Below are positions 1 to 64,000 of a stretch of 64,000 nucleotides of DNA, piece by piece. The stretch's first letter is position 1. The number at the start of each line of letters is the position of its first letter. Source of the DNA: Candidatus Babeliales bacterium (GTDB taxonomy: Bacteria; Babelota; Babeliae; Babelales; JANWKD01). The translations under genes were made by a program, and so were the position numbers. The DNA lies in assembly GCA_963722075.1 (NCBI GenBank), contig CAVRJM010000001.1, positions 896,001 to 960,000 on the forward strand, given 5' to 3'. The notes beneath the pieces are model-generated. The model was not told the origin of the DNA and made no database searches. It saw only the letters and a program-made list of their open reading frames with translations.

Positions 1-1
1 T

Positions 2-658
2 CAATTTAGCTTAAATTATAGCAAACAACATAATAAGCCACAGTTTTATAGTCAGGTTGGGCAAGATAGTTATGTTATGGAACATTTTTTCCCTCACAAA
101 AAAGACGGTTTTTTTTGTGAGATTGGCGCTTTTGACGGTATTAAATTTAGCAATACATATGTGTTTGAACGTTTGGGTTGGAAAGGCATATGCGTTGAAC
201 CAATTCCGGAACGATTTGACCAATTAAAAAAAAATAGAAATTGTATTTGTGTTAAAGGCTGCATTACTGATCATGAGGGAACTCTTTTATTTAGACAAGT
301 GGGGGAAAGTGGGGAAATGTCAAGCGGATTAGTAGAAAAATATGACCCTTTACATATTCAACGTATTGAAGCGGCACATTGCAGTGCAAAATATTTCCAA
401 GTTCACTGTTATACATTATCATCACTCATGAAAAAATACGATATCCAAAAAATAGATTTTTTAAGTATTGATACTGAAGGAGGAGAACTTGATATTTTGC
501 AATCTTTAAGTGATGAGGAATTAGCATGCATAGATGTTATAGCCGTAGAAGATAATTATAAAGATCCTAAATTAGTACAATTTTTTACAGAAAAAGGTTT
601 TAAAATCATAGTACGCCTTGAAATGGATATTATTTGTAGAAATACATTATATATGTAA
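2..658 (+). CDS. FkbM-family (Methyltransf_21) SAM methyltransferase, 5'-truncated by the window edge
   Basis: Frame is open from base 2 (QFSLNYSKQHNKPQFYSQVGQDSYVMEH...), so the ATG at 77 is internal. Motifs: YSQxGQD, EIGAFDG, VEP, IDFLSIDTEGGE. Confidence 0.85.
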   Translation, partial: QFSLNYSKQHNKPQFYSQVGQDSYVMEHFFPHKKDGFFCEIGAFDGIKFSNTYVFERLGWKGICVEPIPERFDQLKKNRNCICVKGCITDHEGTLLFRQVGESGEMSSGLVEKYDPLHIQRIEAAHCSAKYFQVHCYTLSSLMKKYDIQKIDFLSIDTEGGELDILQSLSDEELACIDVIAVEDNYKDPKLVQFFTEKGFKIIVRLEMDIICRNTLYM

Positions 659-685
659 GATAACACTTATTAAAAAGGATTAGAT

Positions 686-1383
686 ATGAATCAATCAGTA
701 TTTTTAAAATATAGCATTCTATTTTTCATTTTTTATTCATCTATTGCTTCTTCATATTACAGTCAATATAACCAAGATCAGTATATTTTAACTCATCTTT
801 TCCCCAATAAAAAAAATGGATTTTTTATTGATATTGGGGCATTTGATGGCATTACTTGGAGTAACACATTGGCACTTGAACAACGCGGATGGAATGGAAT
901 ATGTTTTGAACCTAATCCTGATGAATTTAAAAAGTTAAAAAAATGTCGTAAATGTATCTGCATTCAAGGCTGTGTTGATGAAATAGAAGGTCCGGCACAA
1001 TTCCTACAGGTGGTCGGTGGTCCAATGCTTGATGGGTTAGTTGAACGATATGACGCACGGCATTTAGAAAATATCCAAAAACTCGCTCAAGAAAAAAACT
1101 TAACCTTTAAAACTATTGAAGTGCAACGATACTTATTGAATAATATTTTAGATCAATATCAGATAAAGCATATTGATGTATTATGCATTGATATAGAAGG
1201 TGGCGAATTTACTATTTTAAAATCAATCGATTGGAATAGATTTGTTTTGATGTATTAGTAATCGAAGAAATTTTTGATTATCCAGAGTTAAAGAAATTTC
1301 TTAATGATAAAGGCTTTTCTCAAATTGCGAGAATAGACAATGATGTTTTTTATAGAAACAAGAAATATATCAATAACAAATAA
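686..1383 (+). pseudogene. FkbM-family methyltransferase with signal peptide, single-base frameshift near 1244
   Basis: YSQYNQD, DIGAFDG, IDIEGGE. The ORF stops at 1258. Restoring one A (tttgttttga vs tttgattttga in the copy near 2300) gives DVLVIEEIFDYPELKKFLNDKGFSQIARIDNDVFYRNKKYINNK* ending at 1383. Confidence 0.7.
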
Positions 1384-1501
1384 TTAGAGTTAATAAGGAA
1401 TTTTTAATAGTAAATCAGCCCAACTTTTTTCTACTGCATCTTTTGTAAATAATATTTTAACTGTTTTATTTGCCAAATATTCATAAAAAGGAGCCTAAAT
1501 T

Positions 1502-2173
1502 ATGAATTTCCGCTTTATTCTATTCGTCATTCTTATGAATCAATTTACCTACAATTATAACCAACAAGATAATAATACTGTGCAATTTTATAGTCAGGTT
1601 GGGCAAGATCGTTATGTTTGGGAACATTTTTTTTCAAATAAAAAAGATGGTTTTTTTTGTGAAATTGGCGCATATGATGGTATTAAATTTAGCAATACTT
1701 ATTTTTTTGAACAAATCGGTTGGAAAGGAATCTGTATCGAACCAATTCCAGCACGCTTTAATGAATTAGAAAAAAATAGAAATTGTATCTGCATTCATGG
1801 ATGTATAACTGACCATGAAGGAACTGCACTATTCAGACATATACAAGAAACTGATGAACTAACTGATGAAATGTTGAGCGGTTTAGTGGAAAAATATCAC
1901 CCATTGCATCTTCAACGAATTCATTGGAGACATTGTCCATCTGAGTATTTTGAAGTCAAATGCTACACATTATCAGCTCTCATGAAAACATATGATGTAC
2001 AAAAAATAGATTTTTTAAGTATCGACACCGAAGGTGGAGAATTAGATATTTTGCAATCATTGAGTGACGAAGAATTAGCCTGCATTGATGTTATAACGGT
2101 CGAAGATAATTATAATGACCCTAAAATAGTACGATTTCTTACCAGTAAAAATTTCGAGCTCATCACCCGCTGA
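1502..2173 (+). CDS. FkbM-family methyltransferase, close paralog of 2..658; 3' end probably cut short
   Basis: Same motifs as 2..658, but it ends at ELITR* before the paralog's MDII.RN tail. Confidence 0.8.
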   Translation: MNFRFILFVILMNQFTYNYNQQDNNTVQFYSQVGQDRYVWEHFFSNKKDGFFCEIGAYDGIKFSNTYFFEQIGWKGICIEPIPARFNELEKNRNCICIHGCITDHEGTALFRHIQETDELTDEMLSGLVEKYHPLHLQRIHWRHCPSEYFEVKCYTLSALMKTYDVQKIDFLSIDTEGGELDILQSLSDEELACIDVITVEDNYNDPKIVRFLTSKNFELITR

Positions 2174-2248
2174 GGATTGAGAGAAAGTAGAAAGGAGATG
2201 TAAAAGAGTGCAGAAAGATATAGAATAGAGAAAGTAGAGTATGAGCAT

Positions 2249-2434
2249 GATATAGAAGGCGGCGAATTTACTATTTTAAAATCAATCGATTGGAATAAAT
2301 TTGATTTTGATGTATTAGTAATCGAAGAAATTTTTGATTACCCAGAATTAAAAAAATTTCTTAAGATAAAGGATTTTTCAAATACAAGAATAGAAATGGA
2401 TATTATTTTTAGAAATAAATTATATATGCAATAA
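2249..2434 (+). pseudogene. Orphan C-terminal fragment of an FkbM gene
   Basis: Reads DIEGGEFTILKSIDWNKFDFDVLVIEEIFDYPELKKFL...MDIIFRNKLYMQ*; the first part is near-identical in DNA to ~1190-1300. Confidence 0.6.
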
Positions 2435-2446
2435 AAGGGGTTAGTT

Positions 2447-4129
2447 ATGTATTATCATTTTTTTTTATTCATTCTTTTTCTAATAACATCCATAACCGCT
2501 ATCCCGGAAAAAAAAATTGTTATCTTAATTCCTTCATATAATAATCCGTTATATATCACCCGCGAATGTTTGCAATCGGCACTTAATCAACAGTATTCAA
2601 ATTTTGAAATTTTTTTTAGTGATGATTGCTCACCTGAACCTGGTATTGAAGAAAAACATCGCGCATTAATTGCTGAGCTTGATAAGAATAATAAAATTAC
2701 CTATAAACGAAATAAACAACGGCATGGCCCCATCGGTAATCAATTGCTAGCATGGCATAGTATTAATCCTGATAATATCTTAGATAATCGTGATATTATT
2801 GTTGCCAATTTGGATGGCGATGACTTTTTAGAGCCTAATGCGCTGAGTATTGTTAATGAATTGCATGAAAAAGCATGGGTCACCTGGGGACAATTTGATC
2901 TCTACCCCAGCGGTGATAAACGAAATGATTGTCATAAAATTTCCAAAAAAATTATTGCAGCAAATGGATGGCGCAAGGTTCCGGGCGGATTGGCAACCAG
3001 CCATTTACGCACCTATCGATTAAGTCTTCTTAAAGATTTACCCATAGAAGCCTTACTCTATCAAGGTATTTTTTATCCGGCAGCAGGAGATGCCCCGCTC
3101 ATGTGGTCACTATGCGAAAAAGCGGGATTCCATACTGCATATAACCCAAAAATAATATATCATTATCGCCAAACCGCTCAATGTGAATCGAGAATATATG
3201 CCAAAGAATCAACGGCTTGTGCAAATTATGCTCGTCAACAAAAACCATTTAGAGCCTTAAAAGAACTTCCTATTCAGTATCCGGCACAGCATTATAAAGC
3301 TAACCTTGTTATTTTTTCTTACCATCGGCCAATGCAGTTATATGCCTTACTGGAATCTGTACAAAAATATGTTACTGGTTTTAATCATATCGCTGTTTTA
3401 TATCGTGCTGATACAAATGAATATCAACAAGCGTACCAAAAGGTTATGAGCGATTTTAATCAGGTAACATTCAAAAAACAATCTAAAAACCCTCAGAAAG
3501 ATTTTAAGCCTTTATTGCTTACGCTTATAAATGAATTACAGAGTGATTATATAATGTTTGCTACTGATGATATCATTGTAAAAGATGCCGTTTCGATAAC
3601 CGAATGTGTAAAAGCATTACAAAAAACACACGCCTATGGATTCCATTTACGGCTGGGAACAAATATAAATCATTTTTACATGCTTAATCAACCGCAAAAG
3701 CTGCCACTTTTAATTGATATTGAAGATGACATATATGCGTGGCAAACATATACAGCAACTGATTACTGGTCCGATTGGGCATGGATTAATACAGTGGATA
3801 TGACGTTATATCCTAAAAACGAAATTATTACTGCGTTAGCATCAAGCAGTTACGAAAATCCTAACACCTTAGAAAATGCTTTAGCTAGTTTACTTCCTTC
3901 TTTAAAACAAAAAGTTTGTTTATGTTTTAAAGAATCAAAAACTGTTAATATCCCCTTAAATCGTGTTCAAAATGTATTTAAAACTAATAGATCAATGGAC
4001 AATGGATTTAGCATCGATTTTCTTCTTGAACAGTTTAATGCGGGTTTTAAAATCAATATACAACCATTACATCAATATAATAATTGTTCTGTTCACACTG
4101 AATATGATGTTACCTTTATAAAAAGGTAG
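2447..4129 (+). CDS. Two-domain glycosyltransferase (GT2 plus a second GT-A-like domain) with N-terminal signal/anchor
   Basis: IPSYNN, DDCS, LDGDD; second domain FSYHRPMQL...FATDD. Confidence 0.75.
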   Translation: MYYHFFLFILFLITSITAIPEKKIVILIPSYNNPLYITRECLQSALNQQYSNFEIFFSDDCSPEPGIEEKHRALIAELDKNNKITYKRNKQRHGPIGNQLLAWHSINPDNILDNRDIIVANLDGDDFLEPNALSIVNELHEKAWVTWGQFDLYPSGDKRNDCHKISKKIIAANGWRKVPGGLATSHLRTYRLSLLKDLPIEALLYQGIFYPAAGDAPLMWSLCEKAGFHTAYNPKIIYHYRQTAQCESRIYAKESTACANYARQQKPFRALKELPIQYPAQHYKANLVIFSYHRPMQLYALLESVQKYVTGFNHIAVLYRADTNEYQQAYQKVMSDFNQVTFKKQSKNPQKDFKPLLLTLINELQSDYIMFATDDIIVKDAVSITECVKALQKTHAYGFHLRLGTNINHFYMLNQPQKLPLLIDIEDDIYAWQTYTATDYWSDWAWINTVDMTLYPKNEIITALASSSYENPNTLENALASLLPSLKQKVCLCFKESKTVNIPLNRVQNVFKTNRSMDNGFSIDFLLEQFNAGFKINIQPLHQYNNCSVHTEYDVTFIKR

Positions 4130-4196
4130 GTAAACTAGTTCTGTTCAGTTTTTGGAAAATTTTTAAAGTTTAAAGGTTATATGTTCATGGAAAAGC

Positions 4197-4341
4197 CGTC
4201 GTCACGAGCCGAATCCGTCGACGCCAAGGCTATGCCGGACAAGGGCGTGGAGACCGTGTCCGCCGTAGCTTGTAGCGAAGGCTGGATCCAGGCTAAAATT
4301 TTCAGGAAAACCTGGATTGCTTCGACAAGCTCGCAACGACG
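4197..4341. repeat. Nested palindromic repeat cluster (YGTC-tagged, REP/RPE-like)
   Basis: cgtcgtcacgagc...tccagg and cctggattgcttcgacaagctcgcaacgacg, with two tccg...gga hairpins inside. 4311-4341 is identical to 57896-57926. Confidence 0.85.
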
Positions 4342-4417
4342 CCCCTTAACAATTTACACCAATTGAGCAAATTTTTTGCATTTAGCAAACAATAAAAGAT
4401 ATAAAACCCAACAGAGT

Positions 4418-5221
4418 CTATAGCTTTTGTAATTCAATTGTCATAAACCAACCACTTGTATGCCACCCCAATAATGCCGCAGCGCTATAAGCCAAAAATC
4501 GAAATGGTTTTGATTTATTATAGAGCAAATCATAATTAGTTACGGTCGATTTAAGTTGTTTAATAACAACGGGATAATTTTTTAGAATTGTATGTATCTC
4601 TTTAATTGTATATGCTTTAGTGCCCAAACTTTCTTGATCATAATAAATTACCTGTGAAAAACTTCTTAAAAATTTTCCATGTTTGGCCGCTGCTAATAGA
4701 TATCTATACAATGCAAATAACGAATGTCGATTATAAATCATAATTTTTATACAGCCGCCTGGTTTTGTAACCCGTATAATTTCTTCAAGACATTTAATAG
4801 TATTTGGTGAATGATGAATAACGCCCCAGGAATAAACAATATCAAAAAAATTATCATGATAAGGAATTTGTTCAGCGTCAGCAACCTGAACCTCTTGAGC
4901 TTTCAAACCATATAACGATAACCGCTTTTTTACATTATCAATAGCTTCTTCAGTTAAATCGATTCCATACGCTTGAGTTCCGGCACGAACCCATTGTAAA
5001 AAATCAGTTCCAGCACCAATACCCACTTCAAGCAACTTTTTATCTTTAAAACGCGTAAATTGCGCAAAAGAAAAAATCTCAGGTTCTGCAGCATACCGGA
5101 GCTGCTCAATTTCTTCAAAATATTCTTTTGAAAATTTATCTTTTTTTGTGTGTTCTGTGCCACAGCTGGCATTATTCCAGTATTTATAGACTTCTTGTTT
5201 TAAGTTTTCGTTGTTCATCAT
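4418..5221 (-). CDS. Class I SAM-dependent methyltransferase (Methyltransf_11-like)
   Basis: LEVGIGAGTD, GIDLT, FDIVYSWGVIHH, KPGG. Confidence 0.85.
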   Translation of the reverse strand: MMNNENLKQEVYKYWNNASCGTEHTKKDKFSKEYFEEIEQLRYAAEPEIFSFAQFTRFKDKKLLEVGIGAGTDFLQWVRAGTQAYGIDLTEEAIDNVKKRLSLYGLKAQEVQVADAEQIPYHDNFFDIVYSWGVIHHSPNTIKCLEEIIRVTKPGGCIKIMIYNRHSLFALYRYLLAAAKHGKFLRSFSQVIYYDQESLGTKAYTIKEIHTILKNYPVVIKQLKSTVTNYDLLYNKSKPFRFLAYSAAALLGWHTSGWFMTIELQKL

Positions 5222-5257
5222 TATCTTTCTTTTTTATTTTTTTATGTCTTTATTTTA

Positions 5258-6511
5258 CTATTTTTCTTTTCGTATGATTATTTTATTAACATGATTATAC
5301 CAATCATACTGTTGTACTGCTTTTTTTCGAGCATTAAAACCCAATCGATCATAGGTATCATTATCTAGATCAATTAATGCACATGATGCCTGTATAAATT
5401 GTTGAATATTTTGAGGCTCTACTATAAAACCAATTTGATCGGTAATGGTATCGTTATAATAGATACCATTATTATTAATTCGTATTGCCGGTGAAATCAC
5501 TTCACTAATTTGTTCAAGATCTGATGCAATAACCGGCTTACCCATACTTAAATATTCAAAAATTTTTGTAGGCGAGCCAAAAAAAGGAGTACCATCAGGA
5601 TTTGGTTGTGTGGGTGATAAAAATGCATCACATGCTGCTAAATAGTTTTTAGCCTCATGTTGCGCAATAATACCGGTAAAGATAACTTTTTTTTTAACAA
5701 CATACTCTTGCAACGTTTCATAAGCGTATGTATAAAGAGGACCATCGCCAATCAATAAAAAGCGCGCTTGTGGTTTTTCTAATACTATTGCAGGGATTAT
5801 TTCCACTAAAAGCTCGATACCATGCCATTTATTAAAGGTACCAATAAAGCCAAAAACAAAGGTATTAGTTAGCGCTAATTGGTTGCGTATTAAGCACCGT
5901 TCCTTTTCTAAGAGCGCTGAATTAAAAGTGCTTGTATTTACTCCATTGGGATTTACTAAGATTTTTGTTTGATCTACTCCTCGTTGCATCAATTCATTTT
6001 TCAATGCTTGGGATACTACTATAATTTTATGGGCATAGTATATATTAACCCACTCTATTAATCGAATCGGCCATTTCAGTGTCATTCTTTTTTTAGTTGC
6101 CCAAAACGTATCAACCCATACTTCTGATCCATTATATTCTAAAATTAGGGGAACTTTTTTTATTAAACTGAGTAAAACACCGGTAGCATTTAACAAAGAA
6201 TAGCGTTGGTAAATAAAATCAATACTATTATTTTTCATACATCGTAACGCTTGGTTAATAAAAAACAGAGTAGATAACAAAGAAGCTATTTTTGTACGCA
6301 ATGATAATATATATTTTGGCAATGCTAATTGATGTACCCGTATAGGTAATGCTGACAGTTGCTCAATCATAACCGTAGAGGCTGTAATAACATCATACCC
6401 ATGGCCAATAAAACCCTGTATTACACCGAGTGTATGGCCAACCGAACCCCCGGCAACTAATGGTGTATAAGAAATATCAGTTCTTAAATAAAAAATAGTT
6501 TTCTTGCTCAT
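5258..6511 (-). CDS. Glycosyltransferase family 4
   Basis: VNPNGV, FIGTF..WHG, SPTKIFEYLSMGKPVIAS. Confidence 0.85.
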   Translation of the reverse strand: MSKKTIFYLRTDISYTPLVAGGSVGHTLGVIQGFIGHGYDVITASTVMIEQLSALPIRVHQLALPKYILSLRTKIASLLSTLFFINQALRCMKNNSIDFIYQRYSLLNATGVLLSLIKKVPLILEYNGSEVWVDTFWATKKRMTLKWPIRLIEWVNIYYAHKIIVVSQALKNELMQRGVDQTKILVNPNGVNTSTFNSALLEKERCLIRNQLALTNTFVFGFIGTFNKWHGIELLVEIIPAIVLEKPQARFLLIGDGPLYTYAYETLQEYVVKKKVIFTGIIAQHEAKNYLAACDAFLSPTQPNPDGTPFFGSPTKIFEYLSMGKPVIASDLEQISEVISPAIRINNNGIYYNDTITDQIGFIVEPQNIQQFIQASCALIDLDNDTYDRLGFNARKKAVQQYDWYNHVNKIIIRKEK

Positions 6512-8976
6512 GTATAATGCAATTCTTTAAGGGAAGAGTATACAACATTAAAAAATGCCTGTTTATCACCTGTTTTAAAAAGCTCTGTTCCAGCCGGCCG
6601 TTTACAAACATCGCTGGCTATTGCTCTTGTACCCACATGCAATGCTTCGGCAATACTAATACCAAAATTATCGCTTAAAGTAGGTCGTACAAAGAGATCT
6701 ACTCTTTTTAATAAAGGCCAATATTCATATTGACCCTGCAAGAGATACATTGAGTTTTTTAAATTTAAATCATTAATTTTTTTTACTAAATAAGAAAAGT
6801 ATGATTCATTACCTACTTGGGATAAAAAAATAATAAATCCTATAGTAGGAAATGTTTTTTTTAATTCAGCCGTAAGATCGATACACCATTCAATACCATA
6901 TAAATCAGTGTTGTTTAATAAAACTATTTGAAATGCATTTGCGCTAATAAGTGGCGTATGGCTATTTAAAAAATCTTCTAAGGTTACTGGATAACGCTTC
7001 ACCACTTCTTCTTCACCAGTATCAGGTGGTAAAAAAGGCGTTTCAATAACGGCAGAATCCTGTATAACCATGCCCTGCTCTTTATACTGTTCGACCGTCA
7101 CATTACCTATAAAAATCTGTTGGTAAACATAACGCATTAAAAAGGCAAAGATCGCTTTAAATTGATAGGAGCGGGAGGCTAAATAACGACAATCATGTTC
7201 AACTAAGAGAAGATTTGATTTTATTATATATGCACCAAGAACTACCGGAATCAGTTCATACAACCCTAACCATGAATAAGCAGTATGATAATAAATTAAG
7301 TGAGGACGCCTCACCAGCAAAAAAATAATAATACGAATCGCATGAATTAATTTTATCGTACAACAATTCATCGTATCAAAAATATATACGCTATTCTGTT
7401 GTTTTAAAAATTTATTTTTTACTCGCTGAATATGTACACTAATGCCCCCTAATGGAGGTGGATATGGGCCAAATAGTGCTATTTTTTTATTAAATATCCC
7501 TTCTGAATAGCGATGATACTCGTATTCAAGCGACACGGTATTTGTATTATTTGACATGTTAGTATACCAGTTTTTGAAAAACCATTCCTTTTCGTCATCA
7601 AGAAAAAATAAGACAACTATGATCGGCCAGGAACATAAAATAAGCACCGAATAATACCATGGTTTTGCATATAAAAAAATCAGTTGAAAAATTGCAAAAT
7701 AACAACACCCACTTATTAAAACTCGCATTATATGCTTTAAATTAAAGATATTTTTAAAAACGTTATTGCCATAATAAAAATTAATACCGCTAAATAGGGT
7801 AAACGCCATGCTGTTTATGAGTAGTATCATCCATATATTGAGCTGAAAAAAATAAGAACTCATTAAAAATAAACTGCTTTGAAATAATAAAATTAAAAAA
7901 GTTAAGAGCGGTATATAATGAGTATTTATTGAAATGCAAAAACTGCTTTGAAATATTCGCGCTGTATCTAATATCACCAGCATCAGAAAAAAAAGTGGAA
8001 AATAAATGAGCAACGTATGGTAGGTAGCCGGTATAAACCATTCTATTAAACAATGGGAACCTACCAATGAAGATAATCCTAAAAAGACTAAAATCATAAC
8101 ATAATAAGAAACAAGCCGGGACAAAATATGTTCTCGATTAACTTCTTTATCTGCATTGTATGATACAATCGGCCAGGCATCAATTAATGCAAGTGAAAAA
8201 AATTGATATAAAACCCCAAATCGCCACAATAATGAATAAACACCTAACATTTCATAACCACCATAGGTTTTTATAAAAAAGCGATCGATACTAAAAAAGC
8301 CAGTATATATGATACTGTATAACAACAATGGTACGCTAAAGCGCAATTGCTCTTTAAAGAGTTGAGATGAAAAAGCTACCTGTGATCCAAAAAAAATAAT
8401 AAAAAAAGGGGAAAAAAGCGACAATGAAATTAAATTTGCATAAAAAAATGAGTCAATACCAAAACCATTTTTAATACCATAAACCATGAAAGCAGTGGCA
8501 AGTATACTTTGGCTCGTAAATAATAATAAATAGGTGGTTAATTGTTCTTTAATACGTAAAAATGCCGTTGTTAAAGCAAAAAAGGAAAATAGGCAAATAT
8601 TAATAAAAGTAAGAAAAATATAACGATGCTGTATCGTTATTATACTAAAGTAAAGCAGGCATCCCAAAAACCCTGCTAAAAAAATCATACTGAGTAGCAC
8701 CATCAAACATGCATTACCAATTGCTTGCTTCAATTTAAATGGCTCATCCTTATATAAAAAATAAAACCTAATTAACGATGCTGAAGCACATGCAATGAGG
8801 GCTGTTGTTCCTAAAGAGAAAAAAGTTTGATAAAAATCCCAGATACCAAATTCTGTTAACGTTAACATGGAAAGAAAATACGGAAAAAATAGAAAACTAA
8901 TAGCGCGATTTATTGCTGAACTTAACCCATAAAAAAAGGTATTATGGGCGCCCCGCTTTATATAATGAGCTAACAT
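6508..8976 (-). CDS. Wzx/MOP polysaccharide flippase fused to a C-terminal GT4 domain
   Basis: About 470 aa of multi-TM flippase, then GPYPPPLGGISVH...DLFVRPTLSDNFGISIAEAL. Confidence 0.75.
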   Translation of the reverse strand: MLAHYIKRGAHNTFFYGLSSAINRAISFLFFPYFLSMLTLTEFGIWDFYQTFFSLGTTALIACASASLIRFYFLYKDEPFKLKQAIGNACLMVLLSMIFLAGFLGCLLYFSIITIQHRYIFLTFINICLFSFFALTTAFLRIKEQLTTYLLLFTSQSILATAFMVYGIKNGFGIDSFFYANLISLSLFSPFFIIFFGSQVAFSSQLFKEQLRFSVPLLLYSIIYTGFFSIDRFFIKTYGGYEMLGVYSLLWRFGVLYQFFSLALIDAWPIVSYNADKEVNREHILSRLVSYYVMILVFLGLSSLVGSHCLIEWFIPATYHTLLIYFPLFFLMLVILDTARIFQSSFCISINTHYIPLLTFLILLFQSSLFLMSSYFFQLNIWMILLINSMAFTLFSGINFYYGNNVFKNIFNLKHIMRVLISGCCYFAIFQLIFLYAKPWYYSVLILCSWPIIVVLFFLDDEKEWFFKNWYTNMSNNTNTVSLEYEYHRYSEGIFNKKIALFGPYPPPLGGISVHIQRVKNKFLKQQNSVYIFDTMNCCTIKLIHAIRIIIFLLVRRPHLIYYHTAYSWLGLYELIPVVLGAYIIKSNLLLVEHDCRYLASRSYQFKAIFAFLMRYVYQQIFIGNVTVEQYKEQGMVIQDSAVIETPFLPPDTGEEEVVKRYPVTLEDFLNSHTPLISANAFQIVLLNNTDLYGIEWCIDLTAELKKTFPTIGFIIFLSQVGNESYFSYLVKKINDLNLKNSMYLLQGQYEYWPLLKRVDLFVRPTLSDNFGISIAEALHVGTRAIASDVCKRPAGTELFKTGDKQAFFNVVYSSLKELHYT

Positions 8977-8989
8977 AAAATACTCTCAT

Positions 8990-10951
8990 TTATAATTGAA
9001 TTCCCATCAAATTTTGTATCACCCATAATTGTAAGGAATTATTACCTTCTTGTTTTTGATGCGTAACCAACAAATCATTAATTTTTTTGAAATCTAAATA
9101 TTCTTTCCAGGGGTTATTTTTTTCATGCATTTTATCAATAAAATATTGTTTAAAATAAGACCCTTCTTTAAACCACCGATGCGTAGGAGCAGCAAAACCC
9201 ATTTTTTTACGGTAAATCGTATCATGCGGTAATATACCTTCAGCCGCTTTTTTGAGGATATATTTGGTAATCCCATTATGATATTTAAGATCGGTTGGAA
9301 TCTGCAGCGCAAATTCAACTAAGGTGTGATCCAGAAATGGCACCCGTGCTTCTACTGAAGTAGCCATGGTCATTTTATCCACCCGCATTAACAGGAGTTC
9401 CGGAAGCCGCTGTTTTAATTCTAAATAACACATTGAAGTAAAAAAATCTGCTTGTGGATTACGTTCATACAGCTGCTGTAAATGATAATCAACTACGCAG
9501 TAGCTGGAATCATTTTGTTTAAAGGATGGGTAAATTTTCTCAATAATTGGATCATCATTATGTTCAAAAAAAAGTTCTTGCTTCAATACTGATTTTTTCC
9601 AAACCTCTGAAAATGCTGTCGCACCGCTCCAAAAAAGATGTTTATTTTCTGCCCAACTTTTTACTATAGCAAGTCTATTTTGTTTTTGGGGAAAAAAGTA
9701 TGCAGCAAGTTGATAGAATGATTGTTTTGCAAATGCCGGAATATAGCGCTGCGAATGTTTCCAATAACGATTATATACATTCAAATAATTTCCATACATT
9801 GTATAACCACAGAACAATTCATCAGATCCTTCCCCAACTTGCACCACCGTAACTCCAGCATCTTTGAGTAATTTTGATACGTAATATAAGGGAATGCAAA
9901 CACAATCGGCGATGGGTTCATCTTGATGAAATACCATCTTTTCAAAAAATTCAAATGCTTCTTTTTCTGAAATAATAATTTCATGATGATCAGTATTAAA
10001 ACGACGCGCAATTTTACGTGCCCATGAGATTTCACTATATTCAGGGCCATCATCAAAGGAAACGTTAAATGTTTTTACTTGATCAACGAGCTCTGACATG
10101 AGCGCAACATTTAAGCTTGAATCGATACCTCCCGATAAAAAAACGCCATAGGGAACATCTGACATCATTTGCCGTTTTATTGATGCACGCAATAATTGCT
10201 GTATTGTTTTTATACAAAACTGTTCATTAGTAAGTTGTTTTTGATCATACACGATTGCAGGCTTTAATGGCGTATACCATTCATGGAAACTAACATTTTT
10301 TTGTGCATCTACTTTAAGGTAATATGAGGCAGGTAGTTTGTAGACATGCTGGTAAAGGGTCATGGGAGCCGGCGTTACTAAATACGTTAAATAATGATAC
10401 AACGCTTTAGTATTAATTTCTTTGGTAATCCAGGGTAATTGCCATAATGCTTTAATTTCTGAAGCAAAGCTTAAAAAATCGCCATCAAGTGAAAAATAAA
10501 GTGGTTTAATACCCAGTCGATCGCGAATAAGAAAAAGTTTTTCGCGTTTAATATCATAAAGCACAATTGCAAACATGCCATCTAATTTGTTTAGTGCTTC
10601 TATGCCCCATTCTTTATATGCATAAATAATGGTTTCAGAATCTGAATTGGTCTGGTATTGATATCCTAATTGTTCAAGTTCTTTACGAAGTTGTGGATGA
10701 TTATAAATTTCACCATTACAGAGCACCGCTACGGTATGTTCTTTATCAAAGAGTGGCTGAAAACCTGCATCAGAAAGATCCATAATACTTAAACGGCGAT
10801 GAAACACTCCCAATTGCTGTGAATCTGAACTCCAAATCCGATAGCCATTTGGGCCGCGATGAGCAACGGTGTGTTGCATTTTTTCAAGTAACGATTGATC
10901 AATACCGCCAGCATTTTTTTTAATATGGAAGTAACCGCCCAGTCCACACAT
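8990..10951 (-). CDS. asnB: Asparagine synthase (glutamine-hydrolysing); probably a glycan amidotransferase given the locus
   Basis: N-terminal MCG, HRGP, HRRLSIMD, NGEIYN, LSGGIDSS, GEGSDELF, EARVPFLD. Confidence 0.92.
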   Translation of the reverse strand: MCGLGGYFHIKKNAGGIDQSLLEKMQHTVAHRGPNGYRIWSSDSQQLGVFHRRLSIMDLSDAGFQPLFDKEHTVAVLCNGEIYNHPQLRKELEQLGYQYQTNSDSETIIYAYKEWGIEALNKLDGMFAIVLYDIKREKLFLIRDRLGIKPLYFSLDGDFLSFASEIKALWQLPWITKEINTKALYHYLTYLVTPAPMTLYQHVYKLPASYYLKVDAQKNVSFHEWYTPLKPAIVYDQKQLTNEQFCIKTIQQLLRASIKRQMMSDVPYGVFLSGGIDSSLNVALMSELVDQVKTFNVSFDDGPEYSEISWARKIARRFNTDHHEIIISEKEAFEFFEKMVFHQDEPIADCVCIPLYYVSKLLKDAGVTVVQVGEGSDELFCGYTMYGNYLNVYNRYWKHSQRYIPAFAKQSFYQLAAYFFPQKQNRLAIVKSWAENKHLFWSGATAFSEVWKKSVLKQELFFEHNDDPIIEKIYPSFKQNDSSYCVVDYHLQQLYERNPQADFFTSMCYLELKQRLPELLLMRVDKMTMATSVEARVPFLDHTLVEFALQIPTDLKYHNGITKYILKKAAEGILPHDTIYRKKMGFAAPTHRWFKEGSYFKQYFIDKMHEKNNPWKEYLDFKKINDLLVTHQKQEGNNSLQLWVIQNLMGIQL

Positions 10952-11020
10952 ATTTGATTTCCTCTTTTTATATATACTGGTTATACCATGGAATATAAAA
11001 AAGAGAAAATGGCTCCGATT

Positions 11021-11575
11021 TTATTCATTTTTAGACAAAACTTTTTTTATTAATTTGCGTTGTCTGCCTTGAGATATCGAACTATAACATTTAAGTATGG
11101 CCGTACTAGATAATCCACCTATTACCAATTTTTTTGCAGTATGCTCCCATGAAGAAAGCTGGTGCGTTTTTCGTTTATATTCTAGCTTGCTAAAAGCTTC
11201 GTGCTTCTTTTCTTCTGATGCATTTTTTAATTCCTCAAGATTATGATGCATATCCTGGCTTATTTTATTTTTTACCATCAACCAAATTATTCCAGCAAAT
11301 GCACTACTTAACATTCCCGAATTAGTTTTTATTATTCGCCAGGTCATCTCCCATTTTGTTTCTAATTCTAATTCTAAATCCTCAGGAAGATCTCGAGGAT
11401 CAATAGGGGTACTCGTATCTTGCTTGCTACCATCAGGAAAGACAATAACGGAATTACGGCAAATAGACATCCTCCCATTACTATCGTAATTGACTGAATA
11501 TTCTATATCTTCTTCTTGAATCCCAAAACTATTCATACTAAAAAATAGCGTAAATGCTAAAACAAAATATTTCAT
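11021..11575 (-). CDS. Hypothetical exported/membrane protein
   Basis: 184-aa ORF with a signal peptide and two hydrophobic segments. Confidence 0.6.
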   Translation of the reverse strand: MKYFVLAFTLFFSMNSFGIQEEDIEYSVNYDSNGRMSICRNSVIVFPDGSKQDTSTPIDPRDLPEDLELELETKWEMTWRIIKTNSGMLSSAFAGIIWLMVKNKISQDMHHNLEELKNASEEKKHEAFSKLEYKRKTHQLSSWEHTAKKLVIGGLSSTAILKCYSSISQGRQRKLIKKVLSKNE

Positions 11576-11589
11576 TATAATTGTCCCTA

Positions 11590-12987
11590 TTATTTAAATT
11601 TAAATTTTTTTAATGCAATAAAACTCATGCCAAGTAAAAGAAATCCATGGCGAAACCGACTAATTTGCGTGGTGCCATATTGCCGATTTTTATAATGTAC
11701 CGGCATATCAAGAATCTTTAAATTTAATTTTGCTGCACCAAATAACAAATCAAAATCACCAAACGGATCAAATTCGCCAAAATACGCACGGTTTTTTACA
11801 ATTTTTTCATAATCTGATTTAAATAATACTTTGGTACCGCATAAGGTATCTTTTATTGGCTGTCCTAATAACCATGAAAAACCTATACCAAAACAATAAT
11901 TTGCAATCAAATTTAAAAATCGCATCGCTTCAGATTCCATGCCATAAACCAACCGCGAGCCGTTAATAAAATCTGCTTTTTCTACTAACGCATCATAAAA
12001 TTTAGGTAATTCTTCGGGCGGCACTGTTAAATCAGCATCAAGTATCATTAAGATATCTCCTTGTGCCTTTGCAAATCCCAAGCGCACCGCATCTCCCTTC
12101 CCTTTGCCAGATTGCACATAATAAGAAATTTTTTTATGTGGATTTTCTTGATGTACTCGTTTAATTTCTTCAAGGGTGCCGTCCTTGGAATGCCCTTCTA
12201 CAAAAATAAATTCGGTCGCCGTTCCCAATAACGGACAGCGATCAATAATCGCTTGAATATTACCACGCTCATTACGACAGGGGACTATAACTGAAACAGA
12301 ATAGTTTCTTTCAATTTTTTTTATGGCTGGGCGTGCAACAACCCATTGACTAAGGCAAAACAAATTAATGATGGGAAGTGGCGCAATAAAAGTGTTAACC
12401 AGCCACGAAATGAGCGGAATATACACCGGAAGTAAAATATTACGTTCATGCGTTACCACTTCAAATCCTGCTAAATATAAAAAATTAGCAATATCTTGGT
12501 ACGATAACCAGTTTTTAAGCGCTGTTTTTCGCCTTAATGAACATTTTTGAGCTAACCATAAAATGGGTTCCCATAAAACTGAATAAAAATCAATTACTAT
12601 TTTGGTAGTATCAGTACAAAACGGAATTAATTGTTTAAAAAGCTCTTGCACATCATCAGCTTCCATTGTAGCCAAATTAATTAGTACATAATCAAACGGC
12701 TCTTTATGCGGAATATTTTTTACTGAACCAGAATAAAATTCAAAATGAGGATAGAGCTGTTTTGCTTGACTCACTGCTAACGAATCTTCATCAACCCCAA
12801 CGCCAAATGAAGGATGCACGGCATCTAATAAAAAACCATTTTTTCCATTAACTAAAAGCACTCGTGATTCTTTTGGTACAAAAAAACGATATAATCGTGC
12901 CATTAATGAATGGTAATACCAATTTTTTTTCAACCAATAGGCATACGAAATGCGTTCATGATAAATTGTTTGTGCTTCCATACTCAT
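11590..12987 (-). CDS. Degenerate methyltransferase-like domain fused to a GT2 glycosyltransferase
   Basis: C-terminal VIVPCRNE, GKGDAVRLG, LDADLTVPP, DTLCGTK, FGDFDLL. Confidence 0.8.
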   Translation of the reverse strand: MSMEAQTIYHERISYAYWLKKNWYYHSLMARLYRFFVPKESRVLLVNGKNGFLLDAVHPSFGVGVDEDSLAVSQAKQLYPHFEFYSGSVKNIPHKEPFDYVLINLATMEADDVQELFKQLIPFCTDTTKIVIDFYSVLWEPILWLAQKCSLRRKTALKNWLSYQDIANFLYLAGFEVVTHERNILLPVYIPLISWLVNTFIAPLPIINLFCLSQWVVARPAIKKIERNYSVSVIVPCRNERGNIQAIIDRCPLLGTATEFIFVEGHSKDGTLEEIKRVHQENPHKKISYYVQSGKGKGDAVRLGFAKAQGDILMILDADLTVPPEELPKFYDALVEKADFINGSRLVYGMESEAMRFLNLIANYCFGIGFSWLLGQPIKDTLCGTKVLFKSDYEKIVKNRAYFGEFDPFGDFDLLFGAAKLNLKILDMPVHYKNRQYGTTQISRFRHGFLLLGMSFIALKKFKFK

Positions 12988-13244
12988 TATTCACCTTTTT
13001 TTGCAATACCTTTAGGAAGGCTATTATCAGTTACTAAATGCGCAAATGCGCCTAACACAAAATTAATTTGATATTTAATAAACAAATCACAGCAACATGA
13101 TTGCTGCTCTTCTGGTTCATCCTGTATATCATCATTAATAAAATATATATTAGGATCATAATGTATCTTTTCAATAACTCGTTGTTGCATACTTGCAACT
13201 AAAAACGGTACAAAAAAAATAATTAAAAAAAAATATTTAATCAT
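12987..13244 (-). CDS. Small exported hypothetical protein
   Basis: Signal peptide ending LVAS-MQQ; stop abuts the next start. Confidence 0.55.
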   Translation of the reverse strand: MIKYFFLIIFFVPFLVASMQQRVIEKIHYDPNIYFINDDIQDEPEEQQSCCCDLFIKYQINFVLGAFAHLVTDNSLPKGIAKKGE

Positions 13245-13252
13245 TTTGTGAT

Positions 13253-14284
13253 TTATTCTCTCATTGGTGCACTCGGCGCTGTGAGTATAGATTTAACGCG
13301 ATTTATCACTTCTTTAAGATCATTAAATTCTATCGCAAATTGAGCGAATGTGAGATCATGGTTTTCTAAACGTTGCATTATTTTTTGCTGAGTCTTTTTG
13401 ATTTCTTCAATCTCTTTTTTCATTTCATTAATAGTTTGATTGGATTGACTGCCAATAGCAACCATTGTTTCCATCAAATCAGATAATTCATTTTGTTTAT
13501 TATTAATAGTAGTCAATTGGGAAATTATCGAACGCACACCATGTGTATCCATATTTTCATTAAATTTTTGTTCTAATCGTGAAATTGTAGCTAAAAATAC
13601 TGAATGATTTGTACAAGCTTGCTCATGGAGTTCATGCATCAATTGTTCTGATTTTATTGCACTATTTTTTTCATGCTCTTCTTTTTCATATTTTGCTTTT
13701 TCTGTAGCAATTTGTAATTTACGTTTATGTTCTGCTGCATCATCTTTTTGCTTTTGTGCAAATTCTAATGCGATATCTTTTTTATAATAAAAAGCATTTT
13801 TTTCACGCAATAAGTTCAGAAATTGTTCCGTTTCCTCAGCTTCCTGCTGCTCAGTATCAGATAAATAGTCTTTTAAAGAATTAATTTTTTCAAGATCAGC
13901 GCGCACCATTTGACCATAGTAATAATGATAATAAGCAGTATCATTTGCATACGGGAGTGAGACGCGTTCAATTACTTCGGCAGTAACTTCACCTGTTTTT
14001 TCCACTGATTCATATTCTAGCTGATATTTTTTTTCTAATGATGATAACCATTCTTTTGCTTTTTTTTGCTGTATCAGTTTTTCGTCTTCCAATTTTTTTT
14101 CTTTATCAGCATGCGCGGCTTCATTCACCGCTATACCGAAAACAGTACCTAAGCCTATTAGAGCGCTTCCAACACAACCAAGTCCTACAATTAATAAAAT
14201 TACATTAGGGGCATCATCATTTGCTTTAACTGGATTAGCTATGCAAAGTGACAGCATTAAAAAAATAATTTTTTTACTTTTCAT
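13253..14284 (-). CDS. Exported/membrane coiled-coil protein with a C-terminal PSAP motif
   Basis: Signal peptide, Gly-rich hydrophobic segment, long coiled coil, ends LTAPSAPMRE. Confidence 0.65.
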   Translation of the reverse strand: MKSKKIIFLMLSLCIANPVKANDDAPNVILLIVGLGCVGSALIGLGTVFGIAVNEAAHADKEKKLEDEKLIQQKKAKEWLSSLEKKYQLEYESVEKTGEVTAEVIERVSLPYANDTAYYHYYYGQMVRADLEKINSLKDYLSDTEQQEAEETEQFLNLLREKNAFYYKKDIALEFAQKQKDDAAEHKRKLQIATEKAKYEKEEHEKNSAIKSEQLMHELHEQACTNHSVFLATISRLEQKFNENMDTHGVRSIISQLTTINNKQNELSDLMETMVAIGSQSNQTINEMKKEIEEIKKTQQKIMQRLENHDLTFAQFAIEFNDLKEVINRVKSILTAPSAPMRE

Positions 14285-14330
14285 ACAAATATTTTCCCAT
14301 ATAAATAATTTAAAAAGAATTTCATTTTAT

Positions 14331-14416
14331 AACTGGATTCTTACGACTTCGTCTCAGAATGACATTCGCGACCTCCATGTCATCCTGAGGAGCGAATGCG
14401 ACGTCAGGATCCAGTT
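14331..14416. repeat. Inverted pair of YGTC-tagged palindromes
   Basis: aactggattc...cagaatgaca and tgtcatcctgagg...ggatccagtt. Confidence 0.8.
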
Positions 14417-14530
14417 AATAAATAATACTCGATACTTTTATTCAATCAAATTTAAAAATATATTATAGTGCTACAAATTTTTTATTGTATTGTACAAGAA
14501 AAAAGCAAGAATTTATAGGATAGTTATTGC

Positions 14531-17242
14531 TTATTTAGTAACTTCTTGCCAGTTATTACCAAAACGTGTCGTTACTTTAAGCGGAACATTCCATTGCACT
14601 ACATTCTCTAAAACAGATTTTACCACTTGTTGCGTTTGTTCTTTTTGATGCTCTGGCACCGAAATTAAAAGCTCATCATGAATTTGCAAAATCATTTTTG
14701 CCTCTAAATTATGCTCCTTAAAGGCTCGAGCAAGGTTAATCATTCCGCACTTCATAATTTCAGCAGCAGTGCCTTGTGCGGGCATATTGATGGTGATACG
14801 GCGAGCCAAATCATAGAGCATTTTATTCTTTTCATAAATGCCCGGAACATAGCGCCGCCGGCCCCAGAGCGTCGTTACATACCCGCGTTCCATAGTTTCA
14901 TTAATTACACGCTCCATCCACGTGGATACTCCCGGATATTGAGTAAAATATTTTTCAATATATTGTTGTGCTTGTTTAAACGGGATTCCTAAATCTTTTG
15001 AAAGACCGAATGGCGTTAATCCATATAAGATACTAAAATTAATTCGTTTACCAATTTGCCGTTGTTCACTAGTGACCTTATCAAGCGGAACATCAAAAAG
15101 TTTGGCCGCAGTTTGCGCATGAATATCTTGATCTTGTAAAAACGCATTCACCAGCGCTGCATCTTGTGATAAATAAGCAAGTATACGTAATTCAATTTGT
15201 GAATAATCTGCCGATAAAAACACCTGTCCTTTTTCCGGTTTAAATGCTGATCTAATATGAACATGATAACGGGTATCGATAGGAATATTTTGTAAATTAG
15301 GCTCCGAACTTGCAAGTCGCCCGGTAGCAACGGCAGTTTGACTAAACGTGGTATGAATTTTCCCGGTAGCTTTATTGATGTATGTCGGCAATGCATCAAT
15401 GTAGGTATTTTTTAACTTGGCGAGTTCCCGATAGTGTAATATAAGACCCGGCACTGGATGGTTTTTTGCCAGTTCTTGCAATACATCAACATCAGTTGAA
15501 TAACCCGTTTTTTTAGAACTTTTTTTGAGCGGAATTAATTTTAATACCGTAAATAATAGATGCTCGATTTGTTTTGGTGAGTTTAAATTAATATCGGGTT
15601 GGCACCCACTTAAATCAATAATTTCTTGTTTTATTCGTTCCAAATCCGCCACAACGTATCGATCAAGTTCGCGTAAAATGGATAAATCAACACTAATACC
15701 TTCTAGCTCCATACCAACTAAAATGGGAACCAACGGTAATTCCATTTCATAATAGAGCCGTTCCATATCTTGCTTTTTTAGTTGTTCGGTTAAAATAGGA
15801 TATAATTGCAATGTCTGATGAGCATCAGAAGCTGCATATTCAGTAGCTAAATCAAGCGGCACTTGTGCAAAGTTCTTGTATCCTTTGCTGCTCACCACAT
15901 CAGCAAAGCTCAGCATCGTTTCATTCAAATAAAATTGTGAAATAGCTTTTAAATTTATATTTTGCCAATCTTCAGTTACTAAATGAGCTGCTAATAACGT
16001 ATCAAATGTTAAAGGAGTAGTAACAAACCCGTTATAAATAAGCGCACGTTCATCAAAATTGCCGTGATGCATGATTTTTTTTATACCCGGATCAGCCAAA
16101 AGAGGATTCATAAGTTTTAAAACATCTTCCTTAGTCAATTGCTCAGGCGTTTCACTATGGCCAAAAGGAACGTAATACGCTTCACCTTTTTTATAGGCAA
16201 ATGAAACTCCAATAAGCTTGTTCTCTAAAGGGTTAAGCCCTTCAAGCTCTGTATCAAGCGCAATAATACCTGCTTTTTTTACCTCTTTGAGGATAGTTTC
16301 AAGTTCATGCATCGTTGTTATTGCTTTAAAAATATACCCCTTAGATTCAGATAAGGTTATTTTTGGCGTTAAAGAAACACCTTGTTTTTGTAAATCTTTG
16401 AGTAAGGATTTAAAGTTTAATTCTTCAAACAATGGCTGTGCGTGAGCCCAATTATGCGCATCAAAAGCAACATCAGTACTTTGAGCATTGAATGGCATAT
16501 AGCGTAGTAAAAATAGTTGCTCACTTAAAAATCCATTCGATTTATTTTCTTCTAGAAGCCGCCGCGTACTTTCTTTAGGCACCTGATTTATGTGCTCATA
16601 AAGATCCTGAAGGCTAGAAAATTGTTGTACTAATTGCGTTGCTGTTTTAGTACCAATCCCTTTCACCCCAGGAATATTATCCGAAGTATCTCCTACCAAA
16701 GCAAAATAAAACGGTAGTTTTGATACCTGAAATCCTCTATTTTCGATAAATCGTAGTTTATCAATAAAAATATCTTTAAATGGATCATAAATAGTAATTG
16801 AGTCAGTAAGTACTTGCTCCATATCTTTATCAGAGGTAATTATTACTACTTTTTTTCCTTCTTGTGCAATGTCACGGGCTAAAGAAAAAAGAATATCATC
16901 AGCTTCAACACCCGTTTTTTCAAACTGTTTTAAGCCAATCAGATCAGCAAAATGTTGTATATATATTTTTTGATCAAAAAGATCACTGGGCGGCGCTGAA
17001 CGCGTTGCTTTGTAAGCAGGAAATATGGTATGTCGTTCTGTAGGGCCTTTGCTATCCCATACAAGTGCCATGTACTGTGGGTTAAATTTATCAATCAGTT
17101 TTTTTATCATACGGCAAAAACTATAAACTGCTTGTACTGGCACCCCTTTTGGTGTGTGTAAGGGTCGCAATGCGTAATACGCTCTATATAAAAACCCCGA
17201 GCCGTCAATAAGATATACCGTCTGATTGGGATCCTGAACCAT
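14531..17242 (-). CDS. polA: DNA polymerase I
   Basis: LIDGSGFLYRAY, EADD, GDTSDNIPGV, DTE exonuclease motif, ADYSQIELR, QIHDEL. Start moved to MVQDP (17242), which follows an aaagg RBS. Confidence 0.95.
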   Translation of the reverse strand: MVQDPNQTVYLIDGSGFLYRAYYALRPLHTPKGVPVQAVYSFCRMIKKLIDKFNPQYMALVWDSKGPTERHTIFPAYKATRSAPPSDLFDQKIYIQHFADLIGLKQFEKTGVEADDILFSLARDIAQEGKKVVIITSDKDMEQVLTDSITIYDPFKDIFIDKLRFIENRGFQVSKLPFYFALVGDTSDNIPGVKGIGTKTATQLVQQFSSLQDLYEHINQVPKESTRRLLEENKSNGFLSEQLFLLRYMPFNAQSTDVAFDAHNWAHAQPLFEELNFKSLLKDLQKQGVSLTPKITLSESKGYIFKAITTMHELETILKEVKKAGIIALDTELEGLNPLENKLIGVSFAYKKGEAYYVPFGHSETPEQLTKEDVLKLMNPLLADPGIKKIMHHGNFDERALIYNGFVTTPLTFDTLLAAHLVTEDWQNINLKAISQFYLNETMLSFADVVSSKGYKNFAQVPLDLATEYAASDAHQTLQLYPILTEQLKKQDMERLYYEMELPLVPILVGMELEGISVDLSILRELDRYVVADLERIKQEIIDLSGCQPDINLNSPKQIEHLLFTVLKLIPLKKSSKKTGYSTDVDVLQELAKNHPVPGLILHYRELAKLKNTYIDALPTYINKATGKIHTTFSQTAVATGRLASSEPNLQNIPIDTRYHVHIRSAFKPEKGQVFLSADYSQIELRILAYLSQDAALVNAFLQDQDIHAQTAAKLFDVPLDKVTSEQRQIGKRINFSILYGLTPFGLSKDLGIPFKQAQQYIEKYFTQYPGVSTWMERVINETMERGYVTTLWGRRRYVPGIYEKNKMLYDLARRITINMPAQGTAAEIMKCGMINLARAFKEHNLEAKMILQIHDELLISVPEHQKEQTQQVVKSVLENVVQWNVPLKVTTRFGNNWQEVTK

Positions 17243-17541
17243 ATGACAACCTTTCTTTTTTTCATACATGAGAGAATATAGCGGGAATACCGTACTTATT
17301 ATAATAGTAAAAATAAAATGCTTGAAAACATCTGCAACCATAAGAACAAATATAAACCTCAATTCAATCTCTATAAGCCTCTTCTATAAGTATAATCTAT
17401 AATCAAATTTTCACAAAAAAAATAATAAAACAGTATAAAAATTACAAAGATGTATTTTTATTTATAGTAAGTTGCTCAAATTCCAAAAAACGTTACTTTA
17501 TTAAAATGATAATGAGAAATATGTGTTAAGAAAGGTTTTTC

Positions 17542-17841
17542 ATGAAACGCTATAGCTTATATATACTTATTTGTTCTTCACTTTTATATACCAGCATCAA
17601 GCCTATGCAATCAACGCAAAAAGTTAATCCCGCAATTGAAATTATTACTTGCAACACGTATGAAAAATCAATTGTGCGCTATTTGGAATTAGCAAGCGAC
17701 CCTACCCATTCTAGGGCATTAAACCTTCCGCTCATTAAAACAAATATTATTAATGCCTTAAGTGAAAAATTTAAGAAAAATGCCCAAGAAATAGGTGAAG
17801 ATCTCAAAATTGAGCAAATAATTAATAAAGCTAAATTATAA
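17542..17841 (+). CDS. Small exported hypothetical protein
   Basis: RBS aaagg; signal peptide ending SIKP-MQS. Confidence 0.55.
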   Translation: MKRYSLYILICSSLLYTSIKPMQSTQKVNPAIEIITCNTYEKSIVRYLELASDPTHSRALNLPLIKTNIINALSEKFKKNAQEIGEDLKIEQIINKAKL

Positions 17842-18074
17842 GAAATCATTATTATTTCAAATTGATAATAAAAAAATAGTTTCAATCTCTTGCTTTTTCA
17901 ATTATATTCTTGATAAGCTTATTATAATTCCGTACTAATTCCCCTAAAATAAGAAAAAAAGGAAACAGAAGTAGTTATGATAAGCTATATATTGTTATTT
18001 ATAAATTTATTAAAAAAATTTAAAAATCGGTAATATTTACTGGTAAAAAAATATAATAATTTTACACTAAGGAT

Positions 18075-20036
18075 ATGTTTGCCCAAGTAAAATTATTAAA
18101 AGGATTCAAAGAACCGTTATTATATGAAGCACCTGATCAGCTGAAAAACGATCTCTCTATTAATTCTTTGGTGAAAGTCCCCTTACGCAACCAAACGGTA
18201 TATGCATACGTCCAAAAGCTGTACCATGAAAAACCTGCTATTTCGTTTAACGTAAAAAAGATTCTAAGCATAGAACAGCTTCCTCATGATATGCATTATT
18301 TTAAGTTCATTGATCAACTTGCCTATTATTATCAAACTGAACCAGTTCATTTTTTAAAGCGATTATATTTCTTTTTAAATCATGAAAAACCAACTGAGTT
18401 TATAGATCCTTTTGCCCAATCATCCATTAAGCATAATGTCACCCTCACTTCTGAACAGCAACAGGTTGTTTCTTTTATACAGCCGTACATACAAGATACT
18501 ATGTATCTGCCAACCTTATTGCACGGAGTAACCGGCTCAGGAAAAACTGAAGTATACAAAGCCTTGATCGAGCATGCCATTGCTCATCATAAAACAATCA
18601 TATTATTATTACCGGAAGTATCTTTAGCCGCACAATTTACTCAATTACTAAAAGAGCAGTTACCCGCTATACCAATCGTATCCTTTCATTCAGCAACAGC
18701 ACCAACCCAAAAGAAAATGGTATGGAATCGCCTTTTAAATGCAGAACCAACCGTTATTATTGGTGTCCATCTTCCCTTATTATTACCGATCGCAAATTTA
18801 GGTTTAATTATTATTGATGAAGAACATGAAGCGGGGTACCAAGAAAAGAAACACCCTAAAATAAATACTAAGGAAGCTGCCCTGTTTAAAGCCCATTGCG
18901 CCCAAATACCTATTTTACTGGGATCGGCAACACCGAGTATCAGCTCATTATATATGGTGAACAATAAAAAATGGCATTTTTTTCAATTAAAAAAACGGTT
19001 CAATGGCGTTTTTCCAAAAATAAAAATAGTTTCTCTGCTAGAAAAAAAAGAACGAAGACAATTTTGGATCTCCACCGAACTTATTAATGCGATTAGACAG
19101 CGACTTGCTGCTCAAGAACAGATCATGATTTTTTTAAATCGCCGCGGCTTTAGTTTTTTTGTGCAATGTAAGCAATGCAGCTTTATTTTTTATTGTAACT
19201 CCTGCTCAGTCAGTTTAACGCTCCATCATGATAATCATTTATTATGCCATTATTGCGGCTTTTCTACCACGATCCCGCCGTATTGTGGCAGCTGTAAGCA
19301 TACTGATTTTTTAAAAAAAGGAATTGGCACACAATTTATCGTACAAACGTTACAGCATATTTTTCCTACTGCTCGTATCGCCCGTGCCGATTTAGATGCC
19401 ACCATCAATAAAAAAAAGTGGCAAAACACCATAAATCTCTTTAAAGACGGTGCTCTTGATATGTTAGTGGGAACACAAACAATAACAAAAGGGTATCATT
19501 TTCCTAAAGTTAGCTTAGTCGGCATCATTTGGGCAGACTTAAATTTACATTTTCCTATATATAACGCCGTTGAAACAACGTTACAACAACTTATCCAAGT
19601 TGCTGGAAGAGCCGGCAGAACTGGATTAGCAAGTGAAGTTATCCTGCAAACAATGGGAACTCATCCCGTTTTTGCGCAAGTAAATGAATTACAGTATGCA
19701 GATTTTTATCAGCATGAAATTGAAAATAGAATGCTTGTTAATTACCCACCCTTCACCCGTTTGGTTGAAATAGAATTCAAACACGCTAATGATATGGTGG
19801 TAGAACAAGATGCGAATTTTGTTGCTGATTTTCTTTCCTGCCATATTAAAACTACGTATTCTTCTATCACCGTACTCGGGCCAACTAAACCCCCTGTATG
19901 GAAATTAAAAAATTGGTACATGCGTAAAATTTATTTAAAAAGTAATTCAATACATGACATTATTCGCTTATATCGCTCCATACCACTCAGTACTATTAAA
20001 AGCTTCATTTACTTCACTCCTAATCCGTTAAATTAG
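18075..20036 (+). CDS. priA: Primosomal protein N' (replication restart helicase)
   Basis: HGVTGSGKTEVY, DEEHE, SATP, LNRRG, four CxxC pairs, QVAGRAGR. Confidence 0.95.
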   Translation: MFAQVKLLKGFKEPLLYEAPDQLKNDLSINSLVKVPLRNQTVYAYVQKLYHEKPAISFNVKKILSIEQLPHDMHYFKFIDQLAYYYQTEPVHFLKRLYFFLNHEKPTEFIDPFAQSSIKHNVTLTSEQQQVVSFIQPYIQDTMYLPTLLHGVTGSGKTEVYKALIEHAIAHHKTIILLLPEVSLAAQFTQLLKEQLPAIPIVSFHSATAPTQKKMVWNRLLNAEPTVIIGVHLPLLLPIANLGLIIIDEEHEAGYQEKKHPKINTKEAALFKAHCAQIPILLGSATPSISSLYMVNNKKWHFFQLKKRFNGVFPKIKIVSLLEKKERRQFWISTELINAIRQRLAAQEQIMIFLNRRGFSFFVQCKQCSFIFYCNSCSVSLTLHHDNHLLCHYCGFSTTIPPYCGSCKHTDFLKKGIGTQFIVQTLQHIFPTARIARADLDATINKKKWQNTINLFKDGALDMLVGTQTITKGYHFPKVSLVGIIWADLNLHFPIYNAVETTLQQLIQVAGRAGRTGLASEVILQTMGTHPVFAQVNELQYADFYQHEIENRMLVNYPPFTRLVEIEFKHANDMVVEQDANFVADFLSCHIKTTYSSITVLGPTKPPVWKLKNWYMRKIYLKSNSIHDIIRLYRSIPLSTIKSFIYFTPNPLN

Positions 20037-20113
20037 GATATAAAAAGTAAGAATTCCATAATTATATTGTCTTATAAAAGACGTAATCCATGTTATAGGG
20101 ATATTGCGGTCAC

Positions 20114-20133
20114 TTGTCATCTCGGAATGACAA
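20114..20133. repeat. Collapsed remnant of the palindromic repeat
   Basis: ttgtcatctcggaatgacaa retains both repeat ends. Confidence 0.5.
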
Positions 20134-20260
20134 AATTATTATTTACACTAAAAAGATAATTTATTCAGAAATTATTTTAAAATTTACTTAATTATTGAAT
20201 TACACGGCAACTTCTCTCTATCCTGATAAAAATATAATGAATACCTTAAGGAGAAGCGTA

Positions 20261-20848
20261 ATGAATAATAAGTTGTACCTACTAATTCTAGGGTTAGTAG
20301 CATGTCCCTTTATTACAATTCAACCCAAAACACCGGTACCGGTCAAAAATTTAACATTTGCAAAAGAACTGCCTAAATCAGCTACAACCAAACAGGAACC
20401 TATTACTGCTAACGACCTTGAAAAACAAAAACAAAAAATTAAAACGCTTAAAAAACAACTCAAAAATTTACTAAAAAAATACCCGAAATTTCAGGATGTG
20501 AAAAAACAATATGATGATGCTAAGATACCGGTAAAAAATGCACAGGATAAGATAAGCCAACTATACGCAAAAAATCTAACACTTTTTAATGAATATAATA
20601 AAGCAAAAGAACAAAAAAAGGTCCCAAAAGACCTTCAAAACCAGATAAATGCATTTTCAAAAAAATCCAGTGAACTTTCAATTCAATATAATACGGCAGC
20701 AAATTCCCTCATTAAACTTAAAACCAACATGAGAAAAACTAAGGAAGCATTAATTGCAAAAGAAACCCCATTAAAGAAAATAGGTCAACAATTAGATCAG
20801 GCAAAAAAAGAATTTCAAGATATGCAACATAAACCGATTAAAAAGTAA
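20261..20848 (+). CDS. Exported Lys/Gln-rich coiled-coil protein
   Basis: RBS aggag before ATG 20261; signal peptide; heptad pattern. Confidence 0.65.
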   Translation: MNNKLYLLILGLVACPFITIQPKTPVPVKNLTFAKELPKSATTKQEPITANDLEKQKQKIKTLKKQLKNLLKKYPKFQDVKKQYDDAKIPVKNAQDKISQLYAKNLTLFNEYNKAKEQKKVPKDLQNQINAFSKKSSELSIQYNTAANSLIKLKTNMRKTKEALIAKETPLKKIGQQLDQAKKEFQDMQHKPIKK

Positions 20849-20860
20849 TAAAGGATTGCT

Positions 20861-21796
20861 ATGAAACTCTTAAAAAATAAAAGATTTTTACTCTTATTGT
20901 TATTTCTTATAAATGCCACTGGCATAAATGCCATCGCGTGGTATTGGTTTTGTGGTTGGATGAACATACAAGGAGATTCCCTTCTTAATTATTATTTATA
21001 CGCTTGGGATAATACGCAAAAAAAAATGGTATTAAATCCCTCGCCATTACCAACAAACAAAGTCTTTCTTTTGCAAGATCTTTTAGGTGGCGTTGATAAT
21101 TGTCCTGCAATGTGGTGGGGACAAGTTGGCACTGATCAAAGTGGTAATCCCATTATGGGCGGAACCACTTTTCTATTAGTGCCTAAAGTGCCGTATATTA
21201 GTGTTGCAAATACTACGCCACAAGATGTTCAAGCATTTGAAGATAAACTGTTAACGGCCATCGAATATCCTTACATCTACGTAGAACGCGCCGCACCCAA
21301 TCTTATTCAAATATACATTATTGGGCCACGACCGATAAATAATTTAGGAGCTCAAAAATTAACGTTTAATATGCCCGCGTTTGAAAGCATTTGGGGGCAT
21401 GATCCTAATCAATATAAATCTTGGCAAAACCAACCGATAACAATTGGACCTGCCATTTCGGGCAACTTATGGAACGGCTATGATATGGGGTTTGCATTCT
21501 CTTTTAATACCATTACCGGCACTTTCCTTAACTCAGATCCATTACAACACAAATTAAGTAATGATGCCTTTTATATTTCTGGCATTCTTAATAAAAAAGA
21601 TAAAATGAGCTGGAGCTGGAATAATCAACAAACACCACCAAATGCAGTTGTTTGTTGTATTGGGTTAACCATGGATAAATTAATAAGCCAAGGAATCGTC
21701 ACCTACAGCGGACCGATAATTGAGGAAACTGATCTACAACGAGTTATTAATTGGATCAATGGAACCGGGCAGGCTAAATTAGCAAATGTAATATAA
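20861..21796 (+). CDS. Exported hypothetical protein, Trp/Asn/Pro-rich
   Basis: 311-aa ORF with RBS and signal peptide. Confidence 0.65.
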   Translation: MKLLKNKRFLLLLLFLINATGINAIAWYWFCGWMNIQGDSLLNYYLYAWDNTQKKMVLNPSPLPTNKVFLLQDLLGGVDNCPAMWWGQVGTDQSGNPIMGGTTFLLVPKVPYISVANTTPQDVQAFEDKLLTAIEYPYIYVERAAPNLIQIYIIGPRPINNLGAQKLTFNMPAFESIWGHDPNQYKSWQNQPITIGPAISGNLWNGYDMGFAFSFNTITGTFLNSDPLQHKLSNDAFYISGILNKKDKMSWSWNNQQTPPNAVVCCIGLTMDKLISQGIVTYSGPIIEETDLQRVINWINGTGQAKLANVI

Positions 21797-21904
21797 CAAT
21801 AATAATTGCCCACCGGTAGCAGGCTTTACAAATTTATTGCACAAAAGTACATTACAAAATAGTTTAACATATTGTGTTACCCTTTTGTATTGGAGATTTG
21901 TGCA

Positions 21905-23875
21905 ATGCAACATCTTTTTTTTGGTCTTATTGGCGTCGCGCTACTATGCGGGTTTGCCATGGTTGGCTTTCTCTTTACTAAAATTAAATCTATTCGGGTA
22001 GATAATGAAAAAGCTAATTCTATTGCGCAGGCAATCGCTCAAGGTGCTATGACCTTTTTGCAAGAAGAATATAAGATCATTGGCTTGGTATCGCTTGCCG
22101 TAGCAGCATTACTTTTTTATATATTTACCCCAATGGCTGCTGCAGCGTTCCTTTTTGGCGCACTGCTTTCAGCAACCACCGGATTCATAGGCATGCGTGC
22201 AGCAACATATGCTAACGTACGCACCACCATGGCAGCAAAAAATAGTGGTGAACATGCTGCGTTTCTGGTAGCTTTTTTTGGTGGTGGCGTGATGGGTTTT
22301 GCTGTTGCTACCTTTGGCTTATTTGGATTAGCCGCCGTTTTCTATCTCTTTTATGAGCATCCTCATTTCATTCCTATTATCACCAGCTTTAGCTTGGGCG
22401 GTAGCTTGGTAGCATTTTTTGCTCGCGTAGGCGGCGGGGTTTACACTAAATCTGCTGACGTTGGCGCTGATTTAGCGGGAAAACTAGAAGAAGGAATTCC
22501 CGAAGATGATCCGCGCAACCCTGCCGTGATTGCTGATAACGTTGGTGATTGCGTTGGCGATACTGCTGGCATGGGTGCTGATATTTATGAATCGTATGTA
22601 GGTGCTATGGTTTCAGCAATTATTCTGGCATTAGCAATTCCTATCTATAATAATTTTTTATATGTTTCTTTACCATTAGTTATGGCTGCGATTGGTTTAT
22701 TAAGTTCTATTGTTGGATTATTTTCAAACTTTTTTGTAAAAAGACAACCCGCAAGCATGTTGCGCAATGCAACCTTCATGGCAATCGGTATATTTTTGAT
22801 AGCAACGAGCTATTATATCAAACACATGCAGTTATCCAGAGAAATTATTGTAGCAATAATTCTCGGTTGCTTATCAGGAATTGTGATCGGTTTAATTACC
22901 GAATATTATACCGGCGGTAAACCAGTAGAACGTCTTGCAAATACTTCCCGCTCTGGCGCTGCTACTAATATTATTTACGGTTTATCACTTGGTATGGAGT
23001 CAACAGTTCTTCCCGTTATCTTATTATCATTAGCAGTATTATTAGCATTTAATTTTGGCGGTGGTCTTTTTGGCGTTGCTATTGCTGCGGTGGCTATGTT
23101 ATCCACGGTAGGTATCACCATGACGGTTGATGCATATGGCCCTATTGCTGATAACGCCGGCGGTATTGCAGAAATGGCTCACTTTGATCCGGCAGTACGT
23201 AAAATTACTGATAAATTAGATGCACTTGGCAATACTACTGCAGCAATGGGTAAAGGATTTGCTATCGGATCGGCATTATTAACGGCACTCGCGTTATTTT
23301 CTGCCTATTCAGAATCAGCTCATTTACTGGCTATTAATATTATTGATCCATGGGTAATGGCGGGTCTTTTTATTGGTGGTATTATGCCATTTATTATTTC
23401 AGCGCTTACCATGCGTTCAGTTGGTGAAGCAGCATTAAAAATGGTTATGGAAGTGCGTCGACAATTTAAAGAAATTAAAGGATTAATGGAAGGCACTGCA
23501 CAACCTGATTATAAACGTTGCATTGCTATTAGTACGCAAGCGGCATTACATGAAATGGTACTTCCTGGTCTTCTTACTATCGCCGTTCCTATTATTATTA
23601 AGTTTACGCTCGGTATCGAAGCGCTTGGCGGCCTACTAGTTGGTTCCACATTAGTTGGTGTTCTTCTGGCACTTATGATGGCAAATAGCGGTGGCGCGTG
23701 GGATAATGCTAAAAAATATATTGAAGCAGGTAATTTAGGCGGTAAAGGATCTGATGCGCATAAAGCGGCAGTCGTTGGCGACACGGTTGGAGACCCTTTT
23801 AAAGATACATCCGGACCGGCACTTAATATTTTAATTAAATTGCTTTCAATAGTGGCATTATTATTAGTTTCGTAA
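21905..23875 (+). CDS. hppA: Membrane-integral pyrophosphatase, K+-dependent type (probably Na+-pumping)
   Basis: [47 protein letters not shown]. Confidence 0.93.
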
Positions 23876-23882
23876 GGAACAT

Positions 23883-24113
23883 ATGAATAAAAATATAATT
23901 ATTTTTTTAGTAATCACCGTTGTTGCTAGTAATCTTTATGCTATGCAACAAATCAACAACCCCAATTCTTCAAAAGAATCAAAAGATAATCAAGAAAGAC
24001 TACCCGATATAGAATTGGTATTTGGAAATGATTATCTTCTTAAAGACTGTTCTCCTACACAAAAACAAGAAATAATAAAAAGACTAAAAGAAGAAAAGAT
24101 AATAAAAGAATAG
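23883..24113 (+). CDS. Small exported peptide
   Basis: RBS aagga; signal peptide ending NLYA-MQQ; paralog of 24388. Confidence 0.6.
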   Translation: MNKNIIIFLVITVVASNLYAMQQINNPNSSKESKDNQERLPDIELVFGNDYLLKDCSPTQKQEIIKRLKEEKIIKE

Positions 24114-24126
24114 GATTTAATTTATT

Positions 24127-24365
24127 ACTGGATCCTTACGTTCCGTCTTCGTTAAAACTCCGCCGGACACGCACTTTCTATTACCACAATCCGCCGTAGC
24201 CTTGGCGAAGTCGGACGTGCTTCGGGATGACGGAAAACGTCGTTGCGACCCGTCTTCACTAAAGTTTCGTCGGACATGGTTTACGAACAACTGCGTCCGC
24301 CAAAGTTGTTTACTCCGCCATAGCTTTTTTTAGCGACGGCTGGATTAACGTAGGCGGATCCAGGT
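24127..24365. repeat. Large nested palindromic repeat cluster
   Basis: Two outer units containing several tccg...gga hairpins, one of them doubly nested. Confidence 0.85.
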
Positions 24366-24387
24366 TCAAATAAAGGAATATATAAAT

Positions 24388-24603
24388 ATGAAAATAGCCA
24401 TTTTACTTATGCTATGTGCTAGTAATCTTCACGCTATGCAACAAGATGAACCACCAATAAATTACCCAATAAAAAGAGTTGAAAAAGTTCCTGATATAGC
24501 ATTGAAAATGGGGCATGATTACATAAAATATAAAATTAAACAGGAAGATGAAGCGCATTTACCTATATCAGCCCCATTACAAAAAAAAGAAAAGAACGAA
24601 TAA
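24388..24603 (+). CDS. Small exported peptide
   Basis: Signal peptide ending NLHA-MQQ; PDIxLxxGxDY shared with 23883. Confidence 0.6.
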   Translation: MKIAILLMLCASNLHAMQQDEPPINYPIKRVEKVPDIALKMGHDYIKYKIKQEDEAHLPISAPLQKKEKNE

Positions 24604-24649
24604 GAGAAAAAGAAAGAATAACAACTACATTTTTGAATAAATTAACAAA

Positions 24650-24749
24650 TGTCATTCTGAGATCTTGCTAGCAAGATCTCAGAATCCAGTTATGAAAATA
24701 AAGATCTTTTATTTATTCGCTGGATCCTTACGCTACGCTCAGGATGACA
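24650..24749. repeat. Inverted pair of YGTC palindromes including a perfect 32-bp palindrome (24654-24685)
   Basis: attctgagatcttgctagcaagatctcagaat; ctggatccttacgctacgctcaggatgaca. Confidence 0.85.
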
Positions 24750-24790
24750 TTATTACTTTTGAAAGATAACTTACCTAATAATTTATTTTT

Positions 24791-25459
24791 CTATTGTTGA
24801 CGAGGGCGACGTCCCTTTTTCACTTTCATTTTAGTTTGTCTTTGCTCCTGCATTGCAGCAGCTTTTGCTGCTTCTGCGTCTTTTTGTGGATAGGAAATCT
24901 TCACCTCTTTTTTGCACTCTGGACCTGCAGGTGTAGGAGTCATTGGTTGATTACTTGCAATCGGTTGACTTTGTGCAATTGGTTGCACAGGCGAAGAAGC
25001 GCCCATTGGTTTTGCCATACCGGTTTTGATTTTAGCAATCACTGCTTCAATCTTTCCTTTAGTATTCTCATTATTACCACTAAATGAATCTATTTTATTT
25101 CCTTGTGCATCGTGGAAAACAAAGCCCGGATACCCTCGAACAGCATATCTATTCACTAAATTTTGGCAATCATGCACCACGCCAGCGCATACTTCAATAA
25201 AAAGAACACCGGGATTTTCTTGCGCTAATTGTTCCAATATGGGGTGAAATGCTTTGCAAGGCCCACAGGTCACGGAACTAAAATAGAGTACAACAATTTT
25301 ACCGGTGCCAATATACTTATCTAATTCTGCCCCCGATTTAATTTTAATAATTGCGCCGCCACCTTGCTGTAGTAATGTCTTCGATCCATTCTCTAATGCA
25401 TTAAGCATACCGTGCAAAATAAAGAGCGATGTTACTATCATCACTATTTTTTTATACAT
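24791..25459 (-). CDS. Exported thioredoxin-domain protein with a low-complexity tail
   Basis: Signal peptide, TCGPCK, cis-Pro loop GYP. Confidence 0.8.
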   Translation of the reverse strand: MYKKIVMIVTSLFILHGMLNALENGSKTLLQQGGGAIIKIKSGAELDKYIGTGKIVVLYFSSVTCGPCKAFHPILEQLAQENPGVLFIEVCAGVVHDCQNLVNRYAVRGYPGFVFHDAQGNKIDSFSGNNENTKGKIEAVIAKIKTGMAKPMGASSPVQPIAQSQPIASNQPMTPTPAGPECKKEVKISYPQKDAEAAKAAAMQEQRQTKMKVKKGRRPRQQ

Positions 25460-25480
25460 AAAAACTCCTTGTAAACAGGT

Positions 25481-25873
25481 TTATAAATTTTTAACTTTAT
25501 TGTCTAATGCACCCTCGCCCATTTGCCCCTTCATTTGGGAGCTATTACCATTGCCATCAATAAAAACAAAATGCGGTACACCATTTATTTCAACTCTCAT
25601 CTTTTTTGCACACTCTTGCGTTAAACCCATATTAGTAACACTAACTGTATAAAAGCAAACTCTATTACCGTATTTATTAGCAACTTGTTGATAACGGGGA
25701 ATCATAATTTTACAATGCGGGCACGATGGACTATAAAATTCTACCACCAACGGCTTTTTATTCATATCAATATCGGTAACACCGTTTACTTCAACGATAG
25801 AAGCATTAACTGCATGAGTAAATTGCAAACATATAACTACAACAAGAAAACGGTAGATACTTTTCTTTTCCAT
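25481..25873 (-). CDS. Exported thioredoxin-domain protein
   Basis: FYSPSCPHCK, GVP; start MEKK after an aagg RBS. Confidence 0.8.
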   Translation of the reverse strand: MEKKSIYRFLVVVICLQFTHAVNASIVEVNGVTDIDMNKKPLVVEFYSPSCPHCKIMIPRYQQVANKYGNRVCFYTVSVTNMGLTQECAKKMRVEINGVPHFVFIDGNGNSSQMKGQMGEGALDNKVKNL

Positions 25874-26302
25874 AACACACCTTTCCTTAAAACAAATAGC
25901 AAACAAGATACACTAATAATAAAAATTCCGCCAAATTAAAGTCAATAATATTACATTTTGAAATTAAATTAATTATCAATTTCCTATATTTCTTGGTACC
26001 TAGACGCTTAAAAGAACAATATCAATTCTCTTGTTTTGATTACAATTTGAATTTTTTTAAGCGCAATTTTGACAAAAAAATGAAGAATATATTTTCTCAA
26101 AATAGATGAAATTTTTATTTGCCTATAAGGGTTTATGGTGTTAGATTATAAATAATGCCGCCAAGCGTCTATTTCCTATTTGGAAATAAAATTTTTGCTC
26201 ATACAACGGTCTCTGCAGTTCTTGAATTTACGTATAACCACATGAGATTATTGTTGTATGAATTTTTATTTTTAACACCATTTTTTATACAAGGGCCATA
26301 TT

Positions 26303-28831
26303 ATGTATCCAGAAAACAATAAAATGCATGGAGGACTACAAAATCCACAACCGCAATGGAATATTTTATTCGATCCCCTCGTCTCATCGCTCGGTATAAC
26401 AAAAAAAAACCAAGAACCAACCTGCTTTGATATTGAAAAAATAGGAGCAACACTCGCACGTTTAAGTCAACAATTACTTCCTGCCATTTCTTTAGAACTC
26501 ATTATCAAAGAATTCAATAAAAACTTGTACGAAAAAATTTCTACCCAAGAAATTGAAAAAACATTATTATTTGCTAGCTTGCCTTTTTTAGAACAAGATC
26601 CTGCATATGGCGTTTTTGCTTGTCGTCTCCTTTTGCAAATCATGTACAAAGAGGTATTTACCACTTCCACCACTGATAGTTCCTATAAAGCTAATTATCA
26701 ACATGCTTTCTTTCAAAGTATAAAAAAGGGAATTGAACACGGCATTTTCAATGAAGCGCTGGGTTCCTTTGATTTATCATTATTGGCCCAAGCATTGCAG
26801 CCAGAACGTGATCACTTACTTACCTATATTGGTTTGCAAACCCTCTATGATCGTTATTTTTTAAAAATTGAAAATAAACGTGTTGAGTTGCCTCAACTAT
26901 TTTGGATGCGCATTGCAATGGGTCTTGCTATTAATGAACCTGATAAAAATGAAAAAGCGCTCTTATTTTATGAACAATTTTCAAATTTATATTATATCTC
27001 ATCAACACCAACCTTATTCCATTCAGGATATAAGCGCGCACAGCTTAGTTCCTGTTATTTAACCACCGTTACTGACGATTTAGATCATATTTTTAAATGT
27101 ATTGGCGATAATGCACAACTTGCAAAATGGGCAGGCGGTATTGGTAATGACTGGACTAATATCAGAGGAACGGGATCTTTAATAAAAAGTATACATGCAA
27201 CCAGTCAAGGAGTTATCCCCTTTTTAAAAATTGCAAACGACGTGGTTGTAGGAATTACTCGTAGTGGTATTAGACGCGGTGGCACCTGTGCTTATTTAGA
27301 AACATGGCACTTAGATATCGAAGATTTTTTAGACCTTCGTAAAAATACCGGTGACGAACGGCGACGCACCCATGATATGAATACCGCAAATTGGATTCCT
27401 GATCTGTTTATTAAACGCGTATTAGCAGATGCCGAGTGGACGCTTTTTTCTCCTCAAGAAGTACCTGATTTGCATCATATTTATGGAACGGCATTTGAAG
27501 AGCGCTATCATTACTATGAAACATTAGCTCAAGAAGGAAAAATTTCCCAATTTCGTACCATCTCAGCACAAAAATTATGGCGAAAAATGCTCAGTCGTTT
27601 ATTTGAAACAGGACACCCTTGGATCACGTTTAAAGATCCCTGCAATATTCGTTCTCCTCAAGATCATACAGGTGTAGTACATAGTTCAAATTTATGTACT
27701 GAAATTACGCTTAATACTGCCGTTGATGAAACAGCGGTGTGCAATTTAGGATCAGTAAACTTAGCGCGCCATGTTACTAATGGCGCACTTGATGATCAAT
27801 TGTTACAAAAAACAGTCAGAACCGCTATCCGCATGCTTGATAACGTTATTGACCTCAATTTCTATCCAACGCAAGAAGCCAACAATTCTAATATGCGCCA
27901 TCGCCCCATTGGCTTAGGCGTTATGGGTTTTCAAGATGCTCTTTTTAAATTAAATATTAATTTTGAAAGCTCGCAAGCAATCGATTTTGCTGATGTCGTT
28001 GGTGAAAAAATTCTTTATTATGCTGTATCTGCTTCTGCTGAACTTGCGCGCGAACGCGGCGCTTATTCAAGTTATAAAGGTTCTAAATGGGATAGAGGAA
28101 TATTCCCGTTAGATACCATTGATCTTTTAGAAAAAGAACGTGGGCTTCCTATAAAAGTTAACAGAATGCAACGGCTTGATTGGAACCGCTTAAAACAGCA
28201 AGTAAAAATTGATGGTATGCGTAATTCAAATTTATTAGCAGTAGCGCCAACAGCAACCATTGCTAATATTGCCGGTTGTTATCCTTGCATCGAGCCAATT
28301 TATAAAAATATTTACGTTAAATCGAATATTGCGGGCGAATTTACCATTGTTAATAGCTATTTAGTAGAAGATCTTAAAGATTTAGGACTCTGGAATAGCT
28401 CTATGGTTGAACAATTAAAATATTATGATGGTAATCTTGCTTTAATTGATGCCATTCCACAATCATTAAAAAATAAATACAAAACAGCGTTTGAACTTGA
28501 TCCAATTCATATGATTAAAATCACCGCAGCGCGTGGTAAATGGATTGATCAAAGTCAATCTCATAATGTGTTTATGCAAGGCGTATCAGGTCAAAAATTA
28601 CATGATATTTATATTACCGCTTGGGAGAGTGGCTTAAAAACAACGTATTATCTACGAACATTAGGTGCAAGTCAAATTGAAAAAGCAACGTTAGATGCAT
28701 CCAAATATGGATATACGCAAAAACGAGAATATAAACCTCTTGCTGATGAGCAACCCATAGAAAATACGGCTGCAGAATTTTCTGGCGGCGTTATATGCAA
28801 TCTTGACCCCGGTTGTGAATCGTGCCAGTAA
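26303..28831 (+). CDS. nrdA: Ribonucleoside-diphosphate reductase alpha subunit (class I)
   Basis: STPTL, LSSC, SNLCTEI, VCNL, APTATI, KTTYYLR, C-terminal CESC. Confidence 0.95.
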   Translation: MYPENNKMHGGLQNPQPQWNILFDPLVSSLGITKKNQEPTCFDIEKIGATLARLSQQLLPAISLELIIKEFNKNLYEKISTQEIEKTLLFASLPFLEQDPAYGVFACRLLLQIMYKEVFTTSTTDSSYKANYQHAFFQSIKKGIEHGIFNEALGSFDLSLLAQALQPERDHLLTYIGLQTLYDRYFLKIENKRVELPQLFWMRIAMGLAINEPDKNEKALLFYEQFSNLYYISSTPTLFHSGYKRAQLSSCYLTTVTDDLDHIFKCIGDNAQLAKWAGGIGNDWTNIRGTGSLIKSIHATSQGVIPFLKIANDVVVGITRSGIRRGGTCAYLETWHLDIEDFLDLRKNTGDERRRTHDMNTANWIPDLFIKRVLADAEWTLFSPQEVPDLHHIYGTAFEERYHYYETLAQEGKISQFRTISAQKLWRKMLSRLFETGHPWITFKDPCNIRSPQDHTGVVHSSNLCTEITLNTAVDETAVCNLGSVNLARHVTNGALDDQLLQKTVRTAIRMLDNVIDLNFYPTQEANNSNMRHRPIGLGVMGFQDALFKLNINFESSQAIDFADVVGEKILYYAVSASAELARERGAYSSYKGSKWDRGIFPLDTIDLLEKERGLPIKVNRMQRLDWNRLKQQVKIDGMRNSNLLAVAPTATIANIAGCYPCIEPIYKNIYVKSNIAGEFTIVNSYLVEDLKDLGLWNSSMVEQLKYYDGNLALIDAIPQSLKNKYKTAFELDPIHMIKITAARGKWIDQSQSHNVFMQGVSGQKLHDIYITAWESGLKTTYYLRTLGASQIEKATLDASKYGYTQKREYKPLADEQPIENTAAEFSGGVICNLDPGCESCQ

Positions 28832-28847
28832 TTGAAAGGAATAAACA

Positions 28848-29849
28848 ATGGCAAAAAAAACATTACTTAATAATTCGGTCACTGACCCTAATAAAATATT
28901 GCCCATGACCTATACCTGGGCCCGGCAGCATTATAAAGATGGCATTGCTAATAATTGGACTCCCGAAGAAGTCTCTATGCAATTGGATGTAGAGCAATGG
29001 CGTTCTACTACCATATTATCGGAAAAAGAACGGCGATTAATTTTATGGAATTTAGGTTTTTTTTCTACTGCAGAATCACTGACAGCAAATAATCTTGTAC
29101 TCGCCGTGTATAAACATATTACTAATCCAGAATGTCGCCAATATCTACTACGGCAAGCATTTGAGGAAGCAATTCATACTGATACCTTTATTTATTGTTG
29201 CGATACTTTAGGACTGGATCCCGATGAAATTTATAACATGTATAATACCATCCCTTCAATTGCGCAAAAGGATAATTTTGTTATTAGCTTAACGCAATCA
29301 ATTTTCGATCCTCATTTCACTACTCAAGGTGACGAAAATATTAAAAAATTTCTGCATGATCTCATTGGCTATTACGTTATTATGGAAGGCATCTTCTTTT
29401 ATGCTGGCTTTGCTATGATGCTTGCCTTAAAGCGCCAAAAGAAGATGATTGGCATCGGCGAACAATTTGAATATATCATGCGTGATGAAAGCATTCATTT
29501 AGCATTTGGTTGCGATGTGATTAATACCATAAAAGCCGAAAATCCTCAGGTATGGACCCAAGATTTTCAGGAAGAGATTGTTTCATTAATTAAACAAGCA
29601 GTTATTTTAGAATCTCAATATGCATTTGATGCATGCCCTGAAGGATTATTAGGAATCAATCCACACCAATTTTGTGATTATGTAGAATATATTGCCGATC
29701 GTCGCTTAGAACGAATCGGACTACCAAAAGTATATTTTAAAGAAAATCCATTCCCGTGGATGTCTCAAGCAGTTGATCTCTCAAAAGAGAAAAATTTCTT
29801 TGAAACACGCGTAACAGAATATCAAACGGCTGGCTCATTAGAGTGGTGA
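28848..29849 (+). CDS. nrdB: Ribonucleotide reductase beta subunit, class Ic (Mn/Fe) signature
   Basis: FFSTAESL, EEAIHTDTF (Phe at the radical-Tyr position), MEGIFF, RDESIH, NFFE. Confidence 0.93.
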   Translation: MAKKTLLNNSVTDPNKILPMTYTWARQHYKDGIANNWTPEEVSMQLDVEQWRSTTILSEKERRLILWNLGFFSTAESLTANNLVLAVYKHITNPECRQYLLRQAFEEAIHTDTFIYCCDTLGLDPDEIYNMYNTIPSIAQKDNFVISLTQSIFDPHFTTQGDENIKKFLHDLIGYYVIMEGIFFYAGFAMMLALKRQKKMIGIGEQFEYIMRDESIHLAFGCDVINTIKAENPQVWTQDFQEEIVSLIKQAVILESQYAFDACPEGLLGINPHQFCDYVEYIADRRLERIGLPKVYFKENPFPWMSQAVDLSKEKNFFETRVTEYQTAGSLEW

Positions 29850-29853
29850 CTAC

Positions 29854-29891
29854 AAAAAAGGCGCTGCAGTATAAACTACAGCGCCTTTTTT
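29854..29891. terminator. Bidirectional intrinsic terminator between nrdB and ppa
   Basis: aaaaaaggcgctg...cagcgcctttttt. Confidence 0.85.
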
Positions 29892-29932
29892 AAATCATTT
29901 TATCATCACCATAAGGACTTTTTTATCATTAA

Positions 29933-30481
29933 CTATTTAAACGCGCCCTGTTTAAGCATTTTTTGATAATAAGCAATACTGTTATTAATAAGCTCATATG
30001 CTTCTTGTTGATCAAGAAAATGCTCAACAACAACCTGCTTTTCTTCTAATTTTTTATAAGTCTGAAAAAATTCTTTTATGGTATCTAATAAACCATCCGG
30101 CAATTCAGAAAGCCCCCCAATCTTATTCACGGCATGATCATGGGTAGCAACAGCAATGATTTTATCATCTCGTTGACCATTATCAATCATATGCAAGGCA
30201 CCAATGGGAGTTGCCTCTACTATAGATAAGGGCACTAACTGCTCAGAACAAATAATTACTGCATCCAATGGATCTTCATCTGCGCAATAGGTTTGCGCCA
30301 CAAAACCATAATGAAACGGATATGCTAAATGAGTAAGGAGTACTCGATCAAGCCGCAATAAGCCCGATTCTTTATCTAATTCGTATTTTGCCTTTGAACC
30401 TTTAGTAATTTCGATTACCGTATTCACCGTTTTTGGGGCATTTTTACCTGGCGATAATAAATGCCATGGATGAAGAATCAT
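29933..30481 (-). CDS. ppa: Soluble inorganic pyrophosphatase (family I)
   Basis: HPWH, KYELDK, YPFHYGF, DEDPLD, DDKIIAV, YKKLE. Confidence 0.92.
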   Translation of the reverse strand: MILHPWHLLSPGKNAPKTVNTVIEITKGSKAKYELDKESGLLRLDRVLLTHLAYPFHYGFVAQTYCADEDPLDAVIICSEQLVPLSIVEATPIGALHMIDNGQRDDKIIAVATHDHAVNKIGGLSELPDGLLDTIKEFFQTYKKLEEKQVVVEHFLDQQEAYELINNSIAYYQKMLKQGAFK

Positions 30482-30573
30482 AGCGTCCCTTATATAAGTT
30501 ATAGATCTCATTGATAATAAAGATAATTATATCATATATTGAGAGGGATCTATATAAAAAAATAGGTAGTTAT

Positions 30574-32073
30574 ATGAAACCAATGAAAAAAGCCCCTGTT
30601 TTGCTCGTTATACTCGATGGGTTTGGCTATAGTAACCAAACTAAATATAATGCTATCGCTCAGGCAAATACTCCCTATTTTGATTCTTTTTTACAGAATT
30701 ACCCTCATACCTTATTACCAGCCGCGGGTAAATCGGTCGGATTACCTGAAGGTACTACCGGAAACTCTCAAGTAGGCCATCTAACCATCGGTACGGGGCA
30801 AATTGTTGAACAACCAAGCCTATTTATCGCTCATGCCATTGATGATGGCAGCTTTTTTAAAAACCAAACACTTATTAATAACCTAAAACAGCTACAAAAG
30901 AAAAACGGTCGCTTACACTGCATGGGCCTTCTTTCTGATGCTAATGTACATAGTAATATAAAACAGCTTTATGCTTTTCTTCAGATGGCAAAAGAAATCG
31001 CTATTGATCAGGTATTTATTCATGCGTTTCTTGATGGTAGAGATGTTGCTCCTCAATCGGCAAAACATTATTTATCAGCATTAGATGCACATATAAAACA
31101 ATTAGGTATCGGAACAATAGGCTCGCTACATGGTCGATTTTATGCCATGGATCGTGACCATAATTGGCAGCGAACCGAACAATCCTATCAAATACTTACC
31201 CACGAACAAGAAATTCAATTTGATTCCTGGCAGAAGGCATTAGATTATTATTATCATGATGCTATTACTGATGAATTTGTTCCCCCTACGCAATTACATG
31301 CTCAGAGCACTATTGCCAATGGCGATGGCATCATTTTTTTTAATTTCAGACCAGATCGTGCGCGCCAACTGACACAATCATTCATTGACCCACAATTTTC
31401 TTTTTTTCCAACCACTCATATACCGCTTACTTTTTTTATAACGCCGGTTGATTACCATATGCCTTACCCTACCACCTTCCTTTTTTCTGATCCGCATATT
31501 ACCAATACGTTAAATCAACAATTAGCACATGCGGGTAAAACCATTTTTTCAATTGCTGAAACAGAAAAATATGCACATGTTACTTATTTTTTTAATGGCT
31601 TTCACGAGCAGCCCCTTCCTACTGAAACGCGAATATTGATTCCATCACTACCGCTCAAAAATTATATACAACACCCTGAAATGTCTGCTGATGCAATTAC
31701 CCAAGCAGTAATCAAAGATTTAGAACAGAGCACCCATGATTTTTATCTGATTAATTACGCAAATGCCGATATGGTAGGCCACTCAGGAAATTTTCAAGCC
31801 ACAATTAAAGCAATTGAATGTTTGGATGAACAACTAGGGAAATTATATGAAGTCGCTGTGCAAGAGATGAATGGCACACTGTTTATTACTGGTGATCATG
31901 GTAAAGCAGAGCAAATGGCTGATCCTAAGACTGGATTAATAAATAAGGCTCATACCATAAATCCTGTTTATTTTATTATGGTTCACAAAGGAATTGCGCA
32001 ACAGCAATTGCCATCTTCTTTAAAAGGGCTTGCAGATATTGCATCATATATTTTACAACAGATGAGAATTTAA
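30574..32073 (+). CDS. gpmI: 2,3-bisphosphoglycerate-independent phosphoglycerate mutase
   Basis: ILDGFG, GNSQVGH, DGRD, YAMDRD, AETEKYAHVTYFF, DMVGHSG. Confidence 0.95.
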   Translation: MKPMKKAPVLLVILDGFGYSNQTKYNAIAQANTPYFDSFLQNYPHTLLPAAGKSVGLPEGTTGNSQVGHLTIGTGQIVEQPSLFIAHAIDDGSFFKNQTLINNLKQLQKKNGRLHCMGLLSDANVHSNIKQLYAFLQMAKEIAIDQVFIHAFLDGRDVAPQSAKHYLSALDAHIKQLGIGTIGSLHGRFYAMDRDHNWQRTEQSYQILTHEQEIQFDSWQKALDYYYHDAITDEFVPPTQLHAQSTIANGDGIIFFNFRPDRARQLTQSFIDPQFSFFPTTHIPLTFFITPVDYHMPYPTTFLFSDPHITNTLNQQLAHAGKTIFSIAETEKYAHVTYFFNGFHEQPLPTETRILIPSLPLKNYIQHPEMSADAITQAVIKDLEQSTHDFYLINYANADMVGHSGNFQATIKAIECLDEQLGKLYEVAVQEMNGTLFITGDHGKAEQMADPKTGLINKAHTINPVYFIMVHKGIAQQQLPSSLKGLADIASYILQQMRI

Positions 32074-32132
32074 AATTCTTGATTTCTACTTTCAATTACT
32101 AATAGATTTTCCTTAATGTTTTTATAAGGAAA

Positions 32133-33401
32133 ATGTCTATGAAATATAATTATTCTCTTCTTGCTTTATTTGTATTTATTTTTTTTACGGCTCAATCACT
32201 TTTTGCAGCAAATCCAACATTTTTTGTATTAGAAACACAATTAAACCGACTAGCTCAGGAATTAACTGCTTTACAAAACACCTTGATGCCTCAACAAAAA
32301 TATACACAAACTGAAGCATTACTCAGTATTCCCGCAATTAAAAATCTGGTATATAAAAAATACCCTTATTTAAAAACAAAGCGCGGCAACAAATTTTTGA
32401 AAAAAATTCTGCGCATTGAAAAAAAATACAAAGCAACTCATTATGTTTTTTATCATGCATTCACTAAAGCATGGATGGTTCCACAGGATCTTATGTATGA
32501 ACTAACCAAAAAATTACGCCCGCTCACGTCCAAATTACCACTTTTTCGTTTCTTACGCTGGCAAGATTTTGAACGAATCACCGCTGCCGATTTTTTAATG
32601 AAGGAAATTAGTTCTGAGGGGCTAATTAATGATAATGATCCTAAGCACCGCGCATCATTACTTTCAGTAAATTTAGCGCTTTTTGGCAACATAGATTTTG
32701 AAGGAGAAAGTACTTTTCACTATTTCATGAATCCTACCAGCCATGCTACGGTAAGCCCAGAAATCATTAAAGGCATTCTTGCCATCTTTGATCTGCCATT
32801 AACGCATCTTGATGAGATTCTTGAGCTTGATGAAAAATATTTATCTCCTGAAAAAAAGGCGGGCGGCAAACCAAAAGCTCAAATTTTATTACAGATCTTT
32901 GTTCCTAAAAAATTAGTAGATGACGTAGGGTATCTTTCTTGGGTGCAAGGAATTCCGTATGAAAAAGAATTAGTTGCTATGGTGGATAATATGGCACGAA
33001 CATCGCTTGCACATCAACCTGGATTTCTAACCGGAACGCAACCTATTTTAAAACAGATAAAAGATCGCTTTAAAAACGATAAAGAAAAAGACCCATTATA
33101 TGCAAAAATTATGAAACATATAAAAAAAGGTAAATTTAGACTATCAACATTTTTACAAAAATATACCAATGAACCCGCTACTATTCCAGGTATTGCTAAT
33201 ATCCAAGCACGCTTATTATTTACTGACACACTGCTCTTGAACCCCAGCAGCAATATTCTTTTTTATACACATGACTATATTCCTAGGGCAGATAAAGAAA
33301 AATATAAAAAAGAACTTAATAGTATTGTACAATCCATTGTTTTAGAAAAATTAAGTAAAAATAAGCCTTCTCAACCAAAGAAGAATGCTCCAAGTAAGTA
33401 A
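32133..33401 (+). CDS. Exported protein with N-terminal zipper tag; possible ADP-ribosyltransferase-like domain
   Basis: Signal peptide, LETQLNRLAQELTALQNTL, then VFYHAF / LLSVNL / LLQIFVP / IQARLL. The ORF is secure; the function is speculative. Confidence 0.5.
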   Translation: MSMKYNYSLLALFVFIFFTAQSLFAANPTFFVLETQLNRLAQELTALQNTLMPQQKYTQTEALLSIPAIKNLVYKKYPYLKTKRGNKFLKKILRIEKKYKATHYVFYHAFTKAWMVPQDLMYELTKKLRPLTSKLPLFRFLRWQDFERITAADFLMKEISSEGLINDNDPKHRASLLSVNLALFGNIDFEGESTFHYFMNPTSHATVSPEIIKGILAIFDLPLTHLDEILELDEKYLSPEKKAGGKPKAQILLQIFVPKKLVDDVGYLSWVQGIPYEKELVAMVDNMARTSLAHQPGFLTGTQPILKQIKDRFKNDKEKDPLYAKIMKHIKKGKFRLSTFLQKYTNEPATIPGIANIQARLLFTDTLLLNPSSNILFYTHDYIPRADKEKYKKELNSIVQSIVLEKLSKNKPSQPKKNAPSK

Positions 33402-33476
33402 TTATGATGATTAAATAGTAAGTTTAGTTGGAGCTTTTTAAACATTATAAATTTATGCACAAAGCTTAAATGGTAT

Positions 33477-33618
33477 TGGATCACCACGTTCCGTCTACGT
33501 TAATCCAGCCGTCGCTCAAAAGCTATGGCGGAGTAAACAACTTCGCCGGACAGGCGCTTGCTACTATCAGAATCCGTCGTAGCCTTAACGAAGTCAAACG
33601 CCGCTCCTCGTGACGACA
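33477..33618. repeat. Doubly nested palindromic repeat
   Basis: Outer tggatcaccacg...ctcctcgtgacgaca with inner tccg...gga units. Confidence 0.85.
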
Positions 33619-33669
33619 TCCGTCGAAAAAACCTTTTCAGTAATTAAAGCGCAAGCAATGAACTTGCGC

Positions 33670-34251
33670 TTATTTTTTTTCCATAACTTCATATTCAAAA
33701 TCAACAAACCCGTCATCTCTTCGCACTTCCTTAAATCCATGGCGTAAATATAATTTTATTGCTGCAGAATTGCTCGTACGGGTCGTTAAATCTATTTTAC
33801 TGCTACCACGTTTTATCAAATCTTGAACTGCATAATCTAATAATTTATCAGACCATCCTTTAGAGCGAAATTCAGGATTTACATAAATAAATCTAATATG
33901 CCCGTGATAAAACTTTTTTTGCATATAAATGACAAAACCGACCGGTTTATCATCTTCATAAGCAACTTTTATGGTAAAATTTCCTTTATGGCTGGGCCGT
34001 TTTGAGGATGCGCGGTTGGCAAGCATATACGCAACGTCATAATCGTTCCCCTCAATGAGCCAATACCAATCGCGTTGAAAGCTTTCTATAATAAAGGGCG
34101 TATCACGTATTTCAACAAAATCGATAATTCCTGATCGAGCGTGATAAAAATAGCGATATCCATAAAATCCGCCTACGGCAGCTCCAATAAGAATCGCGCC
34201 TATTATTATTTTTTTTATAATATTGTTTCTTTTTGACATAAAATAGCTCAA
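33670..34251 (-). CDS. GNAT (RimI-like) N-acetyltransferase with an N-terminal membrane anchor
   Basis: YVNPEFRSKG, NSAAIKLYLRHGF; basic N-terminus followed by a TM helix. Confidence 0.8.
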   Translation of the reverse strand: MSYFMSKRNNIIKKIIIGAILIGAAVGGFYGYRYFYHARSGIIDFVEIRDTPFIIESFQRDWYWLIEGNDYDVAYMLANRASSKRPSHKGNFTIKVAYEDDKPVGFVIYMQKKFYHGHIRFIYVNPEFRSKGWSDKLLDYAVQDLIKRGSSKIDLTTRTSNSAAIKLYLRHGFKEVRRDDGFVDFEYEVMEKK

Positions 34252-34348
34252 TTAATAATATTGATTTATTACAGTATTTAATCAAATTTTTTCTATTCTA
34301 CAATTATATACAAGTATATCAAAAAAATTATATTCGACGTAAGTTATT

Positions 34349-35110
34349 TTATTTTTTAAACCATGGGATAAGCATACTGGTATGTTTTTTATATTCTTGA
34401 TATTGTGCATTATGTTCAAATACACGCTCAAGCAGGGGAACCCCAGTAAAAAAGCGCAATAATATAGTAATAGTTACCGGTGCAATAATAGCAAGATATC
34501 CATACGGAACCGATAGCGCTATACAAAAAATGCCCCACCACATCGTAATTTCACCAAAATAATTGGGGTGGCGAGAATAGTACCATAAGCCTTCTTGCAT
34601 AATCTTCCCTTTGCTTTCTGACTTATGCAAAAAAAGATACAGTTGATAATCAGCAATTGATTCACAATAAAATCCGATCACCCATATTAAAAATCCTACT
34701 AAATCGAGCATATTCAACCAAGTAGCAACTGGACTGTTATTAACAGCAATAGAAGGTGTTGACATAATTAACAGCATTACCCCATTCATAATAAAAATCC
34801 ACCAAAAGCTAATCAATAATGCATACTTGCCCCATTGCTTTTGCCATTCAATAAAGCGCGGATCCGCTCCTTTTTTGTAGCGCATATATACATATACAAT
34901 TAAACGCGTAGCCCACAAAAAAATAAGCGTGGTAATAAGCAAAGATCGTGGCGTATGGAATCCATAATAATAGGTATAAAGCGTTACTAATAACACACCG
35001 CCGCCCCAGGTAAAATTACCAATACTATTATCTTTTTTAACTTGCACGGTAACGAACATGGTTGTTAAATAAACACTAATTAATATAATGCCGCCTATAA
35101 TTTCATTCAT
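34349..35110 (-). CDS. DUF1295 membrane protein (steroid 5-alpha-reductase/ICMT-like fold)
   Basis: DPRF, ESIADYQL, GLWYYSRHPNYFGE, GVPLLE, LIPW. Confidence 0.85.
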   Translation of the reverse strand: MNEIIGGIILISVYLTTMFVTVQVKKDNSIGNFTWGGGVLLVTLYTYYYGFHTPRSLLITTLIFLWATRLIVYVYMRYKKGADPRFIEWQKQWGKYALLISFWWIFIMNGVMLLIMSTPSIAVNNSPVATWLNMLDLVGFLIWVIGFYCESIADYQLYLFLHKSESKGKIMQEGLWYYSRHPNYFGEITMWWGIFCIALSVPYGYLAIIAPVTITILLRFFTGVPLLERVFEHNAQYQEYKKHTSMLIPWFKK

Positions 35111-35286
35111 AGTTATATCCTTTTTATTAATAGTAATAATCTTAGTTAGTATAATCATTCATATAGTTAAAAAAAAAGATACTTGCCAAATAATTATTGA
35201 CAGGAAATATTTAAAAAATGGTAATATGTAATAAGAAACGTATTAATGTAAATTAAATTTTATTTTTGATGATGCTCCGGCAAAGA

Positions 35287-35423
35287 TGTCATCCCGAGCG
35301 TAGCGTGGGGATCCATTAATAAAATGAAAATACCTCATTAATGGATTGCTTCGACGAGCTCGCAATGACAGCCTCAATTTTTTGCTGCTTATTCCTTGTC
35401 ATTCCGAATGCAATGTGGGGATT
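35287..35423. repeat. Inverted pair plus a degenerate third YGTC palindrome
   Basis: tgtcatcccgagcgtagcgtggggatcca; tggattgcttcgacgagctcgcaatgaca; tgtcattccgaatg...gggatt. Confidence 0.85.
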
Positions 35424-35467
35424 ATGTTAATTCGGGAAAAATATTTAATTTATTAGAGGAAGATTAT

Positions 35468-36955
35468 ATGAAAAGATTTTTATTATTATTATTTTTTTTC
35501 TCATGTTATTTACAGGCGCAACTTAAAGATGAGTTAATGGCATTACAAAACAAACTTATCGAACTTAATTCAGCGCTCACCGCAGTAAAACCCGTTAAGC
35601 AAAAGACCCCTTTAGAACTAGTAACGGATATAGAACTTGGCTTACTTGCTGATTTTTCTAAATTAGTAAATGCTTCTAACCAATTTAAGTTAAAAAAAAG
35701 CTTCCCTACCATTAATAATTTAATTTCTGTAATTGCGCAAAATGATAAAGACAAGCAAAAACAAATAGCATTGGATGCTAATTCTACTTACCCTATTATG
35801 CATCGTGACGTGCTTACGCTCATCGATAATTTTTTAGATGATAAAAGAAAATTTGGTACCCCCATTGAAAAAAATCTGTATAAAAATATGGATCGTAATG
35901 CTTTAATTAATCGACTTCTTACCAAACGTCCACTTATGTTTATGACCGCGCAAGATCAATATCTTTTGCGCGATGGAATAACAGAAGGATACGGCGGCTT
36001 TGATGAAATTGGTAGACAAAATGAAAAATCACCCTTCATCCTTAAGGATTATATTTCTTATAGTGAAATGCAAATTGCTGCCTTATTAGGCGTGAGCGTT
36101 CCTACCTATTTTATTAATGATGGCGATCGCAGCAATAAAGGAATACCAGGAAAACCAGGAACTTATGAACCACATGGCATCTATGCAGGCCTGGTTGGCG
36201 CACGCTTTGAACGTCCGAATTTGATGGAATGGCAACAAATAATAATTACCCCTGAGCAAAATAGTGCTCAATATGGTTATGGATTAACAAATAAAACCCC
36301 ACTCGCACTAGGGCGATGGGAAAAACTATATGGTCTTAAATTTCCTACGTATCAAGAAGCAGTCAGTGATATATCAGGTCGATTTATTCCAATTAAGGAA
36401 GGCTTTTTTGATAAAGATGCTTATATAAAACGAATCGAATTAGTTATAGAACCATTTTTATTAGATGCCCAGAAGCGCGGCTCACAAGCCTATAAAAAAG
36501 TATATATCCGCGTTGTAGGATTAGGTTTAGGGGTATGGAAAATAATAGATGAGCAAGAACAATTTATGCTTGAAGCATATAGAAACATATTAAACCGACA
36601 TAATTTATCAGAAATTTCAGATATCGATTTCATATTTTTTAGCAAATATGCTTCTTTAGGAGGAATAACTGCTGAAACTGATAATGATATATATAAAAGC
36701 CCGTATAATTCGATAAGAATTCATTTTACCGAAAATAAGCCAGCAACGCCATTAAAAGGGCCTCATGCTGGCAAATTATTATATTGTAATTATGCATGGG
36801 ATGGCAATTCATATCCGGGCAATGAATATTGGGCTGGAATGTTAGCTGCTTCAGGAGATCCCGCAGCTGCTTGTTGTTCTACCATTCCTGAATTACAAAA
36901 TCCTGAAATCAACCATAATGTTTCAGCAATATATATGCGCACATACCCGCAATAA
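35468..36955 (+). CDS. Exported DUF4804/MavL-like macrodomain protein (putative ADP-ribosyl hydrolase) with N-terminal zipper tag
   Basis: RBS gagga before ATG 35468. Motifs recalled from DUF4804: KRPLMF, GARFER, GLGLGVW, YAWDGNSYPGNEYW, SGDPAAACCS, ELQNP. Confidence 0.72.
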   Translation: MKRFLLLLFFFSCYLQAQLKDELMALQNKLIELNSALTAVKPVKQKTPLELVTDIELGLLADFSKLVNASNQFKLKKSFPTINNLISVIAQNDKDKQKQIALDANSTYPIMHRDVLTLIDNFLDDKRKFGTPIEKNLYKNMDRNALINRLLTKRPLMFMTAQDQYLLRDGITEGYGGFDEIGRQNEKSPFILKDYISYSEMQIAALLGVSVPTYFINDGDRSNKGIPGKPGTYEPHGIYAGLVGARFERPNLMEWQQIIITPEQNSAQYGYGLTNKTPLALGRWEKLYGLKFPTYQEAVSDISGRFIPIKEGFFDKDAYIKRIELVIEPFLLDAQKRGSQAYKKVYIRVVGLGLGVWKIIDEQEQFMLEAYRNILNRHNLSEISDIDFIFFSKYASLGGITAETDNDIYKSPYNSIRIHFTENKPATPLKGPHAGKLLYCNYAWDGNSYPGNEYWAGMLAASGDPAAACCSTIPELQNPEINHNVSAIYMRTYPQ

Positions 36956-37047
36956 ACAGTAGAACTACCGTATATTTTCATTGATTTTCAGCCACTATAA
37001 TAGGTATACTATAATTATAGGAAAATCTTTCTAAATGGAGCGTTTTC

Positions 37048-38133
37048 ATGGGTGTATGTAATAACATTCAAAAAATATCTTTTTTATTCATATTTTTACT
37101 GCAATTTTCAACTATTTGGGCTATGCAAGAACCAACAACAAGCGTTAAGCCTCCTCCGACTCCCTTGCACTATCAACCGATTCCATTACGGTATCAACTA
37201 GCCTATTCCTTAGCAAAAGAGGTACTTAATAAGGAAAAACCAATTAGTTATCTTAGAAAGTTATCTCCTGATTTAATACAATTTACCTTCTTACTTATCA
37301 ATAGTAACTTAGACCTCGAGAAGGCATTCCAAAATGCAATCGAAAAACCAAAAATTTTTACTTATTATGATATAAAAAACTTACTTGATGCTGGTGCTAA
37401 TAAATATCTTAATACCAGTACATATCCATTAAAGAAAGCTATAGAATCAGACAATCATTGGTTATTTGATCTACTACTTAGTTATGGAGCACCAGTAAAT
37501 TTAAAAGACCAATATGGTAGAACTCCACTCATGCTTGCTGTTATTTGGGACCGGCCTGATTTTGTTAAAACGTTATTAGAAGCAGGTGCCGACCCTAACA
37601 TCTTAACCAATGCACATGTTTCACCACTTATAATTGCAGCAGAAAGGGGAGATCCTGAAATCGTCTCCTTATTATTAAAAAGTGATGCTGATGTTACTAT
37701 CATAGGTGGAGTAGGTCTACCAAAAAAAACAGCCTTATCAGAAGCAGTAAAATATAACAATGTTGCAATTGTTAATCTGTTGCTTCAATATAAGGCAGAT
37801 CCCAACCTGGAAATTCGTTCTACTTATAGTATTCCACTTATTCAGATTGCTGCTCAAAATGGATTTAACGATGTATTAGTCGCATTACTTAATGCTGGCG
37901 CTAATATTAATAGCTCAGAGCGAAATAATAATACAACAGCACTTATCCAAGCAGTACAAGCAAAAAAAATAGACACGGTACAATTATTACTTGAGTATGG
38001 TGCAGATAAAACACAACGTGATAAGGCCGGAAAAACTGCACTTGATTATGCATTTGCCAACCGTGATTCAGAGATTATTAAATTATTAGCACATAAAGAA
38101 TTAGCAGGTATGCCTGAATTAGTTGAAGGATAA
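37048..38133 (+). CDS. Exported ankyrin-repeat protein
   Basis: Signal peptide ending TIWA-MQE; repeated GRTPLMLA/LLEAGADPN units. Confidence 0.9.
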   Translation: MGVCNNIQKISFLFIFLLQFSTIWAMQEPTTSVKPPPTPLHYQPIPLRYQLAYSLAKEVLNKEKPISYLRKLSPDLIQFTFLLINSNLDLEKAFQNAIEKPKIFTYYDIKNLLDAGANKYLNTSTYPLKKAIESDNHWLFDLLLSYGAPVNLKDQYGRTPLMLAVIWDRPDFVKTLLEAGADPNILTNAHVSPLIIAAERGDPEIVSLLLKSDADVTIIGGVGLPKKTALSEAVKYNNVAIVNLLLQYKADPNLEIRSTYSIPLIQIAAQNGFNDVLVALLNAGANINSSERNNNTTALIQAVQAKKIDTVQLLLEYGADKTQRDKAGKTALDYAFANRDSEIIKLLAHKELAGMPELVEG

Positions 38134-38156
38134 TAAAATTATAAAGAGGTTAAGTA

Positions 38157-39254
38157 ATGGTATCAAATAACATGAGAAAAATATTTTTTCTATTACTACT
38201 TACCGCTTCTTTTTCTGTATCTGCAATGGAAAGTTCAGAAGCTAATAAAGAACCCGCAATAGCAACGCAGCGCAATCAATTAAAAAAAATAGCAATGCGC
38301 CGTAAAGCATATACTTTAGCTAAAGATATTTTAGACAATAAAAAATCTTATGATGATTTAAATACAGTGCCCCAAGAATTACATAATTATACAAAACTAT
38401 TAGTTGAAGCTCATTTAAATTTCGATAAAGCATTACAAAAAGCAATAAAGCATATTAATCGTTACTCTCGTGATGACATAAAAAATTTAATAGAAACGGG
38501 AGCTAATGAATATATTAAGACTAGTCCATATCCATTAATTTCTGCTATAGAATTAGGTATTTTAGGTAATTATTGGCTATTTGATCTTCTACTGGCCCAT
38601 GGAGCATCAGTAAATCTACAAGATAAAGATGGCAGAACTCCACTCTATCATGCTGTTTTATTACAACAACCATATTTTGTTAGAGCACTATTAAAGGCAG
38701 GAGCTGACCCTAATATCTTAAATAGACAAAATTTCTCACCATTAATAGTGGCATCAGGATTTGGAAATAGAAAAATAGCTTCCCTCTTATTAAAATATGG
38801 TGCCAAGGTAGCTATTAAGGGGGGAAATCAGAAACAAACAGCTTTATCGCAATCAGTACAAAATAATCGCGTTGCAGTCGTTAAATTATTGCTTGATTGC
38901 TGTGCAGATCCAAATGAAGAAATACCGTCTACTGATCCAACTTATACTATTCCGCTTATTCAAGTTGCTGCTCAATATGGATTTAACGATATAATAGTGG
39001 CATTACTTCAAGCAAATGCAAATATTAACCTATTAGGTCATGGAAATTATACTACAGCGCTCATACGAGCAGTACGAGCAAAAAAGATAGATACGGTAAA
39101 ATTATTACTTGAACGCCACGCCGATAAAACAATACGAAACAAAGTAGGAAAAACTGCGCTTGATTATGCAATTGACAACCGTGATCCAGAAATGATTAAT
39201 TTATTAGCATCAGCAGAATTAGCAAGTATGCCCGAATTAGTAGAAGCGCCTTAA
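38157..39254 (+). CDS. Exported ankyrin-repeat protein, tandem paralog of 37048
   Basis: Signal peptide ending SVSA-MES; colinear ankyrin repeats. Confidence 0.9.
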   Translation: MVSNNMRKIFFLLLLTASFSVSAMESSEANKEPAIATQRNQLKKIAMRRKAYTLAKDILDNKKSYDDLNTVPQELHNYTKLLVEAHLNFDKALQKAIKHINRYSRDDIKNLIETGANEYIKTSPYPLISAIELGILGNYWLFDLLLAHGASVNLQDKDGRTPLYHAVLLQQPYFVRALLKAGADPNILNRQNFSPLIVASGFGNRKIASLLLKYGAKVAIKGGNQKQTALSQSVQNNRVAVVKLLLDCCADPNEEIPSTDPTYTIPLIQVAAQYGFNDIIVALLQANANINLLGHGNYTTALIRAVRAKKIDTVKLLLERHADKTIRNKVGKTALDYAIDNRDPEMINLLASAELASMPELVEAP

Positions 39255-40000
39255 TTTTTATAAACAACATCGTATAATAACAATCCTTGTGCCGGAGCCG
39301 TATATAATTGCTGATGAGGATTCTTCTGCGCCAGAACATCACGCAAAAAAAATGGATCCATTTTTTTCTGTGTGATATAAAAACAAGCGCCAATAATACG
39401 CCGAATCATATAACGCAAAAAACTATTTCCGGTAACAACAACACGGTAGGCATTAAATTGCGGATTAAAATCAAGTTCAATATTCTTAATAGTTCGAACC
39501 GTGTTACTTTTATCATTTCCAGAGCAAAATGATCTAAAATCGTGAGTACCTACAAAAAGCTGTAACGCTTGTTTAAAAACAGCTTCATCAAAAAAATCCG
39601 TATAATAATAACCATAAGGTGCATGCCAAGGAACTGGTTGTTCTAAAAAGAAATGATACCAATAGGTTTTTTGCGATATTACAAAGCGCGGATGAAAAGA
39701 ATCGGGAACTTCCTCACATGAACGAATCACAATCGCACTTGGTAAGCTCCGTTGCAATGCCCATCGTAATTTTTGGGGTGATATAGCTATATCAGTACTT
39801 AAGCAGGCAACTTGGCCATAAGCATGTACACCAGCATCGGTACGTGAAGCTGCCGTTAATTTTATTGATTTATTAAAGACACGGGCAAATGTTTTTTCAA
39901 TAACATTTGCCACTGATTTTGTCTGTTGTTGCGCTTGCCACCCAGCATAATGAGTGCCATCATACGCAACTACTAATTTATATTTCTTATTTGCGGACAT
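39251..40000 (-). CDS. truA: tRNA pseudouridine(38-40) synthase
   Basis: AYDGTHYAGWQ, SRTDAGVHA, GTHDFRSF, FLRYMIR, TAPAQGL. Confidence 0.95.
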   Translation of the reverse strand: MSANKKYKLVVAYDGTHYAGWQAQQQTKSVANVIEKTFARVFNKSIKLTAASRTDAGVHAYGQVACLSTDIAISPQKLRWALQRSLPSAIVIRSCEEVPDSFHPRFVISQKTYWYHFFLEQPVPWHAPYGYYYTDFFDEAVFKQALQLFVGTHDFRSFCSGNDKSNTVRTIKNIELDFNPQFNAYRVVVTGNSFLRYMIRRIIGACFYITQKKMDPFFLRDVLAQKNPHQQLYTAPAQGLLLYDVVYKN

Positions 40001-41783
40001 TTGCTTTAAGAATTTTTTTTCTTAAACGAACGGAGTTCGGCGTAACTTCAATAAGTTCATCAGGCATAATCCATTCCATGCATGCTTCCAGTTCCATAAC
40101 TTTTGGCGGTGTTAATTTAATCATATCATCAGAACCTGAAGCACGCATATTGGTTAACTTTTTTTGTTTACACGGATTTACATCCATATCGCCTTCACGG
40201 CTATTTTCACCAATAATCATTCCTTCATAAATATTTTCACCAGGCCCGATAAAAAGTGTTCCCCGTGATTGTAAATTATCAAGCGCAAAGCCAGTAGAAG
40301 ATCCATTTTCCATAGAAACTAAAGCACCTTTACTACGTGTTGGGATATCCCCCTTATATGGCTGGTATCCTAAGAAGGTAAAGTTGGCAAGCCCGGTACC
40401 ACGTGTATCGGTTAAAAATTGGCTTCTAAATCCAAGTAACCCACGTGAGGGGACTTCAAATTCAAGCCGCATTCTACCATTTTCATAATGATGAATATTT
40501 TTCATTTCAGCTTTTTTCTTACCAAGTTTTTCCATAATAACACCTTGGTGTTCTTCCTGAATATCTACAACCAAATATTCAATGGGTTCACATTTAACCC
40601 CATTAATGGTTTTATAAATAACTTCAGGAGCAGAAAGCTGTAGTTCAAATCCTTCACGGCGCATATTTTCTACTAAAATACCTAAGTGCAATTGCCCACG
40701 GCCAGACACTTTAAACTTTTCAGGAGATTCAGTTGGGTCAACACGCAATGCTACGTTTGTTTTTAATTCTTTTTCTAAACGATCTTTTATTTGACGTGAT
40801 GTTAATAATTTACCGTCACGCCCACTAAATGGCGAATCGTTAACTGAGAAATATATTGAAAGGGTTGGTTCATCAATTGCTACATATGGATACGGATCTG
40901 GTTTACCAACTTCGCAAATCGTAGTACCTATGGTAACTGGTTCAGTAAAACCGGTCATGGCAATAATATCACCAAATTCTACTTTTGGCGTTTCAATTTT
41001 TTGTAATCCTTGGAAGGTATATAATTTAGTTACTTTCATTGGCTTGCTGATCACGTCATCTTTACAACAAATAAATTGTTGCCCATTCTCAAGCGATCCG
41101 CTAAACACTCTTCCAATAGCAATAGAACCAAGAAAATCTGAATGATCTAAACTGGTCACTAAAATTTGTAAATGATCTTTTTTAGATTCAGGAGCAGGAA
41201 TTGTATCAATAATCGCCTTAAATAATGGCGTCATATCCCCTGACATTTGATTTGGGTTATCGTTAGCAAACCCTAATTTTGAAGAACCATATAAAATAGG
41301 AAATTCTAACTGATTCTCATTTTGCGCTAAATCAAGAAACAAATCATGAATGAGAGATTCTGTTTTAGCAATTTCAGCATCTTTTCGATCAATTTTATTA
41401 ATTAAAACGATGGGTTTTAAATTAAGCTCTAATGCTTTTTTGAGTACAAATCGAGTTCCTGGTAATACCCCTTCAGCAGCATCTACTAATAATAAGAAGC
41501 CTTCTACCATCTGTAAGGTACGCTCAACTTCTCCCCCAAAATCACTATGCCCTGGGGTATCCACAATATTAATCGTATAATCACCATAGGTAATACCAGT
41601 ATTCTTTGCCAAAATGGTAATACCGCGTTCTTTTTCTAAATCATTAGAATCCATAATGCGGTCAGTAGCATCATTTACCAAAGTCCCCGATTGGCGCAAT
41701 AACTTATCAACCAAGGTGGTTTTACCATGGTCAACATGGGCAATAATAGCAATATTACGAACGTGATTTCTTATTTTCATCAT
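39987..41783 (-). CDS. typA: Translational GTPase TypA/BipA
   Basis: [49 protein letters not shown]. Confidence 0.96.
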
Positions 41784-41824
41784 TAAAATACCTATGTAAG
41801 GTTAATTATCTCTATTTATTTCTA

Positions 41825-41852
41825 ATTGTAAAGATTTTTTAGGAAAAGTCTA
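41825..41852 (-). promoter_or_regulatory. Putative sigma70 promoter of typA
   Basis: TAGACT-N16-TACAAT on the minus strand. Confidence 0.45.
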
Positions 41853-41976
41853 GCTTTTATTTAAAAACAGTTTTATGGGGGATTACTCAGGTATTTAGCG
41901 CAGTATTTGGCAGTTCTTACTGCAAGCCCAGGCCCTCAAAGCAGTTTTGGCCCAGATCTAACCCGGGCCTTTATTT

Positions 41977-42270
41977 TTAATATTGTGGTGCGCAATACGG
42001 TATTAATGCCATAACGCGTGCTTTTTTAATCATATGAGCAACAATACGTTGATGCCGATTGCAAGCCCCAGAAATGCGAGCTGGTAAAATTTTACCACGC
42101 TCCGTTAAAAAGTTTCTTAAAAGCGTAACATTTTTATAATCGATCAAGGCTACTTGGTCTTTATTTGCACAAAAACGACATTGTTTTGCTACCGACATAG
42201 CACTTTTACGGCGGCTTTTTTTCTTAAGTAAACGAGAGCTAACTTTTAATTTAGAAATTTTTTTTGACAT
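41977..42270 (-). CDS. rpsR: 30S ribosomal protein S18
   Basis: CRFC, IDYKN, ERGKILPARISG, HQR; basic N-terminal extension. Confidence 0.95.
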   Translation of the reverse strand: MSKKISKLKVSSRLLKKKSRRKSAMSVAKQCRFCANKDQVALIDYKNVTLLRNFLTERGKILPARISGACNRHQRIVAHMIKKARVMALIPYCAPQY

Positions 42271-42278
42271 AGTAACCC

Positions 42279-42773
42279 CTATTGCTCGTCTTGAGTGGTT
42301 TCAGTTTCACTGTGCATATCTTCTTTTAATAATGGCTCTATAGCCCTTTTTGATTCAGATGACGAAGTCTTAATAAGACCTTCCATCTTATTCTCGCGCA
42401 AGAATGAATCTACATCGCGACTCGGGGTATCTTCTAATGATTCTGGTTTTTGATAGCTGAGGGATTGATTTGGTTCTAAACTGGTTATCATGCTACGCAT
42501 GACGATGTCAGCCTTTTTAAAAGAAAAAAGAAAGTTGAGATCGTGCAAAAGCTCAGCGCATTGCTCATCATCAACTTCAAAACGGATCAAAAAGTAGACG
42601 CCATATTCATTTTTTCTTATTGGGTAAGCAAGTCGATACTTTCCCCACCGCTCAAAAGAGATCACTGATCCTTTTGCTTTTTTAATCGACTGTTCAATAT
42701 TTCTTTCAAGAGAAGCAGTCTCATCCTTGGTAATTTCAGGTATCGCAAGGAGTAACGTTTCGTAACGTACCAT
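42279..42773 (-). CDS. rpsF: 30S ribosomal protein S6 with an acidic C-terminal extension
   Basis: MVRYET, WGKYRLAYPIRK, GVY; start set at 42773. Confidence 0.92.
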   Translation of the reverse strand: MVRYETLLLAIPEITKDETASLERNIEQSIKKAKGSVISFERWGKYRLAYPIRKNEYGVYFLIRFEVDDEQCAELLHDLNFLFSFKKADIVMRSMITSLEPNQSLSYQKPESLEDTPSRDVDSFLRENKMEGLIKTSSSESKRAIEPLLKEDMHSETETTQDEQ

Positions 42774-42918
42774 TAATGTGCCCTTTATTAAAATAACTAA
42801 CTGGAAATGTTTACAAAAAACATTATAAAACAACTGTTTTATTTAGCTCATCTAGAGCATTACAACAAGTATAACAAAAAGATTACAAAAGACTAGGTTC
42901 TTTTGACTTTATTTTATA

Positions 42919-43066
42919 ACTGGATCATTACGTTCCGTCTCCGTTAAAACTCCGCCGGACACGCGCTTTGCTATTAAGGAATCCGGCGTAGCCTTGGCGA
43001 AGTCGGACGCAAACTCCTCATGATGACAAACGAATGTCATCCTGAGCACCAGCGTAAGGATCCAGT
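42919..43066. repeat. Nested palindromic repeat cluster
   Basis: Left part closely resembles 24127-24232; ends tgtcatcctgagcaccagcgtaaggatccagt. Confidence 0.85.
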
Positions 43067-43092
43067 AAAATATTTATTCCTTTTTACTATTT

Positions 43093-43767
43093 TTATGCAA
43101 AACGTTGGTGGCGTTGAATAACGCGACCAATAATACGGAAGTGGTCTTTACCACGAACTAATGCTATTGGTGGATTCTTATGATTCACTGCTTCTAACAC
43201 AATAAAATCTTCAGTATAGGTAATTTGCATGATCGCTTTGGTAGGTGCATCATTGCCATATTCTACTGCAGCAATGTCACCTGAACGAGTCCATACTTCA
43301 GGAGAAATAATAAGAACATCACCCTTAATAAAGGTAGGCGCCATTAAGTTGTTATCAATAGCTAAGCCAAACATTGCGCTATCAGTGGTATTTAAAATAG
43401 GAATAAATTCATCTTTATGGCCGCTAGTAATTTGCATTAACTGGTTGTTATAGGGAGAAGGATTAGAAGGCACTTCGCCAACAACGGGGATAATTTGTAC
43501 TTTTAATTCAACTTCTGATTTTTCTGGCAAGCTTACATTGCTATCAATATTGTCAGTACGCTTACGGCGCTGTGCAAAAAGATCAATAGGGCTAATTTCA
43601 AAAGCGTTAGCAAGTTTTCTTAAGGAATCTTCATTCCAACGGCGGGTTCCGTTTTTAATGTGGGTAAGGTAACTTTCAGACATCCCTGTTTTTTCAGCAA
43701 GGATCTTAGTGGTCCACCCTTTTTCTCGTAATAACTCTTTTACCCGTAATTCAGTCATCGAAGACAT
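43093..43767 (-). CDS. XRE HTH plus S24 peptidase-like (LexA/CI-type) transcriptional regulator
   Basis: LAEKTGMSESYLTHIKNG HTH; IPVVG, MAPTFIKGD, LEAVN, RIIGRVI. Confidence 0.85.
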   Translation of the reverse strand: MSSMTELRVKELLREKGWTTKILAEKTGMSESYLTHIKNGTRRWNEDSLRKLANAFEISPIDLFAQRRKRTDNIDSNVSLPEKSEVELKVQIIPVVGEVPSNPSPYNNQLMQITSGHKDEFIPILNTTDSAMFGLAIDNNLMAPTFIKGDVLIISPEVWTRSGDIAAVEYGNDAPTKAIMQITYTEDFIVLEAVNHKNPPIALVRGKDHFRIIGRVIQRHQRFA

Positions 43768-43833
43768 AAATAAACTCCTCTATAATTTTGATAGAAATGT
43801 GATAGTATGGTTACTTCTATATATTTATTTCTA

Positions 43834-43861
43834 ATTGTACTCTATGGATTGTTTTTGTCAA
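43834..43861 (-). promoter_or_regulatory. Putative sigma70 promoter of the XRE/S24 regulator
   Basis: TTGACA-N16-TACAAT on the minus strand. Confidence 0.6.
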
Positions 43862-44035
43862 ATGGAAACATGGAAACCAATTTTTAGACTAAAACCTGAC
43901 ATCTGCCCGGGCTTTTACCCCTCCCCATACCTGTAACACTCTATAAAAACAGACTTTGTCGTTATTTACAAAAGAAATTAATCAGCTATAATTATACAAT
44001 ATAAGTTTCAATTGTTAAATTTGGGGGGAAGATAA

Positions 44036-45004
44036 ATGAAAAAACTAGCTGGTTTAGCCTTATTCTTTTTACTTTGTATTTCAGGCTGCTCACTATTTGG
44101 CATGAACGGCTTTAAAAATCGGTTTAAAAACTGCTCATGGAAAACAGCAGCATTCGGCGCTTTTGCCGGAACCTGTACCGCTCTACATTATGGCTTAAGC
44201 CTGTTTCCTAGCTATAAAATTTATACTATTAATAAGCATTTTTTTTCAACAGAAAATAGACCCGATGCTCCTGATGTAAGCCCCGTAATTGAACAATTTG
44301 TACGGCAACAGCTCAAAAAACCCACTTCAAAAAAAATTCTAATAAAATCTGGCAACCAATATGCAGCAAAAAGCTCATTGGATACAGGAACGATGTATCT
44401 TGAAGATACGGCACTTCTTGAAGAAGTTTTAGCGACTCCCCAAGAAGAAAGACCTAATAAATATATATGTTGGCAACGCCGTGACGGTACTCAACTTCAT
44501 AAATCATATAATGAGTACTTAAAACAAGTAGCCGCTATTATTCAGCATGAAGAAACCCATATTGTTAAACATCATTATTTTCAGCTTCATGTTGCTTTTG
44601 GTGCAATCCCATTCTTGCTAGAACTTGCTCATTATGGATTAAAAAAGAAGTTTCCGGTATTAGGAAGATATTCTATTAACAATGTATTAAAAATACCAAC
44701 GGGTGCATTAAAAGGATATATAAATGGATTAATATTTTTTGCCCTCAGTCGTTATCATGAACAACAATCGGATGATGGCATTGAAGATAATATACAGCTC
44801 TTACAAGCGGATATTGAATATCAAGAAGAACTACCTTCTTGGCGCCGACTTAAACATACACCGTGGTATCGCAATTTTCACACGCATCCTGCCGATAAAC
44901 TTAGAATTGCACGGCTGCGGCAACGCCTTCAAGTATTAGAAGATACTGGTGATGAGAGATATTGCCAGGATCCACTCCAAAAAAAAGAATCAGAAATCAA
45001 GTAA
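44036..45004 (+). CDS. Exported M48-like zinc metallopeptidase
   Basis: HEETH (HExxH), EQQSD (ExxAD-like), THP...RI. Confidence 0.65.
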   Translation: MKKLAGLALFFLLCISGCSLFGMNGFKNRFKNCSWKTAAFGAFAGTCTALHYGLSLFPSYKIYTINKHFFSTENRPDAPDVSPVIEQFVRQQLKKPTSKKILIKSGNQYAAKSSLDTGTMYLEDTALLEEVLATPQEERPNKYICWQRRDGTQLHKSYNEYLKQVAAIIQHEETHIVKHHYFQLHVAFGAIPFLLELAHYGLKKKFPVLGRYSINNVLKIPTGALKGYINGLIFFALSRYHEQQSDDGIEDNIQLLQADIEYQEELPSWRRLKHTPWYRNFHTHPADKLRIARLRQRLQVLEDTGDERYCQDPLQKKESEIK

Positions 45005-45020
45005 GAAAAAGAGGTTCATT

Positions 45021-45284
45021 ATGAAAAAATTATCACTTTATTTTTTAACTTTTTTATGTCTTATATTTGCCACTAAGCTTTGTCCTATGAACGCCTTTAA
45101 AAATCGGTTTAAACTCTGCTCATGGAAAACAGCAGCATTCGGCGCTTTTGCCGGAACCTGTACCGCTGTACATTATGGCTTATCTTATGTTCCAGCGATG
45201 GCGCATATTGTCGGAACAGCAATTTTTGCCACAAATTTATTTACTGAAAAATGCACCGCATCAACTGCCTCTTCAAAAGGATAG
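45021..45284 (+). pseudogene. Truncated paralog of the 44036 peptidase
   Basis: 45087-45182 matches 44102-44197 at 92/96 nt; no HExxH domain follows. Confidence 0.6.
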
Positions 45285-45739
45285 TGAGTGTGAATATATT
45301 GTTGTATCGTGGTTCTTATCTGCGTAAAGTAATCAACCATATATTCTTTAAACTCTTTTGCCAGACTCTTATCAGTTGCCCATAATTTTTTATGTACCGC
45401 ATTACAACGTTCAATTAAAGGCTTCAAGAATATTCTTTCAAGGGTAAATAATTGACGATATGAAAAATCTTCAACGTTCCATTCCAACTGATCTGTTATC
45501 ATAATAAGATATTCAAATAATTCTTCTGAAGGGTTTTTTTCAAATTCTACCAAAGCAATAAAAACGGCTTCGATCTGGTTTTGAAGTTGCTCAAATTTTT
45601 TTGAACTTATTGGCTTTAATTGATTTTGTAAATTTTTGAGCTTTTCCTGTAATTGAGAAAGTGATTGTTCAAGGGCCTGGCTTTTAAGAAGATTCGCAAA
45701 GAATAATACTGCAATAATGGTCATTAATAGCTTCTTCAT
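45185..45739 (-). CDS. Exported helical protein with N-terminal zipper tag
   Basis: RBS aagga; signal peptide; LEQSLSQLQEKLKNLQNQL. Confidence 0.65.
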   Translation of the reverse strand: MKKLLMTIIAVLFFANLLKSQALEQSLSQLQEKLKNLQNQLKPISSKKFEQLQNQIEAVFIALVEFEKNPSEELFEYLIMITDQLEWNVEDFSYRQLFTLERIFLKPLIERCNAVHKKLWATDKSLAKEFKEYMVDYFTQIRTTIQQYIHTHYPFEEAVDAVHFSVNKFVAKIAVPTICAIAGT

Positions 45740-45915
45740 TTACTTTCCTTTAAATTTTACTAAGTAGAACTTGTGCTCAAATGAGTATAAATTTGCAACG
45801 ACGGGTTTTCTTATTTTGACACTTTGAGACACGTTATAACCCATCTACGAAAATTAAACAATTTTTATATCTATGCTATAGTAATACATACTGTTTTCAT
45901 AAAAAAAGAATATAT

Positions 45916-46644
45916 ATGGCTACTCACGCATATAAAACGCGCTTTAATAAGAATTATTTTGAAGAAAAAGTATGGAGTGAGAATAAGCTGCTTTGCGGCA
46001 TTGATGAGGTAGGCCGCGGGTGCTTAGCCGGACCGGTGATAGTAGCTGCTGTAGTTCTTTTTCCCCATAAAATCAGTCGTCATCTACGTGATTCAAAAAT
46101 AATGACCCCCGAAGAGCGCCAAAAAGCGTATCACTGGATTATTAAAAATAGTTGGCATAGCATTGCCTTGGTACATCATCGTATCATTGATACCCATAAT
46201 ATTTATTATGCAACGCTCTTAGCAATGAAGCGTGCCTATATGCAGTTAGCCGCTCATATTGCGCAAAAACCGAGTACCATTATCATTGATGCCATGCCAT
46301 TGAGACTAGAAAATAGTATATATACTGATACAGAGATTTTTTATTTTCCGTTTGGCGAGCGCAAATCGAGTTCTATTGCAGCTGCTTCGATTGTAGCAAA
46401 AGTTACGCGTGATCGCTTAATTGCCACTCAATTTGATGCTATAATTCCTGGATATCAGTTGAAAAATCATAAAGGGTATTCTACGCCTCCCCATAAAAAA
46501 TTGGTACGTAGCTTAGGGCCATCAATTATACATAGAACTAATTTTGTAAAAAAGGTACTTTCTTATCCTGATGAATCCAACCAAATTAGTTTGTTCAATG
46601 AAAATGAACCCATGAACCCTTCCGTTGATGAGAGGGAATTATGA
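45916..46644 (+). CDS. rnhB: Ribonuclease HII
   Basis: GIDEVGRGCLAGP, DSK, IAAASIVAKVTRD, HKGY. Confidence 0.95.
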   Translation: MATHAYKTRFNKNYFEEKVWSENKLLCGIDEVGRGCLAGPVIVAAVVLFPHKISRHLRDSKIMTPEERQKAYHWIIKNSWHSIALVHHRIIDTHNIYYATLLAMKRAYMQLAAHIAQKPSTIIIDAMPLRLENSIYTDTEIFYFPFGERKSSSIAAASIVAKVTRDRLIATQFDAIIPGYQLKNHKGYSTPPHKKLVRSLGPSIIHRTNFVKKVLSYPDESNQISLFNENEPMNPSVDEREL

Positions 46645-47231
46645 AAAAACAGTTTGCAGAAGTTATAGAAAGTTCATTATCAGGCTGGCTTGCACAAAGC
46701 TGGCATTGGAATCAATTTCCGGTATTTGGTTCACTAGTTACTATTGAAAGCAATAATCGTACGCTCTTTGGCATTGTACATCAAATTCAGACCGGTTCCT
46801 TGGATCCTATTAGGTATCCGGTAACCTATCAAAAAACAGAAGAAGAATTGCTCCGTGATCAACCACAAATTTTTGAATTTTTAAAAACAACCTTTTCTTG
46901 CTTAACGGTTGGATATAAATATCAAGGAACTATTTACTACCAATTAGCTCCTGAACCGCCCAAGATTCATGCATTTGTTACCTCAGCTACCGCTGATTGT
47001 ATTCAAGAATTTTTTTCTAATGAACAGTATTTATCAATACTTTTTGGCTTATCAAATCAGATTTTTAATCTTGACGAATTGTTACTAGCTATTCTGAGTA
47101 ATCTACATACCCATCAATTAATAGACAGCGTTAACAAGCAGCAATTTGTGCAGCAGCTTTCACTACTTATTGGCAATGATTACCGCCGCCTAAAGCTATT
47201 TTTACAACGAATCCAGCCCCTTTTGACTTAA
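46641..47231 (+). CDS. Stand-alone HAS-barrel-like protein
   Basis: AEVIES, PxFGSLV, TGSxDPxR, EEL...PQI pattern recalled from HAS-barrel proteins; ATGA overlap with rnhB. Confidence 0.55.
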   Translation: MKKQFAEVIESSLSGWLAQSWHWNQFPVFGSLVTIESNNRTLFGIVHQIQTGSLDPIRYPVTYQKTEEELLRDQPQIFEFLKTTFSCLTVGYKYQGTIYYQLAPEPPKIHAFVTSATADCIQEFFSNEQYLSILFGLSNQIFNLDELLLAILSNLHTHQLIDSVNKQQFVQQLSLLIGNDYRRLKLFLQRIQPLLT

Positions 47232-47288
47232 AGGCTATAGTATATTATTATAATATTTACTATTATTAATAATCAACGAAAGGGTCAT

Positions 47289-47807
47289 ATGAATTATAAA
47301 CTATTGATGTTAGCTATCTTTTCTTTTTTGGGCTTTTCAAACAATAATTGCATGAATGTTGCGAAATTGGGTGAAGTAAAGATTCTTGGCCAAACAATTG
47401 AAGACTTTATGTCTCCTTATATTAGACGCAATCTCAGCGACAACACTAATTATACCGGATCAATTAAAATCAATCCAAATCCTAATAAAGGCATTACTGA
47501 AAAAATGGCCAAAGAAATAGAGGTTGCTTTAAAAAAATTACGGTTTACCCATAAGCCAGAGCATTTTAGACATTTTTTTGATGCACAAAACTTACCCAAA
47601 TTCTTAAAGGCACTTATACCGGTTATAGAAGAATTTAAAATTAAACAACGATCAACAAATAACAGCTGGTGTTCAAAACTTCATAATGCATTCTCATCAA
47701 AAAAAGCAGTGTTTTGTTATGGCGCGGCAACGCTCGGTGCAGCAATAGCGCTTAATAATAAATTTGGCCTCATGAATTATTTACCGTTTTTTAAAAGTCA
47801 GAGATAA
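47289..47807 (+). CDS. Exported hypothetical protein with a C-terminal hydrophobic tail
   Basis: Signal peptide ending NNNC-MNV. Confidence 0.6.
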   Translation: MNYKLLMLAIFSFLGFSNNNCMNVAKLGEVKILGQTIEDFMSPYIRRNLSDNTNYTGSIKINPNPNKGITEKMAKEIEVALKKLRFTHKPEHFRHFFDAQNLPKFLKALIPVIEEFKIKQRSTNNSWCSKLHNAFSSKKAVFCYGAATLGAAIALNNKFGLMNYLPFFKSQR

Positions 47808-47832
47808 TTTATTAAATAATAATTGAATAAGT

Positions 47833-47860
47833 AAAAGGCTCGCATTTATGCGGGCCTTTT
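47833..47860. terminator. Intrinsic terminator
   Basis: aaaaggctcgcatttatgcgggcctttt. Confidence 0.8.
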
Positions 47861-48001
47861 CTATTTGCTGCTGCTTTTGTTATAGAAAAATCATGTTCTA
47901 ACAAAATTATTTATCTTATTTAAAAAAATCAATTATACTGCAGTTAAATACATATTAATTTCTAGAAATCATTTTCATTGGTGAAAGGTAAAGGTATACA
48001 T

Positions 48002-48655
48002 ATGAAATTAATCATTATTACCGCTTTCTTTTTATCCATTTTTGCGTATACCTCTATAATATCTATGGAGAAACCTACGCGGGTAGCAATTCCTAAACTT
48101 CGCTTAGAATGTATTTCACAGAAAAAAAAGAAACCAAAAAAAATTGATAGCCCTATTTCTTTTAAACAGTCGGATTATTTAAATCCAGAATCTATTGAAT
48201 ATTCCCTTCCAGAACATGTTCATTATTTACATGAAGAAACATGGCCAACTAAATTGATTGCGTATTTATTTTCTAAAGTAAGCCGCTCTTATGCAAACAA
48301 TAAGGAACAGTGGGATTTTTCACCAGTAGTGGCTGCCATAGTAGTTGAAAAAGAGAACGTACAAAAACTATTAGATACTTCTATTGAGGACCATAAATTT
48401 TTACAGCCAATCATTAACGTTACCAATTTAAAGCCGCTTCCTTTTATACCTTCGGATGAAAAAGTGATTTATTTAAATAATGAAAATGAATATAGCAACC
48501 TTATTAAGTCAATTTTTTCCAGAAGTTATCGCTATATTTATGATGGCCATGAGTATTGGGATTTGCGTCCTTCACTTTATGCATTTAAAAAACAGAAACA
48601 AAAATGGGAACAGCTTTTTCAGGTTGCTGAAGAGCAAAAACAACAAAAAAATTAA
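48002..48655 (+). CDS. Exported hypothetical protein with a two-copy internal repeat
   Basis: ATG 48002 after aagg; signal peptide ending SIIS-MEK. Confidence 0.6.
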   Translation: MKLIIITAFFLSIFAYTSIISMEKPTRVAIPKLRLECISQKKKKPKKIDSPISFKQSDYLNPESIEYSLPEHVHYLHEETWPTKLIAYLFSKVSRSYANNKEQWDFSPVVAAIVVEKENVQKLLDTSIEDHKFLQPIINVTNLKPLPFIPSDEKVIYLNNENEYSNLIKSIFSRSYRYIYDGHEYWDLRPSLYAFKKQKQKWEQLFQVAEEQKQQKN

Positions 48656-48694
48656 AACGAGTAGTAAAAACTAAAAAAAAGAAAAAAAAGAAAT

Positions 48695-49507
48695 ATGAAT
48701 AAAATTTATTTACTTTTTTTAATTGTCGGTATTAATTTTACCACTTATTGCATGCAAAAAAACAAACCGGAAAATTACTATAAGCAATTCCGCCTGTCAA
48801 ATTTTTTTAAAAAATTTTGGTCTCCTACTGACCAAATGGAAATAAAAACAAGTCCACATGATAAAGATTTGGCACTAAAAGTCCAACGATTATTAGATCT
48901 CATTTTTATTCGTGTCCCTATAGTTAAAAAACGCGAAGCCGGTAAAACTAAAAAGCTTATAACCGATGGTGAAAGATCTTCACAGATTTTTATTTATGAT
49001 TCGATAATTGTAAAGATTGCGGAAATTTTTGACTTAACAATTCCTCCATCAGAACAAAAATTATTGGCATCTACTAATGGTTCATCTACTCCGGAATCAT
49101 CTCAAATAACTTCTGCAGAAAATAATATCGGCCTGAGAATATATAATAATTTATGGGAACTGGTAAAAGAACAAAAAGGTGATTTTACTTATCAAGAAGT
49201 AACCCTCACACAAAACAATCGAGAATATAAACATGCACATAAAAAACTTATTAAAGCAGTTTTGCAACAATATACGTTTAACCCAGATACATTTGAAATA
49301 GAAGCTACATTAGGATTTGACCATTTAAAAGCCGCCGCTCCATGGGCTTTTGAAGCCCATAAGCGAGAAATTAAGCAACGCATTAAAGCCAAAAAGCGGG
49401 TGTCTTGGTATAATTCTAAGCCAGCCTGGTGCATTTATAGCATCACTGGCACTCTCGGAGCCGTATATCTTTGGAACCTTGTTAAACAGAAATGGCAGCA
49501 TAGTTGA
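48695..49507 (+). CDS. Exported hypothetical protein with a C-terminal hydrophobic tail
   Basis: Signal peptide ending TTYC-MQK. Confidence 0.6.
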   Translation: MNKIYLLFLIVGINFTTYCMQKNKPENYYKQFRLSNFFKKFWSPTDQMEIKTSPHDKDLALKVQRLLDLIFIRVPIVKKREAGKTKKLITDGERSSQIFIYDSIIVKIAEIFDLTIPPSEQKLLASTNGSSTPESSQITSAENNIGLRIYNNLWELVKEQKGDFTYQEVTLTQNNREYKHAHKKLIKAVLQQYTFNPDTFEIEATLGFDHLKAAAPWAFEAHKREIKQRIKAKKRVSWYNSKPAWCIYSITGTLGAVYLWNLVKQKWQHS

Positions 49508-49513
49508 GCCATT

Positions 49514-49542
49514 TTTACAATAAATCCATAATGAGCTATATT
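49514..49542 (+). promoter_or_regulatory. Putative sigma70 promoter
   Basis: TTTACA-N17-TATATT. Confidence 0.5.
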
Positions 49543-49548
49543 AGTTCT

Positions 49549-49715
49549 TAGATAGGCTTGATATTAATTAAATCCGGTAGTGCCACGTGCATCCGAAAAC
49601 TTAATGCGACAGCATTAATGTTGAAGTGGTGCATATGAGCACGAGAGAGCGGTCCAGCAGCATGCTGGTGTCGTTTTAGTTAAGGTATTTTGGACAAGCA
49701 AAATACCTTACTTGT
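49549..49715 (+). ncRNA. Candidate structured RNA of unknown family upstream of ftsY
   Basis: GC-richer non-coding island with nested stems and a 12-bp terminal hairpin, downstream of a promoter-like sequence. Confidence 0.4.
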
Positions 49716-49738
49716 ACAAAAAAGATGTCAATTTTATT

Positions 49739-49830
49739 AATGGATCCAGCCTTCGTTAAAACTTCGGCGGACACGTTCCCACGCCTTGTCCGGCATAGCT
49801 TTAGCGACGACGGAAAGCTCGGAATGACAA
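49739..49830. repeat. Nested palindromic repeat abutting the ftsY start
   Basis: Reverse complement has the same layout as 4197-4290. Confidence 0.85.
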
Positions 49831-49833
49831 AAA

Positions 49834-50727
49834 ATGTTCAATTTTATAAAAAATAAATTATCTACTATTTACGCAACCTTTAGCAGCAAAGTACATACCC
49901 TTTTCCAGCAATCCACCATTGATGCACAAACACTAAAAGAACTAGAAATGCTTCTTATCACTGCTGATACGGGGGTTAAAACAACTAAGAAAATCTTAGA
50001 GCATTTACAAGAAAAGCTTAATCAAGACCTTATTAAAAAAGGCAATGATTTAAAAGCAGCATTAGAAACACAATTAATTCAACTGATTGATGCACAAAAT
50101 CCCATCCAAAATCAAACGGTATTTTTACTCGTAGGCATTAATGGCAGCGGTAAAACAACGGCAGCGGGTAAATTGGCTCATTTATTTAAAAACCAGCATA
50201 AAAAAGTAATGCTGGCTGCAGGGGATACCTTTAGAGCGGGTGCTGCTGATCAATTAGCGCAGTGGGCAACGCGTACTGAATGCACGCTGGTACGCGGTAA
50301 AGAAAAGCAAGATCCTGCTTCAGTAATTTTTAATGCATGCCAAGCATTCAAAGATAACGCCTACGATGTATTAATTATCGATACTGCTGGCCGCTTACAA
50401 ACCAAAATAAATTTAATGAAAGAACTTGAAAAAATTAAGCGCACCATCGAACGTCAATTACCAGAACATACAATATGTACCGTATTAACTATTGATACCA
50501 TGCTTGGGCAAAATTCATTTGAACAAGCAAAACTCTTTCATGAAAGCACCGCAATAGATGGCCTTATTTTAACTAAAATGGATGGTACGGCCAAAGGCGG
50601 TATAGTATTTGCTATCAACCAAGAATTACATATTCCGGTTGCTTTTATAAGCTATGGCGAACAAACGGAACAGCTTAAGTTTTTCAATGCTCATGAATAT
50701 GTGCAGCAATTATTAACCCCTTCTTAA
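49834..50727 (+). CDS. ftsY: Signal recognition particle receptor (NG domain only)
   Basis: GINGSGKTT, DTFRAGA, DTAGRLQ, TKMDGTAKGG. Confidence 0.95.
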   Translation: MFNFIKNKLSTIYATFSSKVHTLFQQSTIDAQTLKELEMLLITADTGVKTTKKILEHLQEKLNQDLIKKGNDLKAALETQLIQLIDAQNPIQNQTVFLLVGINGSGKTTAAGKLAHLFKNQHKKVMLAAGDTFRAGAADQLAQWATRTECTLVRGKEKQDPASVIFNACQAFKDNAYDVLIIDTAGRLQTKINLMKELEKIKRTIERQLPEHTICTVLTIDTMLGQNSFEQAKLFHESTAIDGLILTKMDGTAKGGIVFAINQELHIPVAFISYGEQTEQLKFFNAHEYVQQLLTPS

Positions 50728-50818
50728 TTCCTTGCCCAAAACCAATATATTGACTCATTGATTGCTAATTTTTTAAAGTTTTCTTTATCAGGCAATTACA
50801 ATTTAATCTATTTAAGTA

Positions 50819-51505
50819 ATGATGAAGTTTGTTAATATGGTAAAAAAAATTATTATAGCCAGTTCGCTTTTGGTAATAACGCAATCAACCACTTCTTTGG
50901 AGCAAACGTTGCAACAACTCAAAACAAATTTATCTTCGCTTAATTTTCATCTGCATAAACCGCCGCAAGCATGCTCTTCATCACTTTCTGCCATTGAATG
51001 GGATATACATTTAGAAAAGGCCGCTCAACAAGGAATTATCGCCCAGAAGTCATCAATAGATCGTTTATTTGATGCCATTGACGATCAGATCATACAATTT
51101 AAAAAAGCGATAACTCATTTTAAGCAATCACTTGAAAAATTTAATGGTGATATAGCAAACAAATCAAATGAACAGCTGGAAGCTGAATTTAAACAGATAA
51201 TAAAAACATATAAATCAATTAATAATGATGAATTAACTACCTTATTATTTACGTTAAAAGATAATAAAGATCCTTATACAATTACCGATAAAAAGTATGC
51301 CCAAAAGCTTTTACGTAAAATTAAAAGAATAAAAAAAGAATTAAAAAATTATATGGAAGCGCAAAAAAAAGCTGCCTTCTATAATGATGAACAACTTAGA
51401 AAAAAATATAATACATTGATCAAAAATGAAATTCAAAGCTTTAAAAATTTTAAAGCATTTATAGAAAAATTTAGAAAAAAGTGGCAAATGAATATTCTAT
51501 TCTAA
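50819..51505 (+). CDS. Exported helical protein with N-terminal zipper tag
   Basis: Signal peptide; LEQTLQQLKTNLSSLNFHL. Exact start uncertain. Confidence 0.6.
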   Translation: MMKFVNMVKKIIIASSLLVITQSTTSLEQTLQQLKTNLSSLNFHLHKPPQACSSSLSAIEWDIHLEKAAQQGIIAQKSSIDRLFDAIDDQIIQFKKAITHFKQSLEKFNGDIANKSNEQLEAEFKQIIKTYKSINNDELTTLLFTLKDNKDPYTITDKKYAQKLLRKIKRIKKELKNYMEAQKKAAFYNDEQLRKKYNTLIKNEIQSFKNFKAFIEKFRKKWQMNILF

Positions 51506-51520
51506 TAAGAAGGAGTTGGT

Positions 51521-52081
51521 GTGAAAAAATATCTATTATTATCGCTTTTTGCTTCCATGTTGACGACGTTACGAGCTGGTGAATTAAGTGATGAGTTGAT
51601 GCAATTAAAAGCAAAATTGGATGATTTGCAAAATAGTTTTGGCGGAATTGGTAGAGCTAAAAAACAATTAGATCCAATAATAAATGCATTGAATGTAGCC
51701 ATTTCAAATTTGTCTGATTCATATAGAGGTGAATTTAATAATGCACTCATTTGGTTCCTAGCAGACCCTGAATCCATTAACGATTTTCGTAAAACGTATT
51801 ATTCATTTGAGGAAAAAATAGCTGAAGTAATACCACCCCTTAAATCTTTAAATAATTTTCAAGGACCTAAGAATAGTATACTTGATAAAGATTTGGTAAA
51901 GGACACTCTTAAACCGTTAATTGAAATTATGGAAGTTACAAAACAAAGGTTAGAAGCTATAGGAGGGATGCCCACAGAAATTTTAAACAAGTTCACTGGC
52001 GCTAACTATAAAGTAGTTCAAGACTTAGTTCGAAAAATAACTTCAGCATGGGGAATTAAAGTTGAAGTTCAAACAAAATAA
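51521..52081 (+). CDS. Exported helical protein with N-terminal zipper tag
   Basis: aggag RBS with GTG start; LSDELMQLKAKLDDLQNSF. Confidence 0.65.
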   Translation: MKKYLLLSLFASMLTTLRAGELSDELMQLKAKLDDLQNSFGGIGRAKKQLDPIINALNVAISNLSDSYRGEFNNALIWFLADPESINDFRKTYYSFEEKIAEVIPPLKSLNNFQGPKNSILDKDLVKDTLKPLIEIMEVTKQRLEAIGGMPTEILNKFTGANYKVVQDLVRKITSAWGIKVEVQTK

Positions 52082-52088
52082 TTACAAT

Positions 52089-52120
52089 GAAGGAGCGCTT
52101 TTTAAGAGCTCCTTCGTTTC
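52089..52120 (+). terminator. Probable intrinsic terminator
   Basis: gaaggagc...gctccttc followed by gtttc. Confidence 0.55.
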
Positions 52121-52182
52121 CTTGATTTACTTTCTTATTATTTCATAACCTTTGAAAATAAGTACTTTCAAGGGAGATTACC

Positions 52183-52782
52183 ATGAAAAAAAATCTGTTT
52201 ATTATCGGTTTGCTCACACCTATAAAAATGATAGCAGTAGCACCACTAACACAACTCCCCTTTGCGCAACCTGCACCAAAACAAATTACTGCTCAAGAAA
52301 TTGACGCATTTAACAAACAAGAATTTAAAAAAAGTTTCGATCTTGCAGCTCAAGAAGTAAAACTACTGCGTACCCAGTTGCATCAATTTACCAAAGCACT
52401 TGATGCCTACAGTAATAAATCGGTAAAATATCAACAAAATTATCAAAACCTCGTACCAGTAATTAATAGCATGGAAAAGATACGGCAAAAGCCATTTATC
52501 ATAGAAGTTACCAAGTTATTACAATATAAATTAGCAGCCTCAAAGGAAATGATACAAACTGCTGATGGATTAATTAGCAATGTTATTACGTTAATACAGC
52601 ATATTCAAGCGATGGTTGAAAAAACGGTGAAAATTGCATGGAGAGATACCGATTATAGTAATCTGCCAGCCACCTATAAAGATAAAAATATGGCTGATAT
52701 TTTCCAAAAAGAAATTGTAGATAAATTCCCTTTTAAAGTAAAAAAAATAATACGTGCTCACACCAATTGGCAAAGATTATAA
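52183..52782 (+). CDS. Exported helical hypothetical protein
   Basis: gggag RBS; signal-like N-terminus. Confidence 0.6.
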   Translation: MKKNLFIIGLLTPIKMIAVAPLTQLPFAQPAPKQITAQEIDAFNKQEFKKSFDLAAQEVKLLRTQLHQFTKALDAYSNKSVKYQQNYQNLVPVINSMEKIRQKPFIIEVTKLLQYKLAASKEMIQTADGLISNVITLIQHIQAMVEKTVKIAWRDTDYSNLPATYKDKNMADIFQKEIVDKFPFKVKKIIRAHTNWQRL

Positions 52783-52798
52783 GGATTTTTTATTAAAA

Positions 52799-53515
52799 TT
52801 ATCGATGAGCGCCTACAAAAGCATTAATCAAGGGATATGCTTCTCTATTATTATTAAAATCCCATGAAGTGGCCGTTTCTATAATTGATCCTGCTTTCAT
52901 CAAATAAATCGTACACCGTAAATGAGTAATTAATGCCGTATCATGAGATGCAATAATCATTGAAATTCCTTGATCAGCAAGCTGTTGTAAGGTATGGGCT
53001 ACAAAATGAGTAAGTAATGGATCAAGTGCTGAGGTCGGTTCATCAGCACAGAGCACTTTAGGATTCATGGCAAGAGCGCGCGCGAGTGCAAGCCGTTGTC
53101 GCTGTCCTCCTGAAAGCCGTGAAACCGGTAATGCCGCTTTAGTGTCTAAATCAAATTGCTTTAACAGCTTACGGGCTATTTCTTGTGCCTCTTTTTTACT
53201 TTTTTTTAATACCACTTCCAAAGCAAGGGTAATATTTTCTTGCACACTCAAATGGTCAAACAAATTAAATTGCTGAAAAACCATTCCCACCATATGATTG
53301 CGCATTATTTCTGCTGCATCAACCACCACACCATCAAAAAGAATTTCCCCTGAATCAGCCATTTCTAAATTAGTTAAAATACGCAATAAGGTTGATTTGC
53401 CTACCCCAGATTCACCTAATAAAAGCGCAATTTCTCCTTTTGGAACGGTCACATTAATCTGATTTAAGATAACCAAATTATGGAATTTTTTAGTAAGATT
53501 TTTAATGATGAGCAT
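52799..53515 (-). CDS. Polar amino-acid ABC transporter ATP-binding subunit (GlnQ-like)
   Basis: GESGVGKS, MVFQQFNLF, LSGGQRQR, DEPTSALDP. Confidence 0.9.
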   Translation of the reverse strand: MLIIKNLTKKFHNLVILNQINVTVPKGEIALLLGESGVGKSTLLRILTNLEMADSGEILFDGVVVDAAEIMRNHMVGMVFQQFNLFDHLSVQENITLALEVVLKKSKKEAQEIARKLLKQFDLDTKAALPVSRLSGGQRQRLALARALAMNPKVLCADEPTSALDPLLTHFVAHTLQQLADQGISMIIASHDTALITHLRCTIYLMKAGSIIETATSWDFNNNREAYPLINAFVGAHR

Positions 53516-54167
53516 TGATGTTCATCTTTCGTTCAATTATAGAGGCTATTACCGAAATTCCCGTCGTTAAACATAAATAAATTGCCGCTATAGCACAATA
53601 AATAGGGATTACCGCATAGGTTCTGCTAATAATAATAGTTCCTTCTTTAAACAGTTCAACAACACCGATAGTTGAAGCTAAACTTGAGTCTTTTATAAGC
53701 GTAATAAATTCATTTAATAAGGCAGGAATAACCAATCGAATTGCTTGTGGAAAAACAATATAGCGCATGATTTGAAAATGAGTAAACCCTAGCACCTGTG
53801 CTGCTTCTTTTTGCCCTGCAGGGACGGACATAATACCGGATCTAACAATTTGGCTAATATAAGCAGTACTATTTAAGCCGATTGCTATTACTGCGGTGGT
53901 AAACAATGACAATTCAATACCAATATGCGGCAGTAAATAATAAAAAAATGGTATCTGAATAAGCATGGGCGTCCCTCGAAAGAGCGTCACATACAAAGTA
54001 ACTAAGGAACGTACCACTGCATTATGACTACAATGAATAAATCCTAGAATAGTACCACCCACAAAGCCAAAAAGGCTTGAAAAAAATGCTATTTTTAGTG
54101 TAACCAACGTACCACGCAATAGATAGGGAAGAGCTTGCTGTATAACTTCCATCATGAAATATCCCAT
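53502..54167 (-). CDS. Polar amino-acid ABC transporter permease
   Basis: FRGTPMLIQ, GQKEAA..LG, LIKDSSL. Confidence 0.9.
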   Translation of the reverse strand: MGYFMMEVIQQALPYLLRGTLVTLKIAFFSSLFGFVGGTILGFIHCSHNAVVRSLVTLYVTLFRGTPMLIQIPFFYYLLPHIGIELSLFTTAVIAIGLNSTAYISQIVRSGIMSVPAGQKEAAQVLGFTHFQIMRYIVFPQAIRLVIPALLNEFITLIKDSSLASTIGVVELFKEGTIIISRTYAVIPIYCAIAAIYLCLTTGISVIASIIERKMNINAHH

Positions 54168-54925
54168 TTCTTTTTAAGCTGATCCACAAAACCTTCTTGC
54201 TGTAATTGCGTAAGTACCGTTTCTATTTGTTCAGCTAATACTGGGTGTAGCTTGCTAATAGCAAATACTGTTTGTTCATTGGTTTCAGGAATAGTAAAGA
54301 GAGAAAAATCATCTTTATTATATTGTTTAAAGAATGGTTTTATATTATTAGCAGCAACCACAAATGCATCTGCTCGCTTGCTCATTAATGATAAGAACGC
54401 ATCGGAAACCGTTGGTAGTCGTTTTAAATCAATATCAGGTACCGTGCTCATATACCGCTCGGCACTAAATCCTTCATTAACCAATACTACTTTATTTTTT
54501 AAATCAGCAAGTGAATGTATTGGATTTTTTGCTAAGGTCACTACTACTAAAGGGTCCGTTTCTAAATATGGCTTAGTAAAAAGTACCAATTGAGCGCGCT
54601 CTGGCGTTGGGCTAATACCCGCAGCAATTACCGCAATAGAACCATTTTGCAATTGCGGTATTAACGTAGTAAACGGCATATCCTTTAATACCATACGCTT
54701 ACCTAACCGCCGTACGATTTCTTGAATAAGATCAATATCAAATCCCACAATTTGATCATTATGTATATATTCAAATGGGGGGAATTCTGCCGCGGTGCCA
54801 ACAATAATGGTAGATTCATCAATAGATTTTTTTATACACTCTTTCCTAGAAAAAAATCTATAGCCAGCAATAAGAAGCAATAGCGCTGCTGCACCTATGA
54901 GCAATGATTTTTGAGACTGTTTCAT
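54152..54925 (-). CDS. Polar amino-acid ABC transporter substrate-binding protein (family 3)
   Basis: FPPFEY, GFDIDL, TPER, FTKPY, LKKKW. Confidence 0.9.
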   Translation of the reverse strand: MKQSQKSLLIGAAALLLLIAGYRFFSRKECIKKSIDESTIIVGTAAEFPPFEYIHNDQIVGFDIDLIQEIVRRLGKRMVLKDMPFTTLIPQLQNGSIAVIAAGISPTPERAQLVLFTKPYLETDPLVVVTLAKNPIHSLADLKNKVVLVNEGFSAERYMSTVPDIDLKRLPTVSDAFLSLMSKRADAFVVAANNIKPFFKQYNKDDFSLFTIPETNEQTVFAISKLHPVLAEQIETVLTQLQQEGFVDQLKKKWDIS

Positions 54926-55199
54926 CGTATATTCCTTATTTCATATATATTTATAACTGAATTTACCAAGTTGTTTTCATTGCTTGTGATAACATTGAAG
55001 AAGGAGGCGTCGCAACGACGGTTTTTAACCTATAATGTTATTCATACTTAGAGTAAAAAGTTTATTTAAAAAACTCAATTAACTATACTGCCGAGTATAT
55101 CATAAAATATATAAAAATCCGGCTTTCTCTTGATTCTCAATTTTACAAAAAACAACTTCTTTTTTAGAATAATCAAAATTATACCAAAAAAGGAGTATT

Positions 55200-56729
55200 A
55201 TGCCTGCAATTCTTAAATCATACTTTTTAAATGATTATACGTGGCAAAAATTAACTATCTTAGTAATAACGGCTTTTATGGTGCGTGCGCTTACCTTTAC
55301 TAGTTATGTACAATATGAAGAACGCTATCGACAAGCTGATACCAACGATTATCATTTTTCTGCCGTTGGATTAAAGGCAGGTACAGGCATGCACCGCGTC
55401 GATAATTTACAGCCAATTTTCTGGCGCACACCAGGCTATCCTTTATATCTCAGTTTATTTTACAAATGGTATGATATTAGAACAGCAGATTTCTCTGCCC
55501 TTAAAGAGCCACTTAAGGCAAGTATCTGGGTACAAATTATACTCTGCTCCTTCATTCCTTTATTACTATTTTTTTTAATGCGTTTACTCACCGGATCATT
55601 GCTTATTTCATGGATTTCTGCATGGATCGGCGTATTCCATCTTGGCTTTGTACTGGCAAGCTGCTATGTCTTATCAGATGCAATTGCACAACTTTTTTTT
55701 ATTAGTTTTTTATATTGTTTTTATCAAATAGTTACTTTATGGTTTGAACCTGATACTCATCAACTAAATTACTACCAATGGGCATTCTGGTTAGTGACCG
55801 CTGCGCTCATGCTTGGGCTTTATACCTGGATACGCCCCAATGGTCAATTTATAGTGGTGCTCAGTATGATGTTGTTGCTTTTAACGAAAGGCAATTGGCA
55901 ACTTAAATTAAAAAAGATAGCGCTTTTTGGACTTTGTTTTTTTGCGGTGATTGGTGGTTGGTATATACGAAATTATAATTTAACCAATCACTGGTTTTTT
56001 TGCCCAATGTCGGGCCCCTATCTACAATCATTTTCTGCACCAAAAATTATGCGGGCTGTCACCAAAAAACCCCTTGAAGAATGCTTGCGAACACTCCTTA
56101 TGATGGTATCGGCACGTATACAAGAAGAAACCATGCGCCTTGCTAAAGAAGCACCACACTTAAAAGTAAGCAAAGAATTGCTTTGCAAACCCATTGCCAT
56201 GACATGGATTATAAATTATCCCTGGTATTTTGCCTATGATTGGATAAAAGAAGTATTAAAAGCTACTTTTGATTTATATTCTAGCCAATTAGTTGCAATG
56301 ATCAATAAAACGCATACGTATGATCCTCTTGAAGAATTTCTCACCCAAAAACTAGCCTTGTGTTTATATGCACAACCAATGTCACGCTTGATGCGCTTTA
56401 TTTGTTGGTCAGAATTTATTTTTTCATTATGGCTATGGATTGGCTTACTGGCTGGGTTTTTCTTATTTGTTTTACAACCGTACATACAAAAAAACTCTTC
56501 TACCACAACACGTTCCATGCAGGCATTATGGATTAAAATTGGATTTATTATCGGTGGCATGCTTATTATGACCGGTGGCTTTGGTTATGCACGGTTACGC
56601 CTACCCATTGATCCATTACTTTGGCTTCTTGCACTCACCTGGTGGTGTTATATAATGAATAAGGCACTGCATTACTTTAAACTAGTTATGTATAGTTCAG
56701 TATCAACTCCCGTTACCCATAATTCGTAA
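55200..56729 (+). CDS. GT-C-fold (ArnT/PMT-like) membrane glycosyltransferase
   Basis: DTNDY, RTPGYP, IRPN; multiple TM helices. Confidence 0.65.
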   Translation: MPAILKSYFLNDYTWQKLTILVITAFMVRALTFTSYVQYEERYRQADTNDYHFSAVGLKAGTGMHRVDNLQPIFWRTPGYPLYLSLFYKWYDIRTADFSALKEPLKASIWVQIILCSFIPLLLFFLMRLLTGSLLISWISAWIGVFHLGFVLASCYVLSDAIAQLFFISFLYCFYQIVTLWFEPDTHQLNYYQWAFWLVTAALMLGLYTWIRPNGQFIVVLSMMLLLLTKGNWQLKLKKIALFGLCFFAVIGGWYIRNYNLTNHWFFCPMSGPYLQSFSAPKIMRAVTKKPLEECLRTLLMMVSARIQEETMRLAKEAPHLKVSKELLCKPIAMTWIINYPWYFAYDWIKEVLKATFDLYSSQLVAMINKTHTYDPLEEFLTQKLALCLYAQPMSRLMRFICWSEFIFSLWLWIGLLAGFFLFVLQPYIQKNSSTTTRSMQALWIKIGFIIGGMLIMTGGFGYARLRLPIDPLLWLLALTWWCYIMNKALHYFKLVMYSSVSTPVTHNS

Positions 56730-56733
56730 ATCT

Positions 56734-57282
56734 ATGAAACGTTTATATGCACCCTGGAGAACTCGTTATACGCAACATGTTTCAAGCAATAAAGAAGAAG
56801 TGACCGACGAAGCTCATTGTGTATTTTGCACGCAATTTAACGAGCATAATGATACTAACCATTTCATTTTACGGCGATTTGCAAATACCATTGTTATGCT
56901 AAATCTATATCCTTATAATGCTGGTCATCTTCTTATTTTGCCAGTGGAGCATCAAGCACAACTTTGCCAGCTGACACCATTGGTTCGAAACGAGCTTATG
57001 GAGGTAATTAGTATAAGTATGAATATACTCTCTACCACATTGAAAGCGCAGGGAATTAATATGGGACTTAATATAGGAAAAGCAGCCGGAGCAGGAATTC
57101 CTTCACATATCCATTTTCATCTTATTCCACGCTGGTTTGGTGACACTAATTTTTTCCCCTTGATTGCTAATACTAAACAAATCTCAACTGATTTGCAGGA
57201 AATATATAAACAATTACTACCTCATTTTCAAGAAATTGATGAAAATATGCTTAATAAAAAGGATAGCTATGAAAAAAAATAA
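56734..57282 (+). CDS. HIT-family hydrolase (Ap4A hydrolase/Fhit-like)
   Basis: APWR, CVFC, NLYPYNAGH, AGAGIPSHIHFHLIPRW. Confidence 0.9.
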   Translation: MKRLYAPWRTRYTQHVSSNKEEVTDEAHCVFCTQFNEHNDTNHFILRRFANTIVMLNLYPYNAGHLLILPVEHQAQLCQLTPLVRNELMEVISISMNILSTTLKAQGINMGLNIGKAAGAGIPSHIHFHLIPRWFGDTNFFPLIANTKQISTDLQEIYKQLLPHFQEIDENMLNKKDSYEKK

Positions 57283-57484
57283 TACAGAGCAATTGTATGG
57301 CCTTATTTTAATTGGTATCGGCATATTTTTACTGATTTTAGTAGGTGGACCGATGCTTTTATCACTAGGTGCCATACTTATTGGCTTTTATCTTATTAAT
57401 TATGGATTATTATTAACCGGCAATCCTTCATTACCGACCGTTTTTCAACGGTTTATTACTGAGATTAGAAATCGTTTTTTTTGA
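57269..57484 (+). CDS. Small two-TM membrane protein
   Basis: ATG 57269 after aagga; overlaps the HIT stop. Confidence 0.55.
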   Translation: MKKNNTEQLYGLILIGIGIFLLILVGGPMLLSLGAILIGFYLINYGLLLTGNPSLPTVFQRFITEIRNRFF

Positions 57485-57494
57485 TAGATAATAA

Positions 57495-57644
57495 GGAATC
57501 TTATCCATCTTGGTTAAAACTTCGACGTGACCGCCATCCTCATCCCGCCTTAGCCGCTATAGCATTATGAATCCGCAATGCACTCGGGTGATGACACTGC
57601 GGAAACAAAAAAACGTCGTTGCGAGCCTGTCGAAGCAATCCAGG
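57495..57644. repeat. Palindromic repeat cluster, partly degenerate
   Basis: Ends with aacgtcgttgcgagcctgtcgaagcaatccagg. Confidence 0.75.
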
Positions 57645-57734
57645 TTAAAAAAAATTAATTTCTATACCACTATTAAAAATTTTATTGAAAAAAATATAAC
57701 GTATAAAACAACCACTAAGAAAAGGGGAAGCAAT

Positions 57735-57833
57735 ATGTCGCTACAACAAACGATAAAAATAATAGTTTTTGTTTTACCATGCATTTTGTTTGCGATGGAT
57801 AATCAATCATCTTCAAATGAGTTCATGTATTGA
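57735..57833 (+). pseudogene. 5' fragment of an exported-protein gene
   Basis: gggga RBS; MSLQQTIKIIVFVLPCILFA-MDNQ..., then a stop after 32 codons. Confidence 0.45.
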
Positions 57834-57895
57834 GTAAGTTAATAGATCAGAATTATAGAAAGAAAATTTTCCTTCAGTTGAAATCATAAATTGAC

Positions 57896-58125
57896 CCTGG
57901 ATTGCTTCGACAAGCTCGCAACGACGTTCTTTGTTTTCCCTATCATCATCACGAGCGTATCCAACTTCACTAAAGCTATGTCCGGATTGTGGTAATAGCG
58001 AGCGTATGTCCAGGCAAAGTTGTTTACTCCGATTTGTCATCCCGAGCTTGCGTGGGGATCCATTAATTAATAATATCCTATGTATTAGCGACGACTAAAT
58101 TAACCTAGACGGATGAGGATCTATT
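57896..58125. repeat. Palindromic repeat cluster
   Basis: cctggattgcttcgacaagctcgcaacgacg; tgtcatcccgagcttgcgtggggatcca; degenerate inner units. Confidence 0.8.
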
Positions 58126-58248
58126 AATTAATATCTACTTTATTACATGCCATTCATTCTATTGCCATTACCTTAAATATTTATTTATATTTAATGTAAA
58201 TTTGAAAATAATTAAATTACTTATAAATACGAAATTAAAAGGAATATC

Positions 58249-59001
58249 ATGGAAACTAAGAAATTTTCAACGGTAGAATCCATAAAATTTGGTTTTTACA
58301 CGGTTATAGAAAACGTTCTATTTTTTCTTGCCTTATGGCTTATTTGTTTTGGCGTTCTTTTTGCAGGGTTATTTCTTGCCACCTTTATTTCCTACTTTCC
58401 CTTTTTAAATACTATTTTTGCATTCTTACGCGAAAACAATTCAACGGTGATGAATTATTTAGCGGTTCCTCATAATTACTTACAGCTTGATATTCGAACC
58501 TCAAGTGCTCTTCTATTTAGCACCTTATTCTTTGGATTACTACTCAAGCTACTTTATCGCTATTTATCACTGGGGATTATTCGCATAGCACTTGATTTTT
58601 ATGATTACCAAACAAGTAGTTTAAGACAACTTTTTTCGGGAATGCCCTACCTTTTTAAAGCTTTTATTGCCGGCATTTTATACAATATGATGGTGACTAT
58701 TGGCATGGTTTTCTTTATTATTCCAGGAATCTATTTTTTAATTAAGTATGGTTTCTACGAACAATTAATTGTTGATAAAAATGTTGGCATCTTTGAATCA
58801 TTTAGACAAAGCGCTGAAATTACTCAAGGTTCCAAATGGCATATATTCGGGCTTCTTTTTATTTTTTGGTGTATTAATATTACCGCTTGCTTTTTTTGTT
58901 GCTTGGGGTTATTGGTAACCTACCCAGCATTAGTTCTTGCACAAATATATGTATATAGAAAACTCAGTGCAGTTCCTATGGTGCCCCAAAAAACAAATTA
59001 A
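58249..59001 (+). CDS. Multi-pass membrane protein (DUF975-like)
   Basis: FFIIPGIY, ESFRQS..ITQGSKW, CCLGLLVTYP. Confidence 0.6.
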   Translation: METKKFSTVESIKFGFYTVIENVLFFLALWLICFGVLFAGLFLATFISYFPFLNTIFAFLRENNSTVMNYLAVPHNYLQLDIRTSSALLFSTLFFGLLLKLLYRYLSLGIIRIALDFYDYQTSSLRQLFSGMPYLFKAFIAGILYNMMVTIGMVFFIIPGIYFLIKYGFYEQLIVDKNVGIFESFRQSAEITQGSKWHIFGLLFIFWCINITACFFCCLGLLVTYPALVLAQIYVYRKLSAVPMVPQKTN

Positions 59002-59393
59002 CAACAGATATTTTCAATGCAATGATCACATGCTTTAATGGTTTCATCGCAGAGGCGTTTTATTTTTTGCAATGCCAATTGGCATGATTCTTTTGAGGTA
59101 TCGCACACTAATGAGCAGCGCTCACATACATTAGAACATTCTTCACATTTTCTAATGCATGCTTGTGTAGCTTCAATACAGTTTTTATTAGTACATTCTT
59201 TTAAATGAATGCGACCAGCACGCATACATGCTTGAGTAGTATCTATAACTTCCTTATAATAATGTGCTGTCTTTTCAGGTTGTATGGTTACTTTTTTCTC
59301 CTGCATCCCTTTAGTTAATTTATCACATAACTCGATACATGCTTGGCAGGCAACGATACATTCATTACAAGCAGTAACTACCTTTTTTTCCAT
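58998..59393 (-). CDS. Cys-rich four-helix bundle (Csp/DUF326-like copper-binding protein)
   Basis: Repeated CxxC/CxxxC along helices; no signal peptide. Confidence 0.6.
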   Translation of the reverse strand: MEKKVVTACNECIVACQACIELCDKLTKGMQEKKVTIQPEKTAHYYKEVIDTTQACMRAGRIHLKECTNKNCIEATQACIRKCEECSNVCERCSLVCDTSKESCQLALQKIKRLCDETIKACDHCIENICC

Positions 59394-59409
59394 AACAAGC
59401 TTCCTTTTT

Positions 59410-61230
59410 TTAGATTTTCCGTTTAAATTTTTTTTCTAATTCGTAATCAGTTACGAGCCACGTGGTGGGGCGGCCATGGGGGCACGTAAATCTATTTTGC
59501 GTTTTATATAAATCAATTAATAATTGATTTATTTGTTGATCAGTTAAAATATCGCCTGCTTTTACCGCCGCTTTACATGCCATTTGCGCTTGTAACTTTT
59601 TATTAACTAACATTAAAAACTGATCCCGCTCAAGGGTTGCATACTCAATCAATATATCAATAATTTCTCGTATAAAATCTCGCCACGAAATAGATTTTAA
59701 ATGAACCGGAACTGCCGTAACTATAATCTGCTGTGGGCCAGATTGTTCAAACCTAATACCATATTCATACACTATAATACTGTTATCCATCAAGAGTTGT
59801 ATTTCATCTGCAGGTAATGAAATCGTTTCAGGAAATAATAAATTGACTGATGAAAGATTATCAAAACGCTGCGCAAACTGTTCAAACAAAATACGTTCAT
59901 GCGCTGCGTGTTGATCCACAAAAACAAGTCCTTCATCAGTATCGAGCATAATATAGGTTTTCTTATAAACACCAATGACATTATATTGTTCAGCACCCAG
60001 TGATTCTTGACCAGTTATAATTGGTTGCTCCATTTGTTTTTGCGCGTCAAAAACAGAGGATCGGTTACTAATGTGATTATCAGCAATAGGCTTTTGAGTT
60101 TGATCAAATGATTCTTTTTCCGGCATGGTTGCAAAAAAAAAGGGCTCTTTTTGATACGGTAATGGCGGCAACGAAGGCATTGAGGTGATTTCTTCTTGAA
60201 TAAACGGTTGAAAAGTCGGTTTTTCTTTGGTGGGAATTATACGTTCTTGCAAGCAGGTTTTTACGGTATTAGTAATGGCATCTTCTATTCTTTTTGGCTG
60301 CACAAATGCAACTTCTTCTTTGCGCGGATGAATATTAACATCAAACTGATCGGACGGCAATGATAAAAGAATAATGCCAACCGGATAGCGTCCCTGAGGC
60401 AGCACGTTCAAATATCCTTTTAGCAATGCGTGGCTTAATGAATAGTTTTTTATCCAGCGATTATTAATAAAGAAAAAAATATGAGCGCGATTATATCTAA
60501 AATAATGTTGCCCGGAAATAATGCCTTGAAGTGTTAACCCATGTTGCTGTGTTAACGGTATCGTGATTAATGCATCTGGAGGGGTATGATCCCATAGCTG
60601 TGTTACTCGATTAGCGATGGAATGTACACTGGGGCAATTAGAAACTAATTTACCTTCAGAAAATAGTTGAAAATGAATAGCCGGATAGGCAAAACAAAAC
60701 GTTTGAAATAGTTGAACCAATAACCGCCATTCAGTTTCAGGCTTTTTTAAAAATTTTTTTCGTACCGGAACATTAAAAAAGAGCTCTTGAACTGCTATAT
60801 CGGTACCTGGGTTACAAAACACTTCTTCCGTTTTTATCACCAATCCTTCATTAAAAAGCACTCGGGTACCGCTGGTGCTTTCAGCTTCTTTGGTGACTAA
60901 GGTTATTTTACTAACCGCGACAATACTATATAATGCTTCACCTCTAAAACCAAAAGTAGCAAGTTGTTGTAATTGATCAAAAGAACTAATTTTACTCGTG
61001 GCATGCCGTTCAAAACACATTAGTGCATCCGCGGATGACATTCCTGAACCATTATCAACCACACGAATTAATTGATGTCCTGCTTGTTCAATATAAACAG
61101 TTATAATGGTTGCTTGCGCATCAATCGCATTTTCAATCAACTCTTTTAACACATCTACTGGACGCTCAACAACCTGGCCAGCAGCAATTTTTTGTATTTC
61201 CGAAAGCGAAAGCTGTTTAATTTTTTGCAT
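59410..61230 (-). CDS. mutL: DNA mismatch repair endonuclease MutL
   Basis: KELIENAIDA, DNGSG, GFRGEAL, DQHAAHERILFE, ACK, CPHGRP. Confidence 0.96.
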   Translation of the reverse strand: MQKIKQLSLSEIQKIAAGQVVERPVDVLKELIENAIDAQATIITVYIEQAGHQLIRVVDNGSGMSSADALMCFERHATSKISSFDQLQQLATFGFRGEALYSIVAVSKITLVTKEAESTSGTRVLFNEGLVIKTEEVFCNPGTDIAVQELFFNVPVRKKFLKKPETEWRLLVQLFQTFCFAYPAIHFQLFSEGKLVSNCPSVHSIANRVTQLWDHTPPDALITIPLTQQHGLTLQGIISGQHYFRYNRAHIFFFINNRWIKNYSLSHALLKGYLNVLPQGRYPVGIILLSLPSDQFDVNIHPRKEEVAFVQPKRIEDAITNTVKTCLQERIIPTKEKPTFQPFIQEEITSMPSLPPLPYQKEPFFFATMPEKESFDQTQKPIADNHISNRSSVFDAQKQMEQPIITGQESLGAEQYNVIGVYKKTYIMLDTDEGLVFVDQHAAHERILFEQFAQRFDNLSSVNLLFPETISLPADEIQLLMDNSIIVYEYGIRFEQSGPQQIIVTAVPVHLKSISWRDFIREIIDILIEYATLERDQFLMLVNKKLQAQMACKAAVKAGDILTDQQINQLLIDLYKTQNRFTCPHGRPTTWLVTDYELEKKFKRKI

Positions 61231-61240
61231 ATAATAATAA

Positions 61241-61777
61241 TTAGCTAATGATGTTACCTATACTAGTAAACTGTATCAATTTTTTTTCATCTTTGGAAAT
61301 GGAAGACGGTAATAATTCTATAAGATTCATCGCTTGAAACAAATTTGTTTTTTCCAATGTTTGTATGCAATCGAGTAACAATTCGATCTCGTTAATCTCT
61401 CCTTTTAATTCTATAGCTTTTGCATCAATCGTTATTGATGAAAATCGCATACTGGCAGGTATACTGTTAGCTAATGCTATTAAATATGCACTATAATCTT
61501 GTTTATGAGAGAATGCGGTAACTTTTTTTCGTCGTTTTTTATTTTTTTTGAGCTGCTTTTTAATATTCTTATTTTCTTCATGCACCACATTAGTAACCTG
61601 CTCTGTTAAGCACTGAGCCTCATTACGTACCTTATACCAAGATAGTAATTGAACCGCCGTCATTATCGATAATAGCATAATAAGGGCACCAATAAGCACG
61701 CTGCTGCACCAAATCCAGTTACGCCATTTTTTATATTCATGAGGCGGTAAAGCTGAGATTAAATTACTGGAGTTCAT
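61241..61777 (-). CDS. PilN-like (type IV pilus/T2SS alignment) protein
   Basis: NLI motif, single TM, coiled coil, then a PilN-type LxxxIP..FSSI...ELKG..LE..LF region. Confidence 0.6.
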   Translation of the reverse strand: MNSSNLISALPPHEYKKWRNWIWCSSVLIGALIMLLSIMTAVQLLSWYKVRNEAQCLTEQVTNVVHEENKNIKKQLKKNKKRRKKVTAFSHKQDYSAYLIALANSIPASMRFSSITIDAKAIELKGEINEIELLLDCIQTLEKTNLFQAMNLIELLPSSISKDEKKLIQFTSIGNIIS

Positions 61778-62513
61778 GATGAGTTCCTAATAAAAACAAG
61801 CCTGCACTTGCCAGTATTAATTCCTTCTCTTTAGAAAAAAGTTGGCTAAAATGTGCATTTGATTCAAATAAGGCATCACTACCATAGGCATTGCATAAAG
61901 TATTACAATAGCTTGCTAATTCCTGCACCGTTTTAATTTGTTTTATGTGCTGATCTGCTAAAGGTTGATTTAAAAAAGAAAGCATATATAAAAGAGCACG
62001 ATTTTTTGAGGTGATGGTACAACAATGAAAAGGAACTTTAAGCGCTAATAATTGATATTGAAAAAGAATTTCTCGCCGTAACCCAAACAGATAAAAAAAA
62101 TGTTTTTGTTCTTGATAATTAGCATATAACGGCGCATAATTCCATATCACTTTTTGAGCAATGGCAGGATCATGCGGTGGCTCATCAGCAGTATGCCACC
62201 GGCAATCTTCCCAAATATGATTTTCTGCAAAGGCAAGGGAGACATATGGATTTTTTAATTTATGCGCTTGTAGAAAATCACTAATAATTTCTGATAAATG
62301 AGTAAGATTAAAAATTATTGATTGATTAATCTGATTAAGCCCAAGCGATTTTACTGCCCATGCTTTTGGGATAAAGACATTTGAAGCTTTGCCAAGCCAC
62401 ATGATTAATAATGATGAATTGCCGATTATAATCGTTACATAATTATCGCGCCACCACACGGTATGATCTCTCCTTTTTATTTTACTATAGCGATTATAAT
62501 GTAACTTTTTCAA
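61764..62513 (-). CDS. Hypothetical protein, possibly a divergent PilM
   Basis: Overlaps the PilN-like gene; C-terminal ASAGLFL resembles PilM ends. Confidence 0.4.
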   Translation of the reverse strand: MKKLHYNRYSKIKRRDHTVWWRDNYVTIIIGNSSLLIMWLGKASNVFIPKAWAVKSLGLNQINQSIIFNLTHLSEIISDFLQAHKLKNPYVSLAFAENHIWEDCRWHTADEPPHDPAIAQKVIWNYAPLYANYQEQKHFFYLFGLRREILFQYQLLALKVPFHCCTITSKNRALLYMLSFLNQPLADQHIKQIKTVQELASYCNTLCNAYGSDALFESNAHFSQLFSKEKELILASAGLFLLGTHHELQ

Positions 62514-62540
62514 TAATTAATGCTGTCAGTTTTTTATTCA

Positions 62541-62577
62541 CTGGACCCTCACGTCGCTTACGCTCCTCAGGACGACG
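62541..62577. repeat. Single YGTC palindrome overlapping the prmC stop codon
   Basis: Minus strand: cgtcgtcctgaggagcgtaagcgacgtgagggtccag. Confidence 0.75.
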
Positions 62578-63442
62578 TTCCGTCGTAACCCACTGCCACG
62601 CGATCCTGTCCATTATAATCCTTAAGAATCTCACTACTCCTAAAATAACGTTTCATGAAATCCTTCACTGCTGCCCCTTGATTATGATCAATCTCTATAT
62701 ATAATTGACCAATCTGATGCTCACCAAAATCATCATTTTTATATAAAAATAATGGCGCTTGCTTAATAATTTCTTCAATAAGTGCTAAACCCTCTTTTTG
62801 TGCCACCAATGCATTTTTATCTTCCCATTCTTTAACCATCGGATCAAGCTGCTGCCAATCAGCTTCATTAATATATGGCGGATTAGCAACAATAAGATCT
62901 GCTTTTTGCCCTGCTAATGCTGCAAAAAGATCAGATTGCAAAAAAGTAACATTTGGTATTTTGAGTTTATTTTTATTTTCTTGCGCAACGCTCAATGCGT
63001 GATCAGCAATATCCGTACCAATCACTACAGCCGCTGGAAATGCTTTTGCTAACGCAAGTGCAATAGCTCCTGAACCAGTACATAGATCAAAAATCGTAAT
63101 TTTCTTATCAGCTAATGATTGCATTTTCTTAATAAGATTTGAAACCCACTCTTCTGTTTCTGGGCGCGGAATAAGCACGGGCGGCTCAATAGCAATGGTG
63201 ATATTTATAAACGGTACTGACCCTATTAAGTATTGTAAGGGCATTTTTTGATGTACATGTTGATTAATCCATTCTTGTAGAAAATCAGCCGCTTTTGGCG
63301 ATGGTTCAGAAAACGTGATTAATTCAGCTTCTTTTTTACCCGTTATCGCCTCTAACATCCACCAAATTATCTGCTCCCGCTGCACCTCTTCGTTATACAG
63401 CGGTGTTAATTGGCGAGCCATTTTTTTAACAAATGCAATCAT
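62567..63442 (-). CDS. prmC: Release factor glutamine methyltransferase
   Basis: PLQYLIG, LIPRPETE, DLCTGSGAIA, NPPY. Confidence 0.93.
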   Translation of the reverse strand: MIAFVKKMARQLTPLYNEEVQREQIIWWMLEAITGKKEAELITFSEPSPKAADFLQEWINQHVHQKMPLQYLIGSVPFINITIAIEPPVLIPRPETEEWVSNLIKKMQSLADKKITIFDLCTGSGAIALALAKAFPAAVVIGTDIADHALSVAQENKNKLKIPNVTFLQSDLFAALAGQKADLIVANPPYINEADWQQLDPMVKEWEDKNALVAQKEGLALIEEIIKQAPLFLYKNDDFGEHQIGQLYIEIDHNQGAAVKDFMKRYFRSSEILKDYNGQDRVAVGYDGTSS

Positions 63443-63550
63443 TTTTTAATCCTAGGTAATTACAAACTACAGCTAACTAATGCAATTATTGCATAACATA
63501 CCGTTATAAAGGTATATTTTTAATAAATAAGTAAAAAAAGGATAACTATT

Positions 63551-64000
63551 ATGAATCAAATAAAAATAGTAATGGTGCTAGTAATGAGCATATGGTGTTA
63601 TCACAATAGTAATGCCATGAATGAACCCCTCGTTCCACTCATGGAACAATTAAAAGGTAAATTAAATGAATTGGGAAATGTACTTACCGGGCGCGGACCA
63701 ATACCATCAGTTACTATTCCTACAACAACTACACCAACGCCATCAATTGAACAGGTGCCATTTACTGAACAAAATACAATAGTGAAAGGGTATATAGATA
63801 AATTAATATTTAAGGATGCCGCATATAATTTGAAGAATAACATTGATCAAATTTATAACTATATAAAAAAGATCGTTCCATTTTCTTTTGATGACTTTTT
63901 AAATGTAGAAGATAATTATGTTGATAATTTATACATTATTATTTCTTTAGAATTAGCTTCCTATAGCGCTGAAGAAAAACAAGCACTCTACAATTTAATT
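63551..64000 (+). CDS. Exported protein with zipper tag, 3'-truncated by the window edge (absent from the ORF track)
   Basis: aagga RBS; MNQIKIVMVLVMSIWCYHNSNA-MNEPLVPLMEQLKGKLNELGNVL, Pro/Thr linker; frame open to the end. Confidence 0.7.
   Translation, partial: MNQIKIVMVLVMSIWCYHNSNAMNEPLVPLMEQLKGKLNELGNVLTGRGPIPSVTIPTTTTPTPSIEQVPFTEQNTIVKGYIDKLIFKDAAYNLKNNIDQIYNYIKKIVPFSFDDFLNVEDNYVDNLYIIISLELASYSAEEKQALYNLI

Follow-up and report, generated by a model that had tools for sequence, protein, structure and literature searches.

Can two neighboring genes in the genome of a probably parasitic bacterium, one resembling an ADP-ribosyltransferase (ART) and the other an ADP-ribosylhydrolase, be read as the writer and the eraser of a single host modification? 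The question is raised by a window of 64,000 nucleotides from Candidatus Babeliales bacterium (assembly GCA_963722075.1, contig CAVRJM010000001.1, positions 896,001 to 960,000), in which two open reading frames, 32133-33401 (422 aa) and 35468-36955 (495 aa), lie on the plus strand with a gap of 2,066 bp between them. A sequence-only reading of the window had proposed that the two products (hereafter 32133 and 35468) are exported as a reversible module, share one N-terminal tag, and are analogous to the effector/metaeffector pairs of Legionella. Babeliales/TM6/Dependentiae are intracellular parasites of protists, and the named homologues of both proteins belong mostly to this group; the source bacterium is likely to be protist-parasitic.

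The locus and its two predicted exported proteins

The gene arrangement given in the sequence-only reading was borne out. The two genes are about 2 kb apart on one strand; the intervening minus strand encodes a GNAT acetyltransferase (PF00583; 33670-34251) and a DUF1295 membrane protein (PF06966; 34349-35158). Next on the plus strand come two ankyrin-repeat paralogues in tandem (37048-39254), which start with a signal-like stretch but lack the tag. The repeat clusters reported between the genes are also real but are not local: an intergenic palindromic repeat (33474-33628) and a REP-like inverted repeat (35287-35370) both recur genome-wide (41 blastn hits for the former and 124 for the spacer of the latter, including self), and neither spacer repeat has a match in Rfam. 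Both proteins begin with a Sec-like signal peptide, called by eye and by our own hydrophobicity rule, at residues 1-25 of 32133 (32133-32207) and 1-17 of 35468 (35468-35518). In each, a 19-residue leucine heptad helix follows, at residues 33-51 of 32133 (32229-32285; helix 29-51 in the model) and at residues 19-37 of 35468 (35522-35578). Three unrelated proteins in the window are likewise predicted to be exported and carry the tag at the N-terminus (45185-45739, minus strand; 50819-51505 and 51521-52081, plus strand). At the other end of the window, positions 77-12987 hold a gene cluster that is probably for surface polysaccharide, with what we take to be FkbM-like methyltransferase, glycosyltransferase and asparagine-synthetase-like genes.

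The identification of 35468 as a DUF4804-like eraser was confirmed. The protein scores 386.9 bits against PF16062 (cut-off 27), covering profile positions 2-426 of 448, and keeps intact both signature motifs given in PMC10951314, the diphosphate-binding loop (residues 349-357; 36512-36538) and the catalytic loop (residues 444-455; 36797-36832). Judged by its sequence, it adds one more member to an established family, that of the MavL/DUF4804 hydrolases, which includes Larg1; it differs from them in adding a Sec-type signal peptide and the helix tag, and it is far nearer to the Drosophila proteins (structures 8dmt and 8dmu, E 4e-77 and 2e-73) than to MavL (E 3e-4). In PMC10951314, each of the four enzymes assayed from this class acted on arginine-ADP-ribose alone, with class-wide validity left open, and 35468 is predicted to share this specificity as an arginine ADP-ribosylhydrolase. 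In some genomes (G065, G137, G172, G205) MavL-like genes are multiplied and joined into long open reading frames, which reach ~1,370 aa in G076.

For 32133, searches of Pfam, NCBIfam and the PDB gave no sequence support for ART identity, and neither Pfam nor NCBIfam has a model for its family. The label given earlier, “ART-like”, stands as a weak structural resemblance and not as a sequence assignment. In a structure comparison of the 32133 model, all 12 rows with at least 107 aligned residues were ART-fold chains, and the model appears to have six strands in ART-like order with a His on strand 1. This putative core (32439-33272, from the model and the family alignment) carries the conserved residues H108, S178-x-N180, E192, Y197, Q254 and Q358-x-R360. 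H108, found in 136 of the 184 family members, lies on a predicted strand (103-111) whose register to ART strand 1 is read from the aligned ranges alone. Among the aligned members, position 358 is Q in 166/184 and E in 4/184, and R360 is kept in 183/184. Near-invariant polar residues of this kind suggest an active site.

The active site would be an unusual one. With the strands assigned from the model, 32133 has His at 108 and Gln at 358 where the cholera-toxin-like pattern is R-S-E, and Q358-A-R360 with no catalytic Glu on strand 5 where the diphtheria-toxin-like pattern is H-Y-E. Set beside the diphtheria-toxin-like and DarT/ParT folds, to which it has 8-12% identity at weak Z, the protein differs in having Gln-x-Arg at the presumed Glu position, S-x-N on strand 2 and large helical insertions. 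The ExE motif is described as common among arginine-modifying ARTs (PMC8120803), and 32133 is unlikely to be a maker of the arginine-ADP-ribose mark. From its modeled structure it is possibly an NAD-using enzyme with an ART-like fold. The alternative, that it lacks an ART fold or activity and instead has a novel fold or serves as a binding protein without catalysis, is one we take seriously while considering it somewhat the less probable: against it stand the ART fold of the longer structural matches, the apparent strand order with its His, the near-invariant polar residues, and the repetition of the 32133 domain as a cassette within a multi-toxin-like protein of 7,623 aa.

That protein (P0071), of the GC-rich type, carries its 32133-domain cassettes amid other repeated modules, a layout that makes it look like a secreted multi-toxin protein. 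Six more members of the family, all untagged, were seen (G000:C1:557373-563998, 1165279-1167249, 1384520-1386979, C3:9702-11060). Five of these six are long proteins in which the domain forms the C-terminal part and ‘LEFC/LIFC’ replaces Q358-A-R360, so that in some of them a Glu falls on this position or beside it. The family is large and unnamed, and 109 of the 251 genomes have it, frequently with more than one copy. The 32133 model also matches uncharacterized giant-virus proteins in BFVD (A0A481Z173 and A0A1V0SG32, Mimivirus LCMiAC02 and Hokovirus), which suggests that giant viruses of protists share the family. This ART-like family is one of two undescribed parts of the system, the other being the portable terminal helix; for neither was a published description found, in a literature largely outside subscription journals.

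Co-occurrence, synteny and the writer/eraser question

If 32133 wrote and 35468 erased the same host arginine ADP-ribosylation, the two would be a dedicated pair comparable to Ceg3 and Larg1. Several observations fit: the genes are 2 kb apart on one strand and both are tagged, as are both orthologues in G003 and G004; 32133 has a weak ART-like fold, and no canonical or other ART was found in the genome. In addition, a same-genus genome (G001, 93% complete) has no match to either query.

The wider distribution of the two genes argues against such a pair. Across 251 genomes of the phylum, with one row below the cut-off excluded, the ART-like profile matched in 109 and the eraser exceeded its cut-off in 36; both were present in 18 genomes versus 15.6 expected (Fisher p=0.47), and the co-occurrence called for by the pair is at chance. 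Half of the eraser genomes (18/36) gave nothing with the ART-like profile, and of the 109 genomes that it did match, 91 had no eraser. The close 32133 subfamily does coincide with the eraser more often than expected (8 genomes versus 3.3, p=0.008), but these genomes include kin that are not independent, and the overlap falls to p=0.29 after dropping this genome's own family.

Synteny likewise failed, in all four same-family genomes (G001-G004). The gene order gpmI-slot-GNAT-slot-truA-typA, in which we take the names gpmI, truA and typA to apply, is kept in 4/4, and the GNAT is its constant element. What fills the two slots differs in each of the four, and many of the genes there have signal-like starts; neither a 32133 nor a 35468 orthologue occupies a GNAT-flanking slot in any of them, and the DUF1295 gene is absent from the locus in all four. 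Where orthologues of both were located, the distance between them is ~35 kb in G003 and ~600 kb in G022, whereas G002 and G004 have them on different contigs. In G003 the typA homologue consists of two open reading frames (L143, G003:C1:167680-169480), and in G004 it is seemingly shortened, through a frameshift or an assembly error.

The chemistry does not match either, because the tested DUF4804 enzymes take off arginine-ADP-ribose and 32133 lacks the R-S-E/ExE residues. Nor is the tag specific to the two genes, as it occurs on ~30 other proteins. Compared with the Legionella pairs Ceg3-Larg1 and SidE-MavL (as presented in PMC10951314), the likeness is that an intracellular parasite has a predicted exported eraser from that class and, nearby, a possible ART-fold gene; the differences are a putative writer without R-S-E/ExE, the lack of linkage or co-inheritance of the two genes among relatives, and the presence of a type II secretion system (T2SS) in a genome where DotA was not detected. 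We consider it very unlikely that 32133 and 35468 are a dedicated reversible pair, and their closeness is best read as that of two cargo genes in two variable slots.

A leucine helix on predicted exported proteins

The two helices had been described as the same 19-aa zipper, a description that does not hold. They have 6/19 residues in common, below the mean of 7.6 over the 210 tag pairs in the genome, and 194 of those pairs are at least as alike. What they have in common is a motif of much wider use. We counted it with a plain heptad rule derived from this genome, scoring N-terminal tags just after the signal and C-terminal tags within the last 30 residues. Among 725 signal-type ORFs of this genome, 22 had the tag at the N-terminus and 8 at the C-terminus, and profile-based counts agree; none of the 571 other ORFs had it at either end, and the rule matched 12 of 16,605 internal windows. 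One tagged ORF of ~73 aa (G000:C1:824080-824331) is possibly a truncated gene.

Independent genome samples of ~400 kb each gave a patchy picture. In G003 the tag was found on 5/204 (N) and 3/204 (C) signal-type ORFs and on 0/209 others. In G014, from another bacterial family, it was found on 6/197 at the C-terminus and on 1/175 others, this one being an ART-like protein whose signal our own rule missed. G022 gave one doubtful match in 221, and the G009 sample showed no enrichment. The ART-like family carries the tag N-terminally in the present bacterial family and C-terminally on homologues in G014 and G048. Only 3/119 eraser homologues and 4/184 ART-like homologues are tagged, so the tag is an addition at the level of the lineage.

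The proteins that bear the tag are diverse. Of the 35 scanned, eight could be clearly placed (two USP deubiquitinases, RING, Macro, NADAR, NUDIX, DnaJ and exonuclease/phosphatase), one gave a marginal match, and 26 matched no family over the cut-off. The tagged share in this genome is 2/2 for USP, 1/2 for RING, 1/2 for Macro and 0/40 for ankyrin, and 13 tag candidates from relatives include one DnaJ protein and five with ankyrin matches, two of these clear and three weak. USP and RING domains make sense only in a eukaryotic cell, so the tagged set is at least partly host-directed. Exported USP and RING proteins have been noted earlier in Babela massiliensis (PMC4378268, PMC4776705). Among the tagged genes, three tandem, predicted exported paralogues with alike N-terminal regions carry the tag near the C-terminus (L055, G000:C1:313431-316318), the first of them fused to a NADAR domain.

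The route proposed earlier was Sec plus an unknown step rather than Dot/Icm. Sec-type export stands, and DotA was not found in the genome, in a search in which no positive control matched either; the second step, though, need not be unknown, since the genome encodes gspC, two gspD (secretins), gspF and gspG of a T2SS. The tagged proteins have a predicted Sec-type signal (by our own hydrophobicity rule) in a genome with Gsp genes, as T2SS substrates would. Such substrates are thought to be recognized via folded, ill-defined signals. The Gsp genes are in keeping with accounts of TM6/Dependentiae, where no secretion system other than type II is reported from Babela massiliensis (PMC4378268) and type II secretion belongs to the TM6 core (PMC4776705); in a relative, 44% of proteins have signal peptides (PMC6561590). 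The passages on secretion in PMC4378268 and PMC4776705 describe no shared terminal helix on substrates, their main texts use ‘ADP-ribos’ 0 times, and no ART-like or DUF4804 effector appears there. In the genome studied here, a gspC-secretin-PilM-like-secretin cluster (G000:C1:1149061-1162199) is flanked by two C-tagged genes, a USP gene lying 1.3 kb upstream of it and another gene 1.2 kb downstream. In the window, two minus-strand ORFs at 61241-62513, presumably PilN/PilM-type assembly proteins, stand apart from the gsp clusters.

The helix could instead be a coiled-coil element that oligomerizes or clusters exported proteins into bundles and has no part in the choice of route. Its clean heptad leucine pattern, the double-length copy on one G033 protein, and its patchy occurrence while GspC homologues are widespread all speak for this. 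Its restriction to the termini of signal-bearing ORFs, its presence on unrelated domains and its switching of ends within one family are easier to reconcile with an accessible tag than with a dimer interface particular to one family, and we regard oligomerization as an unlikely explanation, if one with something to be said for it.

Probable independent effectors and a portable helix

By a modest margin over even chances, we favor the reading in which 32133 and 35468 are independent exported effectors in two separately variable slots and the helix is a portable terminal motif, likely for sorting or delivery after Sec. Under this reading, the signal peptide would carry both proteins through Sec, and the helix, at the new N-terminus here or at the C-terminus in other proteins, would be read by the T2SS or act at the host or vacuole membrane. 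In the host, 35468 would strip ADP-ribose from arginine and, together with the tagged Macro, NADAR and NUDIX proteins and the two deubiquitinases, undo host modifications. As for 32133, the residues H108, S178-x-N180 and Y197 may bind NAD+; since Gln occupies the presumed position of the catalytic Glu, the protein would more likely cleave NAD+ or modify a non-arginine acceptor.

A bolder conjecture, which we think rather doubtful as a whole, is that in some Babeliales a short, linear, position-independent amphipathic helix serves as a T2SS effector-delivery signal at either end of a Sec-exported protein. The proteins so marked would form a host-directed arsenal: deubiquitinases and a RING ligase, several erasers of ADP-ribose, and a new family of ART-fold enzymes without the Glu, which has > 2,000 clusters and is shared with giant viruses.

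The negative result on the pair has its own use, in that adjacent ART-like and macrodomain genes need not form a writer/eraser pair. If the 32133 family does have the ART fold, it adds a Gln-Arg type of active site. A helix mobile between the N- and the C-terminus would be a testable linear secretion signal, and it would allow effectors to be cataloged by sequence in a phylum of protist parasites that has scarcely been cultured; of the 35 tagged proteins scanned here, 26 are without a family.
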